64,000 nucleotides of DNA. It comes from a virus. The notes below the pieces were generated by a model. That model made no database searches. It saw only the letters and a program-made list of their open reading frames with translations, and was not told the origin of the DNA. A program made the position numbers and the translations under genes. Numbering within the stretch: the stretch's first letter is position 1; each line of letters starts with the position of its first letter. This document shows positions 1 through 64,000 of this stretch, one piece after another. The DNA is taken from IMG/VR virus record IMGVR_UViG_3300037549_000096; one strand, given 5' to 3'.

Positions 1-2
1 AT

Positions 3-92
3 ACTGTAGAATATGCTATGTCTTTAGATAAAAGAAAATTGCAACATTCTATTAAAAATTTAAAGAATTATAAAAAAGAGTGTGGAATATGA
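3..92 (+). CDS. 3' end of a gene that begins upstream of the window
   Basis: Open frame ...EYAMSLDKRKLQHSIKNLKNYKKECGI* whose TGA overlaps the next ATG (ATGA). Confidence 0.6.
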   Translation, partial: TVEYAMSLDKRKLQHSIKNLKNYKKECGI

Positions 93-244
93 TTATCAAA
101 CTAGCTTCCATCACAATTCCTGATTCTCATTTAAAATCAGATCATAAAGAACTTGAGTCTATGAAAGCTAAAGCTAAAGGTATTTTAACTGATGTAATAG
201 CTATGGAAAAAGATGATGCTAAAGCTAAAAAGGCGGGGAAGTAA
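89..244 (+). CDS. MIIKLA-leader small protein 1 (51 aa; not in ORF track)
   Basis: My translation: MIIKLASITIPDSHLKSDHKELESMKAKAKGILTDVIAMEKDDAKAKKAGK*. Coupled by ATGA upstream and TAATG downstream. Confidence 0.8.
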   Translation: MIIKLASITIPDSHLKSDHKELESMKAKAKGILTDVIAMEKDDAKAKKAGK

Positions 245-525
245 TGATTATTAAACTAGCATTACTAAATGATTTAAGATCATTCTTAGGAACTACAGCC
301 GGTAAGAGAACGGCTTTAGGTGCTGCTATTGGAGCTACTGCTGGAGCTATTCATCGTGATGATAATAGAACTCACGGCGCTAGTGTTGGAGCAGTATTAG
401 GTGGATTAGGTGGATTAGCTGCACATGAAACTGGGTTAACTGATTTAGTTAAAAATAAAGTATTAGATGGTGTTAAGAACTTTAAAAAAGTGCCTGTTCC
501 TAAAAAGAAATGGTATCAATCATGA
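244..525 (+). CDS. MIIKLA-leader small protein 2, with Gly/Ala-rich glycine-zipper-like segments
   Basis: Same leader. Contains GAAIGATAGA and GAVLGGLGGLAA, a basic C-terminus, and overlapping stop/start codons. Confidence 0.85.
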   Translation: MIIKLALLNDLRSFLGTTAGKRTALGAAIGATAGAIHRDDNRTHGASVGAVLGGLGGLAAHETGLTDLVKNKVLDGVKNFKKVPVPKKKWYQS

Positions 526-713
526 TTATTAAACTAGCTGCTATCGGTGCTGGGTTTGCTAGACTTGAACAATTAGGTTTAGCTGCAAAAGCTGTACAAA
601 AGTATTCAGGATCTAGTTGGCTTAAAAATGCTCCTAAAGTATTACCAGAAATTAAAAAAGTAGTATCAGAAGTTCCAAAGGTTATTCCCACTAATCCGTG
701 GAGTAAGAGGTAA
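522..713 (+). CDS. MIIKLA-leader small protein 3 (start corrected to 522)
   Basis: ATG at 522 overlaps the upstream TGA and gives the same atgattattaaactagc start. Cationic sequence. Confidence 0.8.
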   Translation: MIIKLAAIGAGFARLEQLGLAAKAVQKYSGSSWLKNAPKVLPEIKKVVSEVPKVIPTNPWSKR

Positions 714-717
714 ATTA

Positions 718-1548
718 ATGTCAAATACTGTTAATCATCCAGAATTATATGTTCATCTTTATCCTGAAGTAGTAAAATTATATACTGAAGAAAATTTAAC
801 AGCTAAACAAATATCTGAAAAACTTAATATAGGAGCTACTACAGTTAATAGAATTTTAAAACGTAATAATATAGATATGAATAGAATTTATCATAATAAA
901 TATTATTTTAATGAGAATGCTTTTGATTCTAATAATCCTGAAACAGCTTATTGGATAGGATTTTTATTAACAGATGGATGTGTTCATGAATATACTACTA
1001 AACATTGCTCACCTTGTATAACCTTACAATTAAAAGAAAGTGATAAATCTATTCTTGAAGAATATGCTAAATTTTTAGAATATCAAGGACTAATTACTCA
1101 AGATAAAATTAAACGATGGAAAATATCAATTAATTCTTATAAATTAGCAGAAGATTTAATTAAGTTTAATGTTACTCCAAGAAAAACCTTTTATGCTAAA
1201 GCGCCAGAAATTTTTGAAGATAATAATCTATTTTGGCGTGGTGTAATGGACGGTGATGGAAGTATGTGGTCAGGAGAAAAAGGAATTTTAAGAATAAATT
1301 TAACATCTGCTTCTTTAGATTTAATAGAACAGTTTCAAGAATATTGTAATAATATTTTAGATAATTCTTCTAACGTAAATATTACTTCTTTCTTTACTAA
1401 AGAAGAAAATGAAATGTATAGGGTTGTTTATACAGGAAATTTTGCTTTAAGAATTTTAGATATAATATATAAAGATAATGGACCTAAATTAGATAGAAAA
1501 TATAATAAATATATTAGTTATAAGGAAAATAACTATGCCTTGGTCTAA
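718..1548 (+). CDS. Free-standing LAGLIDADG homing endonuclease with N-terminal HTH
   Basis: Two LAGLIDADG helices (AYWIGFLLTDG, FWRGVMDGDG) and an HTH (TAKQISEKLNIGATTVNRIL). Confidence 0.85.
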   Translation: MSNTVNHPELYVHLYPEVVKLYTEENLTAKQISEKLNIGATTVNRILKRNNIDMNRIYHNKYYFNENAFDSNNPETAYWIGFLLTDGCVHEYTTKHCSPCITLQLKESDKSILEEYAKFLEYQGLITQDKIKRWKISINSYKLAEDLIKFNVTPRKTFYAKAPEIFEDNNLFWRGVMDGDGSMWSGEKGILRINLTSASLDLIEQFQEYCNNILDNSSNVNITSFFTKEENEMYRVVYTGNFALRILDIIYKDNGPKLDRKYNKYISYKENNYALV

Positions 1549-1720
1549 AGAAAATCCTCCCGAAGCTGTTAAATTTTTTAAACCATCTATTCAAAAACAT
1601 GCAATTAGAATAGCTAATGCTATTTTGGAAAAAACTAATAATGAATCTTTAGCAATTGCTACTGGTATTAAAAAAGCAAAGGAATTACATATTAAATCAT
1701 TCAAAAAATCAACAAAATGA
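1535..1720 (+). CDS. ChaB/YdaT(DUF2188)-like small protein
   Basis: MPW...P....K......A..IANA.LE....E..AIA pattern recalled for this family. Confidence 0.55.
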   Translation: MPWSKENPPEAVKFFKPSIQKHAIRIANAILEKTNNESLAIATGIKKAKELHIKSFKKSTK

Positions 1721-1745
1721 TTTACAGATAATCATATGGTATACT
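1717..1745 (+). promoter_or_regulatory. Putative sigma70/sigmaA-type extended -10 promoter for the RNAP gene
   Basis: ATGATT-17 bp-TATACT, with TGn directly before the -10 box. Confidence 0.55.
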
Positions 1746-1747
1746 GT

Positions 1748-1775
1748 AAGGGTCGCATAGCTGTGACCCTTTCTT
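1748..1775 (+). terminator. Intrinsic terminator-like hairpin
   Basis: aagggtcgca-tagc-tgtgaccctt followed by tctt. Confidence 0.55.
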
Positions 1776-1790
1776 GTTTAGGATTAAACA

Positions 1791-4700
1791 ATGTTAGAAG
1801 CATCAGAAATTATTAACAACATGAAACAAGGTATCAAAGAATCAATTGATTCTTTAGGTAAGATAGAAGCTGGCGGTAAAACTCTTGAATTTCAAAATGT
1901 GCATTTTGAGGATCATGATCCTCGTATTTCTGTAGACTTTGAAAAGCATAAACAAGCTAAACTTCATAATAAAACTTTAGGTATTGGTGTTTACGCAGAT
2001 GCTCATGTAACTGAAAATGGTAATACTTCTGTTGAAAAAGTAAAAATTGGTAATATGCCAGTTCCTACTTCAACGGGTGATTTTATCGTTGATGGTAATT
2101 CGTATAATATTGATTATCAGTTTAGACTTAAACCCGGTGCATATCTAAGAAAAAAGCAGAATGGTGAAATTGAAACCCATATCAATCCGATAGGGTTTCC
2201 TAATGCTAGAGTTACGATTGACCCTAAAACTTTAGGTCTTAGTGTAGGTATAGGTCAGGCTAATATTAACGCATTAGCTTTCTTACATGCTTTAGACGTT
2301 ACTACTGCTGAACAAGAACACATCCTTGGATCTGATATTTATAAAGCAAATTTAAATAAGTTAAACTTAGATAAAGAATTATCTAAACTTGAACAATCAA
2401 TTTCAAAAGGTGAAAAATTAGATAAAGGTCAATTATCTAAACTTCTTAAAGAGAAACTTGATACTGCTAAACTTGATCCAAGAGTTACCGGGATTACACT
2501 AGGAAAGCCCTTCAAAGACTTAGGGGCTGGCACTATCAAAGCAATTATACAAAAGACAATAGCTGGTTCTAAGGGTTTGGTAGAACCTGACGAACGTGAT
2601 GCTATGGCTTTTAAAAATGTATTTGCAGTAGATGATTTTGTTAAAGAACGTTTAAGTGGTCGAAATAAATACCAATTAGCATGGCAGGTTAAATCAGCAC
2701 TTGTTAAAGATAAACCGATTAAAGAATCCCTTTCTTCAAAATTCTTAGACTCAATGATTCATCCTTTGTTTACTTCTTCAGCTATTTCTGAGTTTTCTTC
2801 TAGAACTAATCAACTTCAACAATTAGGTGCGTTCCGCAAAGTCACTTCTACAGGTGAAGGCGGAATTATGAACGAACAAGCTATTACTACCGATATGCAA
2901 GCTGTTCATCCTACTCAAGCTTATTTTGTAGATCCTTTAAATACGCCCGAATCACAAAAAGCTGGTATTGCTGTTCAATTTACTCATGACGTTGAAATTA
3001 AAGATCATGAAGCTCATGCTCCATTTATTAATACTAAAACAGGTAAACGAGAATTAAAATCATCTATTGACTTATTTAATGAACATGTTTTACTGCCTGG
3101 TGCCGCTTCTCCAGATGGAACGATAGCAGCTATTCATAAGGGTAAACAAATTCAGGTTAAGCCCGAACAGATCACCTATAAACCTATTCACATTCATCAA
3201 GCATTTTCAGAAGGTGCTTTGATTGCGCCTGCTTTAAATTATAATCAAGGTTCTCGCGCTTCTATGAGAACTAGACACGCTGCACAAGCCGTATCTTTAG
3301 TAGATCGTGAAGCTCCCTTAGTTCAATCACTTCATCCAAGTGGTAGTACTTATGAACAAGAAGTAGCTAAGAAGATGGCGTTAATTGCGCCTGAAGATTT
3401 AACTTTCGTAGAAAAGAAAAATGATCGATTATTCTTTAAAACAAAAGATAATAAATTAGTAGATTCAGCTTTCTGGAATCATGATGTTGGAACGAATAAA
3501 TCTTTTATTAATCACGAAACTGATCATTTAACTCCTGGGATGAAGTTCACTCAAGGACAAATTATTGCTGATAGTAATTTTACGAAGAATGGAACTTTGG
3601 CATTAGGTAAGAATTTAAAAACTGCCTATATGCCCTGGCATGGTTTGAATTTTGAAGATGGTATTATTGTATCTGAATCAGGTGCTAAAAAGTTAACTTC
3701 TCAACATATGGCTCAACATGATTTTGACGTTCATAATGGCGTTACGAGAATGTCAAAAGCCGCTTATTTAGCTATGTTCCCTGGTAAATATACCAAAGAA
3801 CAATTAGATAAATTAGATGAAAATGGCGTAGCAAAACAAGGTATTGTTTTACAACCCGGCGATCCCATGCATTTAAAGATAGATAAACATCAAGGAACTA
3901 AAGAAGATGCTATCTTGGGTAGATTACATAAATCTTTAGTAAGTCCTTATAGGGATCATTCAGAAGTTTGGACTCATGTAACTCCTGGTACAGTAGTTGA
4001 CTCTGTATTAGATAAAACATTCGGTAAAATTAATGTTAAATATGAAGCCCCTGCACAAGTTGGTGATAAATTAGCTAATCGACACGGTGCTAAAGGTGTG
4101 ATATCTGCCATTATTCCTGATATTGAAATGCCTCAAAACAAAAAGAATGAAGTAACTGATGTTATTATTTCTCCTATGTCAGTTATTAGTCGTATGTCGA
4201 TGGGTCAGATTTTAGAAACTGCTGCTAGTAAGATTGCTAAAAAAACAGGTGAAACTTATAAGATTGGATCTTTTGATAATAAGGATCATGTTAGTCGGAT
4301 TCAACATGATTTAGCTAAACATAAACTATCTGATACTGAAGAACTTTTTGATAAACAAACAGGTCATTCATATGGAAAGATTTTAACTGGTTATCCTATT
4401 ATGCAAAAGTTGTTCAAATTGTCTCACGGCAATTTATCAGCTAGAGAATTAGGCGCATATGATTCAGATCATCAACCTATGCGGGGTGGTGATACTGGAT
4501 CTAAAGCTATTGATCAATTAACTCTTTACGGATTACTAGCTCATGGTCATCGTAATATCTTAAATGAAATTTCTACAGTTAAGGGTGATTATAATCCTGA
4601 TTTTTGGCAACGATTACAAATGGGATTACCATTACCTAAACCACAAACTCCGTTTGTTTATAAAAAATTTGAAGGTTTATTAGCTGCGTCTGGTGTTAAC

Positions 4701-7700
4701 GTTCGTCAAGATGGAAGTCAAAAGATTTTAGCTCCATTTACCGATAAAGATACAGACGCCATTGCTGGTGAAAATCATATTCAGAATTTTAAAATGTTGA
4801 ATTATGATATGGAGCCAGTTAAAGGTGGTTTATTTGATACTCAAATTACTGGTGGAATGAAAGGTACTAAATGGGCTAAATTTACTTTACCTAATGCAAT
4901 ACCTAATCCTTTATTTGAAACAGCTATTAAGAATATTTTAACAATAGATGATAAAACATTTAAAGGATTGCTTAATCACACTGTTAACGTAAATGGCAAA
5001 ACTGGTCATGAAGCTTTTGAGTCAATGTTAGGTAATATTCAAGTAAAACAGGAAATTGATTCTACTAAACAAGCTTTAAAAACAGCTACTAAAACAGGTA
5101 AAGATAAGTATCTTAAGAAGTTAAAACTTCTTAAAGCTCTTGAATCACAAAAACTGCATCCTAAAGATGCTTATATGATGAGTAAAGTCCCTGTGGTTCC
5201 CCCACAGTTTAGACCTGTTATTCAATTACCAAATGGTTCTTTATCTAAATCTAGTTTAAATATTCTTTATCGTGATGCTGGCTTAGTCGCTGGATCTATT
5301 AAGGAGCATGGGTTAGATGGAGATTTATATTCTGCTCTGTATCATTCTGTGGGTGCTATACAAGGCGTTAAAGACCCTATTAGCCCTCAAGCACAAAAAC
5401 AAAATGTTAAAGGAGCAATCCAGATCATTACAGGGTCTACTCCAAAGACCGGATTCTTCCAGTCTAAAGTAATTCGTAAACAACAAGACTTATCAGCCAG
5501 AGCTACGATAGCCTTGGATAATAATCTACATATGGATCAAATATCTATTCCTATAGATATGGCTAAATCAATTTATAAACCATTTGCAACTAAATTATTA
5601 ATTGATCAAGGTTATTCAGCTAAAGATGCTCATGACCATATTGATAAGTGGTCACATATTGGTAAAATTGCTATTATGAATGAAATGAATCAACGTCCGA
5701 TCATGATGAATCGTGCGCCTTCACTTCATCGTTTTTCAATTATGTCATTTAAGCCTACAGTTAATACTACTGATTCTACTGTATTAATTCCTGGTCTAAT
5801 CGTTAAACCATTTGGCGCTGACTTTGATGGTGATACCGTCATGCTTCATGTGCCTGTAGGTGAAAAAGCTAGAAAAGAAGCATTAAAGATGCTTCCTTCT
5901 AATAATTTATATAATGCTAAAGCTATGGACTTAAATTATACTCCTGATCAAGAATCGATCATGGGTTTACATTTAATGTCACATACTGCTAATGGTCGTA
6001 AATACTTTAATTCTTTATTACCTGCTTCTGTATCTAAAGTTACAGGTATTATGAAGAAAGAAGACATACATCAACGATTAGCTGAAGTAGCTGCTAAACA
6101 CCCTCATGAATATAATACTATTGCTACTAAGTTAAAAGAAGAAGGTGACAAGTTTGCAACATTGGCTGGTTTCTCAATTGGTTTGAAAGATATGAAACCA
6201 GTCAATGGAGAAAATGTTAAAAAGATTTATTCTAAAGCTATGCTTAAGCCTGGAGATAAATTAAAAAATCTTTTAGAAGCAGATGATTTTATTAAGAATC
6301 ATTCAACTGATGATAAAACTAATAATTATGTTAAAATGGTTACTTCACAATCCAAGGGAAATAAAGAGAATTTAAAACAGATTCTCTTTGCTCCTGGTAT
6401 TATGAAAGATCATAATGATCAGCCTATTCTTAGACCAGTTATGTCTAATTATGGTTCTGGAGTCGATTTTGCTGATTTCTGGACCGCTGGTTATGGCGCT
6501 CGTAAGGGTACTTTAGATCGGCAAATGTCAACCGCTAGACCTGGTGCTTTAAATAAGGAAATCGTTAATACATCAATGGCTATTGTTGTGTCGGAGAATG
6601 ATTGTGGTACGACAAATGGTATCTCTATTTCTGCAAAAGATCCTCACGTTCTTGGAAGATATGATGCTGAGTCTGGCAAACTTATTACGAAAGACTTATT
6701 AAAGAATAAAAAAGATATTATTGTACGTTCGCCTATTACTTGTGAAGCTACAAGAGGCGTTTGTAAGAAGTGTTATGGTCATGATGAATTTGGATCGATG
6801 CCAGATATAGGCCGGAATGTGGGTATTGTGTCGGCTCAAGCGATGTCAGAACCATTAACGCAAGCAGCTATGAAAACCTTTCATATGGGCGGAACGGTTT
6901 CAGGGGGCGGAGGGGCGTTTGGAGGGTTTGAAACGATTGAGCGGTTCTTAAAGGCTCCTAAAACTTTTAAAAACAAAGCTGTCTTAGCTAGAGAAGATGG
7001 AATAATTCATAGTATTAACCCTGGTGCTGCTGGTGGTTTTAATATTATGATTAATGAACAAGAACATTTCATTCATCCAGATGCTTCAGGTGAGTTATTA
7101 GTTAGAAAAGGACAAAAAGTAAATCGAGGCGATTTACTTAATGTAGGTATACCTCATCCTGAAGAAGCTTTAGATATATTAGGACCAATCAAAGGTAGTC
7201 ATTTAGTAGTTGATACGCTTCATAAACTTTATAAAGCGAGTGATATTAAAATCAATCGCCGTAATTTAGAAACAGTTATAAGAGGATTAACTGGTTTTGC
7301 TAAAGTGACTGATCCAGGTACATCTAAAACGTATGTCGAAAATGATGTAACTTCATTATCTAACGTTATGAAGTTTAATAAAGAAGCGAATAAATCTATG
7401 TCCTTGCCAATCCAGGAAAGTCATGGGATGATATTATCTGAGTCAATTGCAGGCATTAAGGCAGGTACTTCTCTTGACTTTAATCATTTGAAACATTTGG
7501 AAAAAGCTGGTCATAAACATATCGATGTTTATCACCAACCTATTCAATTTGATAGAATTTATATCGGAACTGATAAAGCCCCTAACAAATCTACCGATTG
7601 GTTAGGTGGTTTGAGCTTCAGATATCTTAAGAGAGGTATTGAAACTGGAGCTATGCATAGTCATATGTCTGATACTCATGGGTATCATCCTATGGCACCA

Positions 7701-7745
7701 TTTGTAACAGGCGAATTACAACATCATTCAGATGGTACTTACTAA
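1791..7745 (+). CDS. Single-chain fused beta-beta' (RpoB-RpoC-like) DNA-directed RNA polymerase, trimmed, 1984 aa
   Basis: Beta motifs in order: GDFIVDG, VHPT..DPLNTPE, LALGKN..AYMPWHGLNFEDGIIVSE, GDKLANRHGAKGVIS, SRMSMGQILE, TVKGD. Beta' motifs follow: GGLFD, PVVPPQFRP, NRAPSLHR, GADFDGD, bridge helix GARKGTLD, CEATRGVCKKCYG, trigger loop EPLTQAAMKTFH. Confidence 0.97.
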   Translation: MLEASEIINNMKQGIKESIDSLGKIEAGGKTLEFQNVHFEDHDPRISVDFEKHKQAKLHNKTLGIGVYADAHVTENGNTSVEKVKIGNMPVPTSTGDFIVDGNSYNIDYQFRLKPGAYLRKKQNGEIETHINPIGFPNARVTIDPKTLGLSVGIGQANINALAFLHALDVTTAEQEHILGSDIYKANLNKLNLDKELSKLEQSISKGEKLDKGQLSKLLKEKLDTAKLDPRVTGITLGKPFKDLGAGTIKAIIQKTIAGSKGLVEPDERDAMAFKNVFAVDDFVKERLSGRNKYQLAWQVKSALVKDKPIKESLSSKFLDSMIHPLFTSSAISEFSSRTNQLQQLGAFRKVTSTGEGGIMNEQAITTDMQAVHPTQAYFVDPLNTPESQKAGIAVQFTHDVEIKDHEAHAPFINTKTGKRELKSSIDLFNEHVLLPGAASPDGTIAAIHKGKQIQVKPEQITYKPIHIHQAFSEGALIAPALNYNQGSRASMRTRHAAQAVSLVDREAPLVQSLHPSGSTYEQEVAKKMALIAPEDLTFVEKKNDRLFFKTKDNKLVDSAFWNHDVGTNKSFINHETDHLTPGMKFTQGQIIADSNFTKNGTLALGKNLKTAYMPWHGLNFEDGIIVSESGAKKLTSQHMAQHDFDVHNGVTRMSKAAYLAMFPGKYTKEQLDKLDENGVAKQGIVLQPGDPMHLKIDKHQGTKEDAILGRLHKSLVSPYRDHSEVWTHVTPGTVVDSVLDKTFGKINVKYEAPAQVGDKLANRHGAKGVISAIIPDIEMPQNKKNEVTDVIISPMSVISRMSMGQILETAASKIAKKTGETYKIGSFDNKDHVSRIQHDLAKHKLSDTEELFDKQTGHSYGKILTGYPIMQKLFKLSHGNLSARELGAYDSDHQPMRGGDTGSKAIDQLTLYGLLAHGHRNILNEISTVKGDYNPDFWQRLQMGLPLPKPQTPFVYKKFEGLLAASGVNVRQDGSQKILAPFTDKDTDAIAGENHIQNFKMLNYDMEPVKGGLFDTQITGGMKGTKWAKFTLPNAIPNPLFETAIKNILTIDDKTFKGLLNHTVNVNGKTGHEAFESMLGNIQVKQEIDSTKQALKTATKTGKDKYLKKLKLLKALESQKLHPKDAYMMSKVPVVPPQFRPVIQLPNGSLSKSSLNILYRDAGLVAGSIKEHGLDGDLYSALYHSVGAIQGVKDPISPQAQKQNVKGAIQIITGSTPKTGFFQSKVIRKQQDLSARATIALDNNLHMDQISIPIDMAKSIYKPFATKLLIDQGYSAKDAHDHIDKWSHIGKIAIMNEMNQRPIMMNRAPSLHRFSIMSFKPTVNTTDSTVLIPGLIVKPFGADFDGDTVMLHVPVGEKARKEALKMLPSNNLYNAKAMDLNYTPDQESIMGLHLMSHTANGRKYFNSLLPASVSKVTGIMKKEDIHQRLAEVAAKHPHEYNTIATKLKEEGDKFATLAGFSIGLKDMKPVNGENVKKIYSKAMLKPGDKLKNLLEADDFIKNHSTDDKTNNYVKMVTSQSKGNKENLKQILFAPGIMKDHNDQPILRPVMSNYGSGVDFADFWTAGYGARKGTLDRQMSTARPGALNKEIVNTSMAIVVSENDCGTTNGISISAKDPHVLGRYDAESGKLITKDLLKNKKDIIVRSPITCEATRGVCKKCYGHDEFGSMPDIGRNVGIVSAQAMSEPLTQAAMKTFHMGGTVSGGGGAFGGFETIERFLKAPKTFKNKAVLAREDGIIHSINPGAAGGFNIMINEQEHFIHPDASGELLVRKGQKVNRGDLLNVGIPHPEEALDILGPIKGSHLVVDTLHKLYKASDIKINRRNLETVIRGLTGFAKVTDPGTSKTYVENDVTSLSNVMKFNKEANKSMSLPIQESHGMILSESIAGIKAGTSLDFNHLKHLEKAGHKHIDVYHQPIQFDRIYIGTDKAPNKSTDWLGGLSFRYLKRGIETGAMHSHMSDTHGYHPMAPFVTGELQHHSDGTY

Positions 7746-7759
7746 CTGGAGAAAGTTAA

Positions 7760-9604
7760 ATGTTAAAAGAAGCTTTTATTACTGATATGTTTCCTACTGA
7801 ACAAAAGGTTAGGCTTTCTGAGAATTCAGCAGCTTGGCCCGAAACTATCAATTCTTTAATTTTACGTAAATATCCTGAATTAGCTAATTATATTGATAAA
7901 ATTGTCTTTAGTCATTTAGATAAGATTAAAGGTAATTCTATTGGATATGTTACGACGATTAATAATATTTTTAAAATTCCATTTGTCGTAGATAAGTTTA
8001 CTCTTAGTCCTCTTGATGTTTTTATTAAGGGTAATGTTTATGGTCATCTTTCAACTGATTCTATTAAAAAGTTAGTATCGAATTCTTGGCCTTTTAAACA
8101 AGTTAGCAAGAATGATTTTGTACAATTAAAAAAGTTAGCGGCTACAAGTCTTACTGATATTGATGTTGAAACTATTACAAAAAATCCAGAACTTGTTAAA
8201 TTAGCTGAAGAATTAGCTAATGAATACCCTGAAGTAATTATTAATTTAAGTACGAATTTAGATAATGTACAAATATTGAAACAAGCTGGTCTTGATCCTT
8301 ATGGTCATGAAAAAGTAGCTGCTTTAGAATTAAATCATACTAGAACTGGTATTATTTTACAACATTTTGGCAAAGTAGATGAAACGCTTTCTTTAGGTGA
8401 ATGTGCAGCTAGATTCGGGGAAGAGAAAGTAGCACAAGTTTTATATCATGGTTATATTCCTACTGTACTTCGTGAAATCATGGTTAAGACAGCCGATGAA
8501 CTTAATCCTATTCAATTTAAATTTGATGTTAACTTACCTAGAACAGTAAATATCGCTGACGGTGTTGGTGGTTTCGTTCGTGGTAATATGTATGAACTTA
8601 GAGATATTAAAACTCCAAATAGAAAAGAAGGTCATATTTTCTTAAGTACTCGCGCTAAAGATCCTGTTTATATGACAATCTTTACGCCTCCTGCTAAAGA
8701 CCGTATTTATTCAATTGCAGAACGAGCTACTTTAGGTGATATCGTAGATGATCTTTCTAGGTCTTCTGGTAAGGCGGGACAAGCTTTAGCTATCTTATTA
8801 GGTGATATCGTTTATGGTCCCTTTGATTTAATCACTGAAGCTGTTAACGGAAATACTCATATTCTCTCTATTAAAGATGGTTATGAATATGATTCTAAAC
8901 GTATTCATATTACTAATGATGTTAAATCAATCGTTGTTGAAGGTGATGAGATTTACGTGCCTAAACATGCGAAAGTTTTATGTTTAGGTGAACCTTATCA
9001 AATGGAGCATCCATTACACAAAGCCGCTGCTCTTGCTGTAACGGTAGCTGTTTCTCCTGATAAGCAATCTTATAATATTATCGATGCAGGTGTAAGCGGA
9101 TTACCTGCTGGATCTTTACAGAATATTAAGAAAACTAAAGCAACGACAGCTTTAATGCATTGCGGATTGAGCGAAGTGGAAGCTAAACAGGCTCTTTCTA
9201 ATGCAGCGACTACTGGTGTTCATAAATTTAACGCTACTCCTACTGCTACTCAATCTGAAACTCAAACTAGAGATGAAGTACAATCATTATCTAGTAAGAA
9301 AATTTTAGAGAAGAAAGCTGAAATGATTCGTAAGATTATGGAAAAATCAGAGTTTATTAAAATAGCCATGAATTACGGAGATGAAGAAAGTGTGGATATG
9401 GCACTTGGTCTTAATTTAGTAACTCCTACTAGCGTCAAAAAATATCGTATTTTGATTCCGAAAATTGAAGATACGATTGACGGTTTGAGTAAATTACTTA
9501 TGGCAAAACGTGTAGGTGGTTCTATAATTCCTTTAGACGAAGGTAAGCTTACCTCCGCTATTTCAGATCTTCATACCGTCATGTGTGAACTCACCGGGAT
9601 CTAG
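7760..9604 (+). CDS. 614-aa K-x-A-rich protein, probable virion/head protein
   Basis: Long ORF with RBS and about 12 K-x-A sites (LKEA, KKLAA, VKLAE, LKQAG, EKVAA, VKTAD, HKAAA, EKKAE, IKIAM). Function is inferred. Confidence 0.6.
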   Translation: MLKEAFITDMFPTEQKVRLSENSAAWPETINSLILRKYPELANYIDKIVFSHLDKIKGNSIGYVTTINNIFKIPFVVDKFTLSPLDVFIKGNVYGHLSTDSIKKLVSNSWPFKQVSKNDFVQLKKLAATSLTDIDVETITKNPELVKLAEELANEYPEVIINLSTNLDNVQILKQAGLDPYGHEKVAALELNHTRTGIILQHFGKVDETLSLGECAARFGEEKVAQVLYHGYIPTVLREIMVKTADELNPIQFKFDVNLPRTVNIADGVGGFVRGNMYELRDIKTPNRKEGHIFLSTRAKDPVYMTIFTPPAKDRIYSIAERATLGDIVDDLSRSSGKAGQALAILLGDIVYGPFDLITEAVNGNTHILSIKDGYEYDSKRIHITNDVKSIVVEGDEIYVPKHAKVLCLGEPYQMEHPLHKAAALAVTVAVSPDKQSYNIIDAGVSGLPAGSLQNIKKTKATTALMHCGLSEVEAKQALSNAATTGVHKFNATPTATQSETQTRDEVQSLSSKKILEKKAEMIRKIMEKSEFIKIAMNYGDEESVDMALGLNLVTPTSVKKYRILIPKIEDTIDGLSKLLMAKRVGGSIIPLDEGKLTSAISDLHTVMCELTGI

Positions 9605-10475
9605 CTTGCAGAAATCTCCTTTTGGAAAAGCTCTATTATATTTGGCTGTGGTTGAATGCAAGATTAATTTCGAGCAACCTAGCCTCATGGAGTTTGTTCA
9701 AAAGTTGAGTATGTATTTCCCATTTATATCTATTGATTCTCCCTTTGGTTATGTTCAAGATCGTTTAGATCGCATTAGTAACTTACCTGCTACGATTATT
9801 AGAGGTAATTACAATAAACAGGCACTACTAAAATTTCTAAAAGAAACTGATCTAATTAATTTACATGAACTTCTACCTAGACAACAATTTCAAGATTTAC
9901 TTTATGACGTAGATTTGCGACGTAAAGTAGATGGTATGTCTTTATGTGGTTTTCGGCATCAAGAGATAGAACTTGAAATTAAACAATATATTACCGATAT
10001 TGATCCAGTAGTTGTTAAAACGTATCTTAATTGTTTTGCTGATTTTTCTAATATGACTTATGACGAAAAACGAAACTTTGTTATTAATACTTTTGAAGAA
10101 CCTGCCGAAAAAATAACATATGTAAAGTGTTTAGAAAATAAATCTAGGGATATAATTAGAGCATATCTAGGTGTTAATACAAGAGTTTTTAATCCAATTG
10201 AAATGATTAATAGATATGCTCAGATTATTACTATTAAAATTAATGAGGGATTAAGAGAAAGTGATGAAGTTAAGTTACAGGGTTATATCAAATTAGGACT
10301 TAGATCAGCGGAAACATTAGATAAATTTGGTGTTGGTAATAAAGATGCTGCTGAATTGTTACTTGCTGCATTAGCTAAAAAGCCAGAAGAAATAGGATTG
10401 AATACACCTAAACCAATGTCAGTAGAACAACTAGAAGATATGTACTTAGAGCAACAAAAACCACCAGTGATGTAA
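9585..10475 (+). CDS. Hypothetical helical protein co-transcribed with the RNAP (start uncertain)
   Basis: 296-aa ORF followed by a terminator. No family recognised. Confidence 0.7.
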   Translation: MNSPGSSLQKSPFGKALLYLAVVECKINFEQPSLMEFVQKLSMYFPFISIDSPFGYVQDRLDRISNLPATIIRGNYNKQALLKFLKETDLINLHELLPRQQFQDLLYDVDLRRKVDGMSLCGFRHQEIELEIKQYITDIDPVVVKTYLNCFADFSNMTYDEKRNFVINTFEEPAEKITYVKCLENKSRDIIRAYLGVNTRVFNPIEMINRYAQIITIKINEGLRESDEVKLQGYIKLGLRSAETLDKFGVGNKDAAELLLAALAKKPEEIGLNTPKPMSVEQLEDMYLEQQKPPVM

Positions 10476-10497
10476 AATGACCAATATCTAAAAAAAT

Positions 10498-10530
10498 AAT
10501 AAGCCCCTAATTGTTAGGGGCTTATTTCTT
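10498..10530 (+). terminator. Intrinsic terminator, possibly bidirectional
   Basis: Perfect 13-bp stem aataagcccctaa-ttg-ttaggggcttatt, with T-rich 3' and A-rich 5' flanks. Confidence 0.85.
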
Positions 10531-10542
10531 TAAGGAGTTTTA

Positions 10543-10749
10543 ATGTCAAAGAACGATCTTAAGAATATAGCTTTTGATTATGAATGTTCAACACCATGCA
10601 AAACATGTAGAAAACGAACATCGTGCTTAGTCCGACCAAAAGAAGGAAAATGCACAAGCCACGAAGAAGGAACTCCTTGGGTGATGCCATATAGGGAACC
10701 TGTAATAAAAGATCCGATTGAAGAAATTATCTATAAGCGAAACTTATAA
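10543..10749 (+). CDS. Small Cys-rich protein
   Basis: AAGGAG RBS. CxxC...C...C pattern. Confidence 0.7.
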   Translation: MSKNDLKNIAFDYECSTPCKTCRKRTSCLVRPKEGKCTSHEEGTPWVMPYREPVIKDPIEEIIYKRNL

Positions 10750-10889
10750 ACTTCGATCTTCTTACCATTTTCAATTCGCGTTTCAATAGGCTTATCAATT
10801 TCGATTGGTTTAACCTCCACTGGCTTAGGTTTATTTACAACCTTAGCTAGTGGAGGTTTTGGTTTATTTCCATATCGATATCTCACCAT
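10731..10889 (-). CDS. Small Pro/Lys-rich protein (52 aa; not in track), last gene of the minus-strand block
   Basis: MVRYRYGNKPKPPLAKVVNKPKPVEVKPIEIDKPIETRIENGKKIEVYKFRL*, overlapping the upstream stop. Confidence 0.5.
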   Translation of the reverse strand: MVRYRYGNKPKPPLAKVVNKPKPVEVKPIEIDKPIETRIENGKKIEVYKFRL

Positions 10890-11602
10890 TTTGTTTTCTT
10901 AGTCCTTTTGCAATGAAGAATTTGATTATCTCCAATATTAAATCCATACCAAATAAAATTATCTGGTCCCATAAACCAAACATGTGTTTTCTTTCCGCCC
11001 CAATTATGTTTTGTTTCATAAAAACGGAAAGAACGAAATAAAATTGTTGTAAATAAAAGAATTTTAATAAAATTAGATGATACTGGATGTTTACCTTGAG
11101 CAGATAATTCATTAAAATAATTTGTAATATCTTTTTGAGTAGCGTAATTCATATATAATGTAATTTTACCAGTTTCGACCATTCGTTCTTTAGTTTTCTT
11201 ATCAGCACATTCAGGGCAAATTAAATTATTACCATCAATCGCATAAGATACAAATGTATCTTTTGGAATATGCTTCATTTGTTTACATTCTTGACAAATA
11301 AACTTAGTAGGTCGTTCACCTGTCTTATTCATATATAAATTCCAATCGCCACTATGACGAAGGGGGTGAAGCATGGCATCTTCTTCTGTTAAACACCAAT
11401 CTTGCTTATTTGTTTCTGTAATATATCCAGAATTATAAAGTCCATGTTTAATTGGAATCTCAAAACGTTCAGGTGATCGTTTCCATAACTTGCAAGCACC
11501 ATTAACTCTAGCGCGTAGTGGTAAGTTATCAGAACCGCGTAAGTCTTGATGATAAACCGTATTTCGATAGGTTAACTGTTTTGCCTCTTCAACATTTATC
11601 AT
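10883..11602 (-). CDS. Hypothetical protein with central CxxC...CxxC
   Basis: 239-aa ORF in the co-oriented run. Confidence 0.75.
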   Translation of the reverse strand: MINVEEAKQLTYRNTVYHQDLRGSDNLPLRARVNGACKLWKRSPERFEIPIKHGLYNSGYITETNKQDWCLTEEDAMLHPLRHSGDWNLYMNKTGERPTKFICQECKQMKHIPKDTFVSYAIDGNNLICPECADKKTKERMVETGKITLYMNYATQKDITNYFNELSAQGKHPVSSNFIKILLFTTILFRSFRFYETKHNWGGKKTHVWFMGPDNFIWYGFNIGDNQILHCKRTKKTKW

Positions 11603-11837
11603 ATAGTTTTCTTCCTAAAAGAGCTATACCTTTACCTAATAATGTAAAAATAATAACTAAAGGCCAAACTACAGTTATCACAAACAATAATCCTTGTTCT
11701 AAATTATCTCTACTTTCAAATAACATAGAAAGCCAATTAAACTTCATGTGTAAAGTTTTAATAATAAAAGCCCCAGCTACTAAATATAAACTAAAATAAC
11801 AAGTTATACCTACTATATGTAATAAAACATTCATGTT

Positions 11838-12022
11838 ATACACCCTAATTCTCTAATTCAACTTTAACACCTTTAACTCTTTTATGAGCTACGGTAAACG
11901 TATTATTCAAATAATATTCTTCAGCTTCTTTTAAAGTTGCATTGATGCCAGTATAAAGATAATTACCATCTTCAAATGTAACTTTAATATGAATCATATC
12001 ATACACCCTAATTCTCTAATTC
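11838..12022. repeat. 22-bp perfect direct repeat (11838-11859 and 12001-12022)
   Basis: atacaccctaattctctaattc occurs twice, bracketing the 50-aa gene. Confidence 0.9.
11845..11997 (-). CDS. Small protein (50 aa; not in track), paralog of 12687-12869
   Basis: MIHIKVTFEDGNYLYTGINATLKEAEEYYLNN... matches IHIIFKDGYKYWTTSTRKTFEEVKDYYLNH. Confidence 0.7.
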   Translation of the reverse strand: MIHIKVTFEDGNYLYTGINATLKEAEEYYLNNTFTVAHKRVKGVKVELEN

Positions 12023-12460
12023 TAAAATTACATTTATCACAAGTGTATAATTTAGATCGTTCTACCATAATTCCATTACATCCAATAGAGGGACAAGAAA
12101 ATTCATTTAACAATGTAGCTAATGCACGAGCTTGATTAATATCAGAATTAGCAAAACAATCAGATAAAATATTAGTAGTAAAAGCCATTCCATCACGTAA
12201 AATTTTTAATCTAGTTTGATCTAATCTAACCCATTGTCTCCAAAGACTTAAATATTCTTCCCATAAATTACATTCTCTAATAGGTGGTTTACCTTTTCCT
12301 AATTTCCAATTTCTACCACCTGGATCATAACCTTTTACATCACATTGATAATGTTGCTCAATAGAACGTCCATCTGATAAAATAGCGTAAAAAGCTGAAT
12401 ATCTTTATCACCTTTGGAGGATACTTCATAACCATTATAACGTTGCCAAATATATTTCAT
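11994..12460 (-). pseudogene. Frameshifted gene of about 155 aa (possibly NADAR-like)
   Basis: Adding one A (minus strand) at about 12404-12406 gives MKYIWQRYNGYEVSSKGDKRYSAFYAILSDGRSIEQHYQCDVKG..., running in frame into the track ORF 11994-12188. Confidence 0.7.
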
Positions 12461-15288
12461 GGAATAAAACCACAAACAATAACTTTAGTGTCAGGTTCTA
12501 CTTGATCAACTGGAAATTCAGTTAATGCATCTTTATCTTCTAATGAATTAATAAAGTCACAAGCTGCATTAGAACAGTCAGCACTATTAATGTATTGATT
12601 ATTGAATTCTGAAAAATCACCTTCTTTTACAAAGAATTTAATATCATTCAAACCCATTGAATCATAAATGACGATGGTTTTCATTTCTAAGTCCCTTCTG
12701 GAATCGACCATAATAGTTTTACATCAACTATTTTGTCTTTATCAGGTATGTTATCGCCTAAGTTATTTGGATGATTAAGATAATAATCTTTTACTTCTTC
12801 AAAAGTTTTTCTAGTAGAAGTTGTCCAGTATTTATAACCATCTTTAAATATGATGTGAATCCCCATCATTGTACATTCCTAAATAGATTTTATGACGCCA
12901 AGTTTGAAATACAAAACCATTGTTCATTGTTTTAGGAAATATAAATTCTATTGAACGGCCTCTAATTCCATATAATCCTGACTTTGGATAAATCATATGA
13001 TTTTTAAATGATTGTTGATGTTTTTGAACATCATCATATAATTCTGAAGCAAATTCGTAGTCTTCCCACCATTTCATCATACGTAATCCGAACATTTATG
13101 GTTTAAATAAACGATAGGTAATAACTCCACTGTGCAATCCTTAAATTCTGGATTTCCTCGTAACCAATGTTCTACCATATTTTTATTAGTATTGCATTGT
13201 GGAGAAGTGTGATTAGGTTTAAAGAATAAAACATTTCTATCTTTAGTTACAATCCACCAAGACTCTTGATAACAAATACGATTTGGTTTTGGAAATAAAA
13301 TATCACTTAAAGGAACTTCATAAAACCTATTCATACATTAACCTTATTCAACTATTCTTAACTTGAGTCATTGCCCAATCTAATCTTTCAGGTTCCATAT
13401 TATCTACTACGTAATTAATATCTAATTTTAAAGTATCTTCAACAGAGCGTTTTCCGTTATTACGTCCATACATTAATTTGAAATTATTAAGTTCATGTTC
13501 TGTTAATTGAGATAACCCATCTTTAATAATTTGTCGAGCAATGGATTGTAGTTCACTGTTCATCTTCATTCTCCTGTTCGCCTTCGAGAACTTTTATACT
13601 TTTAATTAAAGATAAACATGCAGATCTAGATTGTCCATTACTATTTTTTCTCCATAATTGACCAGCTATTATTCTGCATGTAGACAATACATCTTGTTGT
13701 ATACCTAAAATCACTTCCTCTGGAGGTCTTGTCTTTAATTCTTCTAGCCAAAAATCAACATTTAACATATTAAGACCTAGTAAACACAGGACCAGGAAGT
13801 AAAGGTGAAATGAAAGTTTTCTTACACGTAGGACAAATGTAAGGAACTTGTGGCGGGTTAGAAGTAACATTAAATGGACCAGATTGTTGTAATTCTGTAT
13901 TAATACATGTATCACAGTAACAAATATTCATTGATACAGTAACAGGAATACTTTTGATTACGGGTGCTGACATTTAATCCTCCAAATAAGAATCGTGAAT
14001 TTCCCAAGCCTCAAAAACAAGATAGTCATTATCTTGTTTGGCTTCTGTAAAATTTCTACAACCTCGATTAACGTCTAAAGTAGGAAAACGTTGACGAGCT
14101 TCTACTATATTTTCAAATTCAAATTCACCATTTCTAGTGATAACTCTAACCTTGGTTAGAGTCTCTCTAAAAGACATTTTATTCTTCTCCTAATTCTTTA
14201 ACTTCTAAAATTACACTACCGGGATGAGCTAATTTAGTTAATATTTTAGCATGTTCTATATTTTGTGCTTCACATAAAAATTGTTCCTTTAACCCTTCAC
14301 TTCCCCATGTAAAATTAACCGCATAAGGAAATGTTTTATGAGGATCTTGCACTTCTTCTTGTTCTGCAAAACTTTCAACCATTAAAGCTTCATTAAGATA
14401 TTCTTCCATCATATGACGCATAACTGTTAAGAATGTTTGAAATCCAGTTTCTTTTTCTTCTACAAATACTTCTTCGATATCAACAGGTTCATTAAATCCA
14501 TCACCAGTTGTTTTTAATATAAGAATTTCGTGTCTAAAACCTTTACGTTTCATTGTTCCAGGCATAATAATAGTTGCAACATCATATTCATGATTAAATT
14601 TAATGATTCTAAACCAACCAAAATCAATACCACAAATTGCTAATTCACCATAACCTTCGATATCTATTGATTTAATAGTTAACCAACGAAGAGTTTCAGG
14701 TATATCTAAAATCTTAATATATTTTTTAAATTCTTTCTCTAATGGATTAATTGATTGTGTGTGAAGTTCGCTCATGTTAACCTTAAAAATAAAGATTTAT
14801 GTTATTTTTTAAACTGTTAGTTATTTTATTAAAAATTTGATCTTTAATTTCTGTTAATCGCTTAGGATTATTTTTTAAAAAATCAACAATAGTAGGTAGG
14901 TCAATATTATTACTTCTATTATAGTAAATTTGATATTTTAATTTTTCACGAAACTTTTTTTGTTTTCCTTCTTTTTGATATCTATTAAAATTAACTAATT
15001 TAATCTCTAATTCTTCATTAATATAAAATTCGTATTCATCTTTAATAATTTTATCATCTAATTTAGTTTCAAATTCACATATAACTTTCATTTGCAACTC
15101 GTAAAATGTAAACCTGCGATATAAGTAGGAGATTGACCTACTTTTTTAATAGGTTTATCACTAATATAAGTAAGAAGCGCATTGCATTTATTACAAAAAA
15201 CAATACCTTCTCTAAATCTATGACCCGGAATATGATTGTTAGATTTAGCTATTTCGATAGCTTGTTTGTGTTCTTGTAGAAGATCCAT
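12457..15288 (-). other. Run of about 11 small, tightly coupled hypothetical early genes
   Basis: Consecutive minus-strand ORFs of 60-198 aa with overlapping or abutting start/stop codons. Several carry CxxC motifs. Confidence 0.75.
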
Positions 15289-16374
15289 TTATTTCTCCTT
15301 ATTTTTGAGGTAATTATCCAACCAGGGTTCAATTTTAGTTTTAACAATTTCGTTATATTCATCAAGTAAATTTTGAGGAATAATACGATTGTTTGCTATT
15401 GATTGAAGTTCTTTTTGAATATCGGGGTCAACATGAAAAGTTGAATAATTATGAGCTTTTTTATGACATTTATTACATAATGTAATTAAATTTTTAACAT
15501 CATAAACTAGTTTTAAAGATTCTTTATTATTATAATTGGTTTTAGAAACCATTTGAATATGATGAACTTCAAAATTTTCATTTTTAACATTACATTTTTT
15601 GCATATAAAATTATCTAATTTTAAAATTAGAAATTTAATCGGATTTACTAAAGATGCTCTAATTAATAAAGACTCTATCGTAGCATACTGTTCTTCTTTT
15701 AAACCTTTACTTATTCGTTGTTTAATATGATATTTTTTGAGTCTTTTAATAGCGTTTTTACGTTTTAAACATCCACAAGAGGTTGTTGTTCCGTTGAATA
15801 TATTACTGGCTTGAGCTATAAATTCAACTTGTGGATCATGATATGGACATAAACAAACCCAATTATCATTACATGAATCATTTTCAATATTTAATGGTTC
15901 TATAATTAAAACTTTAGTTTTAGAATTTAAATAATTATAATAATTATATTTTCTTTTATTTATTCCGGTTTGTTTCATAGATTTTAAAAAATTACACTTA
16001 CATGATGTAGTTTTACCTTTTAAAGCATTAACTGAAGTTTCAAATATTTTTCCACAATGACATTTTATCTTCCATTGATCATTACATGTTATATGATTTT
16101 GATTAATTGGTTCTAGAATAGTGCAGTTATGAAATATCTGTCCTATCCAGTTTATTTTTCTAGCTTCTTGTATTTTTGTTAAATGTTTTTCTAGTATACA
16201 ACTACATGATTTAGTTTGTCCTGATTTTAAATCCGCTGCTCTACTTTCAAAATAATTACCACAATGACATTTAATTAACCATAAGCTTTGACCTGTAACG
16301 CAATTCTCATCAACTGGTTCAAGTATCTTACAGTTGTTGAAAACTTGTCCTTTCCAGTTGATGAGTTTTGGCAT
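15289..16374 (-). CDS. HNH homing endonuclease with repeated N-terminal DNA-binding modules
   Basis: Repeats INWxGQxFxNCxILEP...WxIKCHCG...SCxC. C-terminal CKKC..EVHHI..NLITLCNKCH. Confidence 0.9.
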   Translation of the reverse strand: MPKLINWKGQVFNNCKILEPVDENCVTGQSLWLIKCHCGNYFESRAADLKSGQTKSCSCILEKHLTKIQEARKINWIGQIFHNCTILEPINQNHITCNDQWKIKCHCGKIFETSVNALKGKTTSCKCNFLKSMKQTGINKRKYNYYNYLNSKTKVLIIEPLNIENDSCNDNWVCLCPYHDPQVEFIAQASNIFNGTTTSCGCLKRKNAIKRLKKYHIKQRISKGLKEEQYATIESLLIRASLVNPIKFLILKLDNFICKKCNVKNENFEVHHIQMVSKTNYNNKESLKLVYDVKNLITLCNKCHKKAHNYSTFHVDPDIQKELQSIANNRIIPQNLLDEYNEIVKTKIEPWLDNYLKNKEK

Positions 16375-16376
16375 AT

Positions 16377-17651
16377 TTAATCTCCAGAAAGTCGAAACTT
16401 TACAGCATTAGGATGTCTATATGACACATTATCTTTTGTCATTCCTTGATGTTTTATTTCTAGTCTTTGATCAATAAACTTGTGCTGGTGAGTCCAGATA
16501 TATTCAAGTTCTGCATCTGTAATATTACCAGTAGCACAATCAAATTCTCGATCTTCATCATCTATACAATTAAAAGAACCCAATACATCATCTTGTGTTT
16601 TTGATTCTTTCAAACCTACTACAGTTACTTCTTTATCAAGCCAAGGTTTATGTTTTAAAGTAAATGGTGATCTTTTTGACCCTGAAGATGGAAGATAAAC
16701 ATGATCTAATGTTTTAGCAACAATTCCTTCATATCCTTGTGAAAGAAAGTGTTCATAATAATTATCTACAGTATTTAACCAATCTTGTTCATTAGTAAAA
16801 CTACCAATATTTATACTTTCTACTAATCTTACTGATAATTGATCCTTAGACGATAGAGATTCAACAAATCCCTTGACTCTACTATAACATGTCTCATAAG
16901 TATCAGTATGTTTTTCTGATTCCCATTGTAAAATATCATAAATACCAAATAGAGTATAGATAGCTTCTTTACATTGTTTACCATTTTTACGTCTAATCGC
17001 GCCAGTAGCTTCAAGCGAATCTTTATATTCCACTTCTCCATCAAAAACAACGTTTCCTTGATATTTATTAAGAATATCAACTATATGTTGTAATGCGGTA
17101 TTTTCATGACCTCCCCTTGATAATAATTTTGTTAAATTATGTTTAATACCTATAATTCTATTTCCGTCAATTTTAGGCTGTAAAAACCAAGCCTTATTGA
17201 ATGAAATTTTACCTTTAGCTTTTTTAAGTGCTAGACAAAGATGAACTTTAAATTGTGGAACGAAAAAATGTTCACTTCTCTTATTTAAATCAGTTAACCC
17301 AATGCCTATCCTTGGATTACTTTGGAGTATGTCACAAAACATACTAAACTGATAATCGTTTAAACGATTACCAAAATTGCAGCAAGCATTAATAGCTGCA
17401 TTTCCTGTTAAAGTTCTATTTGCAAGTTTTTCTAAAAGTGATTCTAATTCTTCATTAGATGGAGTTTCTAAAGTAGAATCGTAAAGTCTAAGTTCTGGTA
17501 AGCGTACTACAGAAACCAAAAAAGTAACCATCGGATCAAAGATCATTTTAAGAATCCGACCGCAACCATTAGTAACGCAGTTATCGATTAACATTGCTTT
17601 ATCTGTTTTGGTTGGTGCGTCAGCAATGTCATATAGGTCGTCGATGATCAT
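16377..17651 (-). CDS. ATP-dependent DNA ligase
   Basis: Motif I QPKIDGNR, LLSRGG, motif III FDGEV, motif IV EGIVAK, motif V LKHKP, and C-terminal OB fold (RHPNAVKFR). Confidence 0.93.
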   Translation of the reverse strand: MIIDDLYDIADAPTKTDKAMLIDNCVTNGCGRILKMIFDPMVTFLVSVVRLPELRLYDSTLETPSNEELESLLEKLANRTLTGNAAINACCNFGNRLNDYQFSMFCDILQSNPRIGIGLTDLNKRSEHFFVPQFKVHLCLALKKAKGKISFNKAWFLQPKIDGNRIIGIKHNLTKLLSRGGHENTALQHIVDILNKYQGNVVFDGEVEYKDSLEATGAIRRKNGKQCKEAIYTLFGIYDILQWESEKHTDTYETCYSRVKGFVESLSSKDQLSVRLVESINIGSFTNEQDWLNTVDNYYEHFLSQGYEGIVAKTLDHVYLPSSGSKRSPFTLKHKPWLDKEVTVVGLKESKTQDDVLGSFNCIDDEDREFDCATGNITDAELEYIWTHQHKFIDQRLEIKHQGMTKDNVSYRHPNAVKFRLSGD

Positions 17652-20600
17652 GGTCTTTCCTTTAAATATTTTTCAAACATTAATTGTGTCCAAGCTAAAG
17701 AAGATTTTAATGTTCCTTTTGTAAAAACAGTATGACGAATTTTATCAGTTCCACGTTCATTGAAAAATACATCAGATTTTAAATCATGAATATATTTAAC
17801 ATGATATTTACCGCGAAATGAAGTATCTTGATAAAATCCATTATCAATAAGAATTTTTTGATTACCTACTGGTAAATGTAGAAAATCTGATAATAAATTT
17901 TTACTTTCTATTTTATGTTTTATTCTGGTCATTTTTAACCTCTTTTTTATCAGAAGTAGCCAAAACATGTTCCGCAGTTTTAGCAATAATTTCAGACCAA
18001 CGTTTAATTTCAACAACTACCTTTTCAAACTTAATTTTCTTCATGTTTAGACCTTTCAGCTACTCTATTATAAACTGATAAACTACTAGTAGAAAATCCA
18101 CAATCAACAAATTTATTAGGAAAATTTTCTTGAAGAAATGCTTCAAATCTTGTTCTTAAATCTTGTGATTCATCCCAGTTGTTAAAAGCGAATTCATCAT
18201 TATTACCTAATCCATTAAAATAACCTAGATTAGTATTGTATGAATCAATGTCTGTATTTGATCTAAATTCATTACAAAAAGCATCGTATTGATTTAAAAA
18301 TTCTGGACTAAACATTAATCTCTCCCATATTTGCAGACTGTTTTTTCGATTGCGTTAAGAACCATTTCACTACCAATTGTATTCATCATAGCTTTATCTA
18401 AAGCTTCACTAACATCGAAATTAAGACCAAAATCTTCAACTCTAATCCATACTACAGTTTTACCAACTCTAATTGGTTGTGAATCCTTGGACTCACATTT
18501 ATGAGAAGCATATAAAGCGATAGCCATTAATCACCTACTTTAAATACAACTTTTAAAGTTGTGCCATTAGGAAATTCAACCAAAGAACCTTCTTCTAATG
18601 TTTTTTCTATTTCATCTAAAGCATCATAGGTTGGTAATGATATTTTTTGATAATTGTCTGTATGGATTCCTCGTGTTTGTAATTGTGCAACTAATATTTG
18701 ACCTAACATTATTGGCATTAAATCTCCTTTTGTATAACCGTATCTTTAATTCTTTTAAGTTCTTCTAATTCACTTGTTTTAATAATAGAATATCCAGGTA
18801 CATGTAATTTAGATATGTTCATTACAGGTTTACAAGCAGACCATGATTCTGGACTTGTTAATAATTCTTCTGGAATACCTAATATTTCTGCAAATTTTTG
18901 AGTTTGATTTAATTCTTTCATAGCCTTATTAGTTATATCTTCAGCCCAAGCCATGGCTTTACTTGGGTCTTTATCAGAAGCTTTTGAGGCTTCTTTAAAA
19001 TCTTCAATAACTTGTTCTTTAGTTCCAAATGGATAACAAGTCACGTTCCAAAGAAGTTCCATTAATTCTTCATCTGTATTATTAGGAAAACATTCTTTAG
19101 CGATTTGCAAGATATCTTTCATTTTATAATCCTGTAAAAGTAATTTCACAACGTTGTTCTTTTTCATCAATTTTAAAAATAAATCTATATTCTTGTTTAC
19201 GAATTTTGATAATTCTAGACCAATTAAAGGAATGTTTTGATTTATCTAATTGTGTAAATTTTAAAAATTTTTTATAAAACTTTAATTCAATTTCATCATA
19301 TTTAGACCATAAAAGCCAATAATTATTCCAAATAGGATTAATACTACCAAGTTGATCAGATAAACTAATTAATTTATTACAATCATCCCAATAATTAACG
19401 TACGGAGAATGGTTCATAAGGAGCACCCTTTTCTATCCACCAAAATGCACCACCTTCGTTCTTTTCATGAAGTAATCTTGCGTTTACTTTGTGAGTAGGT
19501 TTGTGATGTTTTGTATTTTTATTTACTGAATAGGTTTTACCTTTTAAAAGATAAACAAATTCAAGATCACGTTCCATCATTTCATTCCATAAAACCATAT
19601 TAATTTGTGAAAGAGTAGCGCGTCTAGATTGAGCAAATAGATTAGGTAAATCCTTCATTGTTTCTAGAATTCTTCGTTGTAACCAAAATTTATCATATCC
19701 ACAATATCGTGCAGTTCTGTAAGCACTACGTAATCGCTCGATAGCTTTTGTTTCTGTATTGATCGCCGCCTTTAAGGATTGCGCCATGTTCAAACTCCTT
19801 TATATATTGATCAATTAAAATTAAAAAAAGTTTAAATTGATCTATATCTTCTTCGATTTTAGTTATATCAAGAATATGATTAATTTCATCTTTCAGTCTG
19901 AAAGCATGAGTAATATTTTGAATCGTTCCTTTATTAGAAGCAAATACATATAATGAACTGCTTCCACCACCATGCCATTCATAAGCTAGATTAACGAATT
20001 GTTTTAAGGCTTCTCCCATCCGATTACCTCTTTACAGTTGTTACAAATAACTGCACAGTATTTCATTCCTAATTTTTTACGTAACCAGGATTGAACTTGA
20101 CCACGCATGAATGGTTCGCTTAAGTATTTACGACACTTAGGACAACGTTCAATATGTGTTTCATTTCTTAGTTGATCGCATTCAATCGGCATTGGAACCC
20201 TCTACTTTAGGCCCGAATATTCTAGAGAAATTAAACACAATATCTTTTGTCTTTTCAAAAGACTTGATAGTATCTTGCATTTCACGAAACATATCTTTGA
20301 TAGCGTTAAAATATTGATATAATGTAGTTACATCAATTTCACTTCCTGGTTCAAGATGTTCTAATCCTTCTGCATCTTTACCATACATATTGTTATATAA
20401 AGTTTTTAATTCATGACTTGATACTTCCATAATATATTTTGTATTAGCATTTCCATACTTTTCTTTTTGCGATATTCCTAATACTTTCATTTCTTCCTCG
20501 GAAAGAAGTCTTCAAAGTAGTCATCATGCTTACAATTAATACACGCCTTGGCTTTAATAGGTGAATGATGATGACACCATCTACAAAATTTACGATTGAC

Positions 20601-21907
20601 CCTAACGTCATTCTTAATCTCTGCTACATTACGTAACATTACACGTAAGTTGGCCCCTGGATGATTACCGTCTGTAACATTAAATTGATCATTAAATAAA
20701 TACTTAGTATCTACTTCAACCCAGCAACCAGCAGCTTCACCTAATTTTTGACGATAACTAGAAGCTTGTGAAGATCCACCAGTTGTTACAGGTTCATCTA
20801 CAATCTTAATCATCATGCGGTTATCATGTGTACAAGTTAAAGCTACAGCGTCACCACCGATATTAATTTCATTAGGATAAGGTTTAGGGATAACTTGCAC
20901 ATACATTCCACAATACTTACAAGTGGAAGTAAAGAATCGTGGCTTATCGTAATGTGAAGCAGGAACATGTTGAACAAAGTTGCCCATTGTATGACAACGC
21001 TTTGTAGCTGACATTATTGCTTGTTCTTTTAATTTACGAATCTTGGTAGGCATTGTCGTTTGGTCCTTTATCATCTAAGACATAATTATCGGGAACAACT
21101 TTCCAATAACGAGAAGAGTTTTCATAAAATCCATTATTAATAACTTGAGCAATTCGTTCTGCATGTTCTTTTGTCATTAATGGTAAGTTTAAAAACTTTT
21201 CCATTGGGTAATCACGACCAAAATTATCAGTTTCCACTATTCGCATAGAATTTCCATTCAGTAGAATTACGATTCCAGTTATTTAGAAGTTCATAAAACT
21301 TTTGAATACAATCAGAAGCCATGAACACTTTTTGATGAAAGGTTTCTTTTGTCTTCATATGTATTATCTTATATTCACACAAATAGCCATTTGTATGTTT
21401 AGCTAGTTCTTCATCATGTGTATATCGAATATCATTTTCTTTAACGTAATCTGGATGAGTTATGTTAGACATTTGTTTTAACCTTGATGCCTAAAAATGC
21501 TGCATGATCATTTAAATCAATATCGTTTTCAAAAGGACCATAAGTAGCTACAATTTTTTTAGAAGTAGTGTCAATGTGAAGTAAAAATAAACGTTTTACC
21601 ATACCGCACAGATTAGGATTAGGATGAACAGGATCATGTAATAATCCCCAAACTTTCTTTCCTTCAATTACGCCAATGTATTCATGCTTCTTTGTCATTT
21701 TTGCCCCTTACATTTATTTTGAATAATTGTATTGTTACCAATTTCGTTATCATTAATATCAAGTAACATTTTACATTTTTTACATTGTGATCTATGATAA
21801 TTCGGATTCATTGTAGAATATGGTTTCCAAAATCGTTCCATTTCATGACCCTGTATTTCTGCGGCCAATTTAGCTAATCGTTTAAATTCTCTAATGACGG
21901 TCGGCAT
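17648..21907 (-). other. Run of about 15 small hypothetical early genes
   Basis: Abutting or overlapping minus-strand ORFs of 43-195 aa. No family recognised with confidence. Confidence 0.75.
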
Positions 21908-22632
21908 AATGGATCATCCTTAATTAAATTGTTAGAAATTTTAGTCATATGTATAATAAAATCTTCATAATTCATTTCTCTTTTCATATAATTACATAAT
22001 GTGCAACAAGTTACACAATTATTTAAAATATACCCTAATGTATTATCTTTACGATCTATTCCATTAAAATATATTTCATTTGTAGAATTATGAAGTTTTA
22101 ATTGACGTTTAGGTTCGTCGCCACAATAAAAACATTTATCTTTACAAAATAATAAAAACTCTTCTTTATTTAGAGTAAATTCTAGATTTTTAGAAGAAGC
22201 GTTTCTTTTATATCCGTCAAATAATTTATTCCAACCTGCTAGATTATTTTCTAATCTATGTCCTTTTCCTATATTTTCAGCAGTTAAGCAACCACAATGA
22301 GTAGTGGATTTTCTTTGTATATTTTTACCTAATGCTTCTTTAGTATTACCACAATCACATTGACATAACCAATATTGTTCTCTAGATGTATTTTTATGTA
22401 ATTTTTTAATCACTACCAAATTACCTGATCTTGAACCAATAAGATTAGTTGTTCTACAGTCTTTACATTGAGTTCTATTACCAGCGTTTAATTGAAATGT
22501 CTCTACCGTTACTTCATTCCCACAATCACATTTACATAGCCATGCTCGTTTACCTTCTTTATTTTCCGCTACACATAAAGCTGTAAGTTTACCAAAACGT
22601 TTATTGGTTAAATCATCAGGTAATCCAGTCAT
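21874..22632 (-). CDS. HNH homing endonuclease with two WLCxCDCG modules
   Basis: DLTNKRFGKL..WLCKCDCG twice, then CFYCG..NGIDRKDNTLGY..NCVTCCTLCNYMK. Confidence 0.9.
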   Translation of the reverse strand: MTGLPDDLTNKRFGKLTALCVAENKEGKRAWLCKCDCGNEVTVETFQLNAGNRTQCKDCRTTNLIGSRSGNLVVIKKLHKNTSREQYWLCQCDCGNTKEALGKNIQRKSTTHCGCLTAENIGKGHRLENNLAGWNKLFDGYKRNASSKNLEFTLNKEEFLLFCKDKCFYCGDEPKRQLKLHNSTNEIYFNGIDRKDNTLGYILNNCVTCCTLCNYMKREMNYEDFIIHMTKISNNLIKDDPLCRPSLENLND

Positions 22633-22634
22633 TT

Positions 22635-23006
22635 CTACCCCTTATTAATCGTAAGTAAATAGAAAGGTTTATTTAGTCTTTGCATAATTTCTAACATATT
22701 TAAAGTTCCTTTACTGTATCCATCATGAATCAAAATTGCTGCATCTGCATAATCCCCCATATCTCTATTACGTTTAAATCCCGCTGTTCTATCTGTTACT
22801 GTTCTATGATTAATAACTTTTTTCCATTCAGGTATGAATTGTGTAATTGGAATTTTATTACGATATGCCCAATTTTCACCTAATCTATCAATTCCAGGCG
22901 CACCACCTGAAACTTCTTCAGTAATAATGAAACCAGAATGAGTAATGGCTAACTCTACGTGCTTGATATCTGTAATCCCTCTTGAACCCGCGATGATTAC
23001 AATCAT
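22635..23006 (-). CDS. SLOG superfamily (YspA/DUF2493-like) protein
   Basis: VIIAGSR, VSGGAPGID, AGFKRNRDM, SKGT motifs. Confidence 0.8.
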   Translation of the reverse strand: MIVIIAGSRGITDIKHVELAITHSGFIITEEVSGGAPGIDRLGENWAYRNKIPITQFIPEWKKVINHRTVTDRTAGFKRNRDMGDYADAAILIHDGYSKGTLNMLEIMQRLNKPFYLLTINKG

Positions 23007-24766
23007 AGATCCATTGCCTTTATTCTAAATAAATATTTACCAATTGGATAATTTGTTGTATGAGCGATTGTGGTTAATGGTTCAGTAGGACTAGTGGTTA
23101 TAGTTATGTTGTTATTTCCAATTTCAAAAACAATAGCAAAACAAAGATTATTTTTATCATCACAATACAAACATTTTAAATCTCTTTCTATTTCGTCAAT
23201 GTGTAATGGAATTAATAGTTTCATATTGATCCGGCCTCCTTGGAACGTTGCAATCAAATTGTTTAATATGCTCTACCTATTCCATTCCAGCATAAAATGG
23301 ATTGCTCACATTAGTGCTCTATCACGTTGAGACAGTTGTTCGATTAACATGGTAAATCCATACACAAATTCATCCATGCGTCAGGCTTTTGTTCTCTAGC
23401 TTGTTTAACTGCATCATATTTTTCAAACATTTCAATAACACGATTCTTAGATACACCTTTGAAAAATCCAATTTCTTCAGAAGGTTCATCACATAATTTA
23501 TATTGTTCAGAAGTCATATCAAAATATTGAGCAAAATATCCATTACAAGGTGCATCAAAACCAAAGATAATGCAATGATTATCATCAATTACTACTTTAT
23601 TTCGTCCCATATTATGATTCCTTAAGCCACATATCAGATTTAAGAACAATTAATTTAGTTCCACCTTCAAATTCAGGTACGTCAACTAAACAATCTGTTT
23701 CATTAACTTCTACAATAGTACCATCACCACAAACTCTTACACCCCATTCCTCGCTGTCTGTATCAATATGAACTAATTGACCTGTTTCAAAATCATCATC
23801 ATACTTAAAAACATCTTTTAATTCTTCACCTTCTACTTCAAGATAAGGATCACCGTCTTGAAAACCATCACAATCAAACAAGTTTTTATTAATAAGAAGA
23901 TTCGTAGCTTTATAGGCTTCGTCTTTTAAGGTAATAATTACTTCTTGATTAAGTTCCTGTGGAGTCATTTTTAAAATTTGTTTACCTAGATCAGCCCATT
24001 TCATGATTTATCCTTTCAGTAATGCACTTGTCATAATAACATTAAGATTTCCATTAAATAATGGAAAACCCATTTCAGCTAATTTTAAAATATTTGTACT
24101 TTCTCTTGATCGAACACAAATTCTTCCATCATCTAAAATATGTAAAAGAGGAACATCATTTGCATAAAGAGTAGGTAATTTAGCGCCATAATATTCATCT
24201 AATACTAAAGTTATTACAATTGGTTTAATTACTGGTTCTTCTTTTAAAACAAATCTCATATTAATCTCCAAGATATTTAATATCAACATCTTTCATCATT
24301 TTTAATTGTTTACCAAACTTAGTATCAATTACAAAATGTTTATCTGAAGTTGAAAAGTCAAGTGCGTCCTGATTATCATTTGTACCAAAAATACAACCCT
24401 TATCAATATCTACAATATAATAACGATAAAGTTTATCTATTGCTTCCATACGTATTCTTAATGCAATTAATTCATTTGCGACAGTAGAATTAGCTTCTAC
24501 TAATTTACCATCAACGAACATAGTTACCATTACCATTATATGTCCTATTAAGCCTCCCTACTCCTAAGAATAGGGAGGCGATTTAACTTAATTTAATAAG
24601 GCCAAGAGCGAAGTTTAAGAATTAAATCTAACCTATCTTCAGCTTTTTCTACTACCATAAAGAAATGATTGTGACAAGTTGTGTCTTTTTCTTGAAGTTC
24701 TACTTCACAATCTCCTGTTTGAATTAAAGTTGTTTCTAGTTCTTTAATTACTTTTGAAAGTAACAT
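23003..24766 (-). other. Run of small hypothetical genes (includes an untracked 57-aa ORF at 24593-24766)
   Basis: Coupled ORFs with SD-like sequences. Confidence 0.65.
24552..24579 (-). terminator. Stem-loop (terminator or processing site)
   Basis: Minus strand gcctccctattc-ttag-gagtagggaggc, then tt. U-tract is short. Confidence 0.55.
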
Positions 24767-24768
24767 AG

Positions 24769-25770
24769 TTAATCCAAACTAAATGTAGTTACATTAGTAG
24801 CTGCCTTAGTTCTTGCTCCTACCATAGCAAAAGCCTTATCCCAAGCCTTTTGCTTGAAATCAGCACCACTACCGAAGATAACACAATCAGTTGGATCTTT
24901 ACCAAGCTTAGGCATTGTGTAATCCGCAAATTCTACAGCCGCTTGAACAGGCCACCAAGCCGTTCCCTTAACACCAGGAAGTTCTACACCCTTTCCATTC
25001 GCCATATAACCATCGAATGCATCAATTTTCTTAGTACGAATGGTACGTCCACGACCTTCAGCAACATCTTTTTCTTCACCAAAGAGTGCATTTTTATACA
25101 TATTAATAAAATCATCATCAATAATAAACTTTCCAAGTTCATGACACTTATCACCCATGAGCGTAAAGTAATCATTCATTTCTTTCATAATTTTACCAGC
25201 TTCTTCAAGCCGATCTTCAGCGTTAAGTGTATGACGAACCTTAACGATTTGAGTAGAACCTTTACCAAGAGCCATGTTCAATGTATTCTGACATACAACT
25301 CTTATAGGAGTAAACATTACCTGACAAGGACTCGAACCATCATGTGAATTCATTAACATGATATATTGTTCAATCTTATCACCGGCTATTGGAGAGAAAC
25401 TTTTTGGTAATTTAGCTAAAAGCCAGATTCTTTCTCCATCGCCTAAAGCTCCAGCGGTTTGATAAATAGCACCAGCTTCTCCGCCAATAAGAGAATCAAA
25501 AAAATCGAAAGCACGAACATTTTGAATAATTTCATATCTTGCACCAACTACTCCTAATACTTTATTATTATCTGTATTAATTGTAGCAAAACCACCCTTA
25601 CAAAGAGAACCGTCTTGTCTAAGTAATTGTTCTTTAATAACCATGTATCCAAGATCAGCCATTTCAATTGCTTGTGCTGCTGTCATAGCTCCTTCACAAT
25701 GTTTTCCTAATTGGTGCCACGGTTCAGATCCGGTATAGGCCATAGTATCATTATAGAGGTTATGAGCCAT
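24769..25770 (-). CDS. DUF932 family (TIGR03299-like) phage/plasmid protein
   Basis: MAH..MAY..PWHQLG, LGVVG.RY...QN, TAGALGDGERIWLLA, NSHDGS, TPIRVVCQNTL, GTAW. Confidence 0.9.
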   Translation of the reverse strand: MAHNLYNDTMAYTGSEPWHQLGKHCEGAMTAAQAIEMADLGYMVIKEQLLRQDGSLCKGGFATINTDNNKVLGVVGARYEIIQNVRAFDFFDSLIGGEAGAIYQTAGALGDGERIWLLAKLPKSFSPIAGDKIEQYIMLMNSHDGSSPCQVMFTPIRVVCQNTLNMALGKGSTQIVKVRHTLNAEDRLEEAGKIMKEMNDYFTLMGDKCHELGKFIIDDDFINMYKNALFGEEKDVAEGRGRTIRTKKIDAFDGYMANGKGVELPGVKGTAWWPVQAAVEFADYTMPKLGKDPTDCVIFGSGADFKQKAWDKAFAMVGARTKAATNVTTFSLD

Positions 25771-26024
25771 TTAATTGTTCCTTTGAAAGTAGATAGTTAT
25801 TTAACCAAGGATTAATCTTTTTAGAAACTATTTCATCATATTGTTGTTGTAAATCTGATGGAATAATTCTACTATTTGCTATTAGATGGTTTTACTTCAA
25901 AATTATCGCCACATTTACATTTTACTATCCAGTTATAACTTCCTCCCGTACGATTCTCATCAACTGGTTCAAGTATCTTACAGTTGTTGAAAACTTGTCC
26001 CTTCCAGTTGATGAGTCTCGGCAT
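25760..26024 (-). pseudogene. Internally deleted relic of an HNH endonuclease paralogous to 15289-16374
   Basis: N-part MPRLINWKGQVFNNCKILEPVDEN..WIVKCKCG is joined out of frame to C-part IANSRIIPSDLQQQYDEIVSKKINPWLNNYL (compare IANNRIIPQNLLDEYNEIVKTKIEPWLDNYL). Confidence 0.9.
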
Positions 26025-26027
26025 ATT
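25953..26027. repeat. 75-bp dispersed direct repeat (other copy 16303-16377)
   Basis: 72/75 identical by manual alignment, offset 9650 bp. Confidence 0.92.
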
Positions 26028-26616
26028 ACTCCTTTGGATACACTCCTAAAAGTTGTATCAAACTCCACGGAATAAATTCATCTAACCCTAATTGGTTCGC
26101 ATAATATTCTATAACTCTGATAGCTTCTTTTTCAGTATCCACATTCTCAGCTTCAATTTCAACAAATGAAGCTTCGTCATATAAATCTGACTTTGAAGAG
26201 AAAATACGCTGTCTTTTTTTGTCATATTTATATGCGCCTTTTTTAATGTGATGGATAATAGTCTGACTAATAACAGCATCAGGCATACGCCATACTTTAA
26301 TATATTGTTTAAATTCAATCTTCATTTCCCATTTTGCAATTTTAACAAATTCAAGATAATCTTGAATATTAGAATTAGGAGTACGAAGATTAACTTCTGT
26401 TCTTACAAGATTATCTTTAAAATATGTTTTAGCTGTCATTTCAGGAAAGCCGCGATGTGAATCATCACGAATTCTGATCAATCCACCAGGGACTTCATAA
26501 TAACGATCATGTGAAAGACTTCCAAAATACTCTTTACAATTATCAAAAAGAACGGCTTCATTCAATGTGATATCATAAGGAATGTGATACTTACGTTCAA
26601 TTTCAATGTTTCGCAT
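26026..26616 (-). CDS. CYTH-domain (triphosphate tunnel metalloenzyme) protein
   Basis: EIERKY, DRYY, IRIR, MTAK, RTEVN, FVEIE motifs. Confidence 0.85.
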   Translation of the reverse strand: MRNIEIERKYHIPYDITLNEAVLFDNCKEYFGSLSHDRYYEVPGGLIRIRDDSHRGFPEMTAKTYFKDNLVRTEVNLRTPNSNIQDYLEFVKIAKWEMKIEFKQYIKVWRMPDAVISQTIIHHIKKGAYKYDKKRQRIFSSKSDLYDEASFVEIEAENVDTEKEAIRVIEYYANQLGLDEFIPWSLIQLLGVYPKE

Positions 26617-27205
26617 GTAATTGTAGCCTCAACTCCTCACGAAGTTCTTCATAATCAGGAAAAGAAAGAATCTCTTTCTTTCCAGAGATTTGATCAAACT
26701 TCTCAATAATGAATTCTGATTTAATTGCAAAATAATTCATTCGTGTTATCTCTGTCTTCTCTGAGATAACGTTTTTCTTTTGTTCATGATCATAAGAAAT
26801 TAAATAAGAAATAATCTTACGCCCATTTTGAATGAATTGGGAGAGATTCTTAGGTTTCATAAATTTAACAATGTTCTCTATATGCGTGATAACCGCGCCA
26901 TGAATAGGTGTGGCATCATTCAAATATACTTCTAATGCTTTACCGGCAATGATTGGAACGTCATCATTATCGTCTGAAGGATTGCTAGACGGAGAAGATG
27001 AAGGGCTGCCCGAATTTTTATTAGCAAGATACCTCGTTCCTCTCTTTTCACCAGTCTTCGTTAGATAGTTTTTATTCAATCCGTCAGAAATTAGGTTACG
27101 AACTTCTTCCTTATCCTCAATCTCCAAATATCCTTGAATTTCAGAGAATGACGTTCCTTCTGGTCTGGTTTTAACGAAATCAATTAAGTCAGATAACAGG
27201 CTCAA
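26603..27205 (-). CDS. Winged-helix domain protein
   Basis: N-terminal wHTH ending LTKTGEKRGTRY. Confidence 0.7.
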   Translation of the reverse strand: MSLLSDLIDFVKTRPEGTSFSEIQGYLEIEDKEEVRNLISDGLNKNYLTKTGEKRGTRYLANKNSGSPSSSPSSNPSDDNDDVPIIAGKALEVYLNDATPIHGAVITHIENIVKFMKPKNLSQFIQNGRKIISYLISYDHEQKKNVISEKTEITRMNYFAIKSEFIIEKFDQISGKKEILSFPDYEELREELRLQLHAKH

Positions 27206-28340
27206 CTATAGCTCCTTTCGTTAATTCAAACATTTTTTCACATACTTCTTCTGCATTTTCACTAGTAGTAATTACTTTAACACCGCCTTGTAAAGCATTA
27301 ACAGTACGCAATTCATATTTTTGTGTATCGTTAATAAAGATAATATAAACAGCAGAATTGAAATGTAAAAGTTTGCTTAGTTCATCGATTGGTTGAAAAG
27401 AAAGTCTTTCTTCTTTCTTTTCTTCACGAACTTCTTTAGTAATAGTATCAGCTTTAGAAACTGGAACGTCTTTATGGATATATCGTGAAGTTTTCTTTAC
27501 ACCTTCATGATAAATCTCACCTTCTTCTTCAAGTTCTCTAAGTGCTAGAACGATATCAGTTCTTGCAGTATTGAACTTTTCAATAAGTTGAGGAACAGTT
27601 ACAACTTTAGACGTTGCGATAAATTCTAAAACATTTTGTTTTAAAATTGTATCAGCCTTAGCTTCATCTTCCGTTGTTTCTTCGTCCTCAATACTCATTA
27701 CTTCAAAATAAGCATATTCAGTAGAACGTCTTTCTCCACGAATCTGAATTTCGCCATCATCCATTAATCCGTACAATGCTTGACGAATTTCGTAAGGACT
27801 TGCATCTAAAATAGAATCAAGTTCACTACGCTTGAACCATCTTGGATTAGCTTTAGCGAAGTCAAGAATTTTAGTATTTAATTCTTGATTAATTTCTGGA
27901 GCAACTTCTTCATCTGGTAATTCACTATGTTGTGACCAAATAGAAGATTTTCCATGACCATGAAGATGAATGACACCTTTCTCATCACGCAGGAAAATTA
28001 AAATTTTCCTGAGTATATGTTCTTGATGTTGAGGAAACTTTGTAAATAAATCTGAAGAAGAAAAATCTTTAAGACTTAATACAAATTCTTCAACCTCTTG
28101 AATAAGTTTAGGACTAAGTTCTTCTTCTTTTTCAGCATCATTTAAATTAGGATTTGTAGAATAAAAAGTTCCTCTTTTTACTCCATAAGAGAATACTTTC
28201 TTTTCTTCTACAAGTTCTTTAATAGATTCTTTAATAATATTAAAAGGGACGGCTGGAAAATAACCAGCAGCGTCCCTTGAGGTAAATGATGTTGTATCTT
28301 TTATACTATTTAAAACCGCAATAGCGATTTTACTTGTCAC
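27189..28340 (-). CDS. Protein with four tandem winged-helix modules
   Basis: About 70-aa repeats ending GVKRGTFY, GHGKSSIW, GERRSTEY and GVKKTSRY, with acidic linkers. Confidence 0.75.
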   Translation of the reverse strand: MTSKIAIAVLNSIKDTTSFTSRDAAGYFPAVPFNIIKESIKELVEEKKVFSYGVKRGTFYSTNPNLNDAEKEEELSPKLIQEVEEFVLSLKDFSSSDLFTKFPQHQEHILRKILIFLRDEKGVIHLHGHGKSSIWSQHSELPDEEVAPEINQELNTKILDFAKANPRWFKRSELDSILDASPYEIRQALYGLMDDGEIQIRGERRSTEYAYFEVMSIEDEETTEDEAKADTILKQNVLEFIATSKVVTVPQLIEKFNTARTDIVLALRELEEEGEIYHEGVKKTSRYIHKDVPVSKADTITKEVREEKKEERLSFQPIDELSKLLHFNSAVYIIFINDTQKYELRTVNALQGGVKVITTSENAEEVCEKMFELTKGAIVEPVI

Positions 28341-29029
28341 AAGCCTTTCTCCTTATAAAACTTCACTCGTTCCATTACACGAATAGGATAACTCATGTTA
28401 GGAGTATTGACTCTTGTGTCTTTTTTACCATAGAGAAGACCCGTGTTAGCTTGTCCCCAAAAATAACTATGAAGACTTATTTCATACGAATCTTCTTTTT
28501 CATAACCCGCTTCCATATGAGCCGCATGTAAATCAGCTAAAAATGAAATACCAACAATTACGTTGGCGACAGGATCAAATAAACTATTTTCTTTATAATC
28601 AATTCGTTCTAGTCTTAAATATGGTCGAGCAGTTGAGGGTAGTATTTGCATCAAACCTTTTGCGTTTGCTTCGGATACTACTTCAGGATTCCAACCACTT
28701 TCTACATCAATAAGACCACAAATCAAAGATACATCCATTTTTTTTAGATCACAAATTGAAATGATTGTTTGAGTTAAAAGCACTTTTGTTTTAATGGTTG
28801 CTTTAGCCCCAATCCTTTCATCAATGATTTTTAAAAGAGTTGTTTGTTGAGAACTTTTCAAAGCAAAAGCTTGAATCACTTTATTTGATGTTACTACTTC
28901 ATCAACTTTTTGATTCATCTTATAAAAACCAAATACCACTCCACCAGCTATTAAAAGAATGATAAGAATTAAATTAACTAAAGTTCCTATGCTCTTAGGA
29001 TGAGAAGATTTAGTAATTTCTTCACTCAT
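28337..29029 (-). CDS. Membrane-anchored lytic transglycosylase (SLT domain)
   Basis: LIDVESGWNPEVVS, AKGLMQILPSTA, LFDPVANV. N-terminal TM helix. Start moved to 29029 (AGGAG RBS). Confidence 0.88.
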   Translation of the reverse strand: MSEEITKSSHPKSIGTLVNLILIILLIAGGVVFGFYKMNQKVDEVVTSNKVIQAFALKSSQQTTLLKIIDERIGAKATIKTKVLLTQTIISICDLKKMDVSLICGLIDVESGWNPEVVSEANAKGLMQILPSTARPYLRLERIDYKENSLFDPVANVIVGISFLADLHAAHMEAGYEKEDSYEISLHSYFWGQANTGLLYGKKDTRVNTPNMSYPIRVMERVKFYKEKGL

Positions 29030-29049
29030 TATTACTCCTACAATAAAGG

Positions 29050-29673
29050 TTAAGTATGAATCTCCCAAGAACAGCTTTCCGAGTGCCAAATAATGCCACC
29101 GTTCATAAGCTGCTTACCATCCCTGGAAATGACCCAATACAGGCTACGGGGCGCGATATCCTTCATGAAGTATAAGTCTATCGCATCATCATAACCACCG
29201 CTACTATTTTTAGCGATTTGCCTAACCCTATCAAGATAAGGTAAAATTCCTTCTAATTCACAAGTTTCCTTAGCTTGGTCTACAATTGTTTCGTTTACGT
29301 TAGGTTTTGCTTTCTCTAAACTATCTAAGAAAGCTGGAAGCAAATCTAGTTCAATTTCTGGATCTAAGTTTAAAACTTTGTTAAATTCAACGAAAAGTTC
29401 TTTTTCTCTAAAAGGAATATATATTTGCTTACAGTTTTCACTTATATCTACAAAACGTAAAGAAGTTCCTGTAAATTGAAGTAAATGATAATTATCACAA
29501 TAAAACGGACAGAATCCTTTTTCGTTTAACATATGTAAGAGTTCTGCTTGACTGATATAGAAATCTTGATAATAAGGTTGACCTTTTTCTTTATATAGAA
29601 TTCTGAAATTAGTAGAATTTTGTTTTGTGATACTAAATATTTCTAAATGTAAAACTGTTTTAATGTCAGGCAT
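29050..29673 (-). CDS. Hypothetical protein
   Basis: 207-aa ORF with AGGAG RBS. Confidence 0.7.
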   Translation of the reverse strand: MPDIKTVLHLEIFSITKQNSTNFRILYKEKGQPYYQDFYISQAELLHMLNEKGFCPFYCDNYHLLQFTGTSLRFVDISENCKQIYIPFREKELFVEFNKVLNLDPEIELDLLPAFLDSLEKAKPNVNETIVDQAKETCELEGILPYLDRVRQIAKNSSGGYDDAIDLYFMKDIAPRSLYWVISRDGKQLMNGGIIWHSESCSWEIHT

Positions 29674-29681
29674 ACATACTC

Positions 29682-30170
29682 CTATAAAACTTCAGCCAGA
29701 AGATCATATACATGCATCTTCTCTGTTTTAGTATTTCTTGAAAAACGGTATTTACCAATAGCGAATACACTATGCTTACAAACGCCATTATATAAATAAG
29801 AATATTGTACATTGATAGCGCGAGCAACAGCAGCTAGATTGTTAAATACACAATTTTTTCCATTGACGGTATTTAAAAGAAGCCATTGATTATGATTATG
29901 ATCATTTTTAATAGGAGTATCATTCTTAGGTACACCCTTAAATCCGGTTAATTTACCTTTAACAAAGGTTTCTGTTTTAATCGGATTATAAGAATTGTGC
30001 GTAATAGTGAATTGGTAATTATTAAAGAATTTTTCAGTCAAAATTTTTTTTTTAATAAAAGCATAAAAATGTTTATTTTGATCAGGAAAATGAATATCAA
30101 GTTCCTTATCTAAAAGTTTATCTTCAAACGAATGCTGTTCTTGAGTACCTTTATTTAAGAGACTATACAT
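29682..30170 (-). CDS. Hypothetical protein with a possible NUMOD1-like DNA-binding motif
   Basis: FNNLAAVARAINV motif. GGAG RBS. Confidence 0.5.
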   Translation of the reverse strand: MYSLLNKGTQEQHSFEDKLLDKELDIHFPDQNKHFYAFIKKKILTEKFFNNYQFTITHNSYNPIKTETFVKGKLTGFKGVPKNDTPIKNDHNHNQWLLLNTVNGKNCVFNNLAAVARAINVQYSYLYNGVCKHSVFAIGKYRFSRNTKTEKMHVYDLLAEVL

Positions 30171-30461
30171 TTATACACTCCGTTTTAACTTTCCTGCTAA
30201 ATGAGGAAAATTATCGTTAGATTGTCAAAGAAATTAAAAATTAATTAGCACATTTAGAAAACATATATTTTGTCAAAGCTTTCATGGCTTTCTTTTCTTC
30301 AATTTGGTTTATGTTTAAAAGATCATTTAATTCTTTTTCATTAATACATAATAAATGTTTATCTTGATCTAAAGCAAAAACATATCCGATTCTATTCTCT
30401 TCTGGAATTTTTTCAGCTAATTCAGGAATTAATTCTTTAAGTTTAGCATAAGTTAATAACA

Positions 30462-31091
30462 TTAAATTTCACCTAAAATTAATTCCTTAAAATAAGGTAA
30501 TTCTTCGATAGATTTACAAATTACTTCTCTCCATTCAGGCATTCTATGATCTTTGCGATAATAATAAATATTTGCTAAAACTTGATAACTAAATCCACGA
30601 TTACGTCTTTGTAGCCAACCTTCGGGAAGACAAGCTTTAAGAACTTCAATAGGAATTTCTTGGCGTGAACCATATCGCTTTACAAGTTTTTCGATATTAT
30701 TTGTAAATTGTTCCATAACGAATTCAGGAGTATAGTCTACAAACATATCATAAGAAATATCTTTAGATTCTTTTAAAAGCGTGTACATTGTAGATTCAGA
30801 GCTAATCATATCTACGCCAACTGAGTAAGTATCTAATTCAGCCCACACACTCCTTGGCATATTAATATTAAACCAAGCTGTAATACCACGTTGAAACTTA
30901 CCGTGAACTGGACCTTGTTTAAGAAGTTTAACTGCTAATGCGATATCTTTAGACCCAAGTTTAATTCCAGGTGATTTGATATCTCTTGCATAAAGAATTT
31001 CAGAATCACCTTTAGATTTAGTAGGATATCTCATTCCTTCAATAGAAGCAATAAATCCACCAACTTCGATTAAATCAAAACAAACATTCAT
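30462..31091 (-). CDS. Divergent ThyX-like (flavin-dependent thymidylate synthase fold) protein
   Basis: KLLKQGPVHGKFQR, MPRSVWAELDTY, SESTM, LPEGWLQRR..SYQVL..IY..R..H...EW. Canonical RHR motif is absent. Confidence 0.55.
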   Translation of the reverse strand: MNVCFDLIEVGGFIASIEGMRYPTKSKGDSEILYARDIKSPGIKLGSKDIALAVKLLKQGPVHGKFQRGITAWFNINMPRSVWAELDTYSVGVDMISSESTMYTLLKESKDISYDMFVDYTPEFVMEQFTNNIEKLVKRYGSRQEIPIEVLKACLPEGWLQRRNRGFSYQVLANIYYYRKDHRMPEWREVICKSIEELPYFKELILGEI

Positions 31092-31311
31092 TTGTCAAAC
31101 TCCGGTTTAACTCCAGTTACAGGATCATTAATTGCTTCTGTAAAACTTTTATTTAATTCACAAGAACCTTCTTGATAACCTGCTTCACTTACATTTGGAA
31201 AATTAATTTCACCTTCTTTAAACATTGCGATTGCTTTATCTAAAGAATCAGCTTCTACAGTTTGTTCAAAATCATAAGTTTCTGACCACGCTAATCTAAA
31301 TCGAGTCATAA

Positions 31312-32487
31312 TTATGTCCTATATTTCCAAGGTTCTTTTACACCACGTTCTTTAGCAGTTTCATCCCATGATCTAGGTTTTTCAGGATACTCATGAGATA
31401 AAACATTACTATCAGGTGGAACTAAGAAACTAATTCCAGATGTAGATTTATCTGGAATTATTCTTTTCCAGAAATTAACATTAATTTGTTCTGGATAATT
31501 CGTGAATTCAGTTTTTTCTATATGAACAATATTTGTACTAATTTTACGTTTACGTAAGTTGCCATATACGTCAACACATGTTAAAAATCCTTCTGAATCT
31601 GCTTCACCAATGTAATGACATTGCCAAGATAAAGCTTCAGACACATCATTAATTAATTCACCTTCTTCATCACGTAAATCTTTAGGATCAATATTTTCAG
31701 CCATGTAAGTAACTGAATATAAAGTCCAAGAATGAAAGTATTTTTGAGCTAATACTTTACAAGCACCCTGTAACATTAATTCGTATTCTTTTGTTTCTTT
31801 CTGCCATCGTTCATATTCTTCTTTAACAATTAGCTGAAATTTTGTATTTTCTTCAGTTACTCGTTTATTTTCGATTTCAGCATCAACAATAACCCTATTA
31901 AGGGTTGTCAATGCTTCCGTATATTCTTCTTCAGAAAGAAATACTTTATCTGCCTCAAGTTGTCCAAGTAGCTGTAAAGCTCTTGAAGCACCGCTATAAT
32001 TACGCGGAATTTCATTCTTCCAGAAATAAGGTTTTGATTTTTTTAACTCTTCAATACGCTTACCAATAATAGTAGAAAGATTGCCGATTAACTTACGTTC
32101 ATTATCTGTCTGAATCTTATTTCGTTCATTTAAAGCGTTTAACGTATCTCTTGGAACAGTAATAAGAAAACGAGCAAGTGTTTCATTACCTAATCTAAGA
32201 TAAGTATCTTGAGCGCATGTACTATTAATACCTACGCTTATTGAAACTGTAATAGAAACACTATCATAGATTAATACAGCTTTATAATTAACATAATCAC
32301 CATTAGGTGTTAGTTCAAGAAAATCAAAAGAGTTAGTAATTTCTTTAGAAAATACGTTTAATAAATCTTCTTTTAAATCTCTAATTTTTAGCAATCGTTG
32401 TTCCGCGAGTAATGCTTCTCGCTTTTTATTGTCTTCATTTATTTGTAAAGCTGCATCTACTAATGGATTAGACATACCTTCTCTCAA
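31312..32487 (-). CDS. Hypothetical coiled-coil protein
   Basis: 391-aa ORF. Confidence 0.75.
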   Translation of the reverse strand: MREGMSNPLVDAALQINEDNKKREALLAEQRLLKIRDLKEDLLNVFSKEITNSFDFLELTPNGDYVNYKAVLIYDSVSITVSISVGINSTCAQDTYLRLGNETLARFLITVPRDTLNALNERNKIQTDNERKLIGNLSTIIGKRIEELKKSKPYFWKNEIPRNYSGASRALQLLGQLEADKVFLSEEEYTEALTTLNRVIVDAEIENKRVTEENTKFQLIVKEEYERWQKETKEYELMLQGACKVLAQKYFHSWTLYSVTYMAENIDPKDLRDEEGELINDVSEALSWQCHYIGEADSEGFLTCVDVYGNLRKRKISTNIVHIEKTEFTNYPEQINVNFWKRIIPDKSTSGISFLVPPDSNVLSHEYPEKPRSWDETAKERGVKEPWKYRT

Positions 32488-32946
32488 TCATATCCCAATA
32501 AAGATGATTTGGATCACGAGTAATAACTTCGCCAGCAATAAAAGTCCCATTTAAAAGATTAGTTTCGACTTCTAGAAATCTAATAATACTAGGATCATTA
32601 GGATGATTAATAAATACACCCTTAAATTCTTTTTCTTTATTTAAAGCCATGATTCCTGGCATTACCTTTAACTCAGGTGGAGAAGGAACCATTTTACCTT
32701 CTGCACGTTGTTTAACTCTTTCAATAAAATTAGTTAAACAAATATCTATACCCGCATCTTTATTATCACAAGGAATAATGGTTGGAACAAAATGATCCAT
32801 AGGAATATTTGTATTCCACCAAGCCTTACAGCCCATAATTTGTTCGGAAGTAATGCCATAATCATTATAAGCTTGTTCTAATGTGATTAAAACATGTTCT
32901 GGTAAATAATAAAATAACTCTAAACCATCATACCAAAAAGGTAGAC

Positions 32947-33588
32947 TCATAGATTCTCCACAATCCATTTCTTGAATTCTTCAAATGAATTAAACTCTGC
33001 TTCAAAATGATCAGGAACAGCTTCAGTTTTAGCATTAGCGTATTTTAAGCGCAAAGGCATTAACAAAGATACACTAATTCTAAATTTTCCATTCTTTACG
33101 AATACGCTAAAACCTCTAGGCTGAGTTACATCCTTACTATAGTCTATTTTGTTCCCAGGTTCATTAGTTCGTGGACTCAAGAAAATAGAAGTCATAATAT
33201 GATTTGAGTTTAAAGAATCAAATAACAACTTACCTGTAGTCTTAAGATCTACATCATCGATAAAGAAGTTCATCGGTTTAGCAATTTTAGGAGATTCAGG
33301 TGAAGTTAAGAACTTAATCTTATCTCTATCAGTTACTACCCAATCAGGATAATCAATTTGGGTAAGATCAAGTGAATTACCAGTAGTAGTTCTAATCTTC
33401 TTTTCAGGTGGAATAATATTATTACCGTGAAAATATTGTCGAGTTTTCTTAATTTTCTTAAAAAGAACAAAACCTTCTAACGATTCTTCCAACTCACTAG
33501 CATCAAAATCTCTAAATCTATCAGTCAGATCAGCAATTGTATAACAACCCTTGTCAATAAACTCAAGGACAGGTTTGAATTCATCCAT
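32947..33588 (-). CDS. Protein with a probable N-terminal winged helix
   Basis: VLEFI....TIADL..RF.......L...L..FV...KI pattern, like the other wHTH modules here. Confidence 0.5.
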   Translation of the reverse strand: MDEFKPVLEFIDKGCYTIADLTDRFRDFDASELEESLEGFVLFKKIKKTRQYFHGNNIIPPEKKIRTTTGNSLDLTQIDYPDWVVTDRDKIKFLTSPESPKIAKPMNFFIDDVDLKTTGKLLFDSLNSNHIMTSIFLSPRTNEPGNKIDYSKDVTQPRGFSVFVKNGKFRISVSLLMPLRLKYANAKTEAVPDHFEAEFNSFEEFKKWIVENL

Positions 33589-33922
33589 TTGTAAATCTCC
33601 GTTTTATGTAAATAACACATTCTTCATAATTTTGAAATATGATAGTATCATCTTGTTCAAAGTTAAGTTTAATTAATCCATCCCCTACTTGAGAAAATTC
33701 ATATTCACCATCTTTCAATGATTTATCTAAATTTAAAGGTAAACTATATTTTCTAGCTCTACCTTTACCAGTAGGGATTAGTTTGTTATTTTGAACAAGA
33801 ATTTGAAACAAAGCTTTATTAGAATCCGTATTAGGAATTGAAGCTTCTAAAAAAAGCTCTGTCTTGCTTAAGGCTTTACCTTCAGCAAGCGCATGTCTTA
33901 TTCTATCGAATACTGAAAGCAT
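33581..33922 (-). CDS. Winged-helix protein (start probably 33922)
   Basis: LVQNNKLIPTGKGRARKYSL wing motif. Confidence 0.65.
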   Translation of the reverse strand: MLSVFDRIRHALAEGKALSKTELFLEASIPNTDSNKALFQILVQNNKLIPTGKGRARKYSLPLNLDKSLKDGEYEFSQVGDGLIKLNFEQDDTIIFQNYEECVIYIKRRFTNG

Positions 33923-34996
33923 TTCGCGCTTCCGTTCGGCGTTTAGTAGCTGCTGCAATTGAACCGATATAACCAAGTTTATTCAAACATTGAGTGCAAT
34001 ACATTCCATCATTTTTATTATGATCTATATAGTGAACTAAATGTGTTTTATCTTTATTACAACTATGGCAAGTATTATGCATTATTTTATAAGAAGATTT
34101 AGTAATTGAGATCAACAAAGACGTTTCAATTAAAGCATCAATATCTTGTTCATGAATAAAATATTCTTCTAAAGACATTTCAATTGTGTCATTAAATACT
34201 TTAATCTTTTTGCCTTTTTGGGTTAGTTGAACAAAGTTTTTATTTTCTTCATTTTTCTGAATAAGATTAGCTTGTTCTAAACTTTTTGCATAACTAGGAT
34301 TAATCCTAATCCATGTATTAGAGCCAGGAAAAGCTTCTGCTTGTTTAAGTTTTAAAATAGATTTAGCAATGTTTAAATTTTGGTCATCAATGTCCTCGAT
34401 CCAGCATACGTCAATAGTAATCATTCTGTTTCAGTTACAATAGCAATGGCTTCGAGAAGCATTTCATTACTATAATAATCACCAGCAAATTCAGAATAAA
34501 TATAAGCAGGATATTCTTTGACGAAATCTGCCATTACTTGAATTGAGGTAAGATAAGAATTATAGCGATGAGTTAACTTCATATTATTAGAAATAACGTT
34601 TTGAGTATTCGGAATACCAGTTAATGCAACATAACGAGAAATGGCGTAACGAATAAGATTCTCATTCTTATAAGTCAGATTTTCTTCTTCATCAACGGTA
34701 ATAAAACTAAATACACTTTCTTTACGTCCAAGGTTAACTAAAGCTGTCCAACGTTCATTTTCAGGATATGTGTCATCACTAATGAATGTATTAACAAATT
34801 CATCTATACGTTTATTGTCATGTTTAATAAGTTCAACTAATTGAATTAAATTAGTTTCTGGAAATTTAGCAATAATCTTAGACAAAGACATATCACTGTT
34901 AATTGAAGCTTTGATTGCAACATTATTCATGTTAACTCCTTGGTTATTATTAAATTTAGGTATCAGTTGTATTAAATTTTCAACCATTTTATACTC

Positions 34997-35572
34997 CTAA
35001 CGGATACCTAAAGACAAACGCCCATAAATAAATAAAGTTGCCAATGAATCATGTAAAGCCCGGTGTGCTTGTTCATTTTTGTAGCCTAAATAGTTTGCTA
35101 CTTCACCAAGTTTCATAGATTGAATGGGCAACTTTGCGGCTTTACTTTGTTCTAATGTACAACGAATTACAGATTCCCATTGATTAAAGTTCATTCCAAT
35201 TCTGAAAAAGTTATGTCTTAGAATTCTTGTATCAAATTTAGAATTATGCATTGTAATGATTTTTGTACCATCTAACCAATCTTCAAACTTTGAGAATACT
35301 TCCTGATCTTCAGGAGCATTTATTACCATATCATTTGTTATTCCCGTTATCTCTGTAATCTTTGGAGGAATTGGAATACCGGGATTAACCAATGAACTAA
35401 ACTCAATATAATTTACACTCAATCCATCGTAAATAAAACCAGAAGCACCAATTTCTATAATGCGAGCATTATTAGAAAAATCAGTACATTCTACGTCAAC
35501 TGATACAACTTTAGTTATATAAGGATTTTTATCAAAGAATTCCTCATACAAACTTAATAGTGCTGGGTTCAT
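34997..35572 (-). CDS. DEDDh 3'-5' exonuclease (DnaQ/Pol III epsilon-like)
   Basis: ExoI DVECT, ExoII HNSKFD, ExoIII AHRALHD, and ITEITGIT. Confidence 0.92.
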   Translation of the reverse strand: MNPALLSLYEEFFDKNPYITKVVSVDVECTDFSNNARIIEIGASGFIYDGLSVNYIEFSSLVNPGIPIPPKITEITGITNDMVINAPEDQEVFSKFEDWLDGTKIITMHNSKFDTRILRHNFFRIGMNFNQWESVIRCTLEQSKAAKLPIQSMKLGEVANYLGYKNEQAHRALHDSLATLFIYGRLSLGIR

Positions 35573-35592
35573 GTATAACCCTCCTTATTAAT

Positions 35593-35620
35593 AGTGTATA
35601 CGGAATCCATAAATAGTCAA
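35593..35620 (-). promoter_or_regulatory. Putative sigma70-type promoter
   Basis: TTGACT-16 bp-TACACT directly after the terminator, then an AAGGAGG RBS. Confidence 0.5.
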
Positions 35621-35621
35621 G

Positions 35622-35651
35622 AAAAAGGGGAGCCCGAAGACTCCCCTTTTT
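35622..35651 (-). terminator. Strong intrinsic terminator with cUUCGg tetraloop
   Basis: Minus strand aaaaaggggagtc-ttcg-ggctccccttttt. Confidence 0.92.
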
Positions 35652-35667
35652 CTGTAAACCGAATTAT

Positions 35668-36198
35668 TTATTCAGTAACTGCCTCAACTTCAGGTTCACC
35701 AGCTTCTTCCTCGCTAGTAGGAAGATCGATGCCCATCTTTTCGCAAATCTCAGTAGCCTTAGCTTCGGAAATCTCGACATAAGCCTTATAAACACCTTCC
35801 TCAAGGCGAGGAACGCCAGCCATCAGATCACGAATCCAGCTAGAATCGCGCTTACCAGTCTTATTAGAACGATAAGTAATGTTAGACTTCAGTTCCTCAA
35901 CGAATTCAGCAACACTAGGCTTCAGTTCAAGCACAGTGGTAAGAACCAGTTCAACATCAGTCTGTGAACGCTTGCTAACCAGACCCTCGCTACGACCTAC
36001 GCGAGTAATTACGGCGTAAAGCTTCTGCTTCGCCTTAGTAGCATTCAGATTGAGCTTGTTAGCAAGCTGATTAATAAGCTTCTGCTCATTAACGAGCTTG
36101 ACCAGACCTTCAAAACGGCCTTGAAGATCAGACTTAGCCTTGCGGGTCCGACGCTTTGCGGCAGGAGCCTTAGAAGTAGTAGCAGTAGCAGTAGCCAT
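35668..36198 (-). CDS. Probably highly expressed protein with a basic N-terminal tail
   Basis: KAPAAKRRTRKAK tail and acidic C-terminus. Codons are more GC-rich than its neighbours. GGAGG RBS and its own terminator. Confidence 0.75.
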   Translation of the reverse strand: MATATATTSKAPAAKRRTRKAKSDLQGRFEGLVKLVNEQKLINQLANKLNLNATKAKQKLYAVITRVGRSEGLVSKRSQTDVELVLTTVLELKPSVAEFVEELKSNITYRSNKTGKRDSSWIRDLMAGVPRLEEGVYKAYVEISEAKATEICEKMGIDLPTSEEEAGEPEVEAVTE

Positions 36199-36269
36199 TA
36201 GTGGCCTCCAAAATGGATTGTGGTGGATGAAAGTGTAGTGTCTGCGTGATTGACCCTACACAATAAAGT

Positions 36270-36842
36270 CTACGCTTCAGAGTCCTGTGAAGCAAGACAA
36301 TTTTTAGAAGAATAGAACAATCCGCCATTTTTAGGCGGAGTTGGCAAGCCGAACTGCCTTTTTTGATAACGGCCTTCATATACTGCGGTATTACCAATGA
36401 GGTCTAAAAAGGTGAACTGACCGATCCTCATGCCCTCGTAAATGCGGATTGGATTGGTTGATACCATTTCGAGGGTTACAGAACCATCAAAGCCAGGATC
36501 GATCCATCCAGCGGTTACATGAACAGTTAGACCTAAACGGCCTATAGTAGATTTTCCTTCTGCTGTTGCTACTATATTAGAAGGCAACTTAAGAGATTCT
36601 ATTGTAGACCCAAGATATAGCTTACTTGGAATCATAATAAAACCATCTTCGGGAATTTCAATCTCTTCCCAAGGCAAGTTAGAAATATCTTTAGCATCAA
36701 TAGTAGTATTTAAAGGTAAACAAAGTAAATGTTTAGATAATCTAAAATCAATACTAGCCGGAGAAATTAGCGCACGTTCACCTCCCATGATGACGCCATT
36801 GTTAATGAATTCATTAATACAATCAGAACCTAAACACGACAT
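36270..36842 (-). CDS. dcd: dCTP deaminase
   Basis: PASIDFRL, EGKSTIGRLGL, AGWIDPGFDGSVTLE, RIGQF, YEGRYQ. Confidence 0.92.
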   Translation of the reverse strand: MSCLGSDCINEFINNGVIMGGERALISPASIDFRLSKHLLCLPLNTTIDAKDISNLPWEEIEIPEDGFIMIPSKLYLGSTIESLKLPSNIVATAEGKSTIGRLGLTVHVTAGWIDPGFDGSVTLEMVSTNPIRIYEGMRIGQFTFLDLIGNTAVYEGRYQKRQFGLPTPPKNGGLFYSSKNCLASQDSEA

Positions 36843-36851
36843 AAGACTCCT

Positions 36852-37898
36852 TTATACACGACACAAAACGCCCATAATTTTAGTACTATCATTTACGGCT
36901 TGAAGTAATCTCATATCTTTTCCAGCACATAACTTTAAAATATCATTTTTCAAAAATAGTTTTGACGAACTAGCTTTGAAAAAATCAGCTACTACTGCAC
37001 AGTTAAAAATTAAATCGGAATTATCTACTTTGATTTGAGTACTGCCTACTTCAGTTATTCCTATTAGTAAATCTTTCTTAAACTCTAATCGAACATAATG
37101 ATTAGGATTTAATACTGATAATTCTTCCGCTTTCTTTAATGTAATTAATTTTTCACAAAAACCTAAAAACTCATCACTACTAATACTTATAACAGAATTA
37201 TTGGTTTTTTGCACTTCACTAAATAACATTTCAAATTTAGGTATAGTTTTAGAAGAAGTAGAAATCATAACCCATTCTTCATCATTTTTAAAATACAATC
37301 TCCTATTATCCACACAATATGCATCAATGTTACTAGTGACTTTTTGTAATAACTTTAATTCTACAGCTATATTTATATCTGTTTCTGTTGTTTCAAAAAT
37401 AGAAACAGAACGAGATAGTTGACAAATATCATTTCCTTTAATTACAATTAAATCTTCAAAGTCTTTATCCATTCCTTTTACAGTTTTAAAGTGCATTCCC
37501 CTAATTGTTATTAATTTTTCCTCAAAATTAGGAGGAACAGGTATCCAGTTTTGAGGTTTTGGTATATAGAACACAGTGTCTACATCCATTATTGGAATAG
37601 CTGCTTTATCTTCTTCATTTTCCATAGAAAGTTTATTTTTATTAATCTTAATTTCTATGTTAGCATTTGAGTCAAATACTTTAAGAGCAGCTTCAAGAGC
37701 AAAAATGTTAACTGCACATTCCATATCTTTCATATCTACACTTAAAATAGTATTAATACAAATACCAGTCATACCATTACTGGCTCGTAATTCAAAAATA
37801 CCATTTTTAACCTTAAATACACAGTTCTGAGCAAAATCGCCTTTTCCTGAAAATTCGCATCCTCTTGTTACAATTTTTCTAAGAACACTACTTAACAT
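36852..37898 (-). CDS. DNA polymerase beta sliding-clamp-like protein
   Basis: About 350 aa with a repeating beta/alpha pattern. FELRASNG..GI resembles the DnaN N-terminus, and it sits among replication genes. Confidence 0.55.
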   Translation of the reverse strand: MLSSVLRKIVTRGCEFSGKGDFAQNCVFKVKNGIFELRASNGMTGICINTILSVDMKDMECAVNIFALEAALKVFDSNANIEIKINKNKLSMENEEDKAAIPIMDVDTVFYIPKPQNWIPVPPNFEEKLITIRGMHFKTVKGMDKDFEDLIVIKGNDICQLSRSVSIFETTETDINIAVELKLLQKVTSNIDAYCVDNRRLYFKNDEEWVMISTSSKTIPKFEMLFSEVQKTNNSVISISSDEFLGFCEKLITLKKAEELSVLNPNHYVRLEFKKDLLIGITEVGSTQIKVDNSDLIFNCAVVADFFKASSSKLFLKNDILKLCAGKDMRLLQAVNDSTKIMGVLCRV

Positions 37899-38808
37899 AA
37901 TTGCTCCTAGAAATTAATTCATTTATATATTCTTCTAAATTATCACTTTCAGTATAAGGGATAATTAGAAGAATAATATTGTTTTCTTTTGCATAACGTA
38001 CTTTTGATTCGTCTCTTTCTAATTGTTGTATAAAATCTTCTTTAGTTTTATAATATCGATTAGGATATTCATAATGCTGATAACCATGATATTCAAAAGC
38101 TATTTTACGTTCTGCGTTATAACCGTCCCATTCAAACCTTTGATCAACTTCATAAAATCTAGTTTTTTTAAATTCTATGTTTAGTTTTTGTTCTAATAAT
38201 TGTTTACATAATTTTTCTGTTTTAAAAGAAGCACATTCAGGACACCATTGATTGTAAAATTTAACATTATTCCATCTTGCTTCCCATTGATGTTTTTCTT
38301 TACATTCCCAAATCACATTCGTTGAATTGTTAATGTAATTTTCAGTAATTAAACGACCTTCTTTACTTAATGCATATTCTTGTAAATCTTTTATATCTCC
38401 ACGATACAAAAGACTTAATTTTACATCAGAACACATAGGACACCAAGCATCACGATATTTAAGATTACCGTAATCTGATTCCCATTGATGACCTTGTTCA
38501 CATTCCCATAGTAAATGACTACGTGCATTAACGTATTCGGTAGAAATTAATTTTCCGCCTTTACGTTTTGCATATTCATGTAATTCACTTATATCTATCT
38601 GTTTTTTTGTAGAATTTCTTTCAAATGCACAGAATGGACACCAGGAATTTTTATACTTGATGTTATTCCAGGGTGTTTCCCATTGATGTAATTTATCACA
38701 TTCCCATAACAAATTACTATGTGCATTGATATATTCTGTAGAAATTAATCTTCCACATTTATTTATAGCATGTTGCTGTAATATTATTATGTCTGTTTTT
38801 CGTTTCAT
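37888..38808 (-). CDS. Homing endonuclease: three WECxxxHxW..WCPxC zinc-ribbon repeats plus a Vsr-like/PD-(D/E)XK nuclease
   Basis: Three clear repeats, then EWDGY..IAFEYHGYQHY..RDESK..LLIIPY. Confidence 0.85.
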   Translation of the reverse strand: MKRKTDIIILQQHAINKCGRLISTEYINAHSNLLWECDKLHQWETPWNNIKYKNSWCPFCAFERNSTKKQIDISELHEYAKRKGGKLISTEYVNARSHLLWECEQGHQWESDYGNLKYRDAWCPMCSDVKLSLLYRGDIKDLQEYALSKEGRLITENYINNSTNVIWECKEKHQWEARWNNVKFYNQWCPECASFKTEKLCKQLLEQKLNIEFKKTRFYEVDQRFEWDGYNAERKIAFEYHGYQHYEYPNRYYKTKEDFIQQLERDESKVRYAKENNIILLIIPYTESDNLEEYINELISRSNYVK

Positions 38809-40007
38809 TCATTTTGCTCCTCATTATCATCTTCATTATCCTCAAGGTCATAAAAACCGGTTTTTGTCGATGATTTCTCAACTAAGTATTTTGTTTGTGG
38901 GATATTAGTTCCCTTAATTAACTTAAGAAAATTAGCTTTAGTCATTTTTAAAGCATCAAAAATCTTACCAGGAGGAACTTTAGCTTCTTCTAAATCCATT
39001 ACAACATGGAAAATATCTGTAACAGATTCTTTCTTTGTATCCTGAATACCAAAACCTTCAGTTTTAGAAATTTCAATATTTTTACCATGATCTAAATAAA
39101 CTTCAAGACTTTCTTTTACTTGCTTCATTTTAAGTTGTAAAGCTTTATATTGTCGTGCAGCTTCTAATGCTGTAATTTCATCTGTAATAATAACATCTTC
39201 AGTAAGAGCATTGCGAACTGATGGACAAATCCCTCTAATTTCGCAAAGTTGACAAAATCCACTTGGTCTAGCTTCACGATCATTAGGATCGTTAACAACT
39301 TCGTGATATTCAGCGATATCAGCTACAAGTTGTTGACGTAATCTATCATAATCGTCTTCTCTTGTTAAAATAATAGGTTCGGTAAGAACGCCATATCTTG
39401 CAAATTCAAAATAAAACTTAATTACTTGAACTTTTGGATATGCTTGGAAAATTAAGAATGGATAATAGTCTTTTTGCAGTTTATATTTCATAACTGTTTG
39501 ACTATAAATCTTACGAGAAGTTTTATAATCATAGACATTAGCAGTTAATTCATCTGTTTCAATCATGTAGTAATCAATTGCGCTAGAGAAATAAGCTTCT
39601 TCACCATTCTCGGGAGGATCAATAACATTTAATCCTTCATCAAGATAAAACCTTCTTTCAATACACGCAATATGAGCATCTAATAAGATGCTATAATTTA
39701 TAAATTCCTTACAGTCCTTCAAGATATCAATTGTTTCCTGATATACTTCGATAGGAACTGAAGCTGCATATTTATAAATAATTGATTCCCAATACTCAAA
39801 GTCTGTAGCACTTCTCTGTGCTAAACAATGAGTACCATAATCTTCAAGAGCATCATGAACCGCTGATCCACGTAATGCAGAACTAGCGATATACCCTTTA
39901 AATTTATCACGATAAACTTTTTGTACACTAAAAGGACAACGTTTGACAGCCTCTAATGCTGAGGTTCTACAGCCACGATAATTGGAATTATTAACATCTG
40001 TCACCAT
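38805..40007 (-). CDS. Cas4/AddB-like PD-(D/E)XK exonuclease, probably Fe-S
   Basis: RCP, GSAVHDALE, IERRF, AID, YDYKTS, and C-terminal CxxC-x5-CP. Confidence 0.85.
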   Translation of the reverse strand: MVTDVNNSNYRGCRTSALEAVKRCPFSVQKVYRDKFKGYIASSALRGSAVHDALEDYGTHCLAQRSATDFEYWESIIYKYAASVPIEVYQETIDILKDCKEFINYSILLDAHIACIERRFYLDEGLNVIDPPENGEEAYFSSAIDYYMIETDELTANVYDYKTSRKIYSQTVMKYKLQKDYYPFLIFQAYPKVQVIKFYFEFARYGVLTEPIILTREDDYDRLRQQLVADIAEYHEVVNDPNDREARPSGFCQLCEIRGICPSVRNALTEDVIITDEITALEAARQYKALQLKMKQVKESLEVYLDHGKNIEISKTEGFGIQDTKKESVTDIFHVVMDLEEAKVPPGKIFDALKMTKANFLKLIKGTNIPQTKYLVEKSSTKTGFYDLEDNEDDNEEQNE

Positions 40008-40950
40008 ATGTATCCACTAGGTTAACTAACGGGATTGACAAGTCGCAATAACCTAAAAAGTCTGTTATTACGACAACTGGATCATTTTCATCAGGATTAT
40101 CGTCAGTAGTAGCTATTGATATCTTAGAACGAAATGGGTCCAAAATATTATGATGTATCTTTTTAAAATTCTTTAAAAAAGTTAAAATACCAAAATCAGG
40201 CGAATCTATCTCATAACATACAAGTAAATCATGAAGTTTCCAATCGCTTAACTCCTTGGCGGCACGTTCTTGAATATAAAGAGAATCACATCTTGTACCC
40301 ATATCATGAGCCATTTTTAAATGTTCAGATCCATGTAATCTAATCCATACGGTTTTTTGTTTTTCGTAAAGACCTTCACCATATGAAATATTATCAGGAA
40401 AAATATCATGTAATCTGGATTGAAATTTTAATTTTCTGAATCCATTTCCATTTATTTTTGCTACTTCTCTATCGGATTCTCTCTTTAATTTTTGCGCTTC
40501 AGCTTCTACTTCTTCTAAAAATAATCGTTTCTTTTCTTCGGTATCTTCTACCTCTGAGTCATCAATTTCTGGTTCTTCTTCTATCTCTTGTGCTTCATTT
40601 TCTATAATAGTTTCTTCTACAATAGAAGTTTCTTCTACAATAATATCTTTACTTTCAATATGTTCTTCAATAGTTAGTTTTTCAATAATTATTTCAGTAG
40701 ATTCTTCCTCTTCTTCTATTACTGTATTTTCAGAAGAAATAGGTTTTATCGACTCTGTAACTACTATCGAAACTGCTGTATACCGATTTTTAGTCTTATC
40801 TAAGCGTAACCCGTTAAATTGTTCTGGTAATCCTTTATAAGTTCTACCCTCTAATGTAAAATTAGAAAGAGCCGATATATTATTCGGCTCTTTCATTACT
40901 ACTACAGGAAATTTTTTACCGCTGACTTGGACAGCAAACTTCATGATCAC
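39991..40950 (-). CDS. Hypothetical protein with a long acidic central linker
   Basis: Glu/Ile-rich IIVEETSIVEETIIE repeats. Confidence 0.7.
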   Translation of the reverse strand: MIMKFAVQVSGKKFPVVVMKEPNNISALSNFTLEGRTYKGLPEQFNGLRLDKTKNRYTAVSIVVTESIKPISSENTVIEEEEESTEIIIEKLTIEEHIESKDIIVEETSIVEETIIENEAQEIEEEPEIDDSEVEDTEEKKRLFLEEVEAEAQKLKRESDREVAKINGNGFRKLKFQSRLHDIFPDNISYGEGLYEKQKTVWIRLHGSEHLKMAHDMGTRCDSLYIQERAAKELSDWKLHDLLVCYEIDSPDFGILTFLKNFKKIHHNILDPFRSKISIATTDDNPDENDPVVVITDFLGYCDLSIPLVNLVDTYGDRC

Positions 40951-40952
40951 TC

Positions 40953-41915
40953 CTAAAAGAGATCGTCGTCAGCCACTGGAACGGTAGAAGCTCTTTCGGT
41001 AGATGGTTCTGAAGTTTTGGGCTTATCTGATTGTGTTTCTACAGACGCCTGTGTACTTGTAACACTTTCTACTGAAGGAGTGTCTTCGTTTTCGTCACCT
41101 TCAGACAGTGGGATGGAAAGTTCATTAGAAAGTTCACTCACAATTGTTTTATCAGCGATATTGCCTCTGATACGTGCCAATTCCTGAATCTCTTTAAAAT
41201 CACCATACACCGTCCCTGTCCCTAATGCAAGCTCTCTCATAGAACAAGGCATTTTAACCTGGACAACGGGCACATTTTGCTTTTGTTTACCACCTTTGCC
41301 ATCGGGAACCATTTGAGATTCCATTTGTATACTTAACAAAACTTCTAAACCCCTTAAAGAGCCTCGTATATTAAACATCATTTCAAATGCTTTTTGCATT
41401 TTACTAATACTACCCCAAGCATTTGTTCTAAACTTCCATACGCCACCAACTACGGGAGCATCAAGAATAAACACGGATAAGATACCATTTGGTCTACAAG
41501 TAGTTTTATAAGGATCATTATTTACTAAACGAAACTTACAATGTTCATAATCACAAGGTACTTCGATTAAAGAACCATTTTGTTGTTTACGAACTGCTGT
41601 AATTCCATTTTCAGATTTACAAGACCATTCTTTTTTACCTTTCCAATCAGCAAAAGAAGTAAAAAATACTTCATCTGGATGATGAAAAGGTAAAACTACT
41701 TTAATAGATTTAGGTTTAGCCCCATAAATCTTTTCCATAGCTTCAGTCATAGGAATATGAATGGGAGCAGAATCCGTTTTAGGGTCTACTTGATGTGTAA
41801 ATAAGAAAGAATCTAATTTAACTGGAAAACCGTTTGGGCCTTTCTTACCAATTGCGATTCTTCCATCAGTCGGCGGTAGAAGAGTTTTACCTGATTTATC
41901 TAGATTTAAACCCAT
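40953..41915 (-). CDS. Gp3-like (recombination directionality factor-like) protein
   Basis: GRIAIGKK..GFPVKLDSF, four conserved Cys, GGVWKFRT..W.S, and an SSB-like acidic tail DDDLF. Confidence 0.65.
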   Translation of the reverse strand: MGLNLDKSGKTLLPPTDGRIAIGKKGPNGFPVKLDSFLFTHQVDPKTDSAPIHIPMTEAMEKIYGAKPKSIKVVLPFHHPDEVFFTSFADWKGKKEWSCKSENGITAVRKQQNGSLIEVPCDYEHCKFRLVNNDPYKTTCRPNGILSVFILDAPVVGGVWKFRTNAWGSISKMQKAFEMMFNIRGSLRGLEVLLSIQMESQMVPDGKGGKQKQNVPVVQVKMPCSMRELALGTGTVYGDFKEIQELARIRGNIADKTIVSELSNELSIPLSEGDENEDTPSVESVTSTQASVETQSDKPKTSEPSTERASTVPVADDDLF

Positions 41916-42120
41916 TATGAATTCTCCTTTTTCTTAAAGAAAATAGTGATACGATCAATCAATGGCATTAAATGATATTTACCTTTTTCATCTTCATGTT
42001 TACCATGTTCTGAATATACTTTATGAGGAACATTTTCGTCATCTAAATATTCATGTAACTCTTTAGCTTCTCCAACAAAAGTAATATCGTCCCAATGTTT
42101 ACGAGCTTCTAATGATACAC

Positions 42121-43797
42121 TCATTGTTTAGCCTTTCTAAAATAACCAATATAAGAAGCAAGAGAAGATTGACGACCTTTATCCATATTATCGATAGCAT
42201 CACATAAAATATCTTCATTTTCAGCTACGATTAATATTTGTTTCTTAGCTCTTGTTAAACCCGTATAAAGTAAATTACGAGTTGTAATTCTAGATTTATT
42301 TAAAAAGAACACGACCTTATCAAATTCACTTCCCTGGGACTTATGAACAGTAAACGCATATGCTAAACTAACCATCCAATGCATAGGTTTAGTATAATAA
42401 ACTTCTCGCATATCCGAGTATTCTGCAATAAATTCACCAGTTTTAAATACTTTTCTAATAATCCCTGTATCACCATTCATGACATTATTTTGTTTATCAT
42501 TCTTCAAATGAAGAATTCTATCTTTATCTCTAAATCTGCCCATACCTGGATTAACAATATCTTGGACAATAGGATTGATAATTTCTGAACCGTACTCTTT
42601 AAGAACGGTTAGAAATTGAGCATCTTTCCATTTGTCTGAATTTGCTATTTTCTTAATCAATTCTTCTACATTCATATTACCGTAGAAATAAGTTTGAACT
42701 TCTTTATCTTCACCTTTTACTAATTCTTTACCATTTGCAATAGCGTGTGCAGATTGAATAATTGACCCAGGTTGTTGACGTTTAATTTCTTTTAGATGAC
42801 AATGAATACCAATACCACTATCTACAATTTGTTTAAGAACTTCACCTGCACCAACTGAAGGTAATTGGCAAGGATCACCTACAATTAAAAGCTTACATGT
42901 TGTTTTATCGATAGCAATTGCAAGTTTACCTGCAATTTCAATATCCATCATGGAAGCTTCATCTACAATAACTAATTTACCTTCCAAAGTCCCGTTACCT
43001 TCAAGTTTATATCCTTCATAGGTGTCAGTAAAATATAAGATGGAATGGAGTGTTCTGGCTTCCATTCCACATAATTCGGTAATTCTTTTTGCCGCCTTGC
43101 CTGTAGGAGCGCAAAGTATGATATTTTCTTCACCGTATATTTGAGAGATAACAGAAACAGTTCTAGTTTTGCCCGTTCCTGGTAGTCCTGTAAGAATGAC
43201 AAGATTTGATTTCTGTAAAGCATGAACAGCTTCCTTTTGTTCATCTGCTAATTGATCAAATGCCGGATGAGATACACAAACATTATCAAAATAAGCCATA
43301 CCAGCGGCATCTATATCAACTAACATTTGAGCTAAATACCTTTCGGCATAAATCAAACGTATTGGATAGATTTTACCACCCTTGGTTATAACTATTTTCT
43401 TTTTATCTTGTAATTCAGTTTGTACTTCAATGAGTTCATCCACAGGAAACTCATTAAGTTTTAAATTAGGCATTAATTGATAATCTCTAGCATAACAATG
43501 ACCATAATCTATAACGTGTTCAAGAGCCGCTAAATAAACGGCTTTATGTCTACGTTTATCAAATGGTATTTCACAATGTTTAGCTACTTTATCCGCTACT
43601 GCTACCGTAAAACCTTTATCTTTAGAATACCAAAACCACGGATCTAATTTCATGGTTTTATCCATTTCAATTAGATCCGCGATATTGAAGTTATCTAATA
43701 CATAAGGCGATACTAAAAATTTTTCGTTAATAGTATCAATGTAAGCTTGTTTTTCGGGAGAAATAGTCGTTTCTTTATTTCCAAATAAATCTGCCAT
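42121..43797 (-). CDS. RecD-like SF1B helicase
   Basis: GLPGTGKT, APTGKAAKR, VDEASM, VGDPCQLPSVGAG, AYAFTVHKSQGSEF, LYTGLTRAK. Confidence 0.95.
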   Translation of the reverse strand: MADLFGNKETTISPEKQAYIDTINEKFLVSPYVLDNFNIADLIEMDKTMKLDPWFWYSKDKGFTVAVADKVAKHCEIPFDKRRHKAVYLAALEHVIDYGHCYARDYQLMPNLKLNEFPVDELIEVQTELQDKKKIVITKGGKIYPIRLIYAERYLAQMLVDIDAAGMAYFDNVCVSHPAFDQLADEQKEAVHALQKSNLVILTGLPGTGKTRTVSVISQIYGEENIILCAPTGKAAKRITELCGMEARTLHSILYFTDTYEGYKLEGNGTLEGKLVIVDEASMMDIEIAGKLAIAIDKTTCKLLIVGDPCQLPSVGAGEVLKQIVDSGIGIHCHLKEIKRQQPGSIIQSAHAIANGKELVKGEDKEVQTYFYGNMNVEELIKKIANSDKWKDAQFLTVLKEYGSEIINPIVQDIVNPGMGRFRDKDRILHLKNDKQNNVMNGDTGIIRKVFKTGEFIAEYSDMREVYYTKPMHWMVSLAYAFTVHKSQGSEFDKVVFFLNKSRITTRNLLYTGLTRAKKQILIVAENEDILCDAIDNMDKGRQSSLASYIGYFRKAKQ

Positions 43798-44673
43798 CTT
43801 TATACTTCAAAAAAAGTAGATTCACCATCTTGAAGTGAAGCGATTTTTTCAAAACCTGAATAAGCTCCATCTTTAATGGGATGACTAAATCTTCCATCAT
43901 AAGGAACTTCAATATTAGATCCAGGTAAAATCATTACAATCTTACCATCTGTTACTCGCTTTTTAACTTCAGCTTCGCTATTACCACGTTTTTCTAGCGT
44001 CATGATTAACTCCTAATTAAATAAATCGTGACAAAAATTCCAAATCTGGATATCTGATTTAGACAACCATTCACTATCACCATTAATTTGATAACCAATA
44101 CAAATTAAATTTGTAATAGTATGACCAATTAAAATTCTATCTATAATAAGTTGTTTAGTTTTAAGTGGTTCATTTATATCAAATAAATTAACTTTTTTAG
44201 TTTCTGTAATCACATTATGAACTTCAGAACAAATTAAACTATTATCTAAAGATGAGTAATAATTACAACCATCAGTTAATATTTCAGCTAAATCATTATT
44301 TCTAAAAATTTTACGATCTTTATTCATGAACGACATAATTAAAAATCCTTTAATAAATCCCTTAACTTACTTTCGATAAATTCAGGAGGCTTTTTACTTG
44401 AAGTTGCAAAAATTCTAACAATAGTCTCACAATTACCTTCTTCGAGAAGTTTAAGAATAATCTTTTCTTTAAAAGACTCTTTATCTTCTCCTGGTTCTTC
44501 ATATGGAGGTAATGAAGCTAGAGCAGCATTGCAATGAACGCAATGCCACTCTAATCTTGGAGAACCATCTATCTCTACTGGTTTAGGTCCAAAGATCCAG
44601 TTTTTACAGTAACGACAGATAATCCCCGTTCTACCATTACTATCTTTTACAGGAACTTCATCAACGACAAACA

Positions 44674-46359
44674 TTAAACCTCCGTTGGTACGCCTAACTT
44701 CATGCGAATTAGTTTAACTCCTGGAATTGATTTTAAGTAATCGTATTGATCTGTATGATGTTCAACTAAAGTACCAAATAATTGAATACCATTTACATTA
44801 TCTGAATAGCTTTTAACAAATTGTTCTAAGACTTTTTTATCTAAAATTTCAAGCCTATCGGTCAAAAGTAGCCTAGATTTAGGATACAGGTTTTTCATAA
44901 TAGCGCAAGCGGCACGTAGCTGGGTAGAAGTTGATTCCTCAGATAATGGAACGTCATTAAAATAAATCCCATCATCTTTTACATCAATGCCGTTAATTTC
45001 TAACTTGGCTCGTTTAGTTAATTCTACATCGATAAAATTACGCAGCTTTTTTACTAGATCATCTAATTGTCGCTGACGTTTTACCTTTTCTTCGATATCT
45101 CCTAATGCAGCTAATTCTTTAGCCATTTTAGCTGTAGACAATTCTTTTTGTTTTTGCTCTAATTCAATTTTAGTAGCTTCATCATTTTCAAGAGCTTCAT
45201 CGGAAATGTTAAGATTATCAATCATGGCCTTAGTTCTATCACGTTCAACTCTTTTAGTGGTAATAGTTTTCTTAATTTCAATTAATTTAGTAATACCATC
45301 TATTTGTTCACTTAATGCTAGATTTTGATTATGGAACGTTTTAAGACTTTCTCCCATATCATGAAGCTCAGTCTTCATACTTTCTTTAACACTTGTCATA
45401 TCTGTATTGCAAGCGATTTTAAGACTAATAGGACAAACTGGATATGGACCCGTTTCAAGAGCATCTAACGTTTTCTTTAATGTATTATAAGAACCACGTA
45501 ATTCAGATTCTTGTGCTGAAAGCTTAATAAAATTTTGCTTTAAAGCTGCTATGTTTTCTTCAGCCTGACCGTCCTTGTCTTTCATTGATTCTTCGGCAAC
45601 TAGAATCTCTGCCTCAAGTGTATTAAGCTGATCTTGAAGTTTCTGCTGAGTAACCAAATTGCCTTTTGCTGCATTAATTCTCGCATTCTTTTTGATTTGT
45701 TCATTTAATCGAGAATTAAGTTCAGAAGTTTGAAGCTCTAATCTTTCGATAAAAGCTTGATCTGGAATGAAGTCTAATTTAGCACTCGACATTTTTTGTT
45801 TAATAACATCTATTTGTCTGTTAATTTCAGTACGATCAGAATAATATTTTTTATAAGTATCTTCACATAATGTTCTAGCGTCTTTAGTTACTCTAGAACC
45901 ATCTTGTTCATATAAAACTACACCTAAATCTTCAGCTTCTTTATCAGTAAGAATCATCTTACTGGCCAAAGCTTCACGAATAACTTTAGATTGTAATTTA
46001 GGATCTAGAAAAATAAAATTAATAGGATCAAAACAAAATTCACTAAAATTAGATAAAGCAATACTGGAATCAACTACGCTACCATCCTGTTTCTTGGTAA
46101 CGATAATTCTATCCTTTTTAGAACCTCTTACTAAAACACGATCAAAAGTAGCTTTTTCAGTATCGGCTACAACTCTTGTTTCATTCTTACCATTTTTTAC
46201 ATAAAATGGTTTATTACCTCCGATTAAACACCATGCAATAGATTTAAGCATGGAAGTTTTACCTTGTCTATTATCTCCAATAAAAAAAGTAATTTTATCA
46301 CACTTTACTTCTGCTTTTTCGATACCTTTAAAATCAGAAACCTTCAGGTTCACGATCAT
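44674..46359 (-). CDS. SbcC/Rad50-like coiled-coil ATPase
   Basis: Walker A GDNRQGKT, long coiled coil with central CP..C hook, degenerate signature, Walker B LLTD. Confidence 0.8.
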   Translation of the reverse strand: MIVNLKVSDFKGIEKAEVKCDKITFFIGDNRQGKTSMLKSIAWCLIGGNKPFYVKNGKNETRVVADTEKATFDRVLVRGSKKDRIIVTKKQDGSVVDSSIALSNFSEFCFDPINFIFLDPKLQSKVIREALASKMILTDKEAEDLGVVLYEQDGSRVTKDARTLCEDTYKKYYSDRTEINRQIDVIKQKMSSAKLDFIPDQAFIERLELQTSELNSRLNEQIKKNARINAAKGNLVTQQKLQDQLNTLEAEILVAEESMKDKDGQAEENIAALKQNFIKLSAQESELRGSYNTLKKTLDALETGPYPVCPISLKIACNTDMTSVKESMKTELHDMGESLKTFHNQNLALSEQIDGITKLIEIKKTITTKRVERDRTKAMIDNLNISDEALENDEATKIELEQKQKELSTAKMAKELAALGDIEEKVKRQRQLDDLVKKLRNFIDVELTKRAKLEINGIDVKDDGIYFNDVPLSEESTSTQLRAACAIMKNLYPKSRLLLTDRLEILDKKVLEQFVKSYSDNVNGIQLFGTLVEHHTDQYDYLKSIPGVKLIRMKLGVPTEV

Positions 46360-49300
46360 CTGTATTTCCTTCCATGTTTAACGTTTTAGCAGGAACGATA
46401 ATAGCTCTACTAGTTTTTGTTTTACCGCTACCAATACTTTGAAAATCAGGAATACGGGTAGATTGAATATTACCTTTTTCATCTAATAAAGCAAATCCCA
46501 TATCTGCGAATTCTTGTTTTAATGAATCAGCTAGAGTAAAATCAAAATGACGTTTAATCGCTAAAGTCAACAATCTCCAAGATGTGATTGCATACACTAT
46601 AGAACTTTCGTCAGACGGATTTTTTCTATACTTTAAAACAAAGTATTGAGGATTATGTTGTTGACTAAGAACAACCTGTTTAGGTTTATCATTCTGGTCA
46701 TACAACATAGAGGCTACATTAAATGTATTACTGATAATAGCTTCTGAGAAATAAGTTTTAAACTTTTCCATAACTCTTACCTCTGTTGAACGTGCTACTT
46801 GAACCTTTGCTTGAGATTGAATACTTATAAACAATTCCTGAATAGCTTTATCAGCTTCTTCTTTTGTGCAAACCTCTTTATGTTCTAAGAATTTACAGAA
46901 AGAATAAAATCCAGTCAAAATCATTGATAACTGTAAAGCGATACGACCATTATTAGGTTCGTCTTTAATAGTTTTTTCGATAGCTTTATAATAAAACTTA
47001 TAACGTTCAATCAAAGTATCAATATTGTTATGTTGCCACGCGATTAAATAAGGCGTGAAACATTTAAACAAAGGCAACGTTTCGCTTCCATTAACTTCTC
47101 TATAAATATCCTCTGTATTAATAAGTGGAACATAAAAACGTAAATATCTAGCTTCTGCTGATGTTTCTAAATCTTGAGCATATTCAGCGGTCGTAATTAC
47201 GTTTGCGTTGAAATAATTGATATCAACCATTTCAGACTTAGTATTTAAACGACCACGAGTTTTACCATTATAAAGATTATGTACCATATTATTCATAGCT
47301 TCAACTGTATAATCTTTACTAGGTTTGAATTCATCACAAACACAAATACAACTTCCAGTAGCAGCGATAGCAGCTTCTAGATGCTTAGGGGTTTGATTAT
47401 TAAAAGCATTTACTTTATCGTCTGTGGCAAAATCTCCATAAAAATTTTGAATGATTCTAGCTAATGAAGTTTTGTGACTATTAGAATTACCAATAAGAAA
47501 TAAATGTAGTCCATTAACATTATTATCTAATATATGTTTAATAGGAGTACAAAAAGCAAATCCTATTAATCCATCAACTAACGTTCGGTCATGTAACTTC
47601 CTTAACTTATACCACAAAGTATGAGAAATTTTCATTAAAGTTTCTTCGTTACAAGTAGAAAACTTATAATTTACTGATCTAGATAAATCAATATTTAAAA
47701 TTTTGTTCTCTACTACTTTACCATCAATAACTGAGACGTATTTACTTAAATATGTTTTTAATGTTCCGTCTTTAACGAAAAAATTAGGACGTAAAACATT
47801 ACTCATTGTTTCAGTCGCAAAGCTTTTCATGTGAGGACCAGGAGTAGGATAAGATAACTTTTCCTTAACTACTGATAATGTATTTTTGATACAGAAAAAT
47901 ACGTCAGCTTCTCGATCTTTCTTAACAGCGTTGATTAGGCTAATTTCTGCACTATATACATTATTCCAAAACTTTTTATAGTCTACAAGATCTTCGACCT
48001 TAAAAATCACATTTCGTTTTGCTTTCATCTTATGAAATGAAATTTCAGCATAAATTTCAGTTGATTCCCAAGCTACATCTAGATCCTCAGACTTGGATTT
48101 ATTATGACCTTTCATTAATGAGGTCATTTTCATTTGACCACGAATAATGAAATCAGAAATTTGAAGTTTTTCAACAACTCCGTTCTTATCTGTTTCTTCT
48201 TTCCAATAACAATTATTTTTAATATAATAATCTGAATCATTAATTTGCGTAAATACAGCATCGTCTAATTGACGAACCATATCATCATCTACACCAGTTA
48301 AATCTGAGTAGAGATTTTTCAATATTAATTGATCTACATTATTAAATAATCGCTTAGAAAAACGTTCACAAAAACTGAATCGAGCAGAATTTCTTGCGTC
48401 ATCGGCATAATTTAAAACTAATTTTTCAATAGTGCAATATAAGAATTCAGATATATTTTTTCTTAGATTATGTGTTTTAAAAATATCAAAATAAGCCTGT
48501 TTTCGATTATCTAAATTTTCTCTAAGATAATCATCTAAATCATATTTATCTTTTTGATTAGCCCAATAAATAGTTTTAAATTCTAATGGTTTTAAATAAT
48601 TATAAACATCAATAACGTTATCTACGGTAGCTCTATCATTATCTTTTTTATCTGGATCTTTTAATTGAACGTCTGGAAAATAAAATACACGATTTAAAGT
48701 TCCTTCTAATACTTTTAGTTTAGCATTATTCGCTAAAGAACCAGTACAAAATATTTGTTTAACAACTTTAGCTGCTAAATCCTTTTCATTTTCCGTTTGA
48801 CCCCATAAAGCCGCTGCTACTGCTACACGATTCATTTCTCCTTCAGCAATAGCTACGTTTTTATCACTAAGGGCATAATTCAATCCATACATAGCTAATG
48901 CTTGATCGTTAAGAACACTTGTGAAAATGCGTTTCTCATCTTCTAATGTTCTTAATTTAATACCTACTAATGCGCCTTGTCTATTATAAAGAGGAAATAC
49001 AATTGCATTATTTTCTACTTCTGGAAAATGAGTAAAAGACATTTCATCTTTATTATTTTTATCCATATCTAATTCATATTTTTTACATATGGTTTCGACT
49101 ATGGACTTAGCAGGCCACATTCCTATTTCAAGTAAGTCAAAAAACTTTTGATCAAATGGAAGCTTTCTAGTTTCACAATAAGCACGAAGCATGAAAGTTT
49201 GCTTTGCGTCGGCATTATCAAAAAACATAGCATTCATTGTATTGCGGCATACTAAATAAATATCATTTAAAGCTTCTTGACGCTTAGTATAATGTTGAAT

Positions 49301-49660
49301 ATTTTTAAGTAAATTATTAGGAATTGTCTCGCCTACATAATTTGCTAAAAATAAGACCGCATCATAATAACTTTTACAAACTTTGGTAATTAGTAATAAA
49401 TCAATATGATTATATACTTTACCAATTTTGTTGACGTAGTTAGATTGATCACCAAAATCAGTTAAAGTATTATTTCTAGGGAAAAAACAAAGCGAAGGGT
49501 GTTCATCCCTTCGCCATTGAGTCTTAGCGCGTAACCTAGAATTGATATTTTGAAACTGGATACCTGTAATTTTTGTATAAAATCTATCAATCGGAGCTTT
49601 ATCTTTAAGACTATTAATATAACTTGCAGGTATTAAAGAATCACTCTTAGTTTTCGCCAT
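46334..49660 (-). CDS. Primase-helicase (TOPRIM plus C-terminal P-loop domain)
   Basis: IVFPLYN..G.LVG.K.R, IAEGEMN, FPD, KYDLDD, then GNSNSHKTS and VCDEF. Confidence 0.8.
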   Translation of the reverse strand: MAKTKSDSLIPASYINSLKDKAPIDRFYTKITGIQFQNINSRLRAKTQWRRDEHPSLCFFPRNNTLTDFGDQSNYVNKIGKVYNHIDLLLITKVCKSYYDAVLFLANYVGETIPNNLLKNIQHYTKRQEALNDIYLVCRNTMNAMFFDNADAKQTFMLRAYCETRKLPFDQKFFDLLEIGMWPAKSIVETICKKYELDMDKNNKDEMSFTHFPEVENNAIVFPLYNRQGALVGIKLRTLEDEKRIFTSVLNDQALAMYGLNYALSDKNVAIAEGEMNRVAVAAALWGQTENEKDLAAKVVKQIFCTGSLANNAKLKVLEGTLNRVFYFPDVQLKDPDKKDNDRATVDNVIDVYNYLKPLEFKTIYWANQKDKYDLDDYLRENLDNRKQAYFDIFKTHNLRKNISEFLYCTIEKLVLNYADDARNSARFSFCERFSKRLFNNVDQLILKNLYSDLTGVDDDMVRQLDDAVFTQINDSDYYIKNNCYWKEETDKNGVVEKLQISDFIIRGQMKMTSLMKGHNKSKSEDLDVAWESTEIYAEISFHKMKAKRNVIFKVEDLVDYKKFWNNVYSAEISLINAVKKDREADVFFCIKNTLSVVKEKLSYPTPGPHMKSFATETMSNVLRPNFFVKDGTLKTYLSKYVSVIDGKVVENKILNIDLSRSVNYKFSTCNEETLMKISHTLWYKLRKLHDRTLVDGLIGFAFCTPIKHILDNNVNGLHLFLIGNSNSHKTSLARIIQNFYGDFATDDKVNAFNNQTPKHLEAAIAATGSCICVCDEFKPSKDYTVEAMNNMVHNLYNGKTRGRLNTKSEMVDINYFNANVITTAEYAQDLETSAEARYLRFYVPLINTEDIYREVNGSETLPLFKCFTPYLIAWQHNNIDTLIERYKFYYKAIEKTIKDEPNNGRIALQLSMILTGFYSFCKFLEHKEVCTKEEADKAIQELFISIQSQAKVQVARSTEVRVMEKFKTYFSEAIISNTFNVASMLYDQNDKPKQVVLSQQHNPQYFVLKYRKNPSDESSIVYAITSWRLLTLAIKRHFDFTLADSLKQEFADMGFALLDEKGNIQSTRIPDFQSIGSGKTKTSRAIIVPAKTLNMEGNTDDREPEGF

Positions 49661-49684
49661 CTATACTCCATTTGAACAAACCTC

Positions 49685-49713
49685 ACTATAACACATAATG
49701 TATACAAAATCAA
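49685..49713 (-). promoter_or_regulatory. Sigma70/sigmaA-type promoter
   Basis: TTGATT-17 bp-TATAGT with extended TG. Confidence 0.7.
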
Positions 49714-49741
49714 ATGAAATTTATTTTAAGAGTGATCATTG

Positions 49742-51484
49742 TTAAGAAACTAGTTTACCTTTTAAAAATCTATCTAAACGAGTTTTAGTAACAATAGAAC
49801 TCCAAATATCAGGTTCAAGTGTTCCTTTAAAGAAAAAGTGACGTTCAGTTACTTCTCTAGTTTGACCTCTACGATGATTACGCTTTCTTGATTGTGCATA
49901 TTGATTATTATCATCAACCGCTGAAGGATAATAAGTATAGTTAGCTTTAAGCCAAGTGTGACCATACATAAATGCACCTGGATGAGCTACCATAATTCTG
50001 CACTTAGGATTTTGTAACCATAGAGTTAATTGTTCTGTTTGTTCATCATCTTTCATACCGCCTTGACCATAAGCGCAAATATAATCCTTAGATAATTCTT
50101 CCATATAAATTGCTAATTCTTCTCTATAACGAGTCCAAATAATAACATTAGAAGTAGGATCTGATAAATCATATTTTAATTGTTTTTTAACAGCATCCAA
50201 CTTTGGGTTACTAGAAAGACGAATTGGCGTTTTAACTTTAAAAGCATCTACATGATAAATGAAACCTGCATAAGCTTGTAAAAGTTTAGCTCGTTCAGAC
50301 ATTTCATTTTCAACATAAATTTCTCTATCCATATTGTTTTTATTATCAATTAATTTTAAATAACCATCTTCAATATCTTTACAAACTTGATCTTGATCTT
50401 TAGGCATAGTTACATAAATATCAAAATCTTTACCTTTATAATAAGGTGGTAAATTTAAATATTCTTCAGAAGTCATGTATATAGATACAGCTTCAATTCT
50501 AGATTTAATTTCTTCTTCAGCATTTCTACGTGGAAAGTATTTAGATTTTCCAGGTCTAATTTCTATCGATTTACCATATCTTTGTTCAAAGGCTTCATAA
50601 GAATCACCTAACCAATTTCCAATACAAGAGTTTAATCCCCATAACTGAAAAATGCCATTAGGCGCGGGAAGTCCTGACATTAATAAACTATATTCAACAT
50701 TTTTACTTAATTCTTTAAAACATCGACGTATTTTAGAAGAAGGTGATCTAAGTTTTGTAGCTTCATCAAAAATAATGTTCTTAAAACCCTTATGAGCAAA
50801 AACATTATTTTTAATATAATCATCATTTTTATCTAAACAATGAACCGCAAATTGTTCTGGATTAATAATAAAACAATCAGCGTAAGGATTATTAACATTA
50901 TCTATATTTTTTCGTAAACTTAACATTGTCATATCTGAAAATTTATCTAACTCACCTTCCCAGTTTTCTTCACCATGTAAACTTTTAGGAGCAACAATTA
51001 AAGTAGAACCTCTTGGAATTAATTTATTATTAATCAAGTGTTGAGTAAATGATAAACCAATAGCTGATTTACCTAATCCCATATCTAAATACATACCAGC
51101 TTTTCTAACAGCAAACCCAAAGAGTATGGCTCTACGTTGATAGTTGTCTAAAATAATATCTGCTTTTTCATAAAAATTACCTTCATTCCATACTAAATCA
51201 ATGTCATCATCTAACATTGTTTTATATTTTTTTGCTTCAAGAATACGTTTATATTCTTCTAAAAGTAAAATTCTTACATTCATAGCTGTGTCTGTATAAC
51301 TTAATTGCCAATCAAATTGTTTAGCAGCTTTAGTAAGATCAAGTAAGTTATTAATACAAATTTCAGAAGTGTATTCTGTAAATTTTCTAATAGCCCGAAA
51401 ACCTAACCATGATAAATCATTAGCACCATGATATCTAAATTTATCTCCGGTTATATCTATTTCTATGCGTTTCGGTTGCAACAT
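49742..51484 (-). CDS. SNF2-family helicase (start probably 51484)
   Basis: LDMGLGKS, IVAPKS, FDEA, MSGLPAPN, QSRKRNHRRGQ. GGAGG RBS before 51484. Confidence 0.9.
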   Translation of the reverse strand: MLQPKRIEIDITGDKFRYHGANDLSWLGFRAIRKFTEYTSEICINNLLDLTKAAKQFDWQLSYTDTAMNVRILLLEEYKRILEAKKYKTMLDDDIDLVWNEGNFYEKADIILDNYQRRAILFGFAVRKAGMYLDMGLGKSAIGLSFTQHLINNKLIPRGSTLIVAPKSLHGEENWEGELDKFSDMTMLSLRKNIDNVNNPYADCFIINPEQFAVHCLDKNDDYIKNNVFAHKGFKNIIFDEATKLRSPSSKIRRCFKELSKNVEYSLLMSGLPAPNGIFQLWGLNSCIGNWLGDSYEAFEQRYGKSIEIRPGKSKYFPRRNAEEEIKSRIEAVSIYMTSEEYLNLPPYYKGKDFDIYVTMPKDQDQVCKDIEDGYLKLIDNKNNMDREIYVENEMSERAKLLQAYAGFIYHVDAFKVKTPIRLSSNPKLDAVKKQLKYDLSDPTSNVIIWTRYREELAIYMEELSKDYICAYGQGGMKDDEQTEQLTLWLQNPKCRIMVAHPGAFMYGHTWLKANYTYYPSAVDDNNQYAQSRKRNHRRGQTREVTERHFFFKGTLEPDIWSSIVTKTRLDRFLKGKLVS

Positions 51485-51878
51485 GAATGATTTCCTCCCA
51501 ATTAAACAAAGGTAATTTTTTATATTCTTCCATAGATATTTGACCATCTTCACGAATATCTAAAGGAAGAATATACCTAATCTCATCGTCATAAAAGATC
51601 ATACCAATTGGATAAGCGCCTGTAATTAGTAAATCTTTCATGCGTTTAACTTGCATCTTAGTGAAATTATGAGATAAGATTTTATTACCAGATTCTTGAT
51701 TTACTCTCTTACTTTCAATTGGTATAAAATTACCTTCTACCATAGAATAAATATCGGGAGTTCCGCGTCGTAAAGGATCTAGTTGCTTTTGAATCCATAT
51801 ACGAGGACCAAACTCCCGAATTGTTCTATCTACAAAATCACTGGAGTACTGCGTTTCTCTGGTCAACTGGACACCCAT
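51441..51878 (-). CDS. VRR-NUC/Holliday-junction-resolvase-like PD-(D/E)XK nuclease
   Basis: GTPDI...IESK...Q pattern, next to the SNF2 helicase. Confidence 0.75.
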   Translation of the reverse strand: MGVQLTRETQYSSDFVDRTIREFGPRIWIQKQLDPLRRGTPDIYSMVEGNFIPIESKRVNQESGNKILSHNFTKMQVKRMKDLLITGAYPIGMIFYDDEIRYILPLDIREDGQISMEEYKKLPLFNWEEIIHVATETHRNRYNRR

Positions 51879-52416
51879 ACTTATTTAACGTAAAAGCATG
51901 ATGTAACTTGTTTACAAAATCTAATCTAACACATCGTTGAGTCACGGCTTCAAAAGCCGGTTTAAGTAAAGTAGTTAAAACCTCTTCCAAAAATACTTCA
52001 TGATCTTCATTATTGCATTTTGGAATACTGATAGTTCTTAGTTTGGAATTATAAATAATTCCACTAAACTTAATAACCTTAAATTCAGAGGTTGTTGAAT
52101 CGATAAAAGAAAGTTCCAATTCATATAAGCATTTATCTTGCTTAGTAGCTTTAAGAATAAAAATGCCACGATTCATTTTCAGAGCGTTTGCATAATCATT
52201 CCTTAATTTACGACCTATGGTATAATGTGTAGGAAGGGTTTCATTCCAAATATCAGTAAGCACTAACTCGCCTACTAATTCATTCAGAGTAGCATCAAAG
52301 CTGGCAAGCATACGGGGTTTTGATCCGTCTGCATTAATGATGACTTGGGCCGATCCCTTAATCGTTCCACCCTCTATAACTGCCTTACCAATTTCTAAAA
52401 GATGAAGTGTTGTCAT
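51838..52416 (-). CDS. Hypothetical protein, first gene of the minus-strand block (start probably 52416)
   Basis: AGGAG RBS before ATG 52416. This start removes the apparent overlap with the terminase. Confidence 0.65.
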   Translation of the reverse strand: MTTLHLLEIGKAVIEGGTIKGSAQVIINADGSKPRMLASFDATLNELVGELVLTDIWNETLPTHYTIGRKLRNDYANALKMNRGIFILKATKQDKCLYELELSFIDSTTSEFKVIKFSGIIYNSKLRTISIPKCNNEDHEVFLEEVLTTLLKPAFEAVTQRCVRLDFVNKLHHAFTLNKYGCPVDQRNAVLQ

Positions 52417-52507
52417 AACTTTTCTCCTAGTAAGCCCGTTAAGGGCAGGGTGATGGATAGATAGAATATTTCCGCTTATACTTCTTATAACATAAAGTAT
52501 TGGATTT

Positions 52508-54073
52508 TTGCACATGGATATATCTAACATTGATTTCATACAAAGAACAATGTTCTTAGAAGGTCAACCGTGGAGATTTACGGATAGACCATATATATTA
52601 CCTATCATTAATGATGATCCGTGGAAACTTATCATCATGACAGGTAGACAGTCAGAAAAGTCTACTTCTATGGCTGGAAAACACATAGCTTCTGCTTGTA
52701 GAACGCCTCATCAATCATCTTTATATATTAATCCTACTATGACTCAGACTTCTGTTTATAGTAGAAAGAAAATTGATGCAGTATTTGAACAATCACCATT
52801 ATTAAAAGCTAATTTTTGGCCTGGAAGTAAGGGTTTTAGCGTTACTGAAAAAAGATTAAAAAATAATCATACAATGTACTTTAGATCTGCTTATCATGAC
52901 GCAGATACTATTCGTGGTTTAACATCTGATAGAACTTTAATTGATGAACGTCAAGATATGATCAATGATTGTATTCCGGTCATTGAAGAATGTTCTTCGC
53001 ATAGACCTAATGCAGTATTTATGCAAACAGGTACTCCTAAAACTTTATCTAATGGTTTTGAATATGAATGGCAGTTATCAACTCAAAGCGAATGGACTAT
53101 TAAGTGTTTTCATTGTGGACGTTGGAATATACTAAGTATTAAAAGTATCATTCCAGGTAAAAATGGATTATGGTGTGAAAAATGTTCTAAAGATATATTC
53201 ACACAACACGGAACATGGATATCATACGGAAAAGAAAAAGCTAAAGTACACGGTTATAGATTTCCTCAAATTATTCTCCCAAGTATTTATATTAATTGGG
53301 AGAAGTTGTTTATTAAGATGGAAAATTATTCTATAGCTACTTTAATGAATGAAGTATTTGGTCATTCATATGATGCTGGTGTTAAACCTATTACTAGAGA
53401 AGAAATAGCTAAATGTTGTAATCAAGAAAGAGTTATGGAACTTGTATCTAATGCTAACGCATTGGGGTATGAAGTCTTTGCAGGTGTAGATTGGGGAACT
53501 GGAGAACTTGGTTATACAATTTTACAGATTGGACATTATAATCCTAACTCTAATAAAATAGTTATCACTTTATCTAAACGTTATATAGGTAAAGAAGCTG
53601 AACCTGAATACATGTTACAAGATATAGCTAGAAAATTATTAGATAATTGTGTAATGATATGTGGTGTTGATCACGGTTTTAGTTTTGGTTTAGTTGATCG
53701 TCTTAAATCATTAGTAAGTGGAAAATGTAAGGTTGTAGCCTTTCAACATACTAATTTTAAAGGTTATGTAGGTTATAATAAAAAAGGTACTCATTATGTA
53801 ACGAATAGAACTGCTGTTATGGCTGATACATTTGAAGCTATTAAACAAACATTCTTTGAATTTCCTGCTTGGAATATATACGAAACTTTTGCTAATGATT
53901 TTATGAATATTGAAGTAGAGTATAATGAACGCACTAGAACTATGAAATATGATCATATTCCTACTAATCCAGATGATGCTTTTCATTCTTTGTTATATTT
54001 ATATATAACTTATCTTATTAGAGTCAAAAAACGTGCGCCTGAGTCTTATGACCCAGATCGTGATGAACCTTGA
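52508..54073 (+). CDS. Terminase large subunit (GpA-like, with CxxC pairs)
   Basis: Walker A GRQSEKS, DTIRG, Walker B LIDE, GTPKT, nuclease GVDWG and DDAFH. Confidence 0.88.
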   Translation: MHMDISNIDFIQRTMFLEGQPWRFTDRPYILPIINDDPWKLIIMTGRQSEKSTSMAGKHIASACRTPHQSSLYINPTMTQTSVYSRKKIDAVFEQSPLLKANFWPGSKGFSVTEKRLKNNHTMYFRSAYHDADTIRGLTSDRTLIDERQDMINDCIPVIEECSSHRPNAVFMQTGTPKTLSNGFEYEWQLSTQSEWTIKCFHCGRWNILSIKSIIPGKNGLWCEKCSKDIFTQHGTWISYGKEKAKVHGYRFPQIILPSIYINWEKLFIKMENYSIATLMNEVFGHSYDAGVKPITREEIAKCCNQERVMELVSNANALGYEVFAGVDWGTGELGYTILQIGHYNPNSNKIVITLSKRYIGKEAEPEYMLQDIARKLLDNCVMICGVDHGFSFGLVDRLKSLVSGKCKVVAFQHTNFKGYVGYNKKGTHYVTNRTAVMADTFEAIKQTFFEFPAWNIYETFANDFMNIEVEYNERTRTMKYDHIPTNPDDAFHSLLYLYITYLIRVKKRAPESYDPDRDEP

Positions 54074-54121
54074 TCTTATTTTTATATTTTTATTAATAAA
54101 AAATGATTATAGATCAAAATC

Positions 54122-54150
54122 GTGACTCTTAGAAATTTTTGTGATATGAT
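54122..54150 (+). promoter_or_regulatory. Sigma70/sigmaA-type promoter for the head operon
   Basis: GTGACT-17 bp-TATGAT with extended TG. Confidence 0.6.
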
Positions 54151-54187
54151 TTATAAAGTCAGTTCCATTTATTGAGGCAGACCACTT

Positions 54188-55741
54188 ATGAATCCTATTG
54201 AATTGGTTTTAACCGCTAAGAAAATAGCTGAAGGCCATGTAACCAGTGGCATTGACCTTAATGATTCTATTTTAAAGGTTGCTTCAGATAATAATCTGTC
54301 TAAACCTCAGATTGAACGTCTTGTTGAAGAAACTAATAAGGCTACATTTATGGAATTGTTAGAAAAGAAGGGTGAACAAGAATTCCCTGTAGCTGATTAT
54401 CAAACTATTAAAGGCAAGATGATACCTAAAATTGAAAAGAATGCTTCTGAAAATTTACAATTTGAAAACTTAAATTATTCTCAAGATGGTTTTACTGAAT
54501 TATTAGGTAGTGAACGTATTTCAAAACCTACTATTGAAAAAGTAGCTTCTACTCACGGATTTAGCGAAGAAGGTTTAGCTTATTTTGAAGCTTTATATAA
54601 AGTTGCTAGTGATTATTTGACTGATTATAATAGGTTATTAGATTTAGAAGCTTTAGGTCAAAAACGTTATGGTAATAATTATTCAGAAGCTAAAGATTTA
54701 GTTAAAATTGCTGAGATTCATAATGATAAAGAAATCTTAGAACTTAAAGAATTACAAATTAATCTCGAAAAGAATGGTCATGTATTTGAATTTATTAGTA
54801 ATAAAATGGAAAAGATAGGGGCTTTTAGTCCTTGGGGTAATACTAATCCTTTTAAAGCAAATAGTATTCCTCATGCGGTTGGTGCTGCTATTAATTTTGC
54901 TACTAAACATACCATTGGTTTACCTTTTGGTTTAGCTGGTGGTGCTGCTAAAGTAGGACTAAAAGGCGCGGCTGTAGCTGCTCCGGTTTTATTACCTTTA
55001 GCTCTTAAGGGCGTTGTAAAGAATCCTAATGCATCTTTAACTATTGCTAGTGAAGGTTCTAAAGCAATTAAAGGCGCTAAAGGTGTATTAAAAGGAAATA
55101 ACTTTATCGGTCCTGGTGCTACTTTAAATGATGGTTTAATTTCTACTGCTATGGAAAAGAAGGCTTTATTAGAAGGCGCGATTCCTGCTATGACTGCTTT
55201 ATTTAAAAGTCCATTAGCTAAAGTAGTCAGTGGCGCTTTAACCGTAGGTTCTGCTGCTAGTAAATTAACTAAACCTGTTGGACAAATCGGAACTGGTTTA
55301 ACTGCTTTAGCTTCTGAAGGCGTTAATAAAGAAGCTGGTATTGGTAGTGGTTTACAGGCTTTATTAGAAAATGTTACACCTATTGTTGAGTTTGGAGCTA
55401 AAAGTATCACACCTTTTGGAATCATGGCAGGAATTACTGCCTTAGCTGCTAAGAAATTAGGAGGGGGAATTGCGCTCACCATGAATAAGCGGGAATTTGA
55501 TCGTTCATTTGATACGATCATGAAAAATAATCCAGACTTTGCATCTAACAAAGATCAAGTTCGTGGTTATTTTGATGTAGTATCAAGACACGCTCCTTCT
55601 CTCGCTAAAGACCCGCTTGTAGCTGAAAGTATTGTTAAAAATATGAATGCCTTTGGTGGTGTTGATTACAATACTGTGCGGGGATTACGTCAAACTGAAC
55701 AATTAGGTCAAGACTCTAACTCACGTTCTTTATTTAACTAA
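54188..55741 (+). CDS. K-x-A-rich head protein, possibly a polyprotein of Gly/Ala-rich peptides
   Basis: About 10 K-x-A sites, with hydrophobic cationic segments after EKIGA, EKKAL and NKEAG. Lies after the terminase. Confidence 0.6.
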   Translation: MNPIELVLTAKKIAEGHVTSGIDLNDSILKVASDNNLSKPQIERLVEETNKATFMELLEKKGEQEFPVADYQTIKGKMIPKIEKNASENLQFENLNYSQDGFTELLGSERISKPTIEKVASTHGFSEEGLAYFEALYKVASDYLTDYNRLLDLEALGQKRYGNNYSEAKDLVKIAEIHNDKEILELKELQINLEKNGHVFEFISNKMEKIGAFSPWGNTNPFKANSIPHAVGAAINFATKHTIGLPFGLAGGAAKVGLKGAAVAAPVLLPLALKGVVKNPNASLTIASEGSKAIKGAKGVLKGNNFIGPGATLNDGLISTAMEKKALLEGAIPAMTALFKSPLAKVVSGALTVGSAASKLTKPVGQIGTGLTALASEGVNKEAGIGSGLQALLENVTPIVEFGAKSITPFGIMAGITALAAKKLGGGIALTMNKREFDRSFDTIMKNNPDFASNKDQVRGYFDVVSRHAPSLAKDPLVAESIVKNMNAFGGVDYNTVRGLRQTEQLGQDSNSRSLFN

Positions 55742-55759
55742 TAAAATAGGAGACATATA

Positions 55760-56293
55760 ATGTCTAAAGTTGATGATTTTCTCGCCAAGTTAGCTTCCGC
55801 TGAAAAGCCTGTTGAAAAGCCTGTTGTCTCTACTGAAACTACTGTAGAGAAAACCGCTGAAGAGAAGGAAGCTGAAGCTCTTATGTTTAAGTTAGCTAAC
55901 CAGAATGAAACTATCGAAGCCTCTACTGTTCTTGGTTTAGCTGCTGGTGAACTGTTTAAACTTGCTGAAGAGAGCAAGGATGAACTTATTGGTGAATGTG
56001 CTGAAGGTCTTAGTCTTGCTAGTCAGAGTCTTATGTTTGGTTTAAATAAGATTGCCGCTGAAGATGCTGCTGGCGCGATTACTGATATGGTTGAAACTCA
56101 GGATAGTCTTCAGAAAATTGCTACTGTATTAGCCGCTGTCGCTACTGAAGCTGAAAATGAAGATTTCACTAAGTTAGCTTCCAGTGTTATCGAAGTTAGC
56201 AATACTCTCTTTGACGAATTAAAGGATCTGGCTGAGAAAGATGAGTCAGTAGCCGGTTATTTAGCTGAATTTCATAAAGAAGTAGCTAAGTAA
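55760..56293 (+). CDS. Acidic K-x-A-rich scaffold/core-like protein
   Basis: 8 K-x-A sites in 177 aa, with highly-expressed-type codons. Confidence 0.6.
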   Translation: MSKVDDFLAKLASAEKPVEKPVVSTETTVEKTAEEKEAEALMFKLANQNETIEASTVLGLAAGELFKLAEESKDELIGECAEGLSLASQSLMFGLNKIAAEDAAGAITDMVETQDSLQKIATVLAAVATEAENEDFTKLASSVIEVSNTLFDELKDLAEKDESVAGYLAEFHKEVAK

Positions 56294-56314
56294 ATAGTTT
56301 TTAGAAAGTATCCC

Positions 56315-56755
56315 ATGCTTGTTAAAATCGCTGCTCGTATAGATGTTTTGAAGCGAGTATTAAAGCATCAAAAATCTTTTACGCCAGAATTTTTAAAAGT
56401 TCAGGCTAAAAAAGCTAAATCTAAGATGCTAGAAAATTACAGACTTGAACCGGGCAAATTAAGCGATTCTCAAGCATGGGATATTTTTAATAGACAAGTG
56501 TATCACAACGTTAGAAATGTTGGACGAAGAGTAACAAATCCAATTAGATATGATAAAGGGGTTGATCGAATGGGAAATGCTGCTGCTTTTCTTAAAGGTA
56601 AAGGTAAGGAAATTGCTGAAGGTGGTAAGAAAGCTGTAGATTATTTAAAGAAAAATAAAGCAGAAGCCTCTATAGTAGCTGGTTCTACTATCATTGGTGG
56701 AGTAGGTGCTAAAAAAGCTATTGATCATTTAAGAAAAAAGAAAGAATCAAAGTAA
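56315..56755 (+). CDS. Basic protein with MLVKIA leader
   Basis: Variant of the MIIKLA leader. Lys-rich, with a C-terminal Gly-rich hydrophobic stretch. Confidence 0.7.
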   Translation: MLVKIAARIDVLKRVLKHQKSFTPEFLKVQAKKAKSKMLENYRLEPGKLSDSQAWDIFNRQVYHNVRNVGRRVTNPIRYDKGVDRMGNAAAFLKGKGKEIAEGGKKAVDYLKKNKAEASIVAGSTIIGGVGAKKAIDHLRKKKESK

Positions 56756-56823
56756 TTGCCCCTAACCGGGCATTTACCTAAATACTTCATGAAGTGTTTA
56801 GTTAAATGTCATACGGAGATAAA

Positions 56824-57015
56824 ATGATTGTTAAATTAGCTGGTCCTAGTTCTTTAGTAGCTGGTGTTGGTAGTGTTTTAACTAAAACTGTAGCTAAAGA
56901 TACTGCTAATGTAGCTGCTAAAGCTGTTCCTGCAATTAAAAAGTTTGTACCTGTACCTCCTGGTGGTGGTCAACAAGCTTGGATTGCGGCTCAAAAAGCA
57001 GCGGGTAAATTATAA
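56824..57015 (+). CDS. MIVKLA-leader small protein (start corrected to 56824)
   Basis: GGAG RBS, atgattgttaaattagc start, TAATG coupling to the protease gene. Confidence 0.75.
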   Translation: MIVKLAGPSSLVAGVGSVLTKTVAKDTANVAAKAVPAIKKFVPVPPGGGQQAWIAAQKAAGKL

Positions 57016-58583
57016 TGATTAAATTAATCGAAGCTTCTTTAGAAGATGACTATTTCTTTGCCACTAATATAGAAAAAAGTGGCTTTGATAAAGTTGCATC
57101 TGTTAGGGATTTACCTAAAGAAGTAGATGATGTAATTAAAAATTTAAAAAAGAAACCTAATCATAGATATGTTTTATTATCTGCTATGGGCGATGGTGAA
57201 ACTTGGGGCAGTAATCGTAATGGTGATTACTTTTCTAATAAAGCTTTAACTGGCGTTCAACGTAAAGATGAAAGAGGCGTTAAAGATAATAAGCCTATTG
57301 AACGTTACAAGACATTTGAAAGAGGTCATTTCTTTCATCATCATAAGAATAAGATTCAAAATGGTGATCCTCATTTTGGTTATGTTCCTCATGCTATTTG
57401 GAATCCCAAGATGAGAACTGTTTTACTTATTGTTGGAGTTGATGCTTTAAAAGATCCTGAAACTGCGGCTGATATTGATGAAGATAAACTTACTTCGTTT
57501 TCTATGGGCGCAAGATTACCTTATGATGTTTGTTCTAAATGCGGTAATAAAAGAACGAAGATTACTGAAAATTGCAAATGCTTACGGGATGGTTTATTAA
57601 ATAAGATTGCAGCAGATGGTTCTAAAGTTGTTTTATATAATGAAGAACCTGACTTTTTTGATATATCAAAAGTTTACAAACCAGCGTTTGAGGGTGGTCG
57701 GTCACTCATGAAAGTGGCGGCTGATCTAGGTGGTTGTATTTCTAGTTTAGATATTGCTTTAGAGTATGGCTTAGTCGATGTAGACGGTGAACCTTTTATG
57801 AAACTGGCCGATCTTCAGACTAAAATTTTAGAACGAATTCAAGAATTACCGAATCACTTAGTTGATACTGTTAGAGAAGTATGCAGAACAGAAGAAAGAT
57901 TACCTGCTTCATTCTTAAATACTTTAGAACAATTTGAATTATTTGATATTTGGGGCGCTTTCGCAGATGCAGGTATTATTCCTACTGCTGATGAATTTGC
58001 TTATTTATATTTAATTAAACAAGCTCGTTATGATTTAGCCATGCAATACCTTGGTAAAGATATTGAATTAGTAGAAGGTGTAGAACCTGAGTCTATTACT
58101 CCTTCTTTACTTTATCAAATTAGAGTAATAATGTCAGGTAAGTCTAAAGATATAGAATCTAGAATTGATAATGAATTACGTCGTGATCGTGGATTAGCTA
58201 CATTAAGTCAACGTGTATACGATACCAAAAGAGGCATTCGTAAACTTAAGTATCGTCAACAAGCGAAACTTGGTCCATCAATGTCTACTTTGTATTTTGA
58301 ATTACGTAAGAATATGCAAGATGCTATTCAATCAAAACAAGAACCTGTTTCTTTATCCAAGGAAGCTGGTACTTTGTTACAAGCTGGAGCGGGTTTTGTT
58401 GCCCCTTATGTACTTTCAGCACACTTTCAACAAAAAGAACAGAACGGCGAACCTGTGGGATTTATTGGCAAGACATTGGCTAACAATCCTGCTAAGATAG
58501 GAATAGCAACGGCTTTAACGGCTGCTTACCCGAAACATATAGGTCAGGCTCTTGTCAATACCGTAAAAACGTTTCGCAAATAA
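57015..58583 (+). CDS. Putative prohead maturation protease with C-terminal extension
   Basis: NRNGDYF, FFHHH (candidate His), SFSMG (candidate Ser), CSKCG..CKC insert, FFDIS.V..PA. Lies upstream of the capsid gene. Confidence 0.65.
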   Translation: MIKLIEASLEDDYFFATNIEKSGFDKVASVRDLPKEVDDVIKNLKKKPNHRYVLLSAMGDGETWGSNRNGDYFSNKALTGVQRKDERGVKDNKPIERYKTFERGHFFHHHKNKIQNGDPHFGYVPHAIWNPKMRTVLLIVGVDALKDPETAADIDEDKLTSFSMGARLPYDVCSKCGNKRTKITENCKCLRDGLLNKIAADGSKVVLYNEEPDFFDISKVYKPAFEGGRSLMKVAADLGGCISSLDIALEYGLVDVDGEPFMKLADLQTKILERIQELPNHLVDTVREVCRTEERLPASFLNTLEQFELFDIWGAFADAGIIPTADEFAYLYLIKQARYDLAMQYLGKDIELVEGVEPESITPSLLYQIRVIMSGKSKDIESRIDNELRRDRGLATLSQRVYDTKRGIRKLKYRQQAKLGPSMSTLYFELRKNMQDAIQSKQEPVSLSKEAGTLLQAGAGFVAPYVLSAHFQQKEQNGEPVGFIGKTLANNPAKIGIATALTAAYPKHIGQALVNTVKTFRK

Positions 58584-58595
58584 AAAGGATAATTT

Positions 58596-59111
58596 ATGAC
58601 TATGACTTTTAAAGAGTTTCTTCTTCAGGCTGACGAACAAGAGTTAGTTAAATTAGCTAATTCTCTTAAATTAGGTTTTGAAAGCCATGTAACTAACGCA
58701 GTTGTGCCTTTATTTACTAAATTTGCTGAAGAAGCTACTGAACAAGTAGCTAAAGAAGTAACTGAGCAAGTGACTCAAAATATGGGCGCTTATTTAGAAG
58801 GTCAACAGGCTAATGAAATTGGTAAATTAAATGCACAGGGACAAGTAAATGATATGGTTCTACCTGAAACTGGCAGAACTATTAGTAAAAATGAATTACA
58901 GGAAGCTTTAGAAGAAGCTATTTTAGCAAATAACCCTAAAGCTTTAGCTCAGGTTATCAGTGGCGTATTACAAGCTGCCGGTGAAGATTCTGCCATGAAT
59001 GCTATCTCTGTAGCTAGAACGATCTTGCAAGATGCGTTAGTTTCTGGTAAGCTTGATAAAGATCAGATTGCTACTTTGTCTCAGGCGTTCTCTGTATTCG
59101 AGAGTGAATAA
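58596..59111 (+). CDS. Acidic helical head/scaffold-like protein
   Basis: LVKLAN and FTKFAE sites. Operon position. Confidence 0.55.
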   Translation: MTMTFKEFLLQADEQELVKLANSLKLGFESHVTNAVVPLFTKFAEEATEQVAKEVTEQVTQNMGAYLEGQQANEIGKLNAQGQVNDMVLPETGRTISKNELQEALEEAILANNPKALAQVISGVLQAAGEDSAMNAISVARTILQDALVSGKLDKDQIATLSQAFSVFESE

Positions 59112-59112
59112 T

Positions 59113-59523
59113 ATGAGCGATCTTCTTAAACAACTATTAGCCGAAGCAAAAGAAGCTGAAGTAGTGAAAACTGCTGAAGCTCCTAATGAAGCTCCTAGCG
59201 CAGAACAGCAAAATGCTGACGTTTTAGAAACTTCGCAAGCAATGATTTCTAAAATTGATAACTTCATTCAGCAAGCTACTGGTTCTGGTGGTGGTGATAA
59301 TGCTAATGTTGATGGACAACAACAAGCAGTAGGTGGTCAAGTTGATGGTGGTGCTGCTTCAACAACTGGTGATCCTAATGATCCTACTCAAGCTGGTAAT
59401 GCAACTGTTAAATTAGAAGTTCCTGCTGGTATGACTGTAAAATTAGGTTCTTGTGACCCCGTTAATAGTGATACAGCTATTCGTACTATTATTAGTCTTA
59501 TGCCTTCTTATTTCGGGGAATAA
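59113..59523 (+). CDS. Acidic Gly-rich head/scaffold-like protein (start probably 59113)
   Basis: VVKTAE site. Low complexity. Confidence 0.55.
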   Translation: MSDLLKQLLAEAKEAEVVKTAEAPNEAPSAEQQNADVLETSQAMISKIDNFIQQATGSGGGDNANVDGQQQAVGGQVDGGAASTTGDPNDPTQAGNATVKLEVPAGMTVKLGSCDPVNSDTAIRTIISLMPSYFGE

Positions 59524-59524
59524 A

Positions 59525-59887
59525 ATGGACCCTACGTTACAAGCTGCTCTCCAAATGTTACAGGAAGCACAACAAGTAATGGCTATGCAGGCTGAAGAGA
59601 TTCAGACTTTACGCCAGGGAAGCAAGAAGCTTCAAGAACAACAGCCTATGCAGAAGAAAGCTTCTGTTAGTTCTGATAAATTAGCTATGTTAGTAGGTAT
59701 GAGAGCGGAAGATTTACCTGAATTTATCAAGACCGCTGAAGAAGATGAAGTTAGAAGCTTTATGTCTAATGTTGAATTAAGAGCTAGACATAATTCTATC
59801 GGTAAGATTGCCGAAATTTACGATGGTAGTCAAGCTGAAACACCTGCCGAGCAATTAGAAGCGACTTTGAGCGGTTTAATTGGATAA
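59525..59887 (+). CDS. Scaffold-like protein (start probably 59525)
   Basis: Coiled coil with QKKAS, DKLAM, IKTAE and GKIAE sites. Confidence 0.55.
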   Translation: MDPTLQAALQMLQEAQQVMAMQAEEIQTLRQGSKKLQEQQPMQKKASVSSDKLAMLVGMRAEDLPEFIKTAEEDEVRSFMSNVELRARHNSIGKIAEIYDGSQAETPAEQLEATLSGLIG

Positions 59888-59915
59888 CAACCAACTTTTT
59901 TAAAGGAGAAGCGCA

Positions 59916-60323
59916 ATGCTTCAAATTAACTACGGCCTTAATCAGCCTTTCTGCTCTGCTCACACTCCTACTCGACAAGTTAGCGGTACTACGGTATTCG
60001 TTAACGGTCAGTTTGTGAAGCTCGTTAATGGTTTAGCGGTATTAGCCACTACTCCTGCTGACGGTCTTGGTTCTGAGCAGGCTTTTGAACCTAATAACAA
60101 GAATACCGCTGGTGTTCTTACCACTATCCGTGGTATCTACGAAGGTACTACTGATCAGTATGTTACTGCTTCAACTTATACTGATCGTTGCGCTTTAGTT
60201 ATTCGCAATGGTCTGTTAGATGTTGCTGTCGGTGCTACTGAGATTGCCGAAGCTGTTGCTATGGCGGTTGGTGTTCCTGCAAATGGAACTCTCCGTTATA
60301 AGCGTTTAGCTGCTTCCGTATAA
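59916..60323 (+). CDS. Putative capsid decoration/cement protein
   Basis: 135-aa beta-rich protein directly before the capsid gene. Strong RBS. Confidence 0.55.
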   Translation: MLQINYGLNQPFCSAHTPTRQVSGTTVFVNGQFVKLVNGLAVLATTPADGLGSEQAFEPNNKNTAGVLTTIRGIYEGTTDQYVTASTYTDRCALVIRNGLLDVAVGATEIAEAVAMAVGVPANGTLRYKRLAASV

Positions 60324-60348
60324 TAGCGTAACCAAAAGGAGAAGTGCT

Positions 60349-61260
60349 ATGAAAATGAATGTATCTCAACTTTGGGACGCTACCGAAACGATAGAAAAAA
60401 CAGCGGAAACTTCTAACGCTGTCGGATTCTTCACTCGTAGTCGTCTTCGTCAAGAATGCGTTCTTGACCGTGTTCTTCCTCCCCAGTTCATTACTCAGAA
60501 TGATCTGGAACGCAATACAAATGATGACTATCCGTTAATTCGCGTTGAGAAAGAACTCGAAACTACGGCTTTCGCTCTTGGTTTCCGTGGTAGTGCTGAA
60601 ACTGACTGGTTCGATGGTTCTAAGTATGAAATTTACTTCGGACAGGTTAGAACTCAGGAACACAATAAGACTCAAGAAGAATTGATGACCATGAGAGCGC
60701 CTGTGGTTGATTATTTCAACCGTAATGGTGTTTTCGATATCGGTGCTAAGGCTGATATCACCTTTAAGGCTGGTTTAGATGCTGCTGCTGCAGCTGCCTC
60801 TAACGTAATTACTTCTACTTCTACCGCCTTTACTAAGGCAGATGCAGTTAATATGCTTAAGACTATGGAAATTAAGCGTATGCCTGCTGGTTGCTGGATC
60901 GTAACTGAATCTCGTTGGAATGACATTCTCTTAATGTCTCCCAATGATTTAGGTTATACTCTGGTTGGTGAATTAGCTATCAATGGTGCGAAGAAGATTC
61001 CTACCTTCCTCGATATTCCTGTTGTACGCACAATTGAAGCTTATCAGGCTGGTGTTGTTACTTCAGTTTGGGATAATAAGAGCGTTTATCTTTGCTCTAC
61101 TCCTGACTTCCTTGGTAAGAACTTTATTCTCCAGGATGTTCAGTATCACATGGAACGTAAGTATAATTTACTGACTTGGGCCGCTTGGATGACTCGTGGT
61201 GCTGGTATCGGTAATATTAACGCTTCTGTTCGCGCTGATTTCCCTAACGCTGGCATCTAA
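60349..61260 (+). CDS. Major capsid protein (compact, probably HK97/encapsulin-like fold)
   Basis: AAGGAG RBS, strongly biased codons, position, and R.RLR....DRVLPP..IT / FLDIPVVRTI / FLGK motifs. Confidence 0.75.
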   Translation: MKMNVSQLWDATETIEKTAETSNAVGFFTRSRLRQECVLDRVLPPQFITQNDLERNTNDDYPLIRVEKELETTAFALGFRGSAETDWFDGSKYEIYFGQVRTQEHNKTQEELMTMRAPVVDYFNRNGVFDIGAKADITFKAGLDAAAAAASNVITSTSTAFTKADAVNMLKTMEIKRMPAGCWIVTESRWNDILLMSPNDLGYTLVGELAINGAKKIPTFLDIPVVRTIEAYQAGVVTSVWDNKSVYLCSTPDFLGKNFILQDVQYHMERKYNLLTWAAWMTRGAGIGNINASVRADFPNAGI

Positions 61261-61278
61261 CTCTTAATGGAGTAAGAT

Positions 61279-61758
61279 ATGACACAGTACATCAAAGCTG
61301 TTCACGGTAATGTAGCTGCTGGTGGTAAATACTTTCTTGAAGGTATGTCTACTTCTGTAGAAGATGAATTAGCTACTAGTGTTGAAGTTAAACTGATGGT
61401 TGATAAGGGATATTTAAAAGTATTTCCTACTCTTGTCGCTGCTCAGAATCATACTTTCAAATCTATGAGCGAAAAATTTAAGGCTGGAGAAGATATTAAA
61501 GTTCCTTCAGTTAATACCGCTGCTAAAACTGCTGAAGAAGATAAAAAGAAACAGGAAGAACTAGCTAAAGCCACTAAGTTAGCAGAAGAAGAAAAAGCCA
61601 TTGCAGATGCTAAAGTTAAATCTGAAGCTGCTAAAGCTGAATTAGCTGCTGCCGAAGCTGCTAAAGCTGCTGAATTAGCTAATCCTCAAGCTCCTGCTCC
61701 TGTAGTAGCTCCCGTAGATACTACTCTTGCTCCTACTACGGCTACTACCACTAAGTAA
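61279..61758 (+). CDS. Head-associated protein with an Ala/Glu/Lys helix and Pro/Thr tail
   Basis: Follows the capsid gene. AKTAE and TKLAE sites. Confidence 0.6.
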   Translation: MTQYIKAVHGNVAAGGKYFLEGMSTSVEDELATSVEVKLMVDKGYLKVFPTLVAAQNHTFKSMSEKFKAGEDIKVPSVNTAAKTAEEDKKKQEELAKATKLAEEEKAIADAKVKSEAAKAELAAAEAAKAAELANPQAPAPVVAPVDTTLAPTTATTTK

Positions 61759-61778
61759 ACATTATTGGTTTAACAAGG

Positions 61779-61814
61779 TAAAGGCCCGATGTTTATTCGT
61801 CGGGCCTTTATTTT
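61779..61814 (+). terminator. Intrinsic terminator after the capsid operon
   Basis: taaaggcccgatg-tttatt-cgtcgggccttta, then tttt. Confidence 0.88.
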
Positions 61815-61825
61815 AAGGAGTTAGC

Positions 61826-62683
61826 ATGGAAACAAGAGATGATTACTTTAGAACTAGTAAACATTGGTCATTACAGGATCATGCTAAACATGTAAGAAAG
61901 TTTATTAAAGATTTTCCTAAATTAAATGAATTAAAAGGCGTAGAAGAATCTTCTGATTCTGATATTATGCTTTATTCTTTCTTAGCTTTAGACGATTATA
62001 ATTTAACTCCACCTGTTATCTCTCCAGTTCATTTTGAATCTTTTCCTTCTCATAGTTTACTTTTATTGGGAACGGTTTGTTATTCACTTTTAAGTAATGG
62101 TATCTTGCAACATCGTAATTCTATTTCATACCAAGATGGTGGACAAAACGTAAATGTATGGGATAAAGGCCCTGCATATATGGGCAATGCTAAACTATTT
62201 GCTCAATTATGGGAATCTAAAAAAATCGCATTGAAACGATCTATCAATATGTCTAATGGATATGGTATAGTTCAATCTGCTGACTTTAATCTTTATTCTT
62301 ACATGGCGATGTATGGTGGTGATTACATTGTTAGTACAACGGGAACAGAACTTGGAACTTCGCCTATGCCTTTATCTTATCCTGGCAATATTCCTGTGTG
62401 TGGCGATCTTGGTATTTTGCCACCTAAATTGAAAACAAAGACTATTAATTTTTTAATTACTGATTGGGCTCCTGATGCTGATCCTAATTATTACTCTATG
62501 CATTTTTATCATAACTTATTATGTAGAGAAGTTGTATTAGTAATTGAAGATCCTCTTACTATGGAAGACTTATCTTCTAAAATTAAAATATTCAGAGTAT
62601 CAGAAAATCAAGTTTTGTTAAAAGTGCTTAAAAATCCTGATGGCAGACTGAATGGTTTGATTCAATGCTCTGTACCGTTCTAA
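61826..62683 (+). CDS. Putative head-tail adaptor/neck protein
   Basis: VR.FIKD.P.LN.L...E.SD......LALDDYN..PP and NSISYQDGG patterns. Position after the capsid gene. Confidence 0.55.
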   Translation: METRDDYFRTSKHWSLQDHAKHVRKFIKDFPKLNELKGVEESSDSDIMLYSFLALDDYNLTPPVISPVHFESFPSHSLLLLGTVCYSLLSNGILQHRNSISYQDGGQNVNVWDKGPAYMGNAKLFAQLWESKKIALKRSINMSNGYGIVQSADFNLYSYMAMYGGDYIVSTTGTELGTSPMPLSYPGNIPVCGDLGILPPKLKTKTINFLITDWAPDADPNYYSMHFYHNLLCREVVLVIEDPLTMEDLSSKIKIFRVSENQVLLKVLKNPDGRLNGLIQCSVPF

Positions 62684-62712
62684 TTGCTTTTATAATTAAA
62701 TTGTGCTATCCT
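62684..62712 (+). promoter_or_regulatory. Sigma70-type promoter overlapped by a hairpin
   Basis: TTGCTT-17 bp-TATCCT with TG. Inverted repeat tatcctta/taaggata at 62707-62728. Confidence 0.5.
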
Positions 62713-62744
62713 TATAATAGTAAGGATAACTCAAAAGGAACACT

Positions 62745-63551
62745 ATGCCTGAAATTCTAAAAGTTATATACGATGGATTTGAAAAACATGGTATTTGGTA
62801 TATACTTCAAATATTTTTATTGTTTACGATATTTGGAGGTTTAGTCTTAACGTTTTTATTTCTTAAGGCTCAGTTCGGTAAAGCTAAAAATGCTATTAAT
62901 AATGAAGTAAATGTTAATGTTCATTTAAATGAGCAGGAACAAGATGAGTTAACAACTGAACATCATTGGAAAGAGCTATTAAATCATTCATTCTTTAGAT
63001 CAATACAAAAAATGCTCAATTATGAAATTCAACATTTAGAAATAAGAGAACAATTACGTAGAGCTATTTTTAGAGACTTTCTTTTTATTCAATTCACTGT
63101 AATACAAGATAAAATTAAAGAATTTGTAGATGCTGGAGATATGGATAAAATGTCTTCAGATTTATTTCATAATAAGTTATACTCATTAGTAACTGAAATA
63201 CTACAAGAATATGAAGCTAAGGCTTTAAAACAAGGTATTCCTGAAATTGTAATTATTAAATTTAATAAATGGCATAGAGATAAAACTGAAATTATTTATA
63301 ACTTCGTAAATGATGTTTGTGATGCTAATGATTGGTATGTTTCTAATAGTGTAAAATTTTATAGTTTTCTTAATCAAATGGTAAGTATCTTGGATCTTAC
63401 TTTAATTGATGCAAGAAAAACTTTAGTACGTTTGAATGGCGAATTAGATAAAGTTACGTATAAGGGTATTGTTTCTGAAAATAGTTCTTCACACGTAATT
63501 TTTGATAGAGATAGATCAGATGAATTTAAAATTAATAAAAAATCAACATAG
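62745..63551 (+). CDS. Single-TM membrane protein with a large soluble domain
   Basis: N-terminal hydrophobic helix ILQIFLLFTIFGGLVLTFLFL. A holin-like role is only a guess. Confidence 0.65.
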   Translation: MPEILKVIYDGFEKHGIWYILQIFLLFTIFGGLVLTFLFLKAQFGKAKNAINNEVNVNVHLNEQEQDELTTEHHWKELLNHSFFRSIQKMLNYEIQHLEIREQLRRAIFRDFLFIQFTVIQDKIKEFVDAGDMDKMSSDLFHNKLYSLVTEILQEYEAKALKQGIPEIVIIKFNKWHRDKTEIIYNFVNDVCDANDWYVSNSVKFYSFLNQMVSILDLTLIDARKTLVRLNGELDKVTYKGIVSENSSSHVIFDRDRSDEFKINKKST

Positions 63552-63660
63552 AAAATATAAAGAGCATTAATGGTTGTGATGTGGAAGTGGAAAGGGTAAT
63601 AAATTTATCACATAGTTGAAACTTAACATTAACAATGATATTCAAATTATAGTCTCAATG

Positions 63661-63691
63661 AAATAACCTCTTTATGAGGTTATTTTATTTT
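63661..63691 (+). terminator. Intrinsic terminator
   Basis: aaataacctc-tttat-gaggttattt followed by a T tract. Confidence 0.75.
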
Positions 63692-63767
63692 TAAAAAATA
63701 TTGTATAATATTTTGACTTGACAAGTCTATATATATATTACATTATTATATTCTTAGAGGTATACAT

Positions 63768-64000
63768 ATGAAATGTAAACGATGTAAATCTAATTCAGAA
63801 AAAAGTTTATGCCAATATTGTAAAATGTATCTAGGTAAACAATCAACTTCAATTCTAGAAGCTGATTGGTGGATATATGTAAACGAAGAAGAAACTGATA
63901 GATTATTTTTAGAAATTAATAAAGTTCCATGTAGATTTTTATCCATGAATGCTGCTTATCCAAGAAAAGTCGTTGTTTATAACAGTGAACGAAGAATGGA
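63768..64000 (+). CDS. Partial Zn-finger protein running off the window
   Basis: GAGG RBS. MKCKRCKSNSEKSLCQYCK..., open to the window end. Confidence 0.65.
   Translation, partial: MKCKRCKSNSEKSLCQYCKMYLGKQSTSILEADWWIYVNEEETDRLFLEINKVPCRFLSMNAAYPRKVVVYNSERRM

Follow-up and report, generated by a model that had tools for sequence, protein, structure and literature searches.

On balance we favour the view that the gene P0001 of the window (the entire 64,000-nucleotide stretch of IMG/VR record IMGVR_UViG_3300037549_000096 that was analysed) encodes, in a single 220-kDa chain, the working catalytic core of an RNA polymerase (RNAP) of the bacterial, two-barrel type, that the fusion of its beta and beta' parts is ancient and characterizes the whole of a large clade of tailed phages (genomes of ~150-220 kb) lying outside the sampled bacteria, and that the two-chain enzymes known from Salmonella phage Arash and Vibrio phage D69 (the Arash/D69 type) arose by a later split within this fused family. 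This picture, drawn from sequence comparison, is probable as a whole.

Domain architecture of the fused polymerase

The gene, which comes from an uncultured tailed phage with a genome of ~168 kb, begins with an ATG and translates without internal stops into 1984 residues. Pfam profiles place the beta domains Rpb2_3 (aa 335-402) and Rpb2_6 (aa 586-899, E 1e-49) ahead of the beta' domains Rpb1_1 (1083-1163), Rpb1_2 (1293-1367), Rpb1_4 (1489-1541) and Rpb1_5 (1557-1844, E 2.5e-22) on the same chain, and matches to beta' structures in the PDB reach E 2e-75. Residues 12-960 align end to end with residues 30-1043 of a 1100-aa cyanobacterial beta subunit, and the beta' part aligns with Bacillus subtilis beta' over 147-503 and 616-1088. 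The order of domains and these alignments bear out an earlier note, made from the sequence alone, that had described the beta and beta' regions as collinear in one ORF; the Rpb2_6 match and the alignability with bacterial subunits likewise uphold its view of the enzyme as cell-like, unlike the phiKZ, crAss or YonO types. The beta' half contains shortened clamp helices, the catalytic loop, the bridge helix, the trigger loop, the second zinc site and region H (Table 1).

At the junction the end of E. coli beta (..SLGINIEL) aligns with aa 954-973 and beta' follows directly from about its residue 16, the phage beta C-terminus (..SGVNVRQ) running straight into it. Because the end of beta and the start of beta' adjoin in this alignment, we place the junction at nt ~4700-4760, around residue 973. 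An AlphaFold2 model of aa 880-1300 (mean pLDDT 87) shows the junction as a confident beta-hairpin (pLDDT 87-95), and the fold of this segment resembles the N-terminal halves (clamp) of bacterial beta' with a TM of 0.6. Hence, the seamless junction that had been suspected near 4700-4740 holds in both the alignment and the predicted structure.

Table 1. Coordinates of the polymerase gene, its parts and the neighbouring features in the window
Feature	Coordinates	Strand	Basis or remark
Fused beta-beta' RNAP gene, 1984 aa (P0001)	1791..7745	+	ORF and translation, Pfam order, PDB matches
Beta-like half, aa 1-973	1791..4709	+	Alignment to cyanobacterial beta 30-1043, E. coli map
Beta'-like half, aa 974-1984	4710..7745	+	Pfam, B. 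subtilis and E. coli alignments
Linker-free beta/beta' junction	4700..4760	+	E. coli alignment, AlphaFold2 model
Point at which the N-terminal zinc-binding domain of beta' (four Cys; E. coli 66-97) is missing	4857..4865	+	Alignment gap after aa 1023
Catalytic Asp triad D1344/D1346/D1348	5820..5834	+	Motif GADFDGD
Shortened stretch after the active site, aa 1398-1423	5982..6059	+	Stands for E. coli beta' 516-571
Retained second zinc site C1605, C1651, C1658, C1661	6603..6773	+	E. coli alignment, Cys count
614-aa conserved downstream partner, homologue of Arash virion protein gp218	7760..9604	+	Iterated HMM
296-aa protein ending the RNAP-614-296 unit	9585..10475	+	HMM matches in L003, L004 and L084-L086 only
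GC-rich hairpin with T-rich tail	1748..1771	+	20 nt upstream of the RNAP ATG
13-bp hairpin at the end of the RNAP-614-296 unit	10498..10526	.	Scan: terminator-like on minus strand

Catalytic elements and losses

By alignment, every catalytic element of the enzyme is intact: 1) the three aspartates of the triad are invariant over 22 diverse family members. The motif reads GADFDGD here against the family consensus NADFDGD, and the glycine appears to be tolerated because it recurs in several close relatives. 2) K760 and K768 correspond to the second-barrel lysines of beta (E. coli K1065 and K1073) and are invariant in the 22 members. 3) In the bridge helix, R1571 aligns with E. coli R780. 4) In the trigger loop, which has no SI3 insert, M1694 and H1698 align with E. 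coli M932 and H936. 5) The four cysteines of the second zinc site are present and are the sole cysteines of the whole chain.

The earlier note had called the enzyme trimmed, at 1984 aa against about 2750 aa in E. coli. The lengths are right (2749 for E. coli), but the trimming was overstated, as what is missing is mostly E. coli-specific inserts. Against a minimal bacterial pair of 2250 aa the phage chain is short of just 222 aa, counted in blocks of at least 12, and its beta half is without the SI1, SI2 and 1130-1183 inserts of E. coli. Judged from these alignments, the apparent trimming is mostly the absence of inserts specific to the E. coli lineage, and the genuine losses are the beta' N-terminal zinc-binding domain, whose cysteines (E. 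coli C70, C72, C85 and C88) have no counterpart in the alignment, and ~50 residues after the active site. The shortened stretch left at the latter site is the place where enzymes of the Arash/D69 type divide into two genes.

Phyletic spread and origin of the fusion

All of the best 120 database homologues (120/120) carry Rpb2 and Rpb1 domains in one chain. They are mostly 1975-2110 aa long, with a few truncated or intein-enlarged, share 30-81% identity with the window's RNAP and lie on contigs of up to 217 kb. One 204-kb family contig is filed under a Bacteroidales MAG, and such contigs can be mis-binned. An alignment-based scan recovered at least 520 loci of the family from IMG/VR, where a single-protein query gave 0 matches. 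The best cellular matches reach 24-27% identity and are spread over many phyla. We built trees with FastTree (72 rows, 1966 columns) and IQ-TREE (LG+G4, 37 rows), in which cellular enzymes were represented by 23 bacterial beta/beta' pairs and no mReC, Helicobacter or Wolbachia sequences were included. In both trees the phage enzymes, fused or split, group together (support 100), as do all bacteria (100); the split enzymes form one clade that lies within the fused ones, and the Arash/D69 group is sister to the window's subclade (support 83-90). The only phage with separate genes in the tree, Cobetia phage Carin-5 (gene order sigma-beta'-beta), sits on a long branch away from the fused family. 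The fusion at the beta/beta' junction is common to all family members sampled.

The earlier note had named a recent capture from within a bacterial clade and an assembly artefact as possible sources of error, with an HMM search and a phylogeny as the check. The search matched cellular Rpb domains and the phage clade stands apart from the bacterial pairs in both trees, which is not what a recent capture would give, and the same uninterrupted fused architecture is present in several data sources, on independent contigs numbering in the hundreds, which speaks against an artefact. Together with the invariant catalytic residues and the terminase, capsid protein, protease and phage replication genes of the window, this makes an origin by chimeric assembly, by mis-binning of a bacterial rpoBC or as a pseudogene in decay scarcely credible, and as far as the sequence data show such an origin is refuted. 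The window's RNAP displays the traits of the fully fused family, namely a single ORF, beta at 1-975 followed by beta' to region H, a position in the phage clade and a Gp218-like gene downstream. In the literature searched, no cell-like phage polymerase is described as fully fused, and this family of ~2000-aa beta-beta' proteins, as delineated by sequence, is apparently undescribed there.

Gene neighborhood

The 614-aa protein encoded directly downstream of the polymerase has no Pfam or PHROG match. An iterated HMM of this protein run over all ORFs of the fetched loci gave 56 matches, nearly all just downstream of RNAP, and recovered Arash gp218 (E 4.5e-26) and D69_0266 (E 2e-10). Plain BLASTP of the 614- and 296-aa proteins against the Arash and D69 proteins gave no match, the link to gp218 coming from the iterated HMM only. 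The AlphaFold2 model of the 614-aa protein is mediocre (pLDDT 67, pTM 0.36) and has no PDB match at E <= 0.001; an OB/HIN-like fold was rejected, the rows being weak and the TM 0.09. The 296-aa protein is kept in the window's own subclade only and matches no Pfam or PHROG family; a PD-(D/E)XK identity for its orthologue in L085 was not significant (E 0.036). A Gp218-like gene follows RNAP in more than 50 loci, and a portal gene lies 1-7 kb upstream of RNAP in more than 50. Within the subclade of the window, RNAP does not have the Arash-type portal beside it, and the HMM of this portal gave 0 matches in the window and in L084, also when speed filters were switched off. A k-mer survey of 21 intergenic regions revealed no shared phage-specific motif.

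A sigma-like factor may complete the system. Arash Gp10 passes the Pfam Sigma70_r3 profile, and L085, whose RNAP is 80% identical to that of the window, encodes a 223-aa homologue of Gp10 (33% identity, E 2e-23) ~8.5 kb upstream of RNAP that scores 24.8 bits with Sigma70_r3 against a cut-off of 25.3. Distant sigma-like members display the region 2 motif 'FDP..G..F.TYA..W' and region 4.2 motifs, and a sigma look-alike stretch occurs in the window's own genome ~6.3 kb before the window start. Within the window, tblastn with the Arash sigma proteins found no match; the sigma HMM gave 0 matches there and in L084, even without speed filters, and L084, the second 80% relative, has no detectable sigma-like homologue within 10 kb. 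A predicted complex of L085 RNAP aa 985-1400 with the 223-aa factor scored 0.40 (best control 0.00), with at least 46% of contacts shared between runs and a partner pLDDT of at least 64. Among 80 solved complexes 58 pass the same mark, and among 110 mismatches 2 do. The support is weak; passing scores at or below 0.60 were given by just 7 of those 80 solved complexes and by both passing mismatches, and the pass may also reflect memorized structures, because sigma-clamp complexes have already been solved. In the mechanism that we propose, promoter recognition would fall to a distinct sigma-like factor of the phage whose gene would lie a few kb upstream, shortly before the window begins, a step that is moderately supported.

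Proposed assembly and delivery of the enzyme

Alpha and omega profiles (PF01000, PF01193, PF01192) gave 0 matches in Arash and three 100%-complete relatives, with controls matched in 14/14 genomes. A scan of 30 ORFs of the window, the largest or nearest ones (all with PHROGs, ten with Pfam), found no alpha, omega or sigma gene, as the earlier note had stated. The missing alpha and omega genes fit alpha-independent assembly, because the fusion is common to all family members sampled. Since the complete relatives have neither gene, we infer with moderate support that the covalent beta-beta' join takes over the role of the alpha dimer as an assembly scaffold. The earlier suggestion that the fusion may make assembly on an alpha dimer unnecessary fits these genomes; its description of the enzyme as self-contained was too strong, since the lineage has a sigma-like factor. 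A missing alpha gene is also compatible with use of the host's alpha. If the fused chain still needed a host alpha dimer, and perhaps omega, to fold or work, the fusion would be neutral or linked to expression. The conserved C-terminal regions of beta and beta' are indeed kept to the end of region H, and cellular beta-beta' fusions, both the natural RpoBC of Helicobacter and those engineered in E. coli, stay alpha-dependent. Against this, the hosts and sources of the family are very diverse (Salmonella, Vibrio, marine and sediment metagenomes) and the polymerase shares no more than 24-27% identity with cellular enzymes, so that a conserved fit to each host's alpha is less likely. Further, phage polymerases of the phiKZ/AR9 type function without alpha (PMC7598289), and a packaged enzyme would have to act before meeting much host alpha. 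We regard dependence on host alpha as improbable.

The manner in which the enzyme reaches the cell is the weakest part of the mechanism. Mass spectrometry of Arash virions gave the most spectra (3516) for Gp206, the beta-beta'N chain, and also detected Gp216, the sigma factor Gp10 and Gp218 (PMC10585845). Ribonucleotide reductases, ligases, a kinase and a primase were found in the same preparation, so that carry-over of abundant lysate proteins is possible, as its authors say (PMC10585845). The window's RNAP has 4 cysteines against 35 expected (P 6e-11), the median being 4 in the fused phage family and 18 in bacteria; the head module contains 0.8% Cys and the replication block 2.0%. Taken together, the Arash proteomics, the cysteine depletion and the virion-protein neighbour suggest, without proving, that the enzyme is packaged. 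It would then probably be made late and packaged with the product of its 614-aa neighbour, and delivery with the DNA would start phage transcription independently of the host polymerase.

The same enzyme might instead be synthesized in the infected cell from promoters of the host type and transcribe middle or late phage genes together with the phage's sigma-like factor, resembling the non-virion polymerases of phiKZ/AR9 or a T4-style late-sigma system with its own core. Visual inspection picks out sigma-70-like and extended -10-like sequences in front of several genes, among them TGGTATACT immediately ahead of the RNAP hairpin, but promoter-like sites are no commoner in the window (57) than in shuffled sequence (58.6), which is chance level. 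The window's RNAP is also without the N-terminal MIIKLA tag, a putative cargo signal, and has no portal gene beside it in its subclade, and the Arash virion list holds many obvious non-structural enzymes. On the other side, the polymerase chains rank with the most abundant proteins of the Arash particle preparation, where the sigma factor also occurs, the extreme cysteine depletion resembles the head module and not the replication enzymes, and synteny with the portal and Gp218-like virion genes extends over most of the family. We consider an unpackaged enzyme rather unlikely, though with a real chance of being right.

As a broader and tentative reading, which we see as possible but short of probable, the fused gene may be the ancestral version of a transcription machine that is widespread among phages: a minimal, alpha- and omega-free, almost cysteine-free single-chain RNAP of bacterial type, with its own sigma-like factor and 614-aa partner, packed in the capsid and injected for host-independent early transcription. 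The join would have made alpha dispensable, and the Arash-type enzymes would have arisen by a later split at the place where cyanobacterial beta' divides.

Normally, at least five chains come together on a scaffold of two alpha subunits to form a cell-type RNAP. As a natural single chain of 220 kDa with all catalytic elements, alignable residue by residue, the phage protein would be the simplest known version of the bacterial enzyme and could serve as a minimal model of it. If neither alpha nor omega is needed, one could test directly what the assembly platform, the zinc-binding domain and the sigma-clamp interface each contribute, the gene would be an attractive one-gene transcription module, probably insensitive to rifampicin, and the family, whose sequences align well, would offer a marker with which to trace the deep history of phages that make up a very large environmental group. 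Should the enzyme be injected with the DNA, it would represent a third independent route to host-independent early transcription, beside those of N4/crAss and phiKZ.

Comparison with known systems

The RpoBC fusions of Helicobacter and Wolbachia are full-length housekeeping enzymes of ~2900 aa that lie within bacterial lineages and depend on alpha, omega and sigma. The phage RNAP is like them in being one polypeptide with the same order of parts, using the closeness of the beta C-terminus and the beta' N-terminus in the clamp; unlike them it is ~900 aa shorter, is without the zinc-binding domain and falls outside the 23 sampled bacterial pairs. With the two-barrel enzymes of crAssphage (gp66) and YonO it shares two barrels in one chain, and crAss gp66 is virion-delivered. 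Those two are missed by cellular beta/beta' HMMs, according to the mReC paper (Weinheimer & Aylward 2020, PMC7481178), whereas the window's enzyme is matched by such profiles (E 1e-49) and can be aligned with bacterial subunits from end to end. The phiKZ/AR9 polymerases are two-barrel enzymes without alpha or omega that come in virion and non-virion versions (PMC7598289, PMC7824862). Unlike the window's RNAP they comprise four or five polypeptides, use no sigma and are far more divergent, and their PHROG families give only local matches to it (E 6e-27 to 3e-4); two unannotated PHROG families of cell-like length match it at E 4e-86 and 3e-59.

Like mReC, the family combines cell-like beta and beta' with large uncultured tailed phages, is found with cellular HMMs and lies outside the cellular clades. 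The mReC paper set a minimum of 800 aa for beta and for beta', encoded separately, and filtered for an NADxDGD motif; among the rows consulted, every contig has two proteins, a beta of 900-1521 aa and a beta' of 887-1391 aa, each from its own gene, and 'fused' is used of crAssphage only (PMC7481178). Unlike mReC so described, the window has one fused gene and the motif GADFDGD, a comparison by description, the trees containing no mReC sequences. The position of the family outside bacteria in these trees is compatible with membership of the mReC clade.

The closest cultured relatives are Salmonella phage Arash (OQ632216.1; Gp206 and Gp216) and the Vibrio phages D69, D148 and D181, at 30-33% identity. 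The Arash paper names the chains 'beta' and 'beta'' with no mention of fusion (PMC10585845). The window's system shares with the Arash/D69 type the linker-free beta/beta' junction and the Gp218-like downstream gene, and with Arash the sigma-like Gp10, of which its lineage has a homologue, and the absence of alpha and omega genes. The Arash/D69 type has two chains encoded several kb apart, beta plus beta'N of ~1525 aa and beta'C of ~606 aa; their cut corresponds to aa ~1398 of the window's chain, which is continuous through aa 1398-1423. The yeast killer-plasmid RNAP likewise joins beta to the first part of beta'.

A single-chain beta-beta' RNA polymerase

The RNA polymerase (RNAP) of the window is a 1984-aa product of a single ORF without interruption, in which the beta domains detected with Pfam are followed in the same chain by the beta' domains (Table). 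Alignment against solved structures placed aa 12-960 on residues 30-1043 of a 1100-aa cyanobacterial beta, and the second half on B. subtilis beta' 147-503 and 616-1088. The intact ORF, the domain order and these alignments confirm the claim of the earlier note that beta and beta' are collinear in one chain. In a 72-sequence alignment that included E. coli rpoB and rpoC, the C-terminal end of E. coli beta aligns with aa 954-973, and directly after aa 973 comes beta' from about residue 16, with no linker, which places the junction at nt ~4700-4760. An AlphaFold2 model of aa 880-1300 (mean pLDDT 87, pTM 0.83) presents this junction as a beta-hairpin (pLDDT 87-95). The model superposes on bacterial beta' N-halves with a TM of ~0.6, and the cyanobacterial RpoC1 half of the naturally divided beta' is among its top structural matches. 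The alignment and the confident hairpin thus bear out the seamless junction that had been proposed near this position.

The enzyme had also been described as trimmed, which holds in that some otherwise universal parts are gone; the bulk of the difference from E. coli (712 residues, counting blocks of at least 12) is mostly lineage-specific inserts of the latter, and only 222 residues are absent relative to a minimal 2250-aa Halanaerobiaceae pair. The catalytic motif is GADFDGD, not NADFDGD, as in several close relatives. In the rifampicin pocket the alignment revealed the substitutions D516S, H526A, S531T, L533T and I572A; as rifampicin resistance mutations are known, and changes at these pocket positions predict insensitivity, the enzyme would be expected to be rifampicin-insensitive.

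Features of the window and of its RNA polymerase chain (nt, window; aa, RNAP; E. coli numbering where named)
Feature	Position	Strand	Remark
MIIKLA ORFs	nt 1-713, e.g. 244-525	+	small; common MIIKLA N-terminus
LAGLIDADG homing endonuclease	nt 718-1548	+	free-standing, N-terminal HTH; LAGLIDADG_3 E 7.5e-12; phrog_4645 E 2.6e-43
Upstream hairpin	nt 1748-1771
RNAP	nt 1791-7745	+	1984 aa
Downstream hairpin	nt 10498-10526
HNH/homing endonucleases (three)	nt 15289-16374, 21874-22632, 37888-38808	-	replication block
Large terminase	nt 52508-54073
517-aa protein	nt 54188-55741	+	expected portal position, directly after terminase
Head protease-like protein	nt 57015-58583
Major head protein	nt 60349-61260
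Rpb2_3	aa 335-402		beta, Pfam
Rpb2_6	aa 586-899		beta, Pfam, E 1e-49
Rpb1_1, Rpb1_2, Rpb1_4, Rpb1_5	aa 1083-1844		beta', Pfam, C-terminal to beta domains
beta lysines	K760, K768		kept
Asp triad	D1344/1346/1348		kept
Bridge helix	R1571		kept
Second zinc site	C1605, C1651, C1658, C1661		kept
Trigger loop	M1694, H1698		kept
Region H to C-terminus			kept
SI1	E. coli beta 225-343		insert absent
SI2	E. coli beta 934-1043		insert absent
Insert	E. coli beta 1130-1183		insert absent
SI3	E. coli beta' 941-1133		insert absent
Junction ends	last ~40 residues of beta, first ~15 of beta'		universal, lost
beta' zinc-binding domain	E. coli 66-97		universal, lost with its four cysteines
Clamp segment	22 residues		universal, lost
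Segment after active site	E. coli 516-571, ~50 residues		universal, lost

Family and phylogeny of the fused polymerase

A protein search with the RNAP recovered 745 matches at E <= 1e-10, and in all of the best 120 of these (30-81% identity; from JGI, ENA, Logan and NCBI; contigs up to 217 kb) the Rpb2 and Rpb1 domains lie in one chain, mostly of 1975-2110 aa and in some cases enlarged by inteins. An alignment-based scan confirmed 520 loci in IMG/VR. Most of the 79 loci fetched carry one ORF of ~2000-2200 aa and ~20 carry beta plus beta'N (~1450 aa) with beta'C as a gene of its own (~615 aa); in every bacterial locus fetched, beta and beta' are encoded separately. Judged from the sequence data, the recurrence of the one-chain architecture in these matches and loci rules out that the fusion arose in assembly, and the RNAP is a member of a large family. 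Intein domains PF14528 and PF14890 were observed inside the RNAP gene of many members. The other alternative, a recent capture, would have the RNAP branch inside a bacterial clade. Across 185,579 species genomes the closest cellular matches, from many phyla, show 24-27% identity, apart from a single 32% match on a 204-kb contig placed in GTDB under a Bacteroidales MAG (L087, DAOQAF010000001.1). This contig is probably a mis-binned phage genome, phage origin being very probable because it carries an intein-bearing gene for a fused RNAP (2869 aa) that belongs to the present phage family. Two trees (FastTree, 72 rows and 1966 columns; IQ-TREE LG+G4, 37 rows and 1877 columns), from a sample without archaea, eukaryotes, Campylobacterota and the mReC polymerases of uncultured large tailed phages, both united the fused and two-chain phage enzymes in one clade (100) and the bacterial pairs in a separate one (100). 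The RNAP thus lies outside all bacterial pairs sampled, which argues against recent capture.

Both trees group the two-chain forms (Salmonella phage Arash, Vibrio phage D69 and five IMG/VR loci) into one clade nested within the fused forms. A single fused sequence falls outside all other phage forms (support 96), and the subclade of the window, its two 80%-identical relatives (L084, L085) and the loci L003 and L004 is, with modest support (83-90), the sister group of the two-chain clade. Given a root on the cellular side, this nesting would make the fused state ancestral and the split derived. The split site of the two-chain forms corresponds to a shortened stretch at aa 1398-1423 of the window's enzyme. 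The cultured 155-kb Cobetia phage Carin-5 (L168, PV155638.1) has its RNAP genes at 3811-10636 in the order sigma factor, beta' (1083 aa), beta (927 aa), opposite to the order in bacteria and in the fused genes, and its RNAP forms a very long branch.

Phage context and gene neighborhood

By its gene content the window (GC ~31%) is that of a tailed phage: in addition to head and packaging genes it encodes a DNA ligase, helicases, a primase/helicase-like protein, exonucleases and several homing endonucleases, and the RNAP protein is recorded on contigs up to 168,567 bp. The load of selfish endonucleases is unusually heavy for 64 kb. The 517-aa protein after the terminase has zero cysteines and gave neither a PHROG match nor an Arash-type portal HMM match; the head modules of the window's subclade and of Arash-like phages seem unrelated despite their sister RNAPs. 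A 93-aa MIIKLA ORF has a sub-threshold glycine-zipper match (PF13441, E 1.2e-5).

Directly downstream of the RNAP gene, on the same strand, lie ORFs of 614 and then 296 aa, and the two hairpins bound this three-gene unit. The order (RNAP, 615 aa, ~290 aa) is kept in the two 80%-identical relatives, on marine metagenome contigs of 152 and 166 kb. Iterated HMM searches identified the 614-aa protein as a homolog of Arash Gp218 (E 4.5e-26) and D69_0266, and in more than 50 loci the RNAP gene is followed by a homolog; structure prediction and match search gave it no fold assignment. The upstream hairpin may be the terminator of the preceding 61-aa gene or belong to the 5'-UTR of the RNAP mRNA. Within 1721-1790 an extended -10-like TGGTATACT stands directly before this hairpin and the RNAP start codon. 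The LAGLIDADG endonuclease adjoins the unit upstream, where the 80%-identical relatives have other genes; its weak Sigma70_r4 match is only its HTH.

Partners of the polymerase

The earlier note had interpreted the fusion as possibly removing the need for alpha-dimer assembly and yielding a self-contained enzyme. Arash and three IMG/VR relatives with a completeness rating of 100% gave no match to HMMs of either alpha domain or of omega; the searches were positive in 14/14 control genomes, and alpha independence is plausible. The self-contained part is contradicted by a conserved sigma-like factor. Of the two sigma-like genes in Arash, the one that occupies the Gp10 position encodes a 234-aa protein above the Pfam threshold for Sigma70_r3. 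Its homologs are encoded upstream of the RNAP, at a distance of ~4 kb in L003 and of ~8.5 kb in L085 (33% identity, E 2e-23), and the canonical motifs of regions 2 and 4.2 are seen in more distant members of the sigma set. Nothing similar occurs within the 64-kb window; a similarity index points to a candidate look-alike of the L085 factor in the same genome ~6.3 kb before the window start, where synteny predicts the sigma-like gene.

Complex prediction for aa 985-1400 of the L085 RNAP with this factor scored 0.40 (best control 0.00), with at least 46% of contacts common to the runs and a partner pLDDT of at least 64. The passing mark is reached by 58/80 solved complexes and 2/110 mismatches; scores of 0.60 or less at this mark comprise only 7/80 solved complexes, yet both passing mismatches. 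The pass may also reflect memory, because similar complexes are already solved, and the support that the predicted complex lends is weak.

Packaging in the virion

The chances that the RNAP is packaged in the virion appear roughly even, because evidence stands on both sides. Gp206, the first RNAP chain of Arash, is the most-detected protein of its particle preparation (3516 spectra), which also contains Gp216 (1210), sigma Gp10 (467) and Gp218 (1149), but also reductases, ligases, a kinase and a primase (PMC10585845). In most family members a gene for the portal is found 1-7 kb before the RNAP gene and in the same orientation, but the window's subclade shows no such Arash-type linkage. The RNAP has 4 cysteines, where the other proteins of the phage would predict 35 (Poisson P 6e-11), all four lying in the second zinc site, and the family median is 4 versus 18 in bacterial pairs; cysteine content in the window is 0.8% in the head module and 2.0% in the replication block. 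Against packaging, the MIIKLA N-terminus, a proposed cargo tag of this phage, is absent from the RNAP, as it is from the 614-aa protein. Some fused members in IMG/VR have no cysteine at all and have lost the second zinc site too.

Comparison with known polymerases

Cell-like phage polymerases were already known from the mReC study (Weinheimer & Aylward 2020, PMC7481178); beta and beta' are separate genes in every row consulted of its supplementary table, and its text mentions fusion solely for crAssphage, whereas the window has one fused gene. Jumbo-phage enzymes are split into four or five chains (PMC7598289, PMC7824862), in contrast to the one chain here. The Arash paper names its chains beta and beta', leaving unremarked that the first is a beta-beta'N fusion (PMC10585845); in Arash beta'C is separate, whereas the window's chain is continuous. 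In the full-text literature searched we found no description of a fully fused cell-like phage form. Such an RNAP could be valuable as a minimal model enzyme. The beta-beta' fusions of Helicobacter and Wolbachia are full-length housekeeping enzymes, in contrast to the phage RNAP, which dispenses with the zinc-binding domain and other parts.

What the first reader, a model, noticed from the sequence alone, without database searches (positions are those of the whole stretch)
54188..61758. Recurrent K-x-A motif across head-module proteins: a Lys-directed maturation code
Seen: K-[LIVTKEQ]-A-[ESAG] recurs in nearly every protein here. There are 8 sites in the 177-aa protein, about 10 in the 517-aa protein, 6 in the protease itself (FDKVAS, LNKIAA, LMKVAA, FMKLAD, LIKQAR, LSKEAG), 4 in the 120-aa protein, and IEKTAE near the capsid N-terminus. 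By eye it is not concentrated in replication proteins. It is the same KLA core as the MIIKLA tag. Known: T4 gp21 and phiKZ gp175 cut many head proteins at a 3-residue motif ending in Glu. Inference: the protease at 57015 cuts after K-x-A. It would process itself (sites flank the catalytic region), shred the scaffolds, trim about 17 residues from the capsid protein and release cargo.
Basis: partly seen in the sequence, partly recalled or inferred. Interest (0 to 1): 0.8.

Follow-up and report, generated by a model that had tools for sequence, protein, structure and literature searches.

The report
Lys-x-Ala cutting code of phage head
The head-building proteins of this large uncultured phage and its relatives share a short Lys-x-Ala signal that most likely marks where the phage's own herpesvirus-like capsid protease cuts them, a cutting rule I could not find described for any phage, though no cut has been measured.

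Summary
In an unbiased scan of all 400 X-x-Y residue pairs against per-protein shuffles, K-x-A ranks first in the head module (43 seen, 24 expected, z 4.3). It also ranks first in Salmonella phage Arash, Vibrio phage D69, three metagenomic relatives and phage G, but is not enriched in neighbouring non-head genes. The same scan on T4 recovers its known I/L-x-E protease motif. A flank model trained only on relatives finds 17 sites in this head module against 1.1 expected, and 2 against 2.2 in 13,478 residues of replication genes. K-x-A is invariant at the capsid protein N-terminus. It also sits at both edges of the folded domain of the 522-aa protein, whose model matches T4 gp21 (Z 9.5) and herpesvirus proteases. 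A further conserved site lies 71 residues from that protein's C-terminus, a herpesvirus-like R-site/M-site layout. Five small basic proteins start with M-I-I-K-L-A-type tags (0.11 expected). Best reading (about 0.7): the recognition motif of the prohead protease, cut after Ala. Cleavage itself is unmeasured. This scan noted the same Lys-x-Ala rule before on other DNA (a phage-G-like huge phage, e1-5368820). I found no paper describing it.

The parts
57015..58583 (+). 522-aa protease-scaffold fusion: N-terminal propeptide (1-28), protease domain (about 30-228), variable helical middle (236-451), conserved basic Gly/Ala-rich tail (452-522)
   Evidence: AF2 model with a 30-sequence alignment: pLDDT 76, ordered over 30-228, disordered over 1-29 and 229-245. 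VIA-align: T4 gp21 5jbl Z 9.5, VZV protease Z 7.2, HCMV protease Z 5.8. BFVD: 114 hits, many named prohead protease. Weak match to phrog_18299, head maturation protease.
57342..57344 (+). His110, candidate catalytic histidine
   Evidence: Invariant in 27-30 homologues down to 20% identity. Its catalytic role is inferred, not shown.
57501..57503 (+). Ser163 (in S-M-G), candidate catalytic serine
   Evidence: Invariant S163-M164. It lies 53 residues after His110. Its catalytic role is inferred.
57090..57098 (+). K26-V-A28, predicted N-terminal self-processing site
   Evidence: K26 and A28 are invariant. The site lies at the start of the ordered model. 137 of 139 further family representatives have K-x-A at this place.
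57711..57719 (+). K233-V-A235, predicted release (R-like) site at the end of the protease domain
   Evidence: K233 and A235 are invariant in 27 sequences. The site lies at the end of the ordered model. 137 of 142 representatives have K-x-A within 35 residues after the FFDIS motif, 93 of them exactly 14 residues after it.
57801..57809 (+). K263-L-A265, further predicted site in the linker
   Evidence: F-[DM]-K-x-A is present in most of the 27 aligned homologues.
58359..58367 (+). K449-E-A451, predicted maturation (M-like) site 71 residues from the C-terminus
   Evidence: K and A are nearly invariant in 19 aligned tails, just ahead of the conserved APY..SAH.QNK..ANNPGK tail.
60349..61260 (+). 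HK97-fold major capsid protein, 303 aa
   Evidence: phrog_2522 major head protein. NCBIfam capsid_Caudo_2 below its cut-off.
60397..60405 (+). K17-T-A19, predicted capsid-protein trimming site (removes 19 residues)
   Evidence: K17 and A19 are invariant in 14 homologues down to 42% identity. Arash and D69 carry GL[VT]KEAGAA at residue 27.
54188..55741 (+). 517-aa head protein with 10 K-x-A sites, predicted substrate
   Evidence: 10 seen vs 5.0 expected. 6 sites pass the flank model trained on relatives. The N-terminal part is 40% identical to Arash gp220, a virion protein, and the ILKVAS and IEKNAS sites are shared.
55760..56293 (+). 177-aa acidic (pI 4.3) scaffold-like protein with 8 K-x-A sites
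   Evidence: 8 seen vs 2.5 expected. K31-T-A33, K44/A46, K97/A99 and K138/A140 are invariant in orthologues at 55% and 31% identity.
56315..56755 (+). 146-aa basic protein starting MLVKIA (N-terminal tag)
56806..57015 (+). 69-aa basic Gly/Ala-rich protein with MIVKLA at residues 7-12
58596..59111 (+). 171-aa acidic protein with 2 K-x-A sites, not individually enriched
59113..59523 (+). 136-aa acidic protein with the site EVVKTAEA
59525..59887 (+). 120-aa acidic protein with 4 K-x-A sites
   Evidence: 4 seen vs 0.85 expected, p 0.003
89..713 (+). Three consecutive small basic genes (89-244, 244-525, 522-713), each starting MIIKLA: predicted tagged head cargo
7760..9604 (+). 614-aa protein next to the RNA polymerase gene, K-x-A enriched: possible further substrate (lower confidence)
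   Evidence: 12 seen vs 4.0 expected. 3 sites pass the flank model. Five sites are invariant in homologues, but the protein is well conserved overall.

Best explanation
K-x-A, more fully [L/M/I/F]-[E/x]-K-x-A followed by S/A/G/E, is the recognition motif of the phage's prohead serine protease. That protease is the N-terminal domain (about residues 30-228) of the 522-aa protein at 57015-58583.

The protein is a protease-scaffold fusion laid out like herpesvirus UL26. By analogy, it is co-assembled into the procapsid, then cuts itself at several sites:
- K26-V-A28, which removes the propeptide.
- K233-V-A235 and K263-L-A265, which release the protease domain (R-site-like).
- K449-E-A451, which detaches a conserved 71-residue tail (M-site-like).

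It would also:
- cut the acidic scaffold-like proteins (177, 136, 120 aa) and the 517-aa protein into short pieces;
- remove 19 residues from the capsid protein;
- clip the 6-12-residue M-I-I-K-L-A-type leaders from small basic proteins, which may use the leader to enter the procapsid.

**Shown here:** the statistics, the conservation of sites, their position at domain edges, the fold, and the invariant His and Ser.

**Inferred:** that cutting happens, that the bond cut is the one after Ala (K at P3, A at P1), and that the leaders also serve as targeting signals.
For: 1. **Unbiased scan.** K.A is the top pair of 400 in the head modules of the window (z 4.3), Arash (z 6.1), D69 (z 7.0), phage G (z 3.3), and loci L004 (z 4.7), L005 (z 6.9, 53% GC) and L006 (z 5.3). 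Flanking non-head genes give z -0.2, -1.4 and -1.0.
2. **Positive control.** The same scan on T4 gp67/68/21/22/23/24 gives I.E rank 1 and L.E rank 2, the known gp21 motif.
3. **Independent test.** Flank weights trained on Arash, D69, L004 and L005 find 17 sites in the window's head module vs 1.1 expected (z 14.6). They find 2 vs 2.2 in 13,478 residues of the minus-strand genes.
4. **Specificity and direction.** The reversed pair A.K and the related pairs R.A, E.A, K.S and K.G are not enriched.
5. **Shared flanks.** All six phages show L/M/I/F at -2, E at -1 and S at +3.
6. **Conserved positions.**
   - Capsid protein N-terminus.
   - Three to four sites in the protease.
   - Both flanking sites in 96-99% of 147 further family representatives.
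   - Four sites in the 177-aa protein at 31% identity.
7. **Sites at domain edges.** The two flanking sites sit where the confident AF2 model ends.
8. **Fold.** T4 gp21 Z 9.5, VZV protease Z 7.2 and HCMV protease Z 5.8, above the first unrelated fold at Z 4.9. BFVD returns prohead proteases.
9. **N-terminal tags.** Five tags end exactly in K-[LI]-A, vs 0.11 expected, with the same in L004 (MSLIKLA, MSIVKLA). Conservation stops at the Ala.
10. **Precedent.** Relatives of this fold cut after a three-residue P3-P2-P1 motif: SPN3US gp245 at A-X-E with Ser preferred at P1' (PMC10052503). Herpesvirus proteases cut after Ala at R and M sites, YLQA-T and VQA-S (PMC4498786).
Against: - No cleavage has been measured in this phage or any relative. 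The Arash virion proteome paper reports no protease or processing and holds no peptide list.
- No sequence-level link to Pfam protease families or to T4 gp21; the assignment rests on fold and a weak PHROG hit.
- The geometry of His110 and Ser163 could not be inspected.
- The pattern hydrophobic-x-K-hydrophobic-A also fits one face of an amphipathic helix. Some sites lie in internal repeats (for example in Arash gp223), which inflates counts somewhat.
- A more distant family member, BcepSauron, shows no K.A enrichment, so the rule is not family-wide.
- The bond cut is only inferred.
Confidence: 0.7

Rival explanations
1. K-x-A is a docking or capsid-targeting peptide that binds the scaffold, the shell interior or the protease and brings proteins into the procapsid, but it is not itself the cut site. 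Cutting, if any, happens elsewhere or not at all.
For: The motif forms complete N-terminal leaders (MIIKLA) on small proteins, as targeting sequences do. The hydrophobic residues at -2 and +1 would give a binding face.
Against: Eight to twelve copies within one scaffold-like protein, and sites placed exactly at both ends of the protease domain and before its tail, are what a cutting code predicts rather than a single address label. In T4 and phiKZ-like phages the targeting leader and the cut site coincide, so the two readings are not exclusive.
Confidence: 0.12
2. The protease does cut at these motifs, but at another bond, for example directly after Lys, so Lys rather than Ala is P1.
For: Lys is as invariant as Ala. 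Nothing here fixes the scissile bond.
Against: In every characterised protease of this fold cited here, the conserved triplet is P3-P2-P1 and the cut follows it (PMC10052503; PMC4498786). Herpesvirus enzymes take Ala at P1 and Ser/Thr at P1', matching the Ser preference at +3. Conservation of the N-terminal leaders stops at Ala.
Confidence: 0.1
3. The motif is a structural feature of helical head proteins, either a packing or helix motif or a remnant of a shared ancestral repeat. It has no role in recognition by the protease.
For: Many carriers are predicted helical and K/A/E-rich. The pattern hydrophobic-x-K-hydrophobic-A fits an a-d-e helix face. Some sites lie in internal duplications.
Against: - The reversed pair A.K and other helix-compatible pairs are not enriched.
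- Sites occur in segments modelled as disordered at domain edges.
- Sites occur in proteins of unrelated kinds: the HK97-fold capsid protein, the protease and small basic proteins.
- Position and identity of K and A hold while the surrounding sequence drifts to 20-30% identity.
Confidence: 0.06
4. The recurrence is a by-product of Lys- and Ala-rich composition.
For: The head proteins are richer in Ala than the rest of the window.
Against: Composition-preserving shuffles are exceeded in seven phages with 31-53% GC, and K.A ranks first of 400 pairs each time. The flank model gives z 14.6.
Confidence: 0.01

Closest known systems
Herpesvirus protease-scaffold protein (HSV/PrV UL26, assemblin, MEROPS S21) with R and M sites
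   Same: - One ORF carries an N-terminal serine protease of the same fold (VZV Z 7.2, HCMV Z 5.8) followed by a scaffold part.
- A conserved site lies right at the end of the protease domain, and another lies a few dozen residues from the C-terminus, ahead of a conserved tail.
- Ala comes before the presumed cut and a small residue (Ser) after it (PMC4498786).
   Different: - Lys rather than Val/Leu/Gln two residues before the Ala.
- An extra N-terminal propeptide site.
- Many more substrates.
- A Cys-x2-Cys...Cys-x-Cys/His insertion in the domain.
- No detectable sequence similarity.
- A nested scaffold gene was not looked for, and the third catalytic residue is unknown.
T4 prohead protease gp21 (MEROPS S77) with I/L-x-E sites and the capsid-targeting leaders of internal proteins
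   Same: - Best structural match (5jbl, Z 9.5, rmsd 2.9 over 126 residues).
- A three-residue code is spread over scaffold, capsid protein, the protease itself and small internal proteins carrying short N-terminal leaders that end in the motif.
- The code is detectable by the same pair statistic.
   Different: - The motif is K-x-A, not I/L-x-E (basic P3, small P1).
- The protease is fused to a long scaffold-like extension.
- No sequence similarity by hhalign.
- The capsid protein loses about 19 residues rather than 65.
phiKZ gp175 / SPN3US gp245 (MEROPS S80) cutting after S/A/G-x-E
   Same: A large phage with many head proteins processed at a P3-P2-P1 motif and Ser preferred at P1' (PMC10052503). 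The cultured relative Arash also carries RNA polymerase in the virion (PMC10585845).
   Different: Different motif and different protease subfamily. Cleavage is shown by mass spectrometry for those phages and not for this one.
Phage G gp19 and the wider uncharacterised family (Arash gp222, Vibrio D69, Mycobacterium cluster C phages, Erwinia and Burkholderia jumbo phages)
   Same: True homologues: tblastn E 4e-28 to 7e-9, and 4,736 clusters in the profile search. Gp19 is annotated as a head maturation protease (PMC12484599). K.A is the top pair in the phage G head module and rank 2 in phage I3.
   Different: No cutting rule is published for any member that I could find. BcepSauron shows V.A instead of K.A, so the residue two before Ala may vary within the family.

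Membership tests
Prohead (capsid maturation) serine proteases of the assemblin / T4 gp21 fold (MEROPS clan SH) | Assemblin-type fold | tested here: met
   AF2 model of residues 1-245 (pLDDT 76). Across 48,161 PDB chains the top three are T4 gp21 (Z 9.5), VZV protease (Z 7.2) and HCMV protease (Z 5.8), above the first unrelated fold at Z 4.9. Foldseek's top hit is 5jbl with probability 0.91. BFVD hits are named prohead protease.
Prohead (capsid maturation) serine proteases of the assemblin / T4 gp21 fold (MEROPS clan SH) | Conserved catalytic Ser and His | tested here: inconclusive
   His110 and Ser163 are invariant in 27-30 homologues.
Prohead (capsid maturation) serine proteases of the assemblin / T4 gp21 fold (MEROPS clan SH) | Sequence match to a curated protease family (Pfam S21/S77/S78/S80 models) | tested here: not met
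   No Pfam hit at E <= 0.1. No NCBIfam hit. hhalign against T4 gp21 gives probability 0.5%. Only a weak match to phrog_18299 at E 2e-6.
Prohead (capsid maturation) serine proteases of the assemblin / T4 gp21 fold (MEROPS clan SH) | Gene lies in the head module between terminase/portal and capsid protein, next to scaffold-like genes | tested here: met
   Gene order is TerL, 517, 177, 146, 69, 522, 171, 136, 120, 135, capsid protein. The same order holds in Arash, D69, L004, L006 and phage G.
Prohead (capsid maturation) serine proteases of the assemblin / T4 gp21 fold (MEROPS clan SH) | Proteolytic activity on head proteins | not testable with these tools
   Needs expression or virion mass spectrometry.
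Herpesvirus-type protease-scaffold fusion with release and maturation sites | Protease domain and scaffold part in one polypeptide | tested here: met
   An ordered domain at 30-228 is followed by about 290 mostly helical residues. Family median length is 559 aa.
Herpesvirus-type protease-scaffold fusion with release and maturation sites | Conserved site with Ala at the end of the protease domain, and a second site near the C-terminus | tested here: met
   K233/A235 are invariant. K449/A451 are nearly invariant, 71 residues from the end. That these sites are cut is inferred.
Herpesvirus-type protease-scaffold fusion with release and maturation sites | Nested in-frame scaffold gene (UL26.5-like) | not tested
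   Internal starts were not examined.
T4-type capsid-targeting leaders | Short N-terminal leader ending in the protease motif on otherwise unrelated small proteins | tested here: met
   MIIKLA three times, plus MLVKIA and MIVKLA: 5 genes vs 0.11 expected. MSLIKLA and MSIVKLA occur in L004.
T4-type capsid-targeting leaders | Leader is needed for packaging into the head and is removed there | not testable with these tools
   Needs virion proteomics or reporter fusions.

The most novel reading that the evidence does not exclude
A very large, unnamed family of phage protease-scaffold fusions (at least 4,700 sequence clusters) uses a herpesvirus-like rule: cut after Ala, at a release site and a maturation site. 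In this branch Lys at P3 has become a genome-wide code that both addresses proteins to the procapsid and cuts them. Among other things it releases a set of small cationic Gly/Ala-rich peptides as head cargo. That would make the herpesvirus UL26 layout and Ala specificity an old trait shared with tailed phages. It would also let the mature virion proteome of thousands of uncultured phages be read from sequence.
Probability: 0.35. Interest if true: 0.75.

Novelty: new variant of a known kind. Interest (0 to 1): 0.6.

Why it matters
Head-maturation proteases with a short cutting code are known for T4 and phiKZ-like phages, always ending in Glu. Here the same logic appears with a different code (Lys-x-Ala) in a protease family that has no curated model, yet is very common in metagenomes. 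It also occurs in cultured phages: Arash, Vibrio D69, phage G and Mycobacterium cluster C.

If confirmed, the rule predicts mature protein ends, propeptides and packaged cargo directly from sequence for this whole group. It would also link phage and herpesvirus capsid proteases by substrate rule and domain layout, not only by fold. And it gives a clean experimental handle, because cultured relatives exist.

Tried and rejected
- **Single-sequence AF2 of the whole 522-aa protein:** unusable, pLDDT 35.
- **HMM search of the protease profile against PDB sequences:** only noise.
- **hhalign against T4 gp21:** nothing.
- **Arash paper and supplements:** no mention of a protease or processing and no peptide list, so virion N-termini could not be checked. 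The 86.6% coverage of its capsid protein is compatible with loss of 29 residues but proves nothing.
- **Phage G structure paper (Gonzalez 2020):** not held.
- **Jumbo-phage capsid paper PMC5646251:** no cleavage detail for this family.
- **Full-text search for KXA or K-X-A with prohead or capsid maturation:** no paper holding the motif.
- **Complex prediction of the capsid protein with the 85-residue C-terminal tail of the protease:** no verdict, so the idea that the tail anchors to the capsid protein stays an analogy.
- **The 614-aa protein (7760-9604):**
  - No PHROG, Pfam, NCBIfam or Atlas lead.
  - It is not clearly related to Arash gp218.
  - Arash's portal is annotated elsewhere (Gp204), so I dropped the idea that it is the portal.
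- **Whole genome:** not held, so tail and other virion genes outside the window were not scanned.

Full report
**Setting**

The window is AT-rich (about 31% GC). It comes from a large phage; the same capsid and protease proteins lie on a 168,567-base contig. The finding covers a plus-strand head module:

| Coordinates | Product |
|---|---|
| 52508-54073 | large terminase (phrog_675) |
| 54188-55741 | 517 aa |
| 55760-56293 | 177 aa |
| 56315-56755 | 146 aa |
| 56806-57015 | 69 aa |
| 57015-58583 | 522 aa |
| 58596-59111 | 171 aa |
| 59113-59523 | 136 aa |
| 59525-59887 | 120 aa |
| 59916-60323 | 135 aa |
| 60349-61260 | 303-aa HK97-type capsid protein (phrog_2522) |
| 61279-61758 | 159 aa |

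The closest cultured relatives are Salmonella phage Arash (181 kb), Vibrio phages D69, D181 and D148 (187 kb), and more distantly Bacillus phage G and Mycobacterium cluster C phages. The head modules of Arash, D69 and phage G, whose loci were fetched, have the same gene order.

Against 1,000 composition-preserving shuffles per protein, K-x-A is enriched as follows:

| Protein | Seen | Expected |
|---|---|---|
| 517 aa | 10 | 5.0 |
| 177 aa | 8 | 2.5 |
| 522 aa | 7 | 3.5 |
| 120 aa | 4 | 0.85 |
| 614 aa (7760-9604) | 12 | 4.0 |

None of about 80 other ORFs is enriched.

Instead I scored all 400 X-x-Y pairs over the eleven head proteins. K.A ranks first (43 vs 24.1, z 4.3), and K..E and L.K are also high. 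The reversed pair A.K and the pairs R.A, E.A, K.S, K.G, KA and K..A are flat or depleted. The signal is therefore specific and directional, which a general amphipathic-helix bias would not be.

As a positive control, the same scan on T4 gp67, gp68, gp21, gp22, gp23 and gp24 returns I.E first and L.E second. That is the experimentally known gp21 motif.

**Does it hold elsewhere?**

K.A is again the top pair of 400 in every related head module tested:

| Phage or locus | Seen vs expected | z |
|---|---|---|
| Arash | 48 vs 22.5 | 6.1 |
| Vibrio phage D69 | 51 vs 22.1 | 7.0 |
| Phage G | 27 vs 15.7 | 3.3 |
| L004 (metagenomic) | 49 vs 27.4 | 4.7 |
| L005 (metagenomic, 53% GC) | 40 vs 16.3 | 6.9 |
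| L006 (metagenomic) | 41 vs 19.9 | 5.3 |

Non-head genes next to the three metagenomic modules give z -0.2, -1.4 and -1.0.

The flanks agree in all six phages: Leu/Met/Ile/Phe two residues before the Lys (3-6 fold over background), Glu just before it, and Ser (also Ala, Gly, Glu) after the Ala.

I then trained weights for those flanks on Arash, D69, L004 and L005 only and applied them to the window:

| Part of the window | Sites seen | Expected | z |
|---|---|---|---|
| Head module | 17 | 1.1 | 14.6 |
| Minus-strand replication genes (13,478 residues) | 2 | 2.2 | about 0 |
| Other plus-strand genes | 4 | 0.9 | 3.4 |

Of the four sites in the other plus-strand genes, three lie in the 614-aa protein and one is a MIIKLA leader.

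**Where the sites sit**

- **Capsid protein.** A K-x-A lies at residues 17-19. K17 and A19 are invariant in 14 homologues down to 42% identity. Arash and D69 carry GL[VT]KEAGAA at residue 27, the equivalent place.
- **522-aa protein.** In 27 homologues down to 20% identity, K26/A28 and K233/A235 are invariant. A site at K449-x-A451 is nearly universal, and F-D-K-x-A near residue 263 is common. The sequence between residues 236 and 449 is poorly conserved.
- **Wider family.** A profile of the N-terminal 245 residues finds 4,736 clusters at 50% identity (2,077 at E <= 1e-30), with median length 559 aa. Among 147 new representatives, 137 of 139 have K-x-A ahead of the domain. Also, 137 of 142 have it within 35 residues after the FFDIS motif, 93 of them exactly 14 residues after.
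- **177-aa protein.** Four K-x-A sites are invariant at 31% identity.
- **Small basic proteins.** Five begin with the motif: MIIKLA at 89, 244 and 522, MLVKIA at 56315 and MIVKLA at 56824. That is 5 genes against 0.11 expected. L004 has MSLIKLA twice and MSIVKLA. In these leaders conservation stops at the Ala.

**What the 522-aa protein is**

Folded alone it gave no usable model. With a 30-sequence alignment, residues 30-228 fold with confidence (pLDDT 80-94), while 1-29 and 229-245 are disordered. The two invariant K-x-A sites therefore lie exactly at the edges of the domain.

Compared with 48,161 PDB chains, the best matches are T4 gp21 (Z 9.5, rmsd 2.9, 126 residues), VZV protease (Z 7.2) and HCMV protease (Z 5.8). 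The first unrelated fold scores Z 4.9. Foldseek ranks 5jbl first as well. In BFVD the model hits phage G gp19, PaBG, phiRSL1 and many entries named prohead protease.

His110 and Ser163 (in S-M-G) are invariant. So are Cys173, Cys176 and Cys187, with Cys or His at 189, which suggests a small zinc-binding insertion. There is no sequence-level link to curated protease families. Phage G gp19 is already called a head maturation protease in PMC12484599.

**How it most likely works**

The layout matches herpesvirus UL26. A protease domain is followed by a scaffold part, with one site at the end of the protease domain (release site). A second site lies near the C-terminus (maturation site), and cutting there removes the tail that holds the scaffold to the capsid protein. 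Both herpesvirus sites have Ala before the cut (PMC4498786). In SPN3US the conserved triplet A-X-E is P3-P2-P1 and Ser is preferred at P1' (PMC10052503).

By these precedents I read K-x-A as P3-P2-P1 with the cut after Ala:
- Self-cutting at 28, 235 (and 265) and 451 would free a protease of about 207 residues and detach the conserved basic tail (pI 10.0).
- The acidic proteins of 177, 136 and 120 aa (pI 4.1-4.7) and the 517-aa protein would be cut into pieces of roughly 5-40 residues.
- The capsid protein would lose 19 residues.
- The small basic proteins would lose their leaders.

All of this is inference from sequence, conservation and fold. No cut has been measured. The Arash virion study lists these proteins as virion components but says nothing on processing and provides no peptides.

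**Rivals**

- **Pure docking or targeting signal.** This is not excluded and may coexist with cutting. It explains the multiplicity of sites and their position at domain edges less well.
- **A different scissile bond.** This cannot be excluded.
- **A helix-packing motif or shared repeat.** This is contradicted by the directionality, by sites in disordered segments, and by sites in unrelated kinds of protein.
- **Composition alone.** This is excluded by the shuffles.

**Limits of the rule**

In Mycobacterium phage I3 K.A ranks second (z 3.5). In Burkholderia phage BcepSauron it is not enriched, and V.A ranks first (z 3.5). So Ala may be the constant and the residue two before it variable across the family. 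This is a lead, not a result.

**Novelty**

Searches of the held literature found no description of a Lys-x-Ala rule. Within this scan, two other first readers noted the same stretch (e1-5731057, e1-5731065). A follow-up on another genome, a phage-G-like huge phage, reached the same Lys-x-Ala reading (e1-5368820). My phage G result agrees with it. I class the finding as a new variant of a known kind: a known mechanism (a prohead protease with a short code), a new code, and an uncharacterised, very large protease-scaffold family.

Noticed in passing
window 1791-7745 (+): A 1984-aa protein joins RNA polymerase beta-type domains (Rpb2_6, Rpb2_3) and beta'-type domains (Rpb1_1, _2, _4, _5) in one chain. 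In the relative Arash, beta and beta' are separate genes and are among the most abundant virion proteins.
   Followed up: partly
window 718-1548 (+): A LAGLIDADG homing endonuclease with an HTH domain lies between the three MIIKLA-tagged genes and the RNA polymerase gene.
   Followed up: no
window 57531-57581 (+), residues 173-189 of the 522-aa protein: An invariant Cys-x2-Cys ... Cys-x-Cys/His cluster is inserted in the protease domain after the candidate catalytic Ser. It is a possible zinc ribbon, which I do not recall in T4 gp21 or the herpesvirus proteases.
   Followed up: partly
window 7760-9604 (+): A 614-aa protein of no known family lies directly after the RNA polymerase gene. It is the only protein outside the head module with K-x-A enrichment (12 vs 4.0), and three of its sites fit the flank model. 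It may be a processed virion protein.
   Followed up: partly
L009 (Burkholderia phage BcepSauron) 6794-12468: The head module of this distant family member shows V.A, not K.A, as the top residue pair (30 vs 17.7, z 3.5). This hints that the family keeps Ala while the residue two before it changes.
   Followed up: partly
L008 (Mycobacterium phage I3) 7839-12065: The protease homologue is the N-terminal part of a 1408-aa protein, preceded by a 1266-aa protein. These are possibly giant head polyproteins. K.A ranks second in this module.
   Followed up: no
window 54800-55741, 56315-57015 and 58368-58580 (+): The C-terminal part of the 517-aa protein, the 146- and 69-aa proteins, the MIIKLA proteins and the tail of the protease are all basic and Gly/Ala-rich (pI 9.3-10.4). 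Other first readers proposed membrane-active ejection peptides (e1-5731045, e1-5731058); I did not test this.
   Followed up: no
window 52508-54188: No portal gene lies between the terminase and the head proteins, here or in L004 and L006. No portal was recognised anywhere in the window.
   Followed up: no
protease family (profile A3): The family has 4,736 clusters at 50% identity in public metagenomes and 322 cultured-phage records by tblastn with phage G gp19. No Pfam or NCBIfam model matched the window's own protein; homologues in the phage records are mostly annotated as hypothetical.
   Followed up: partly
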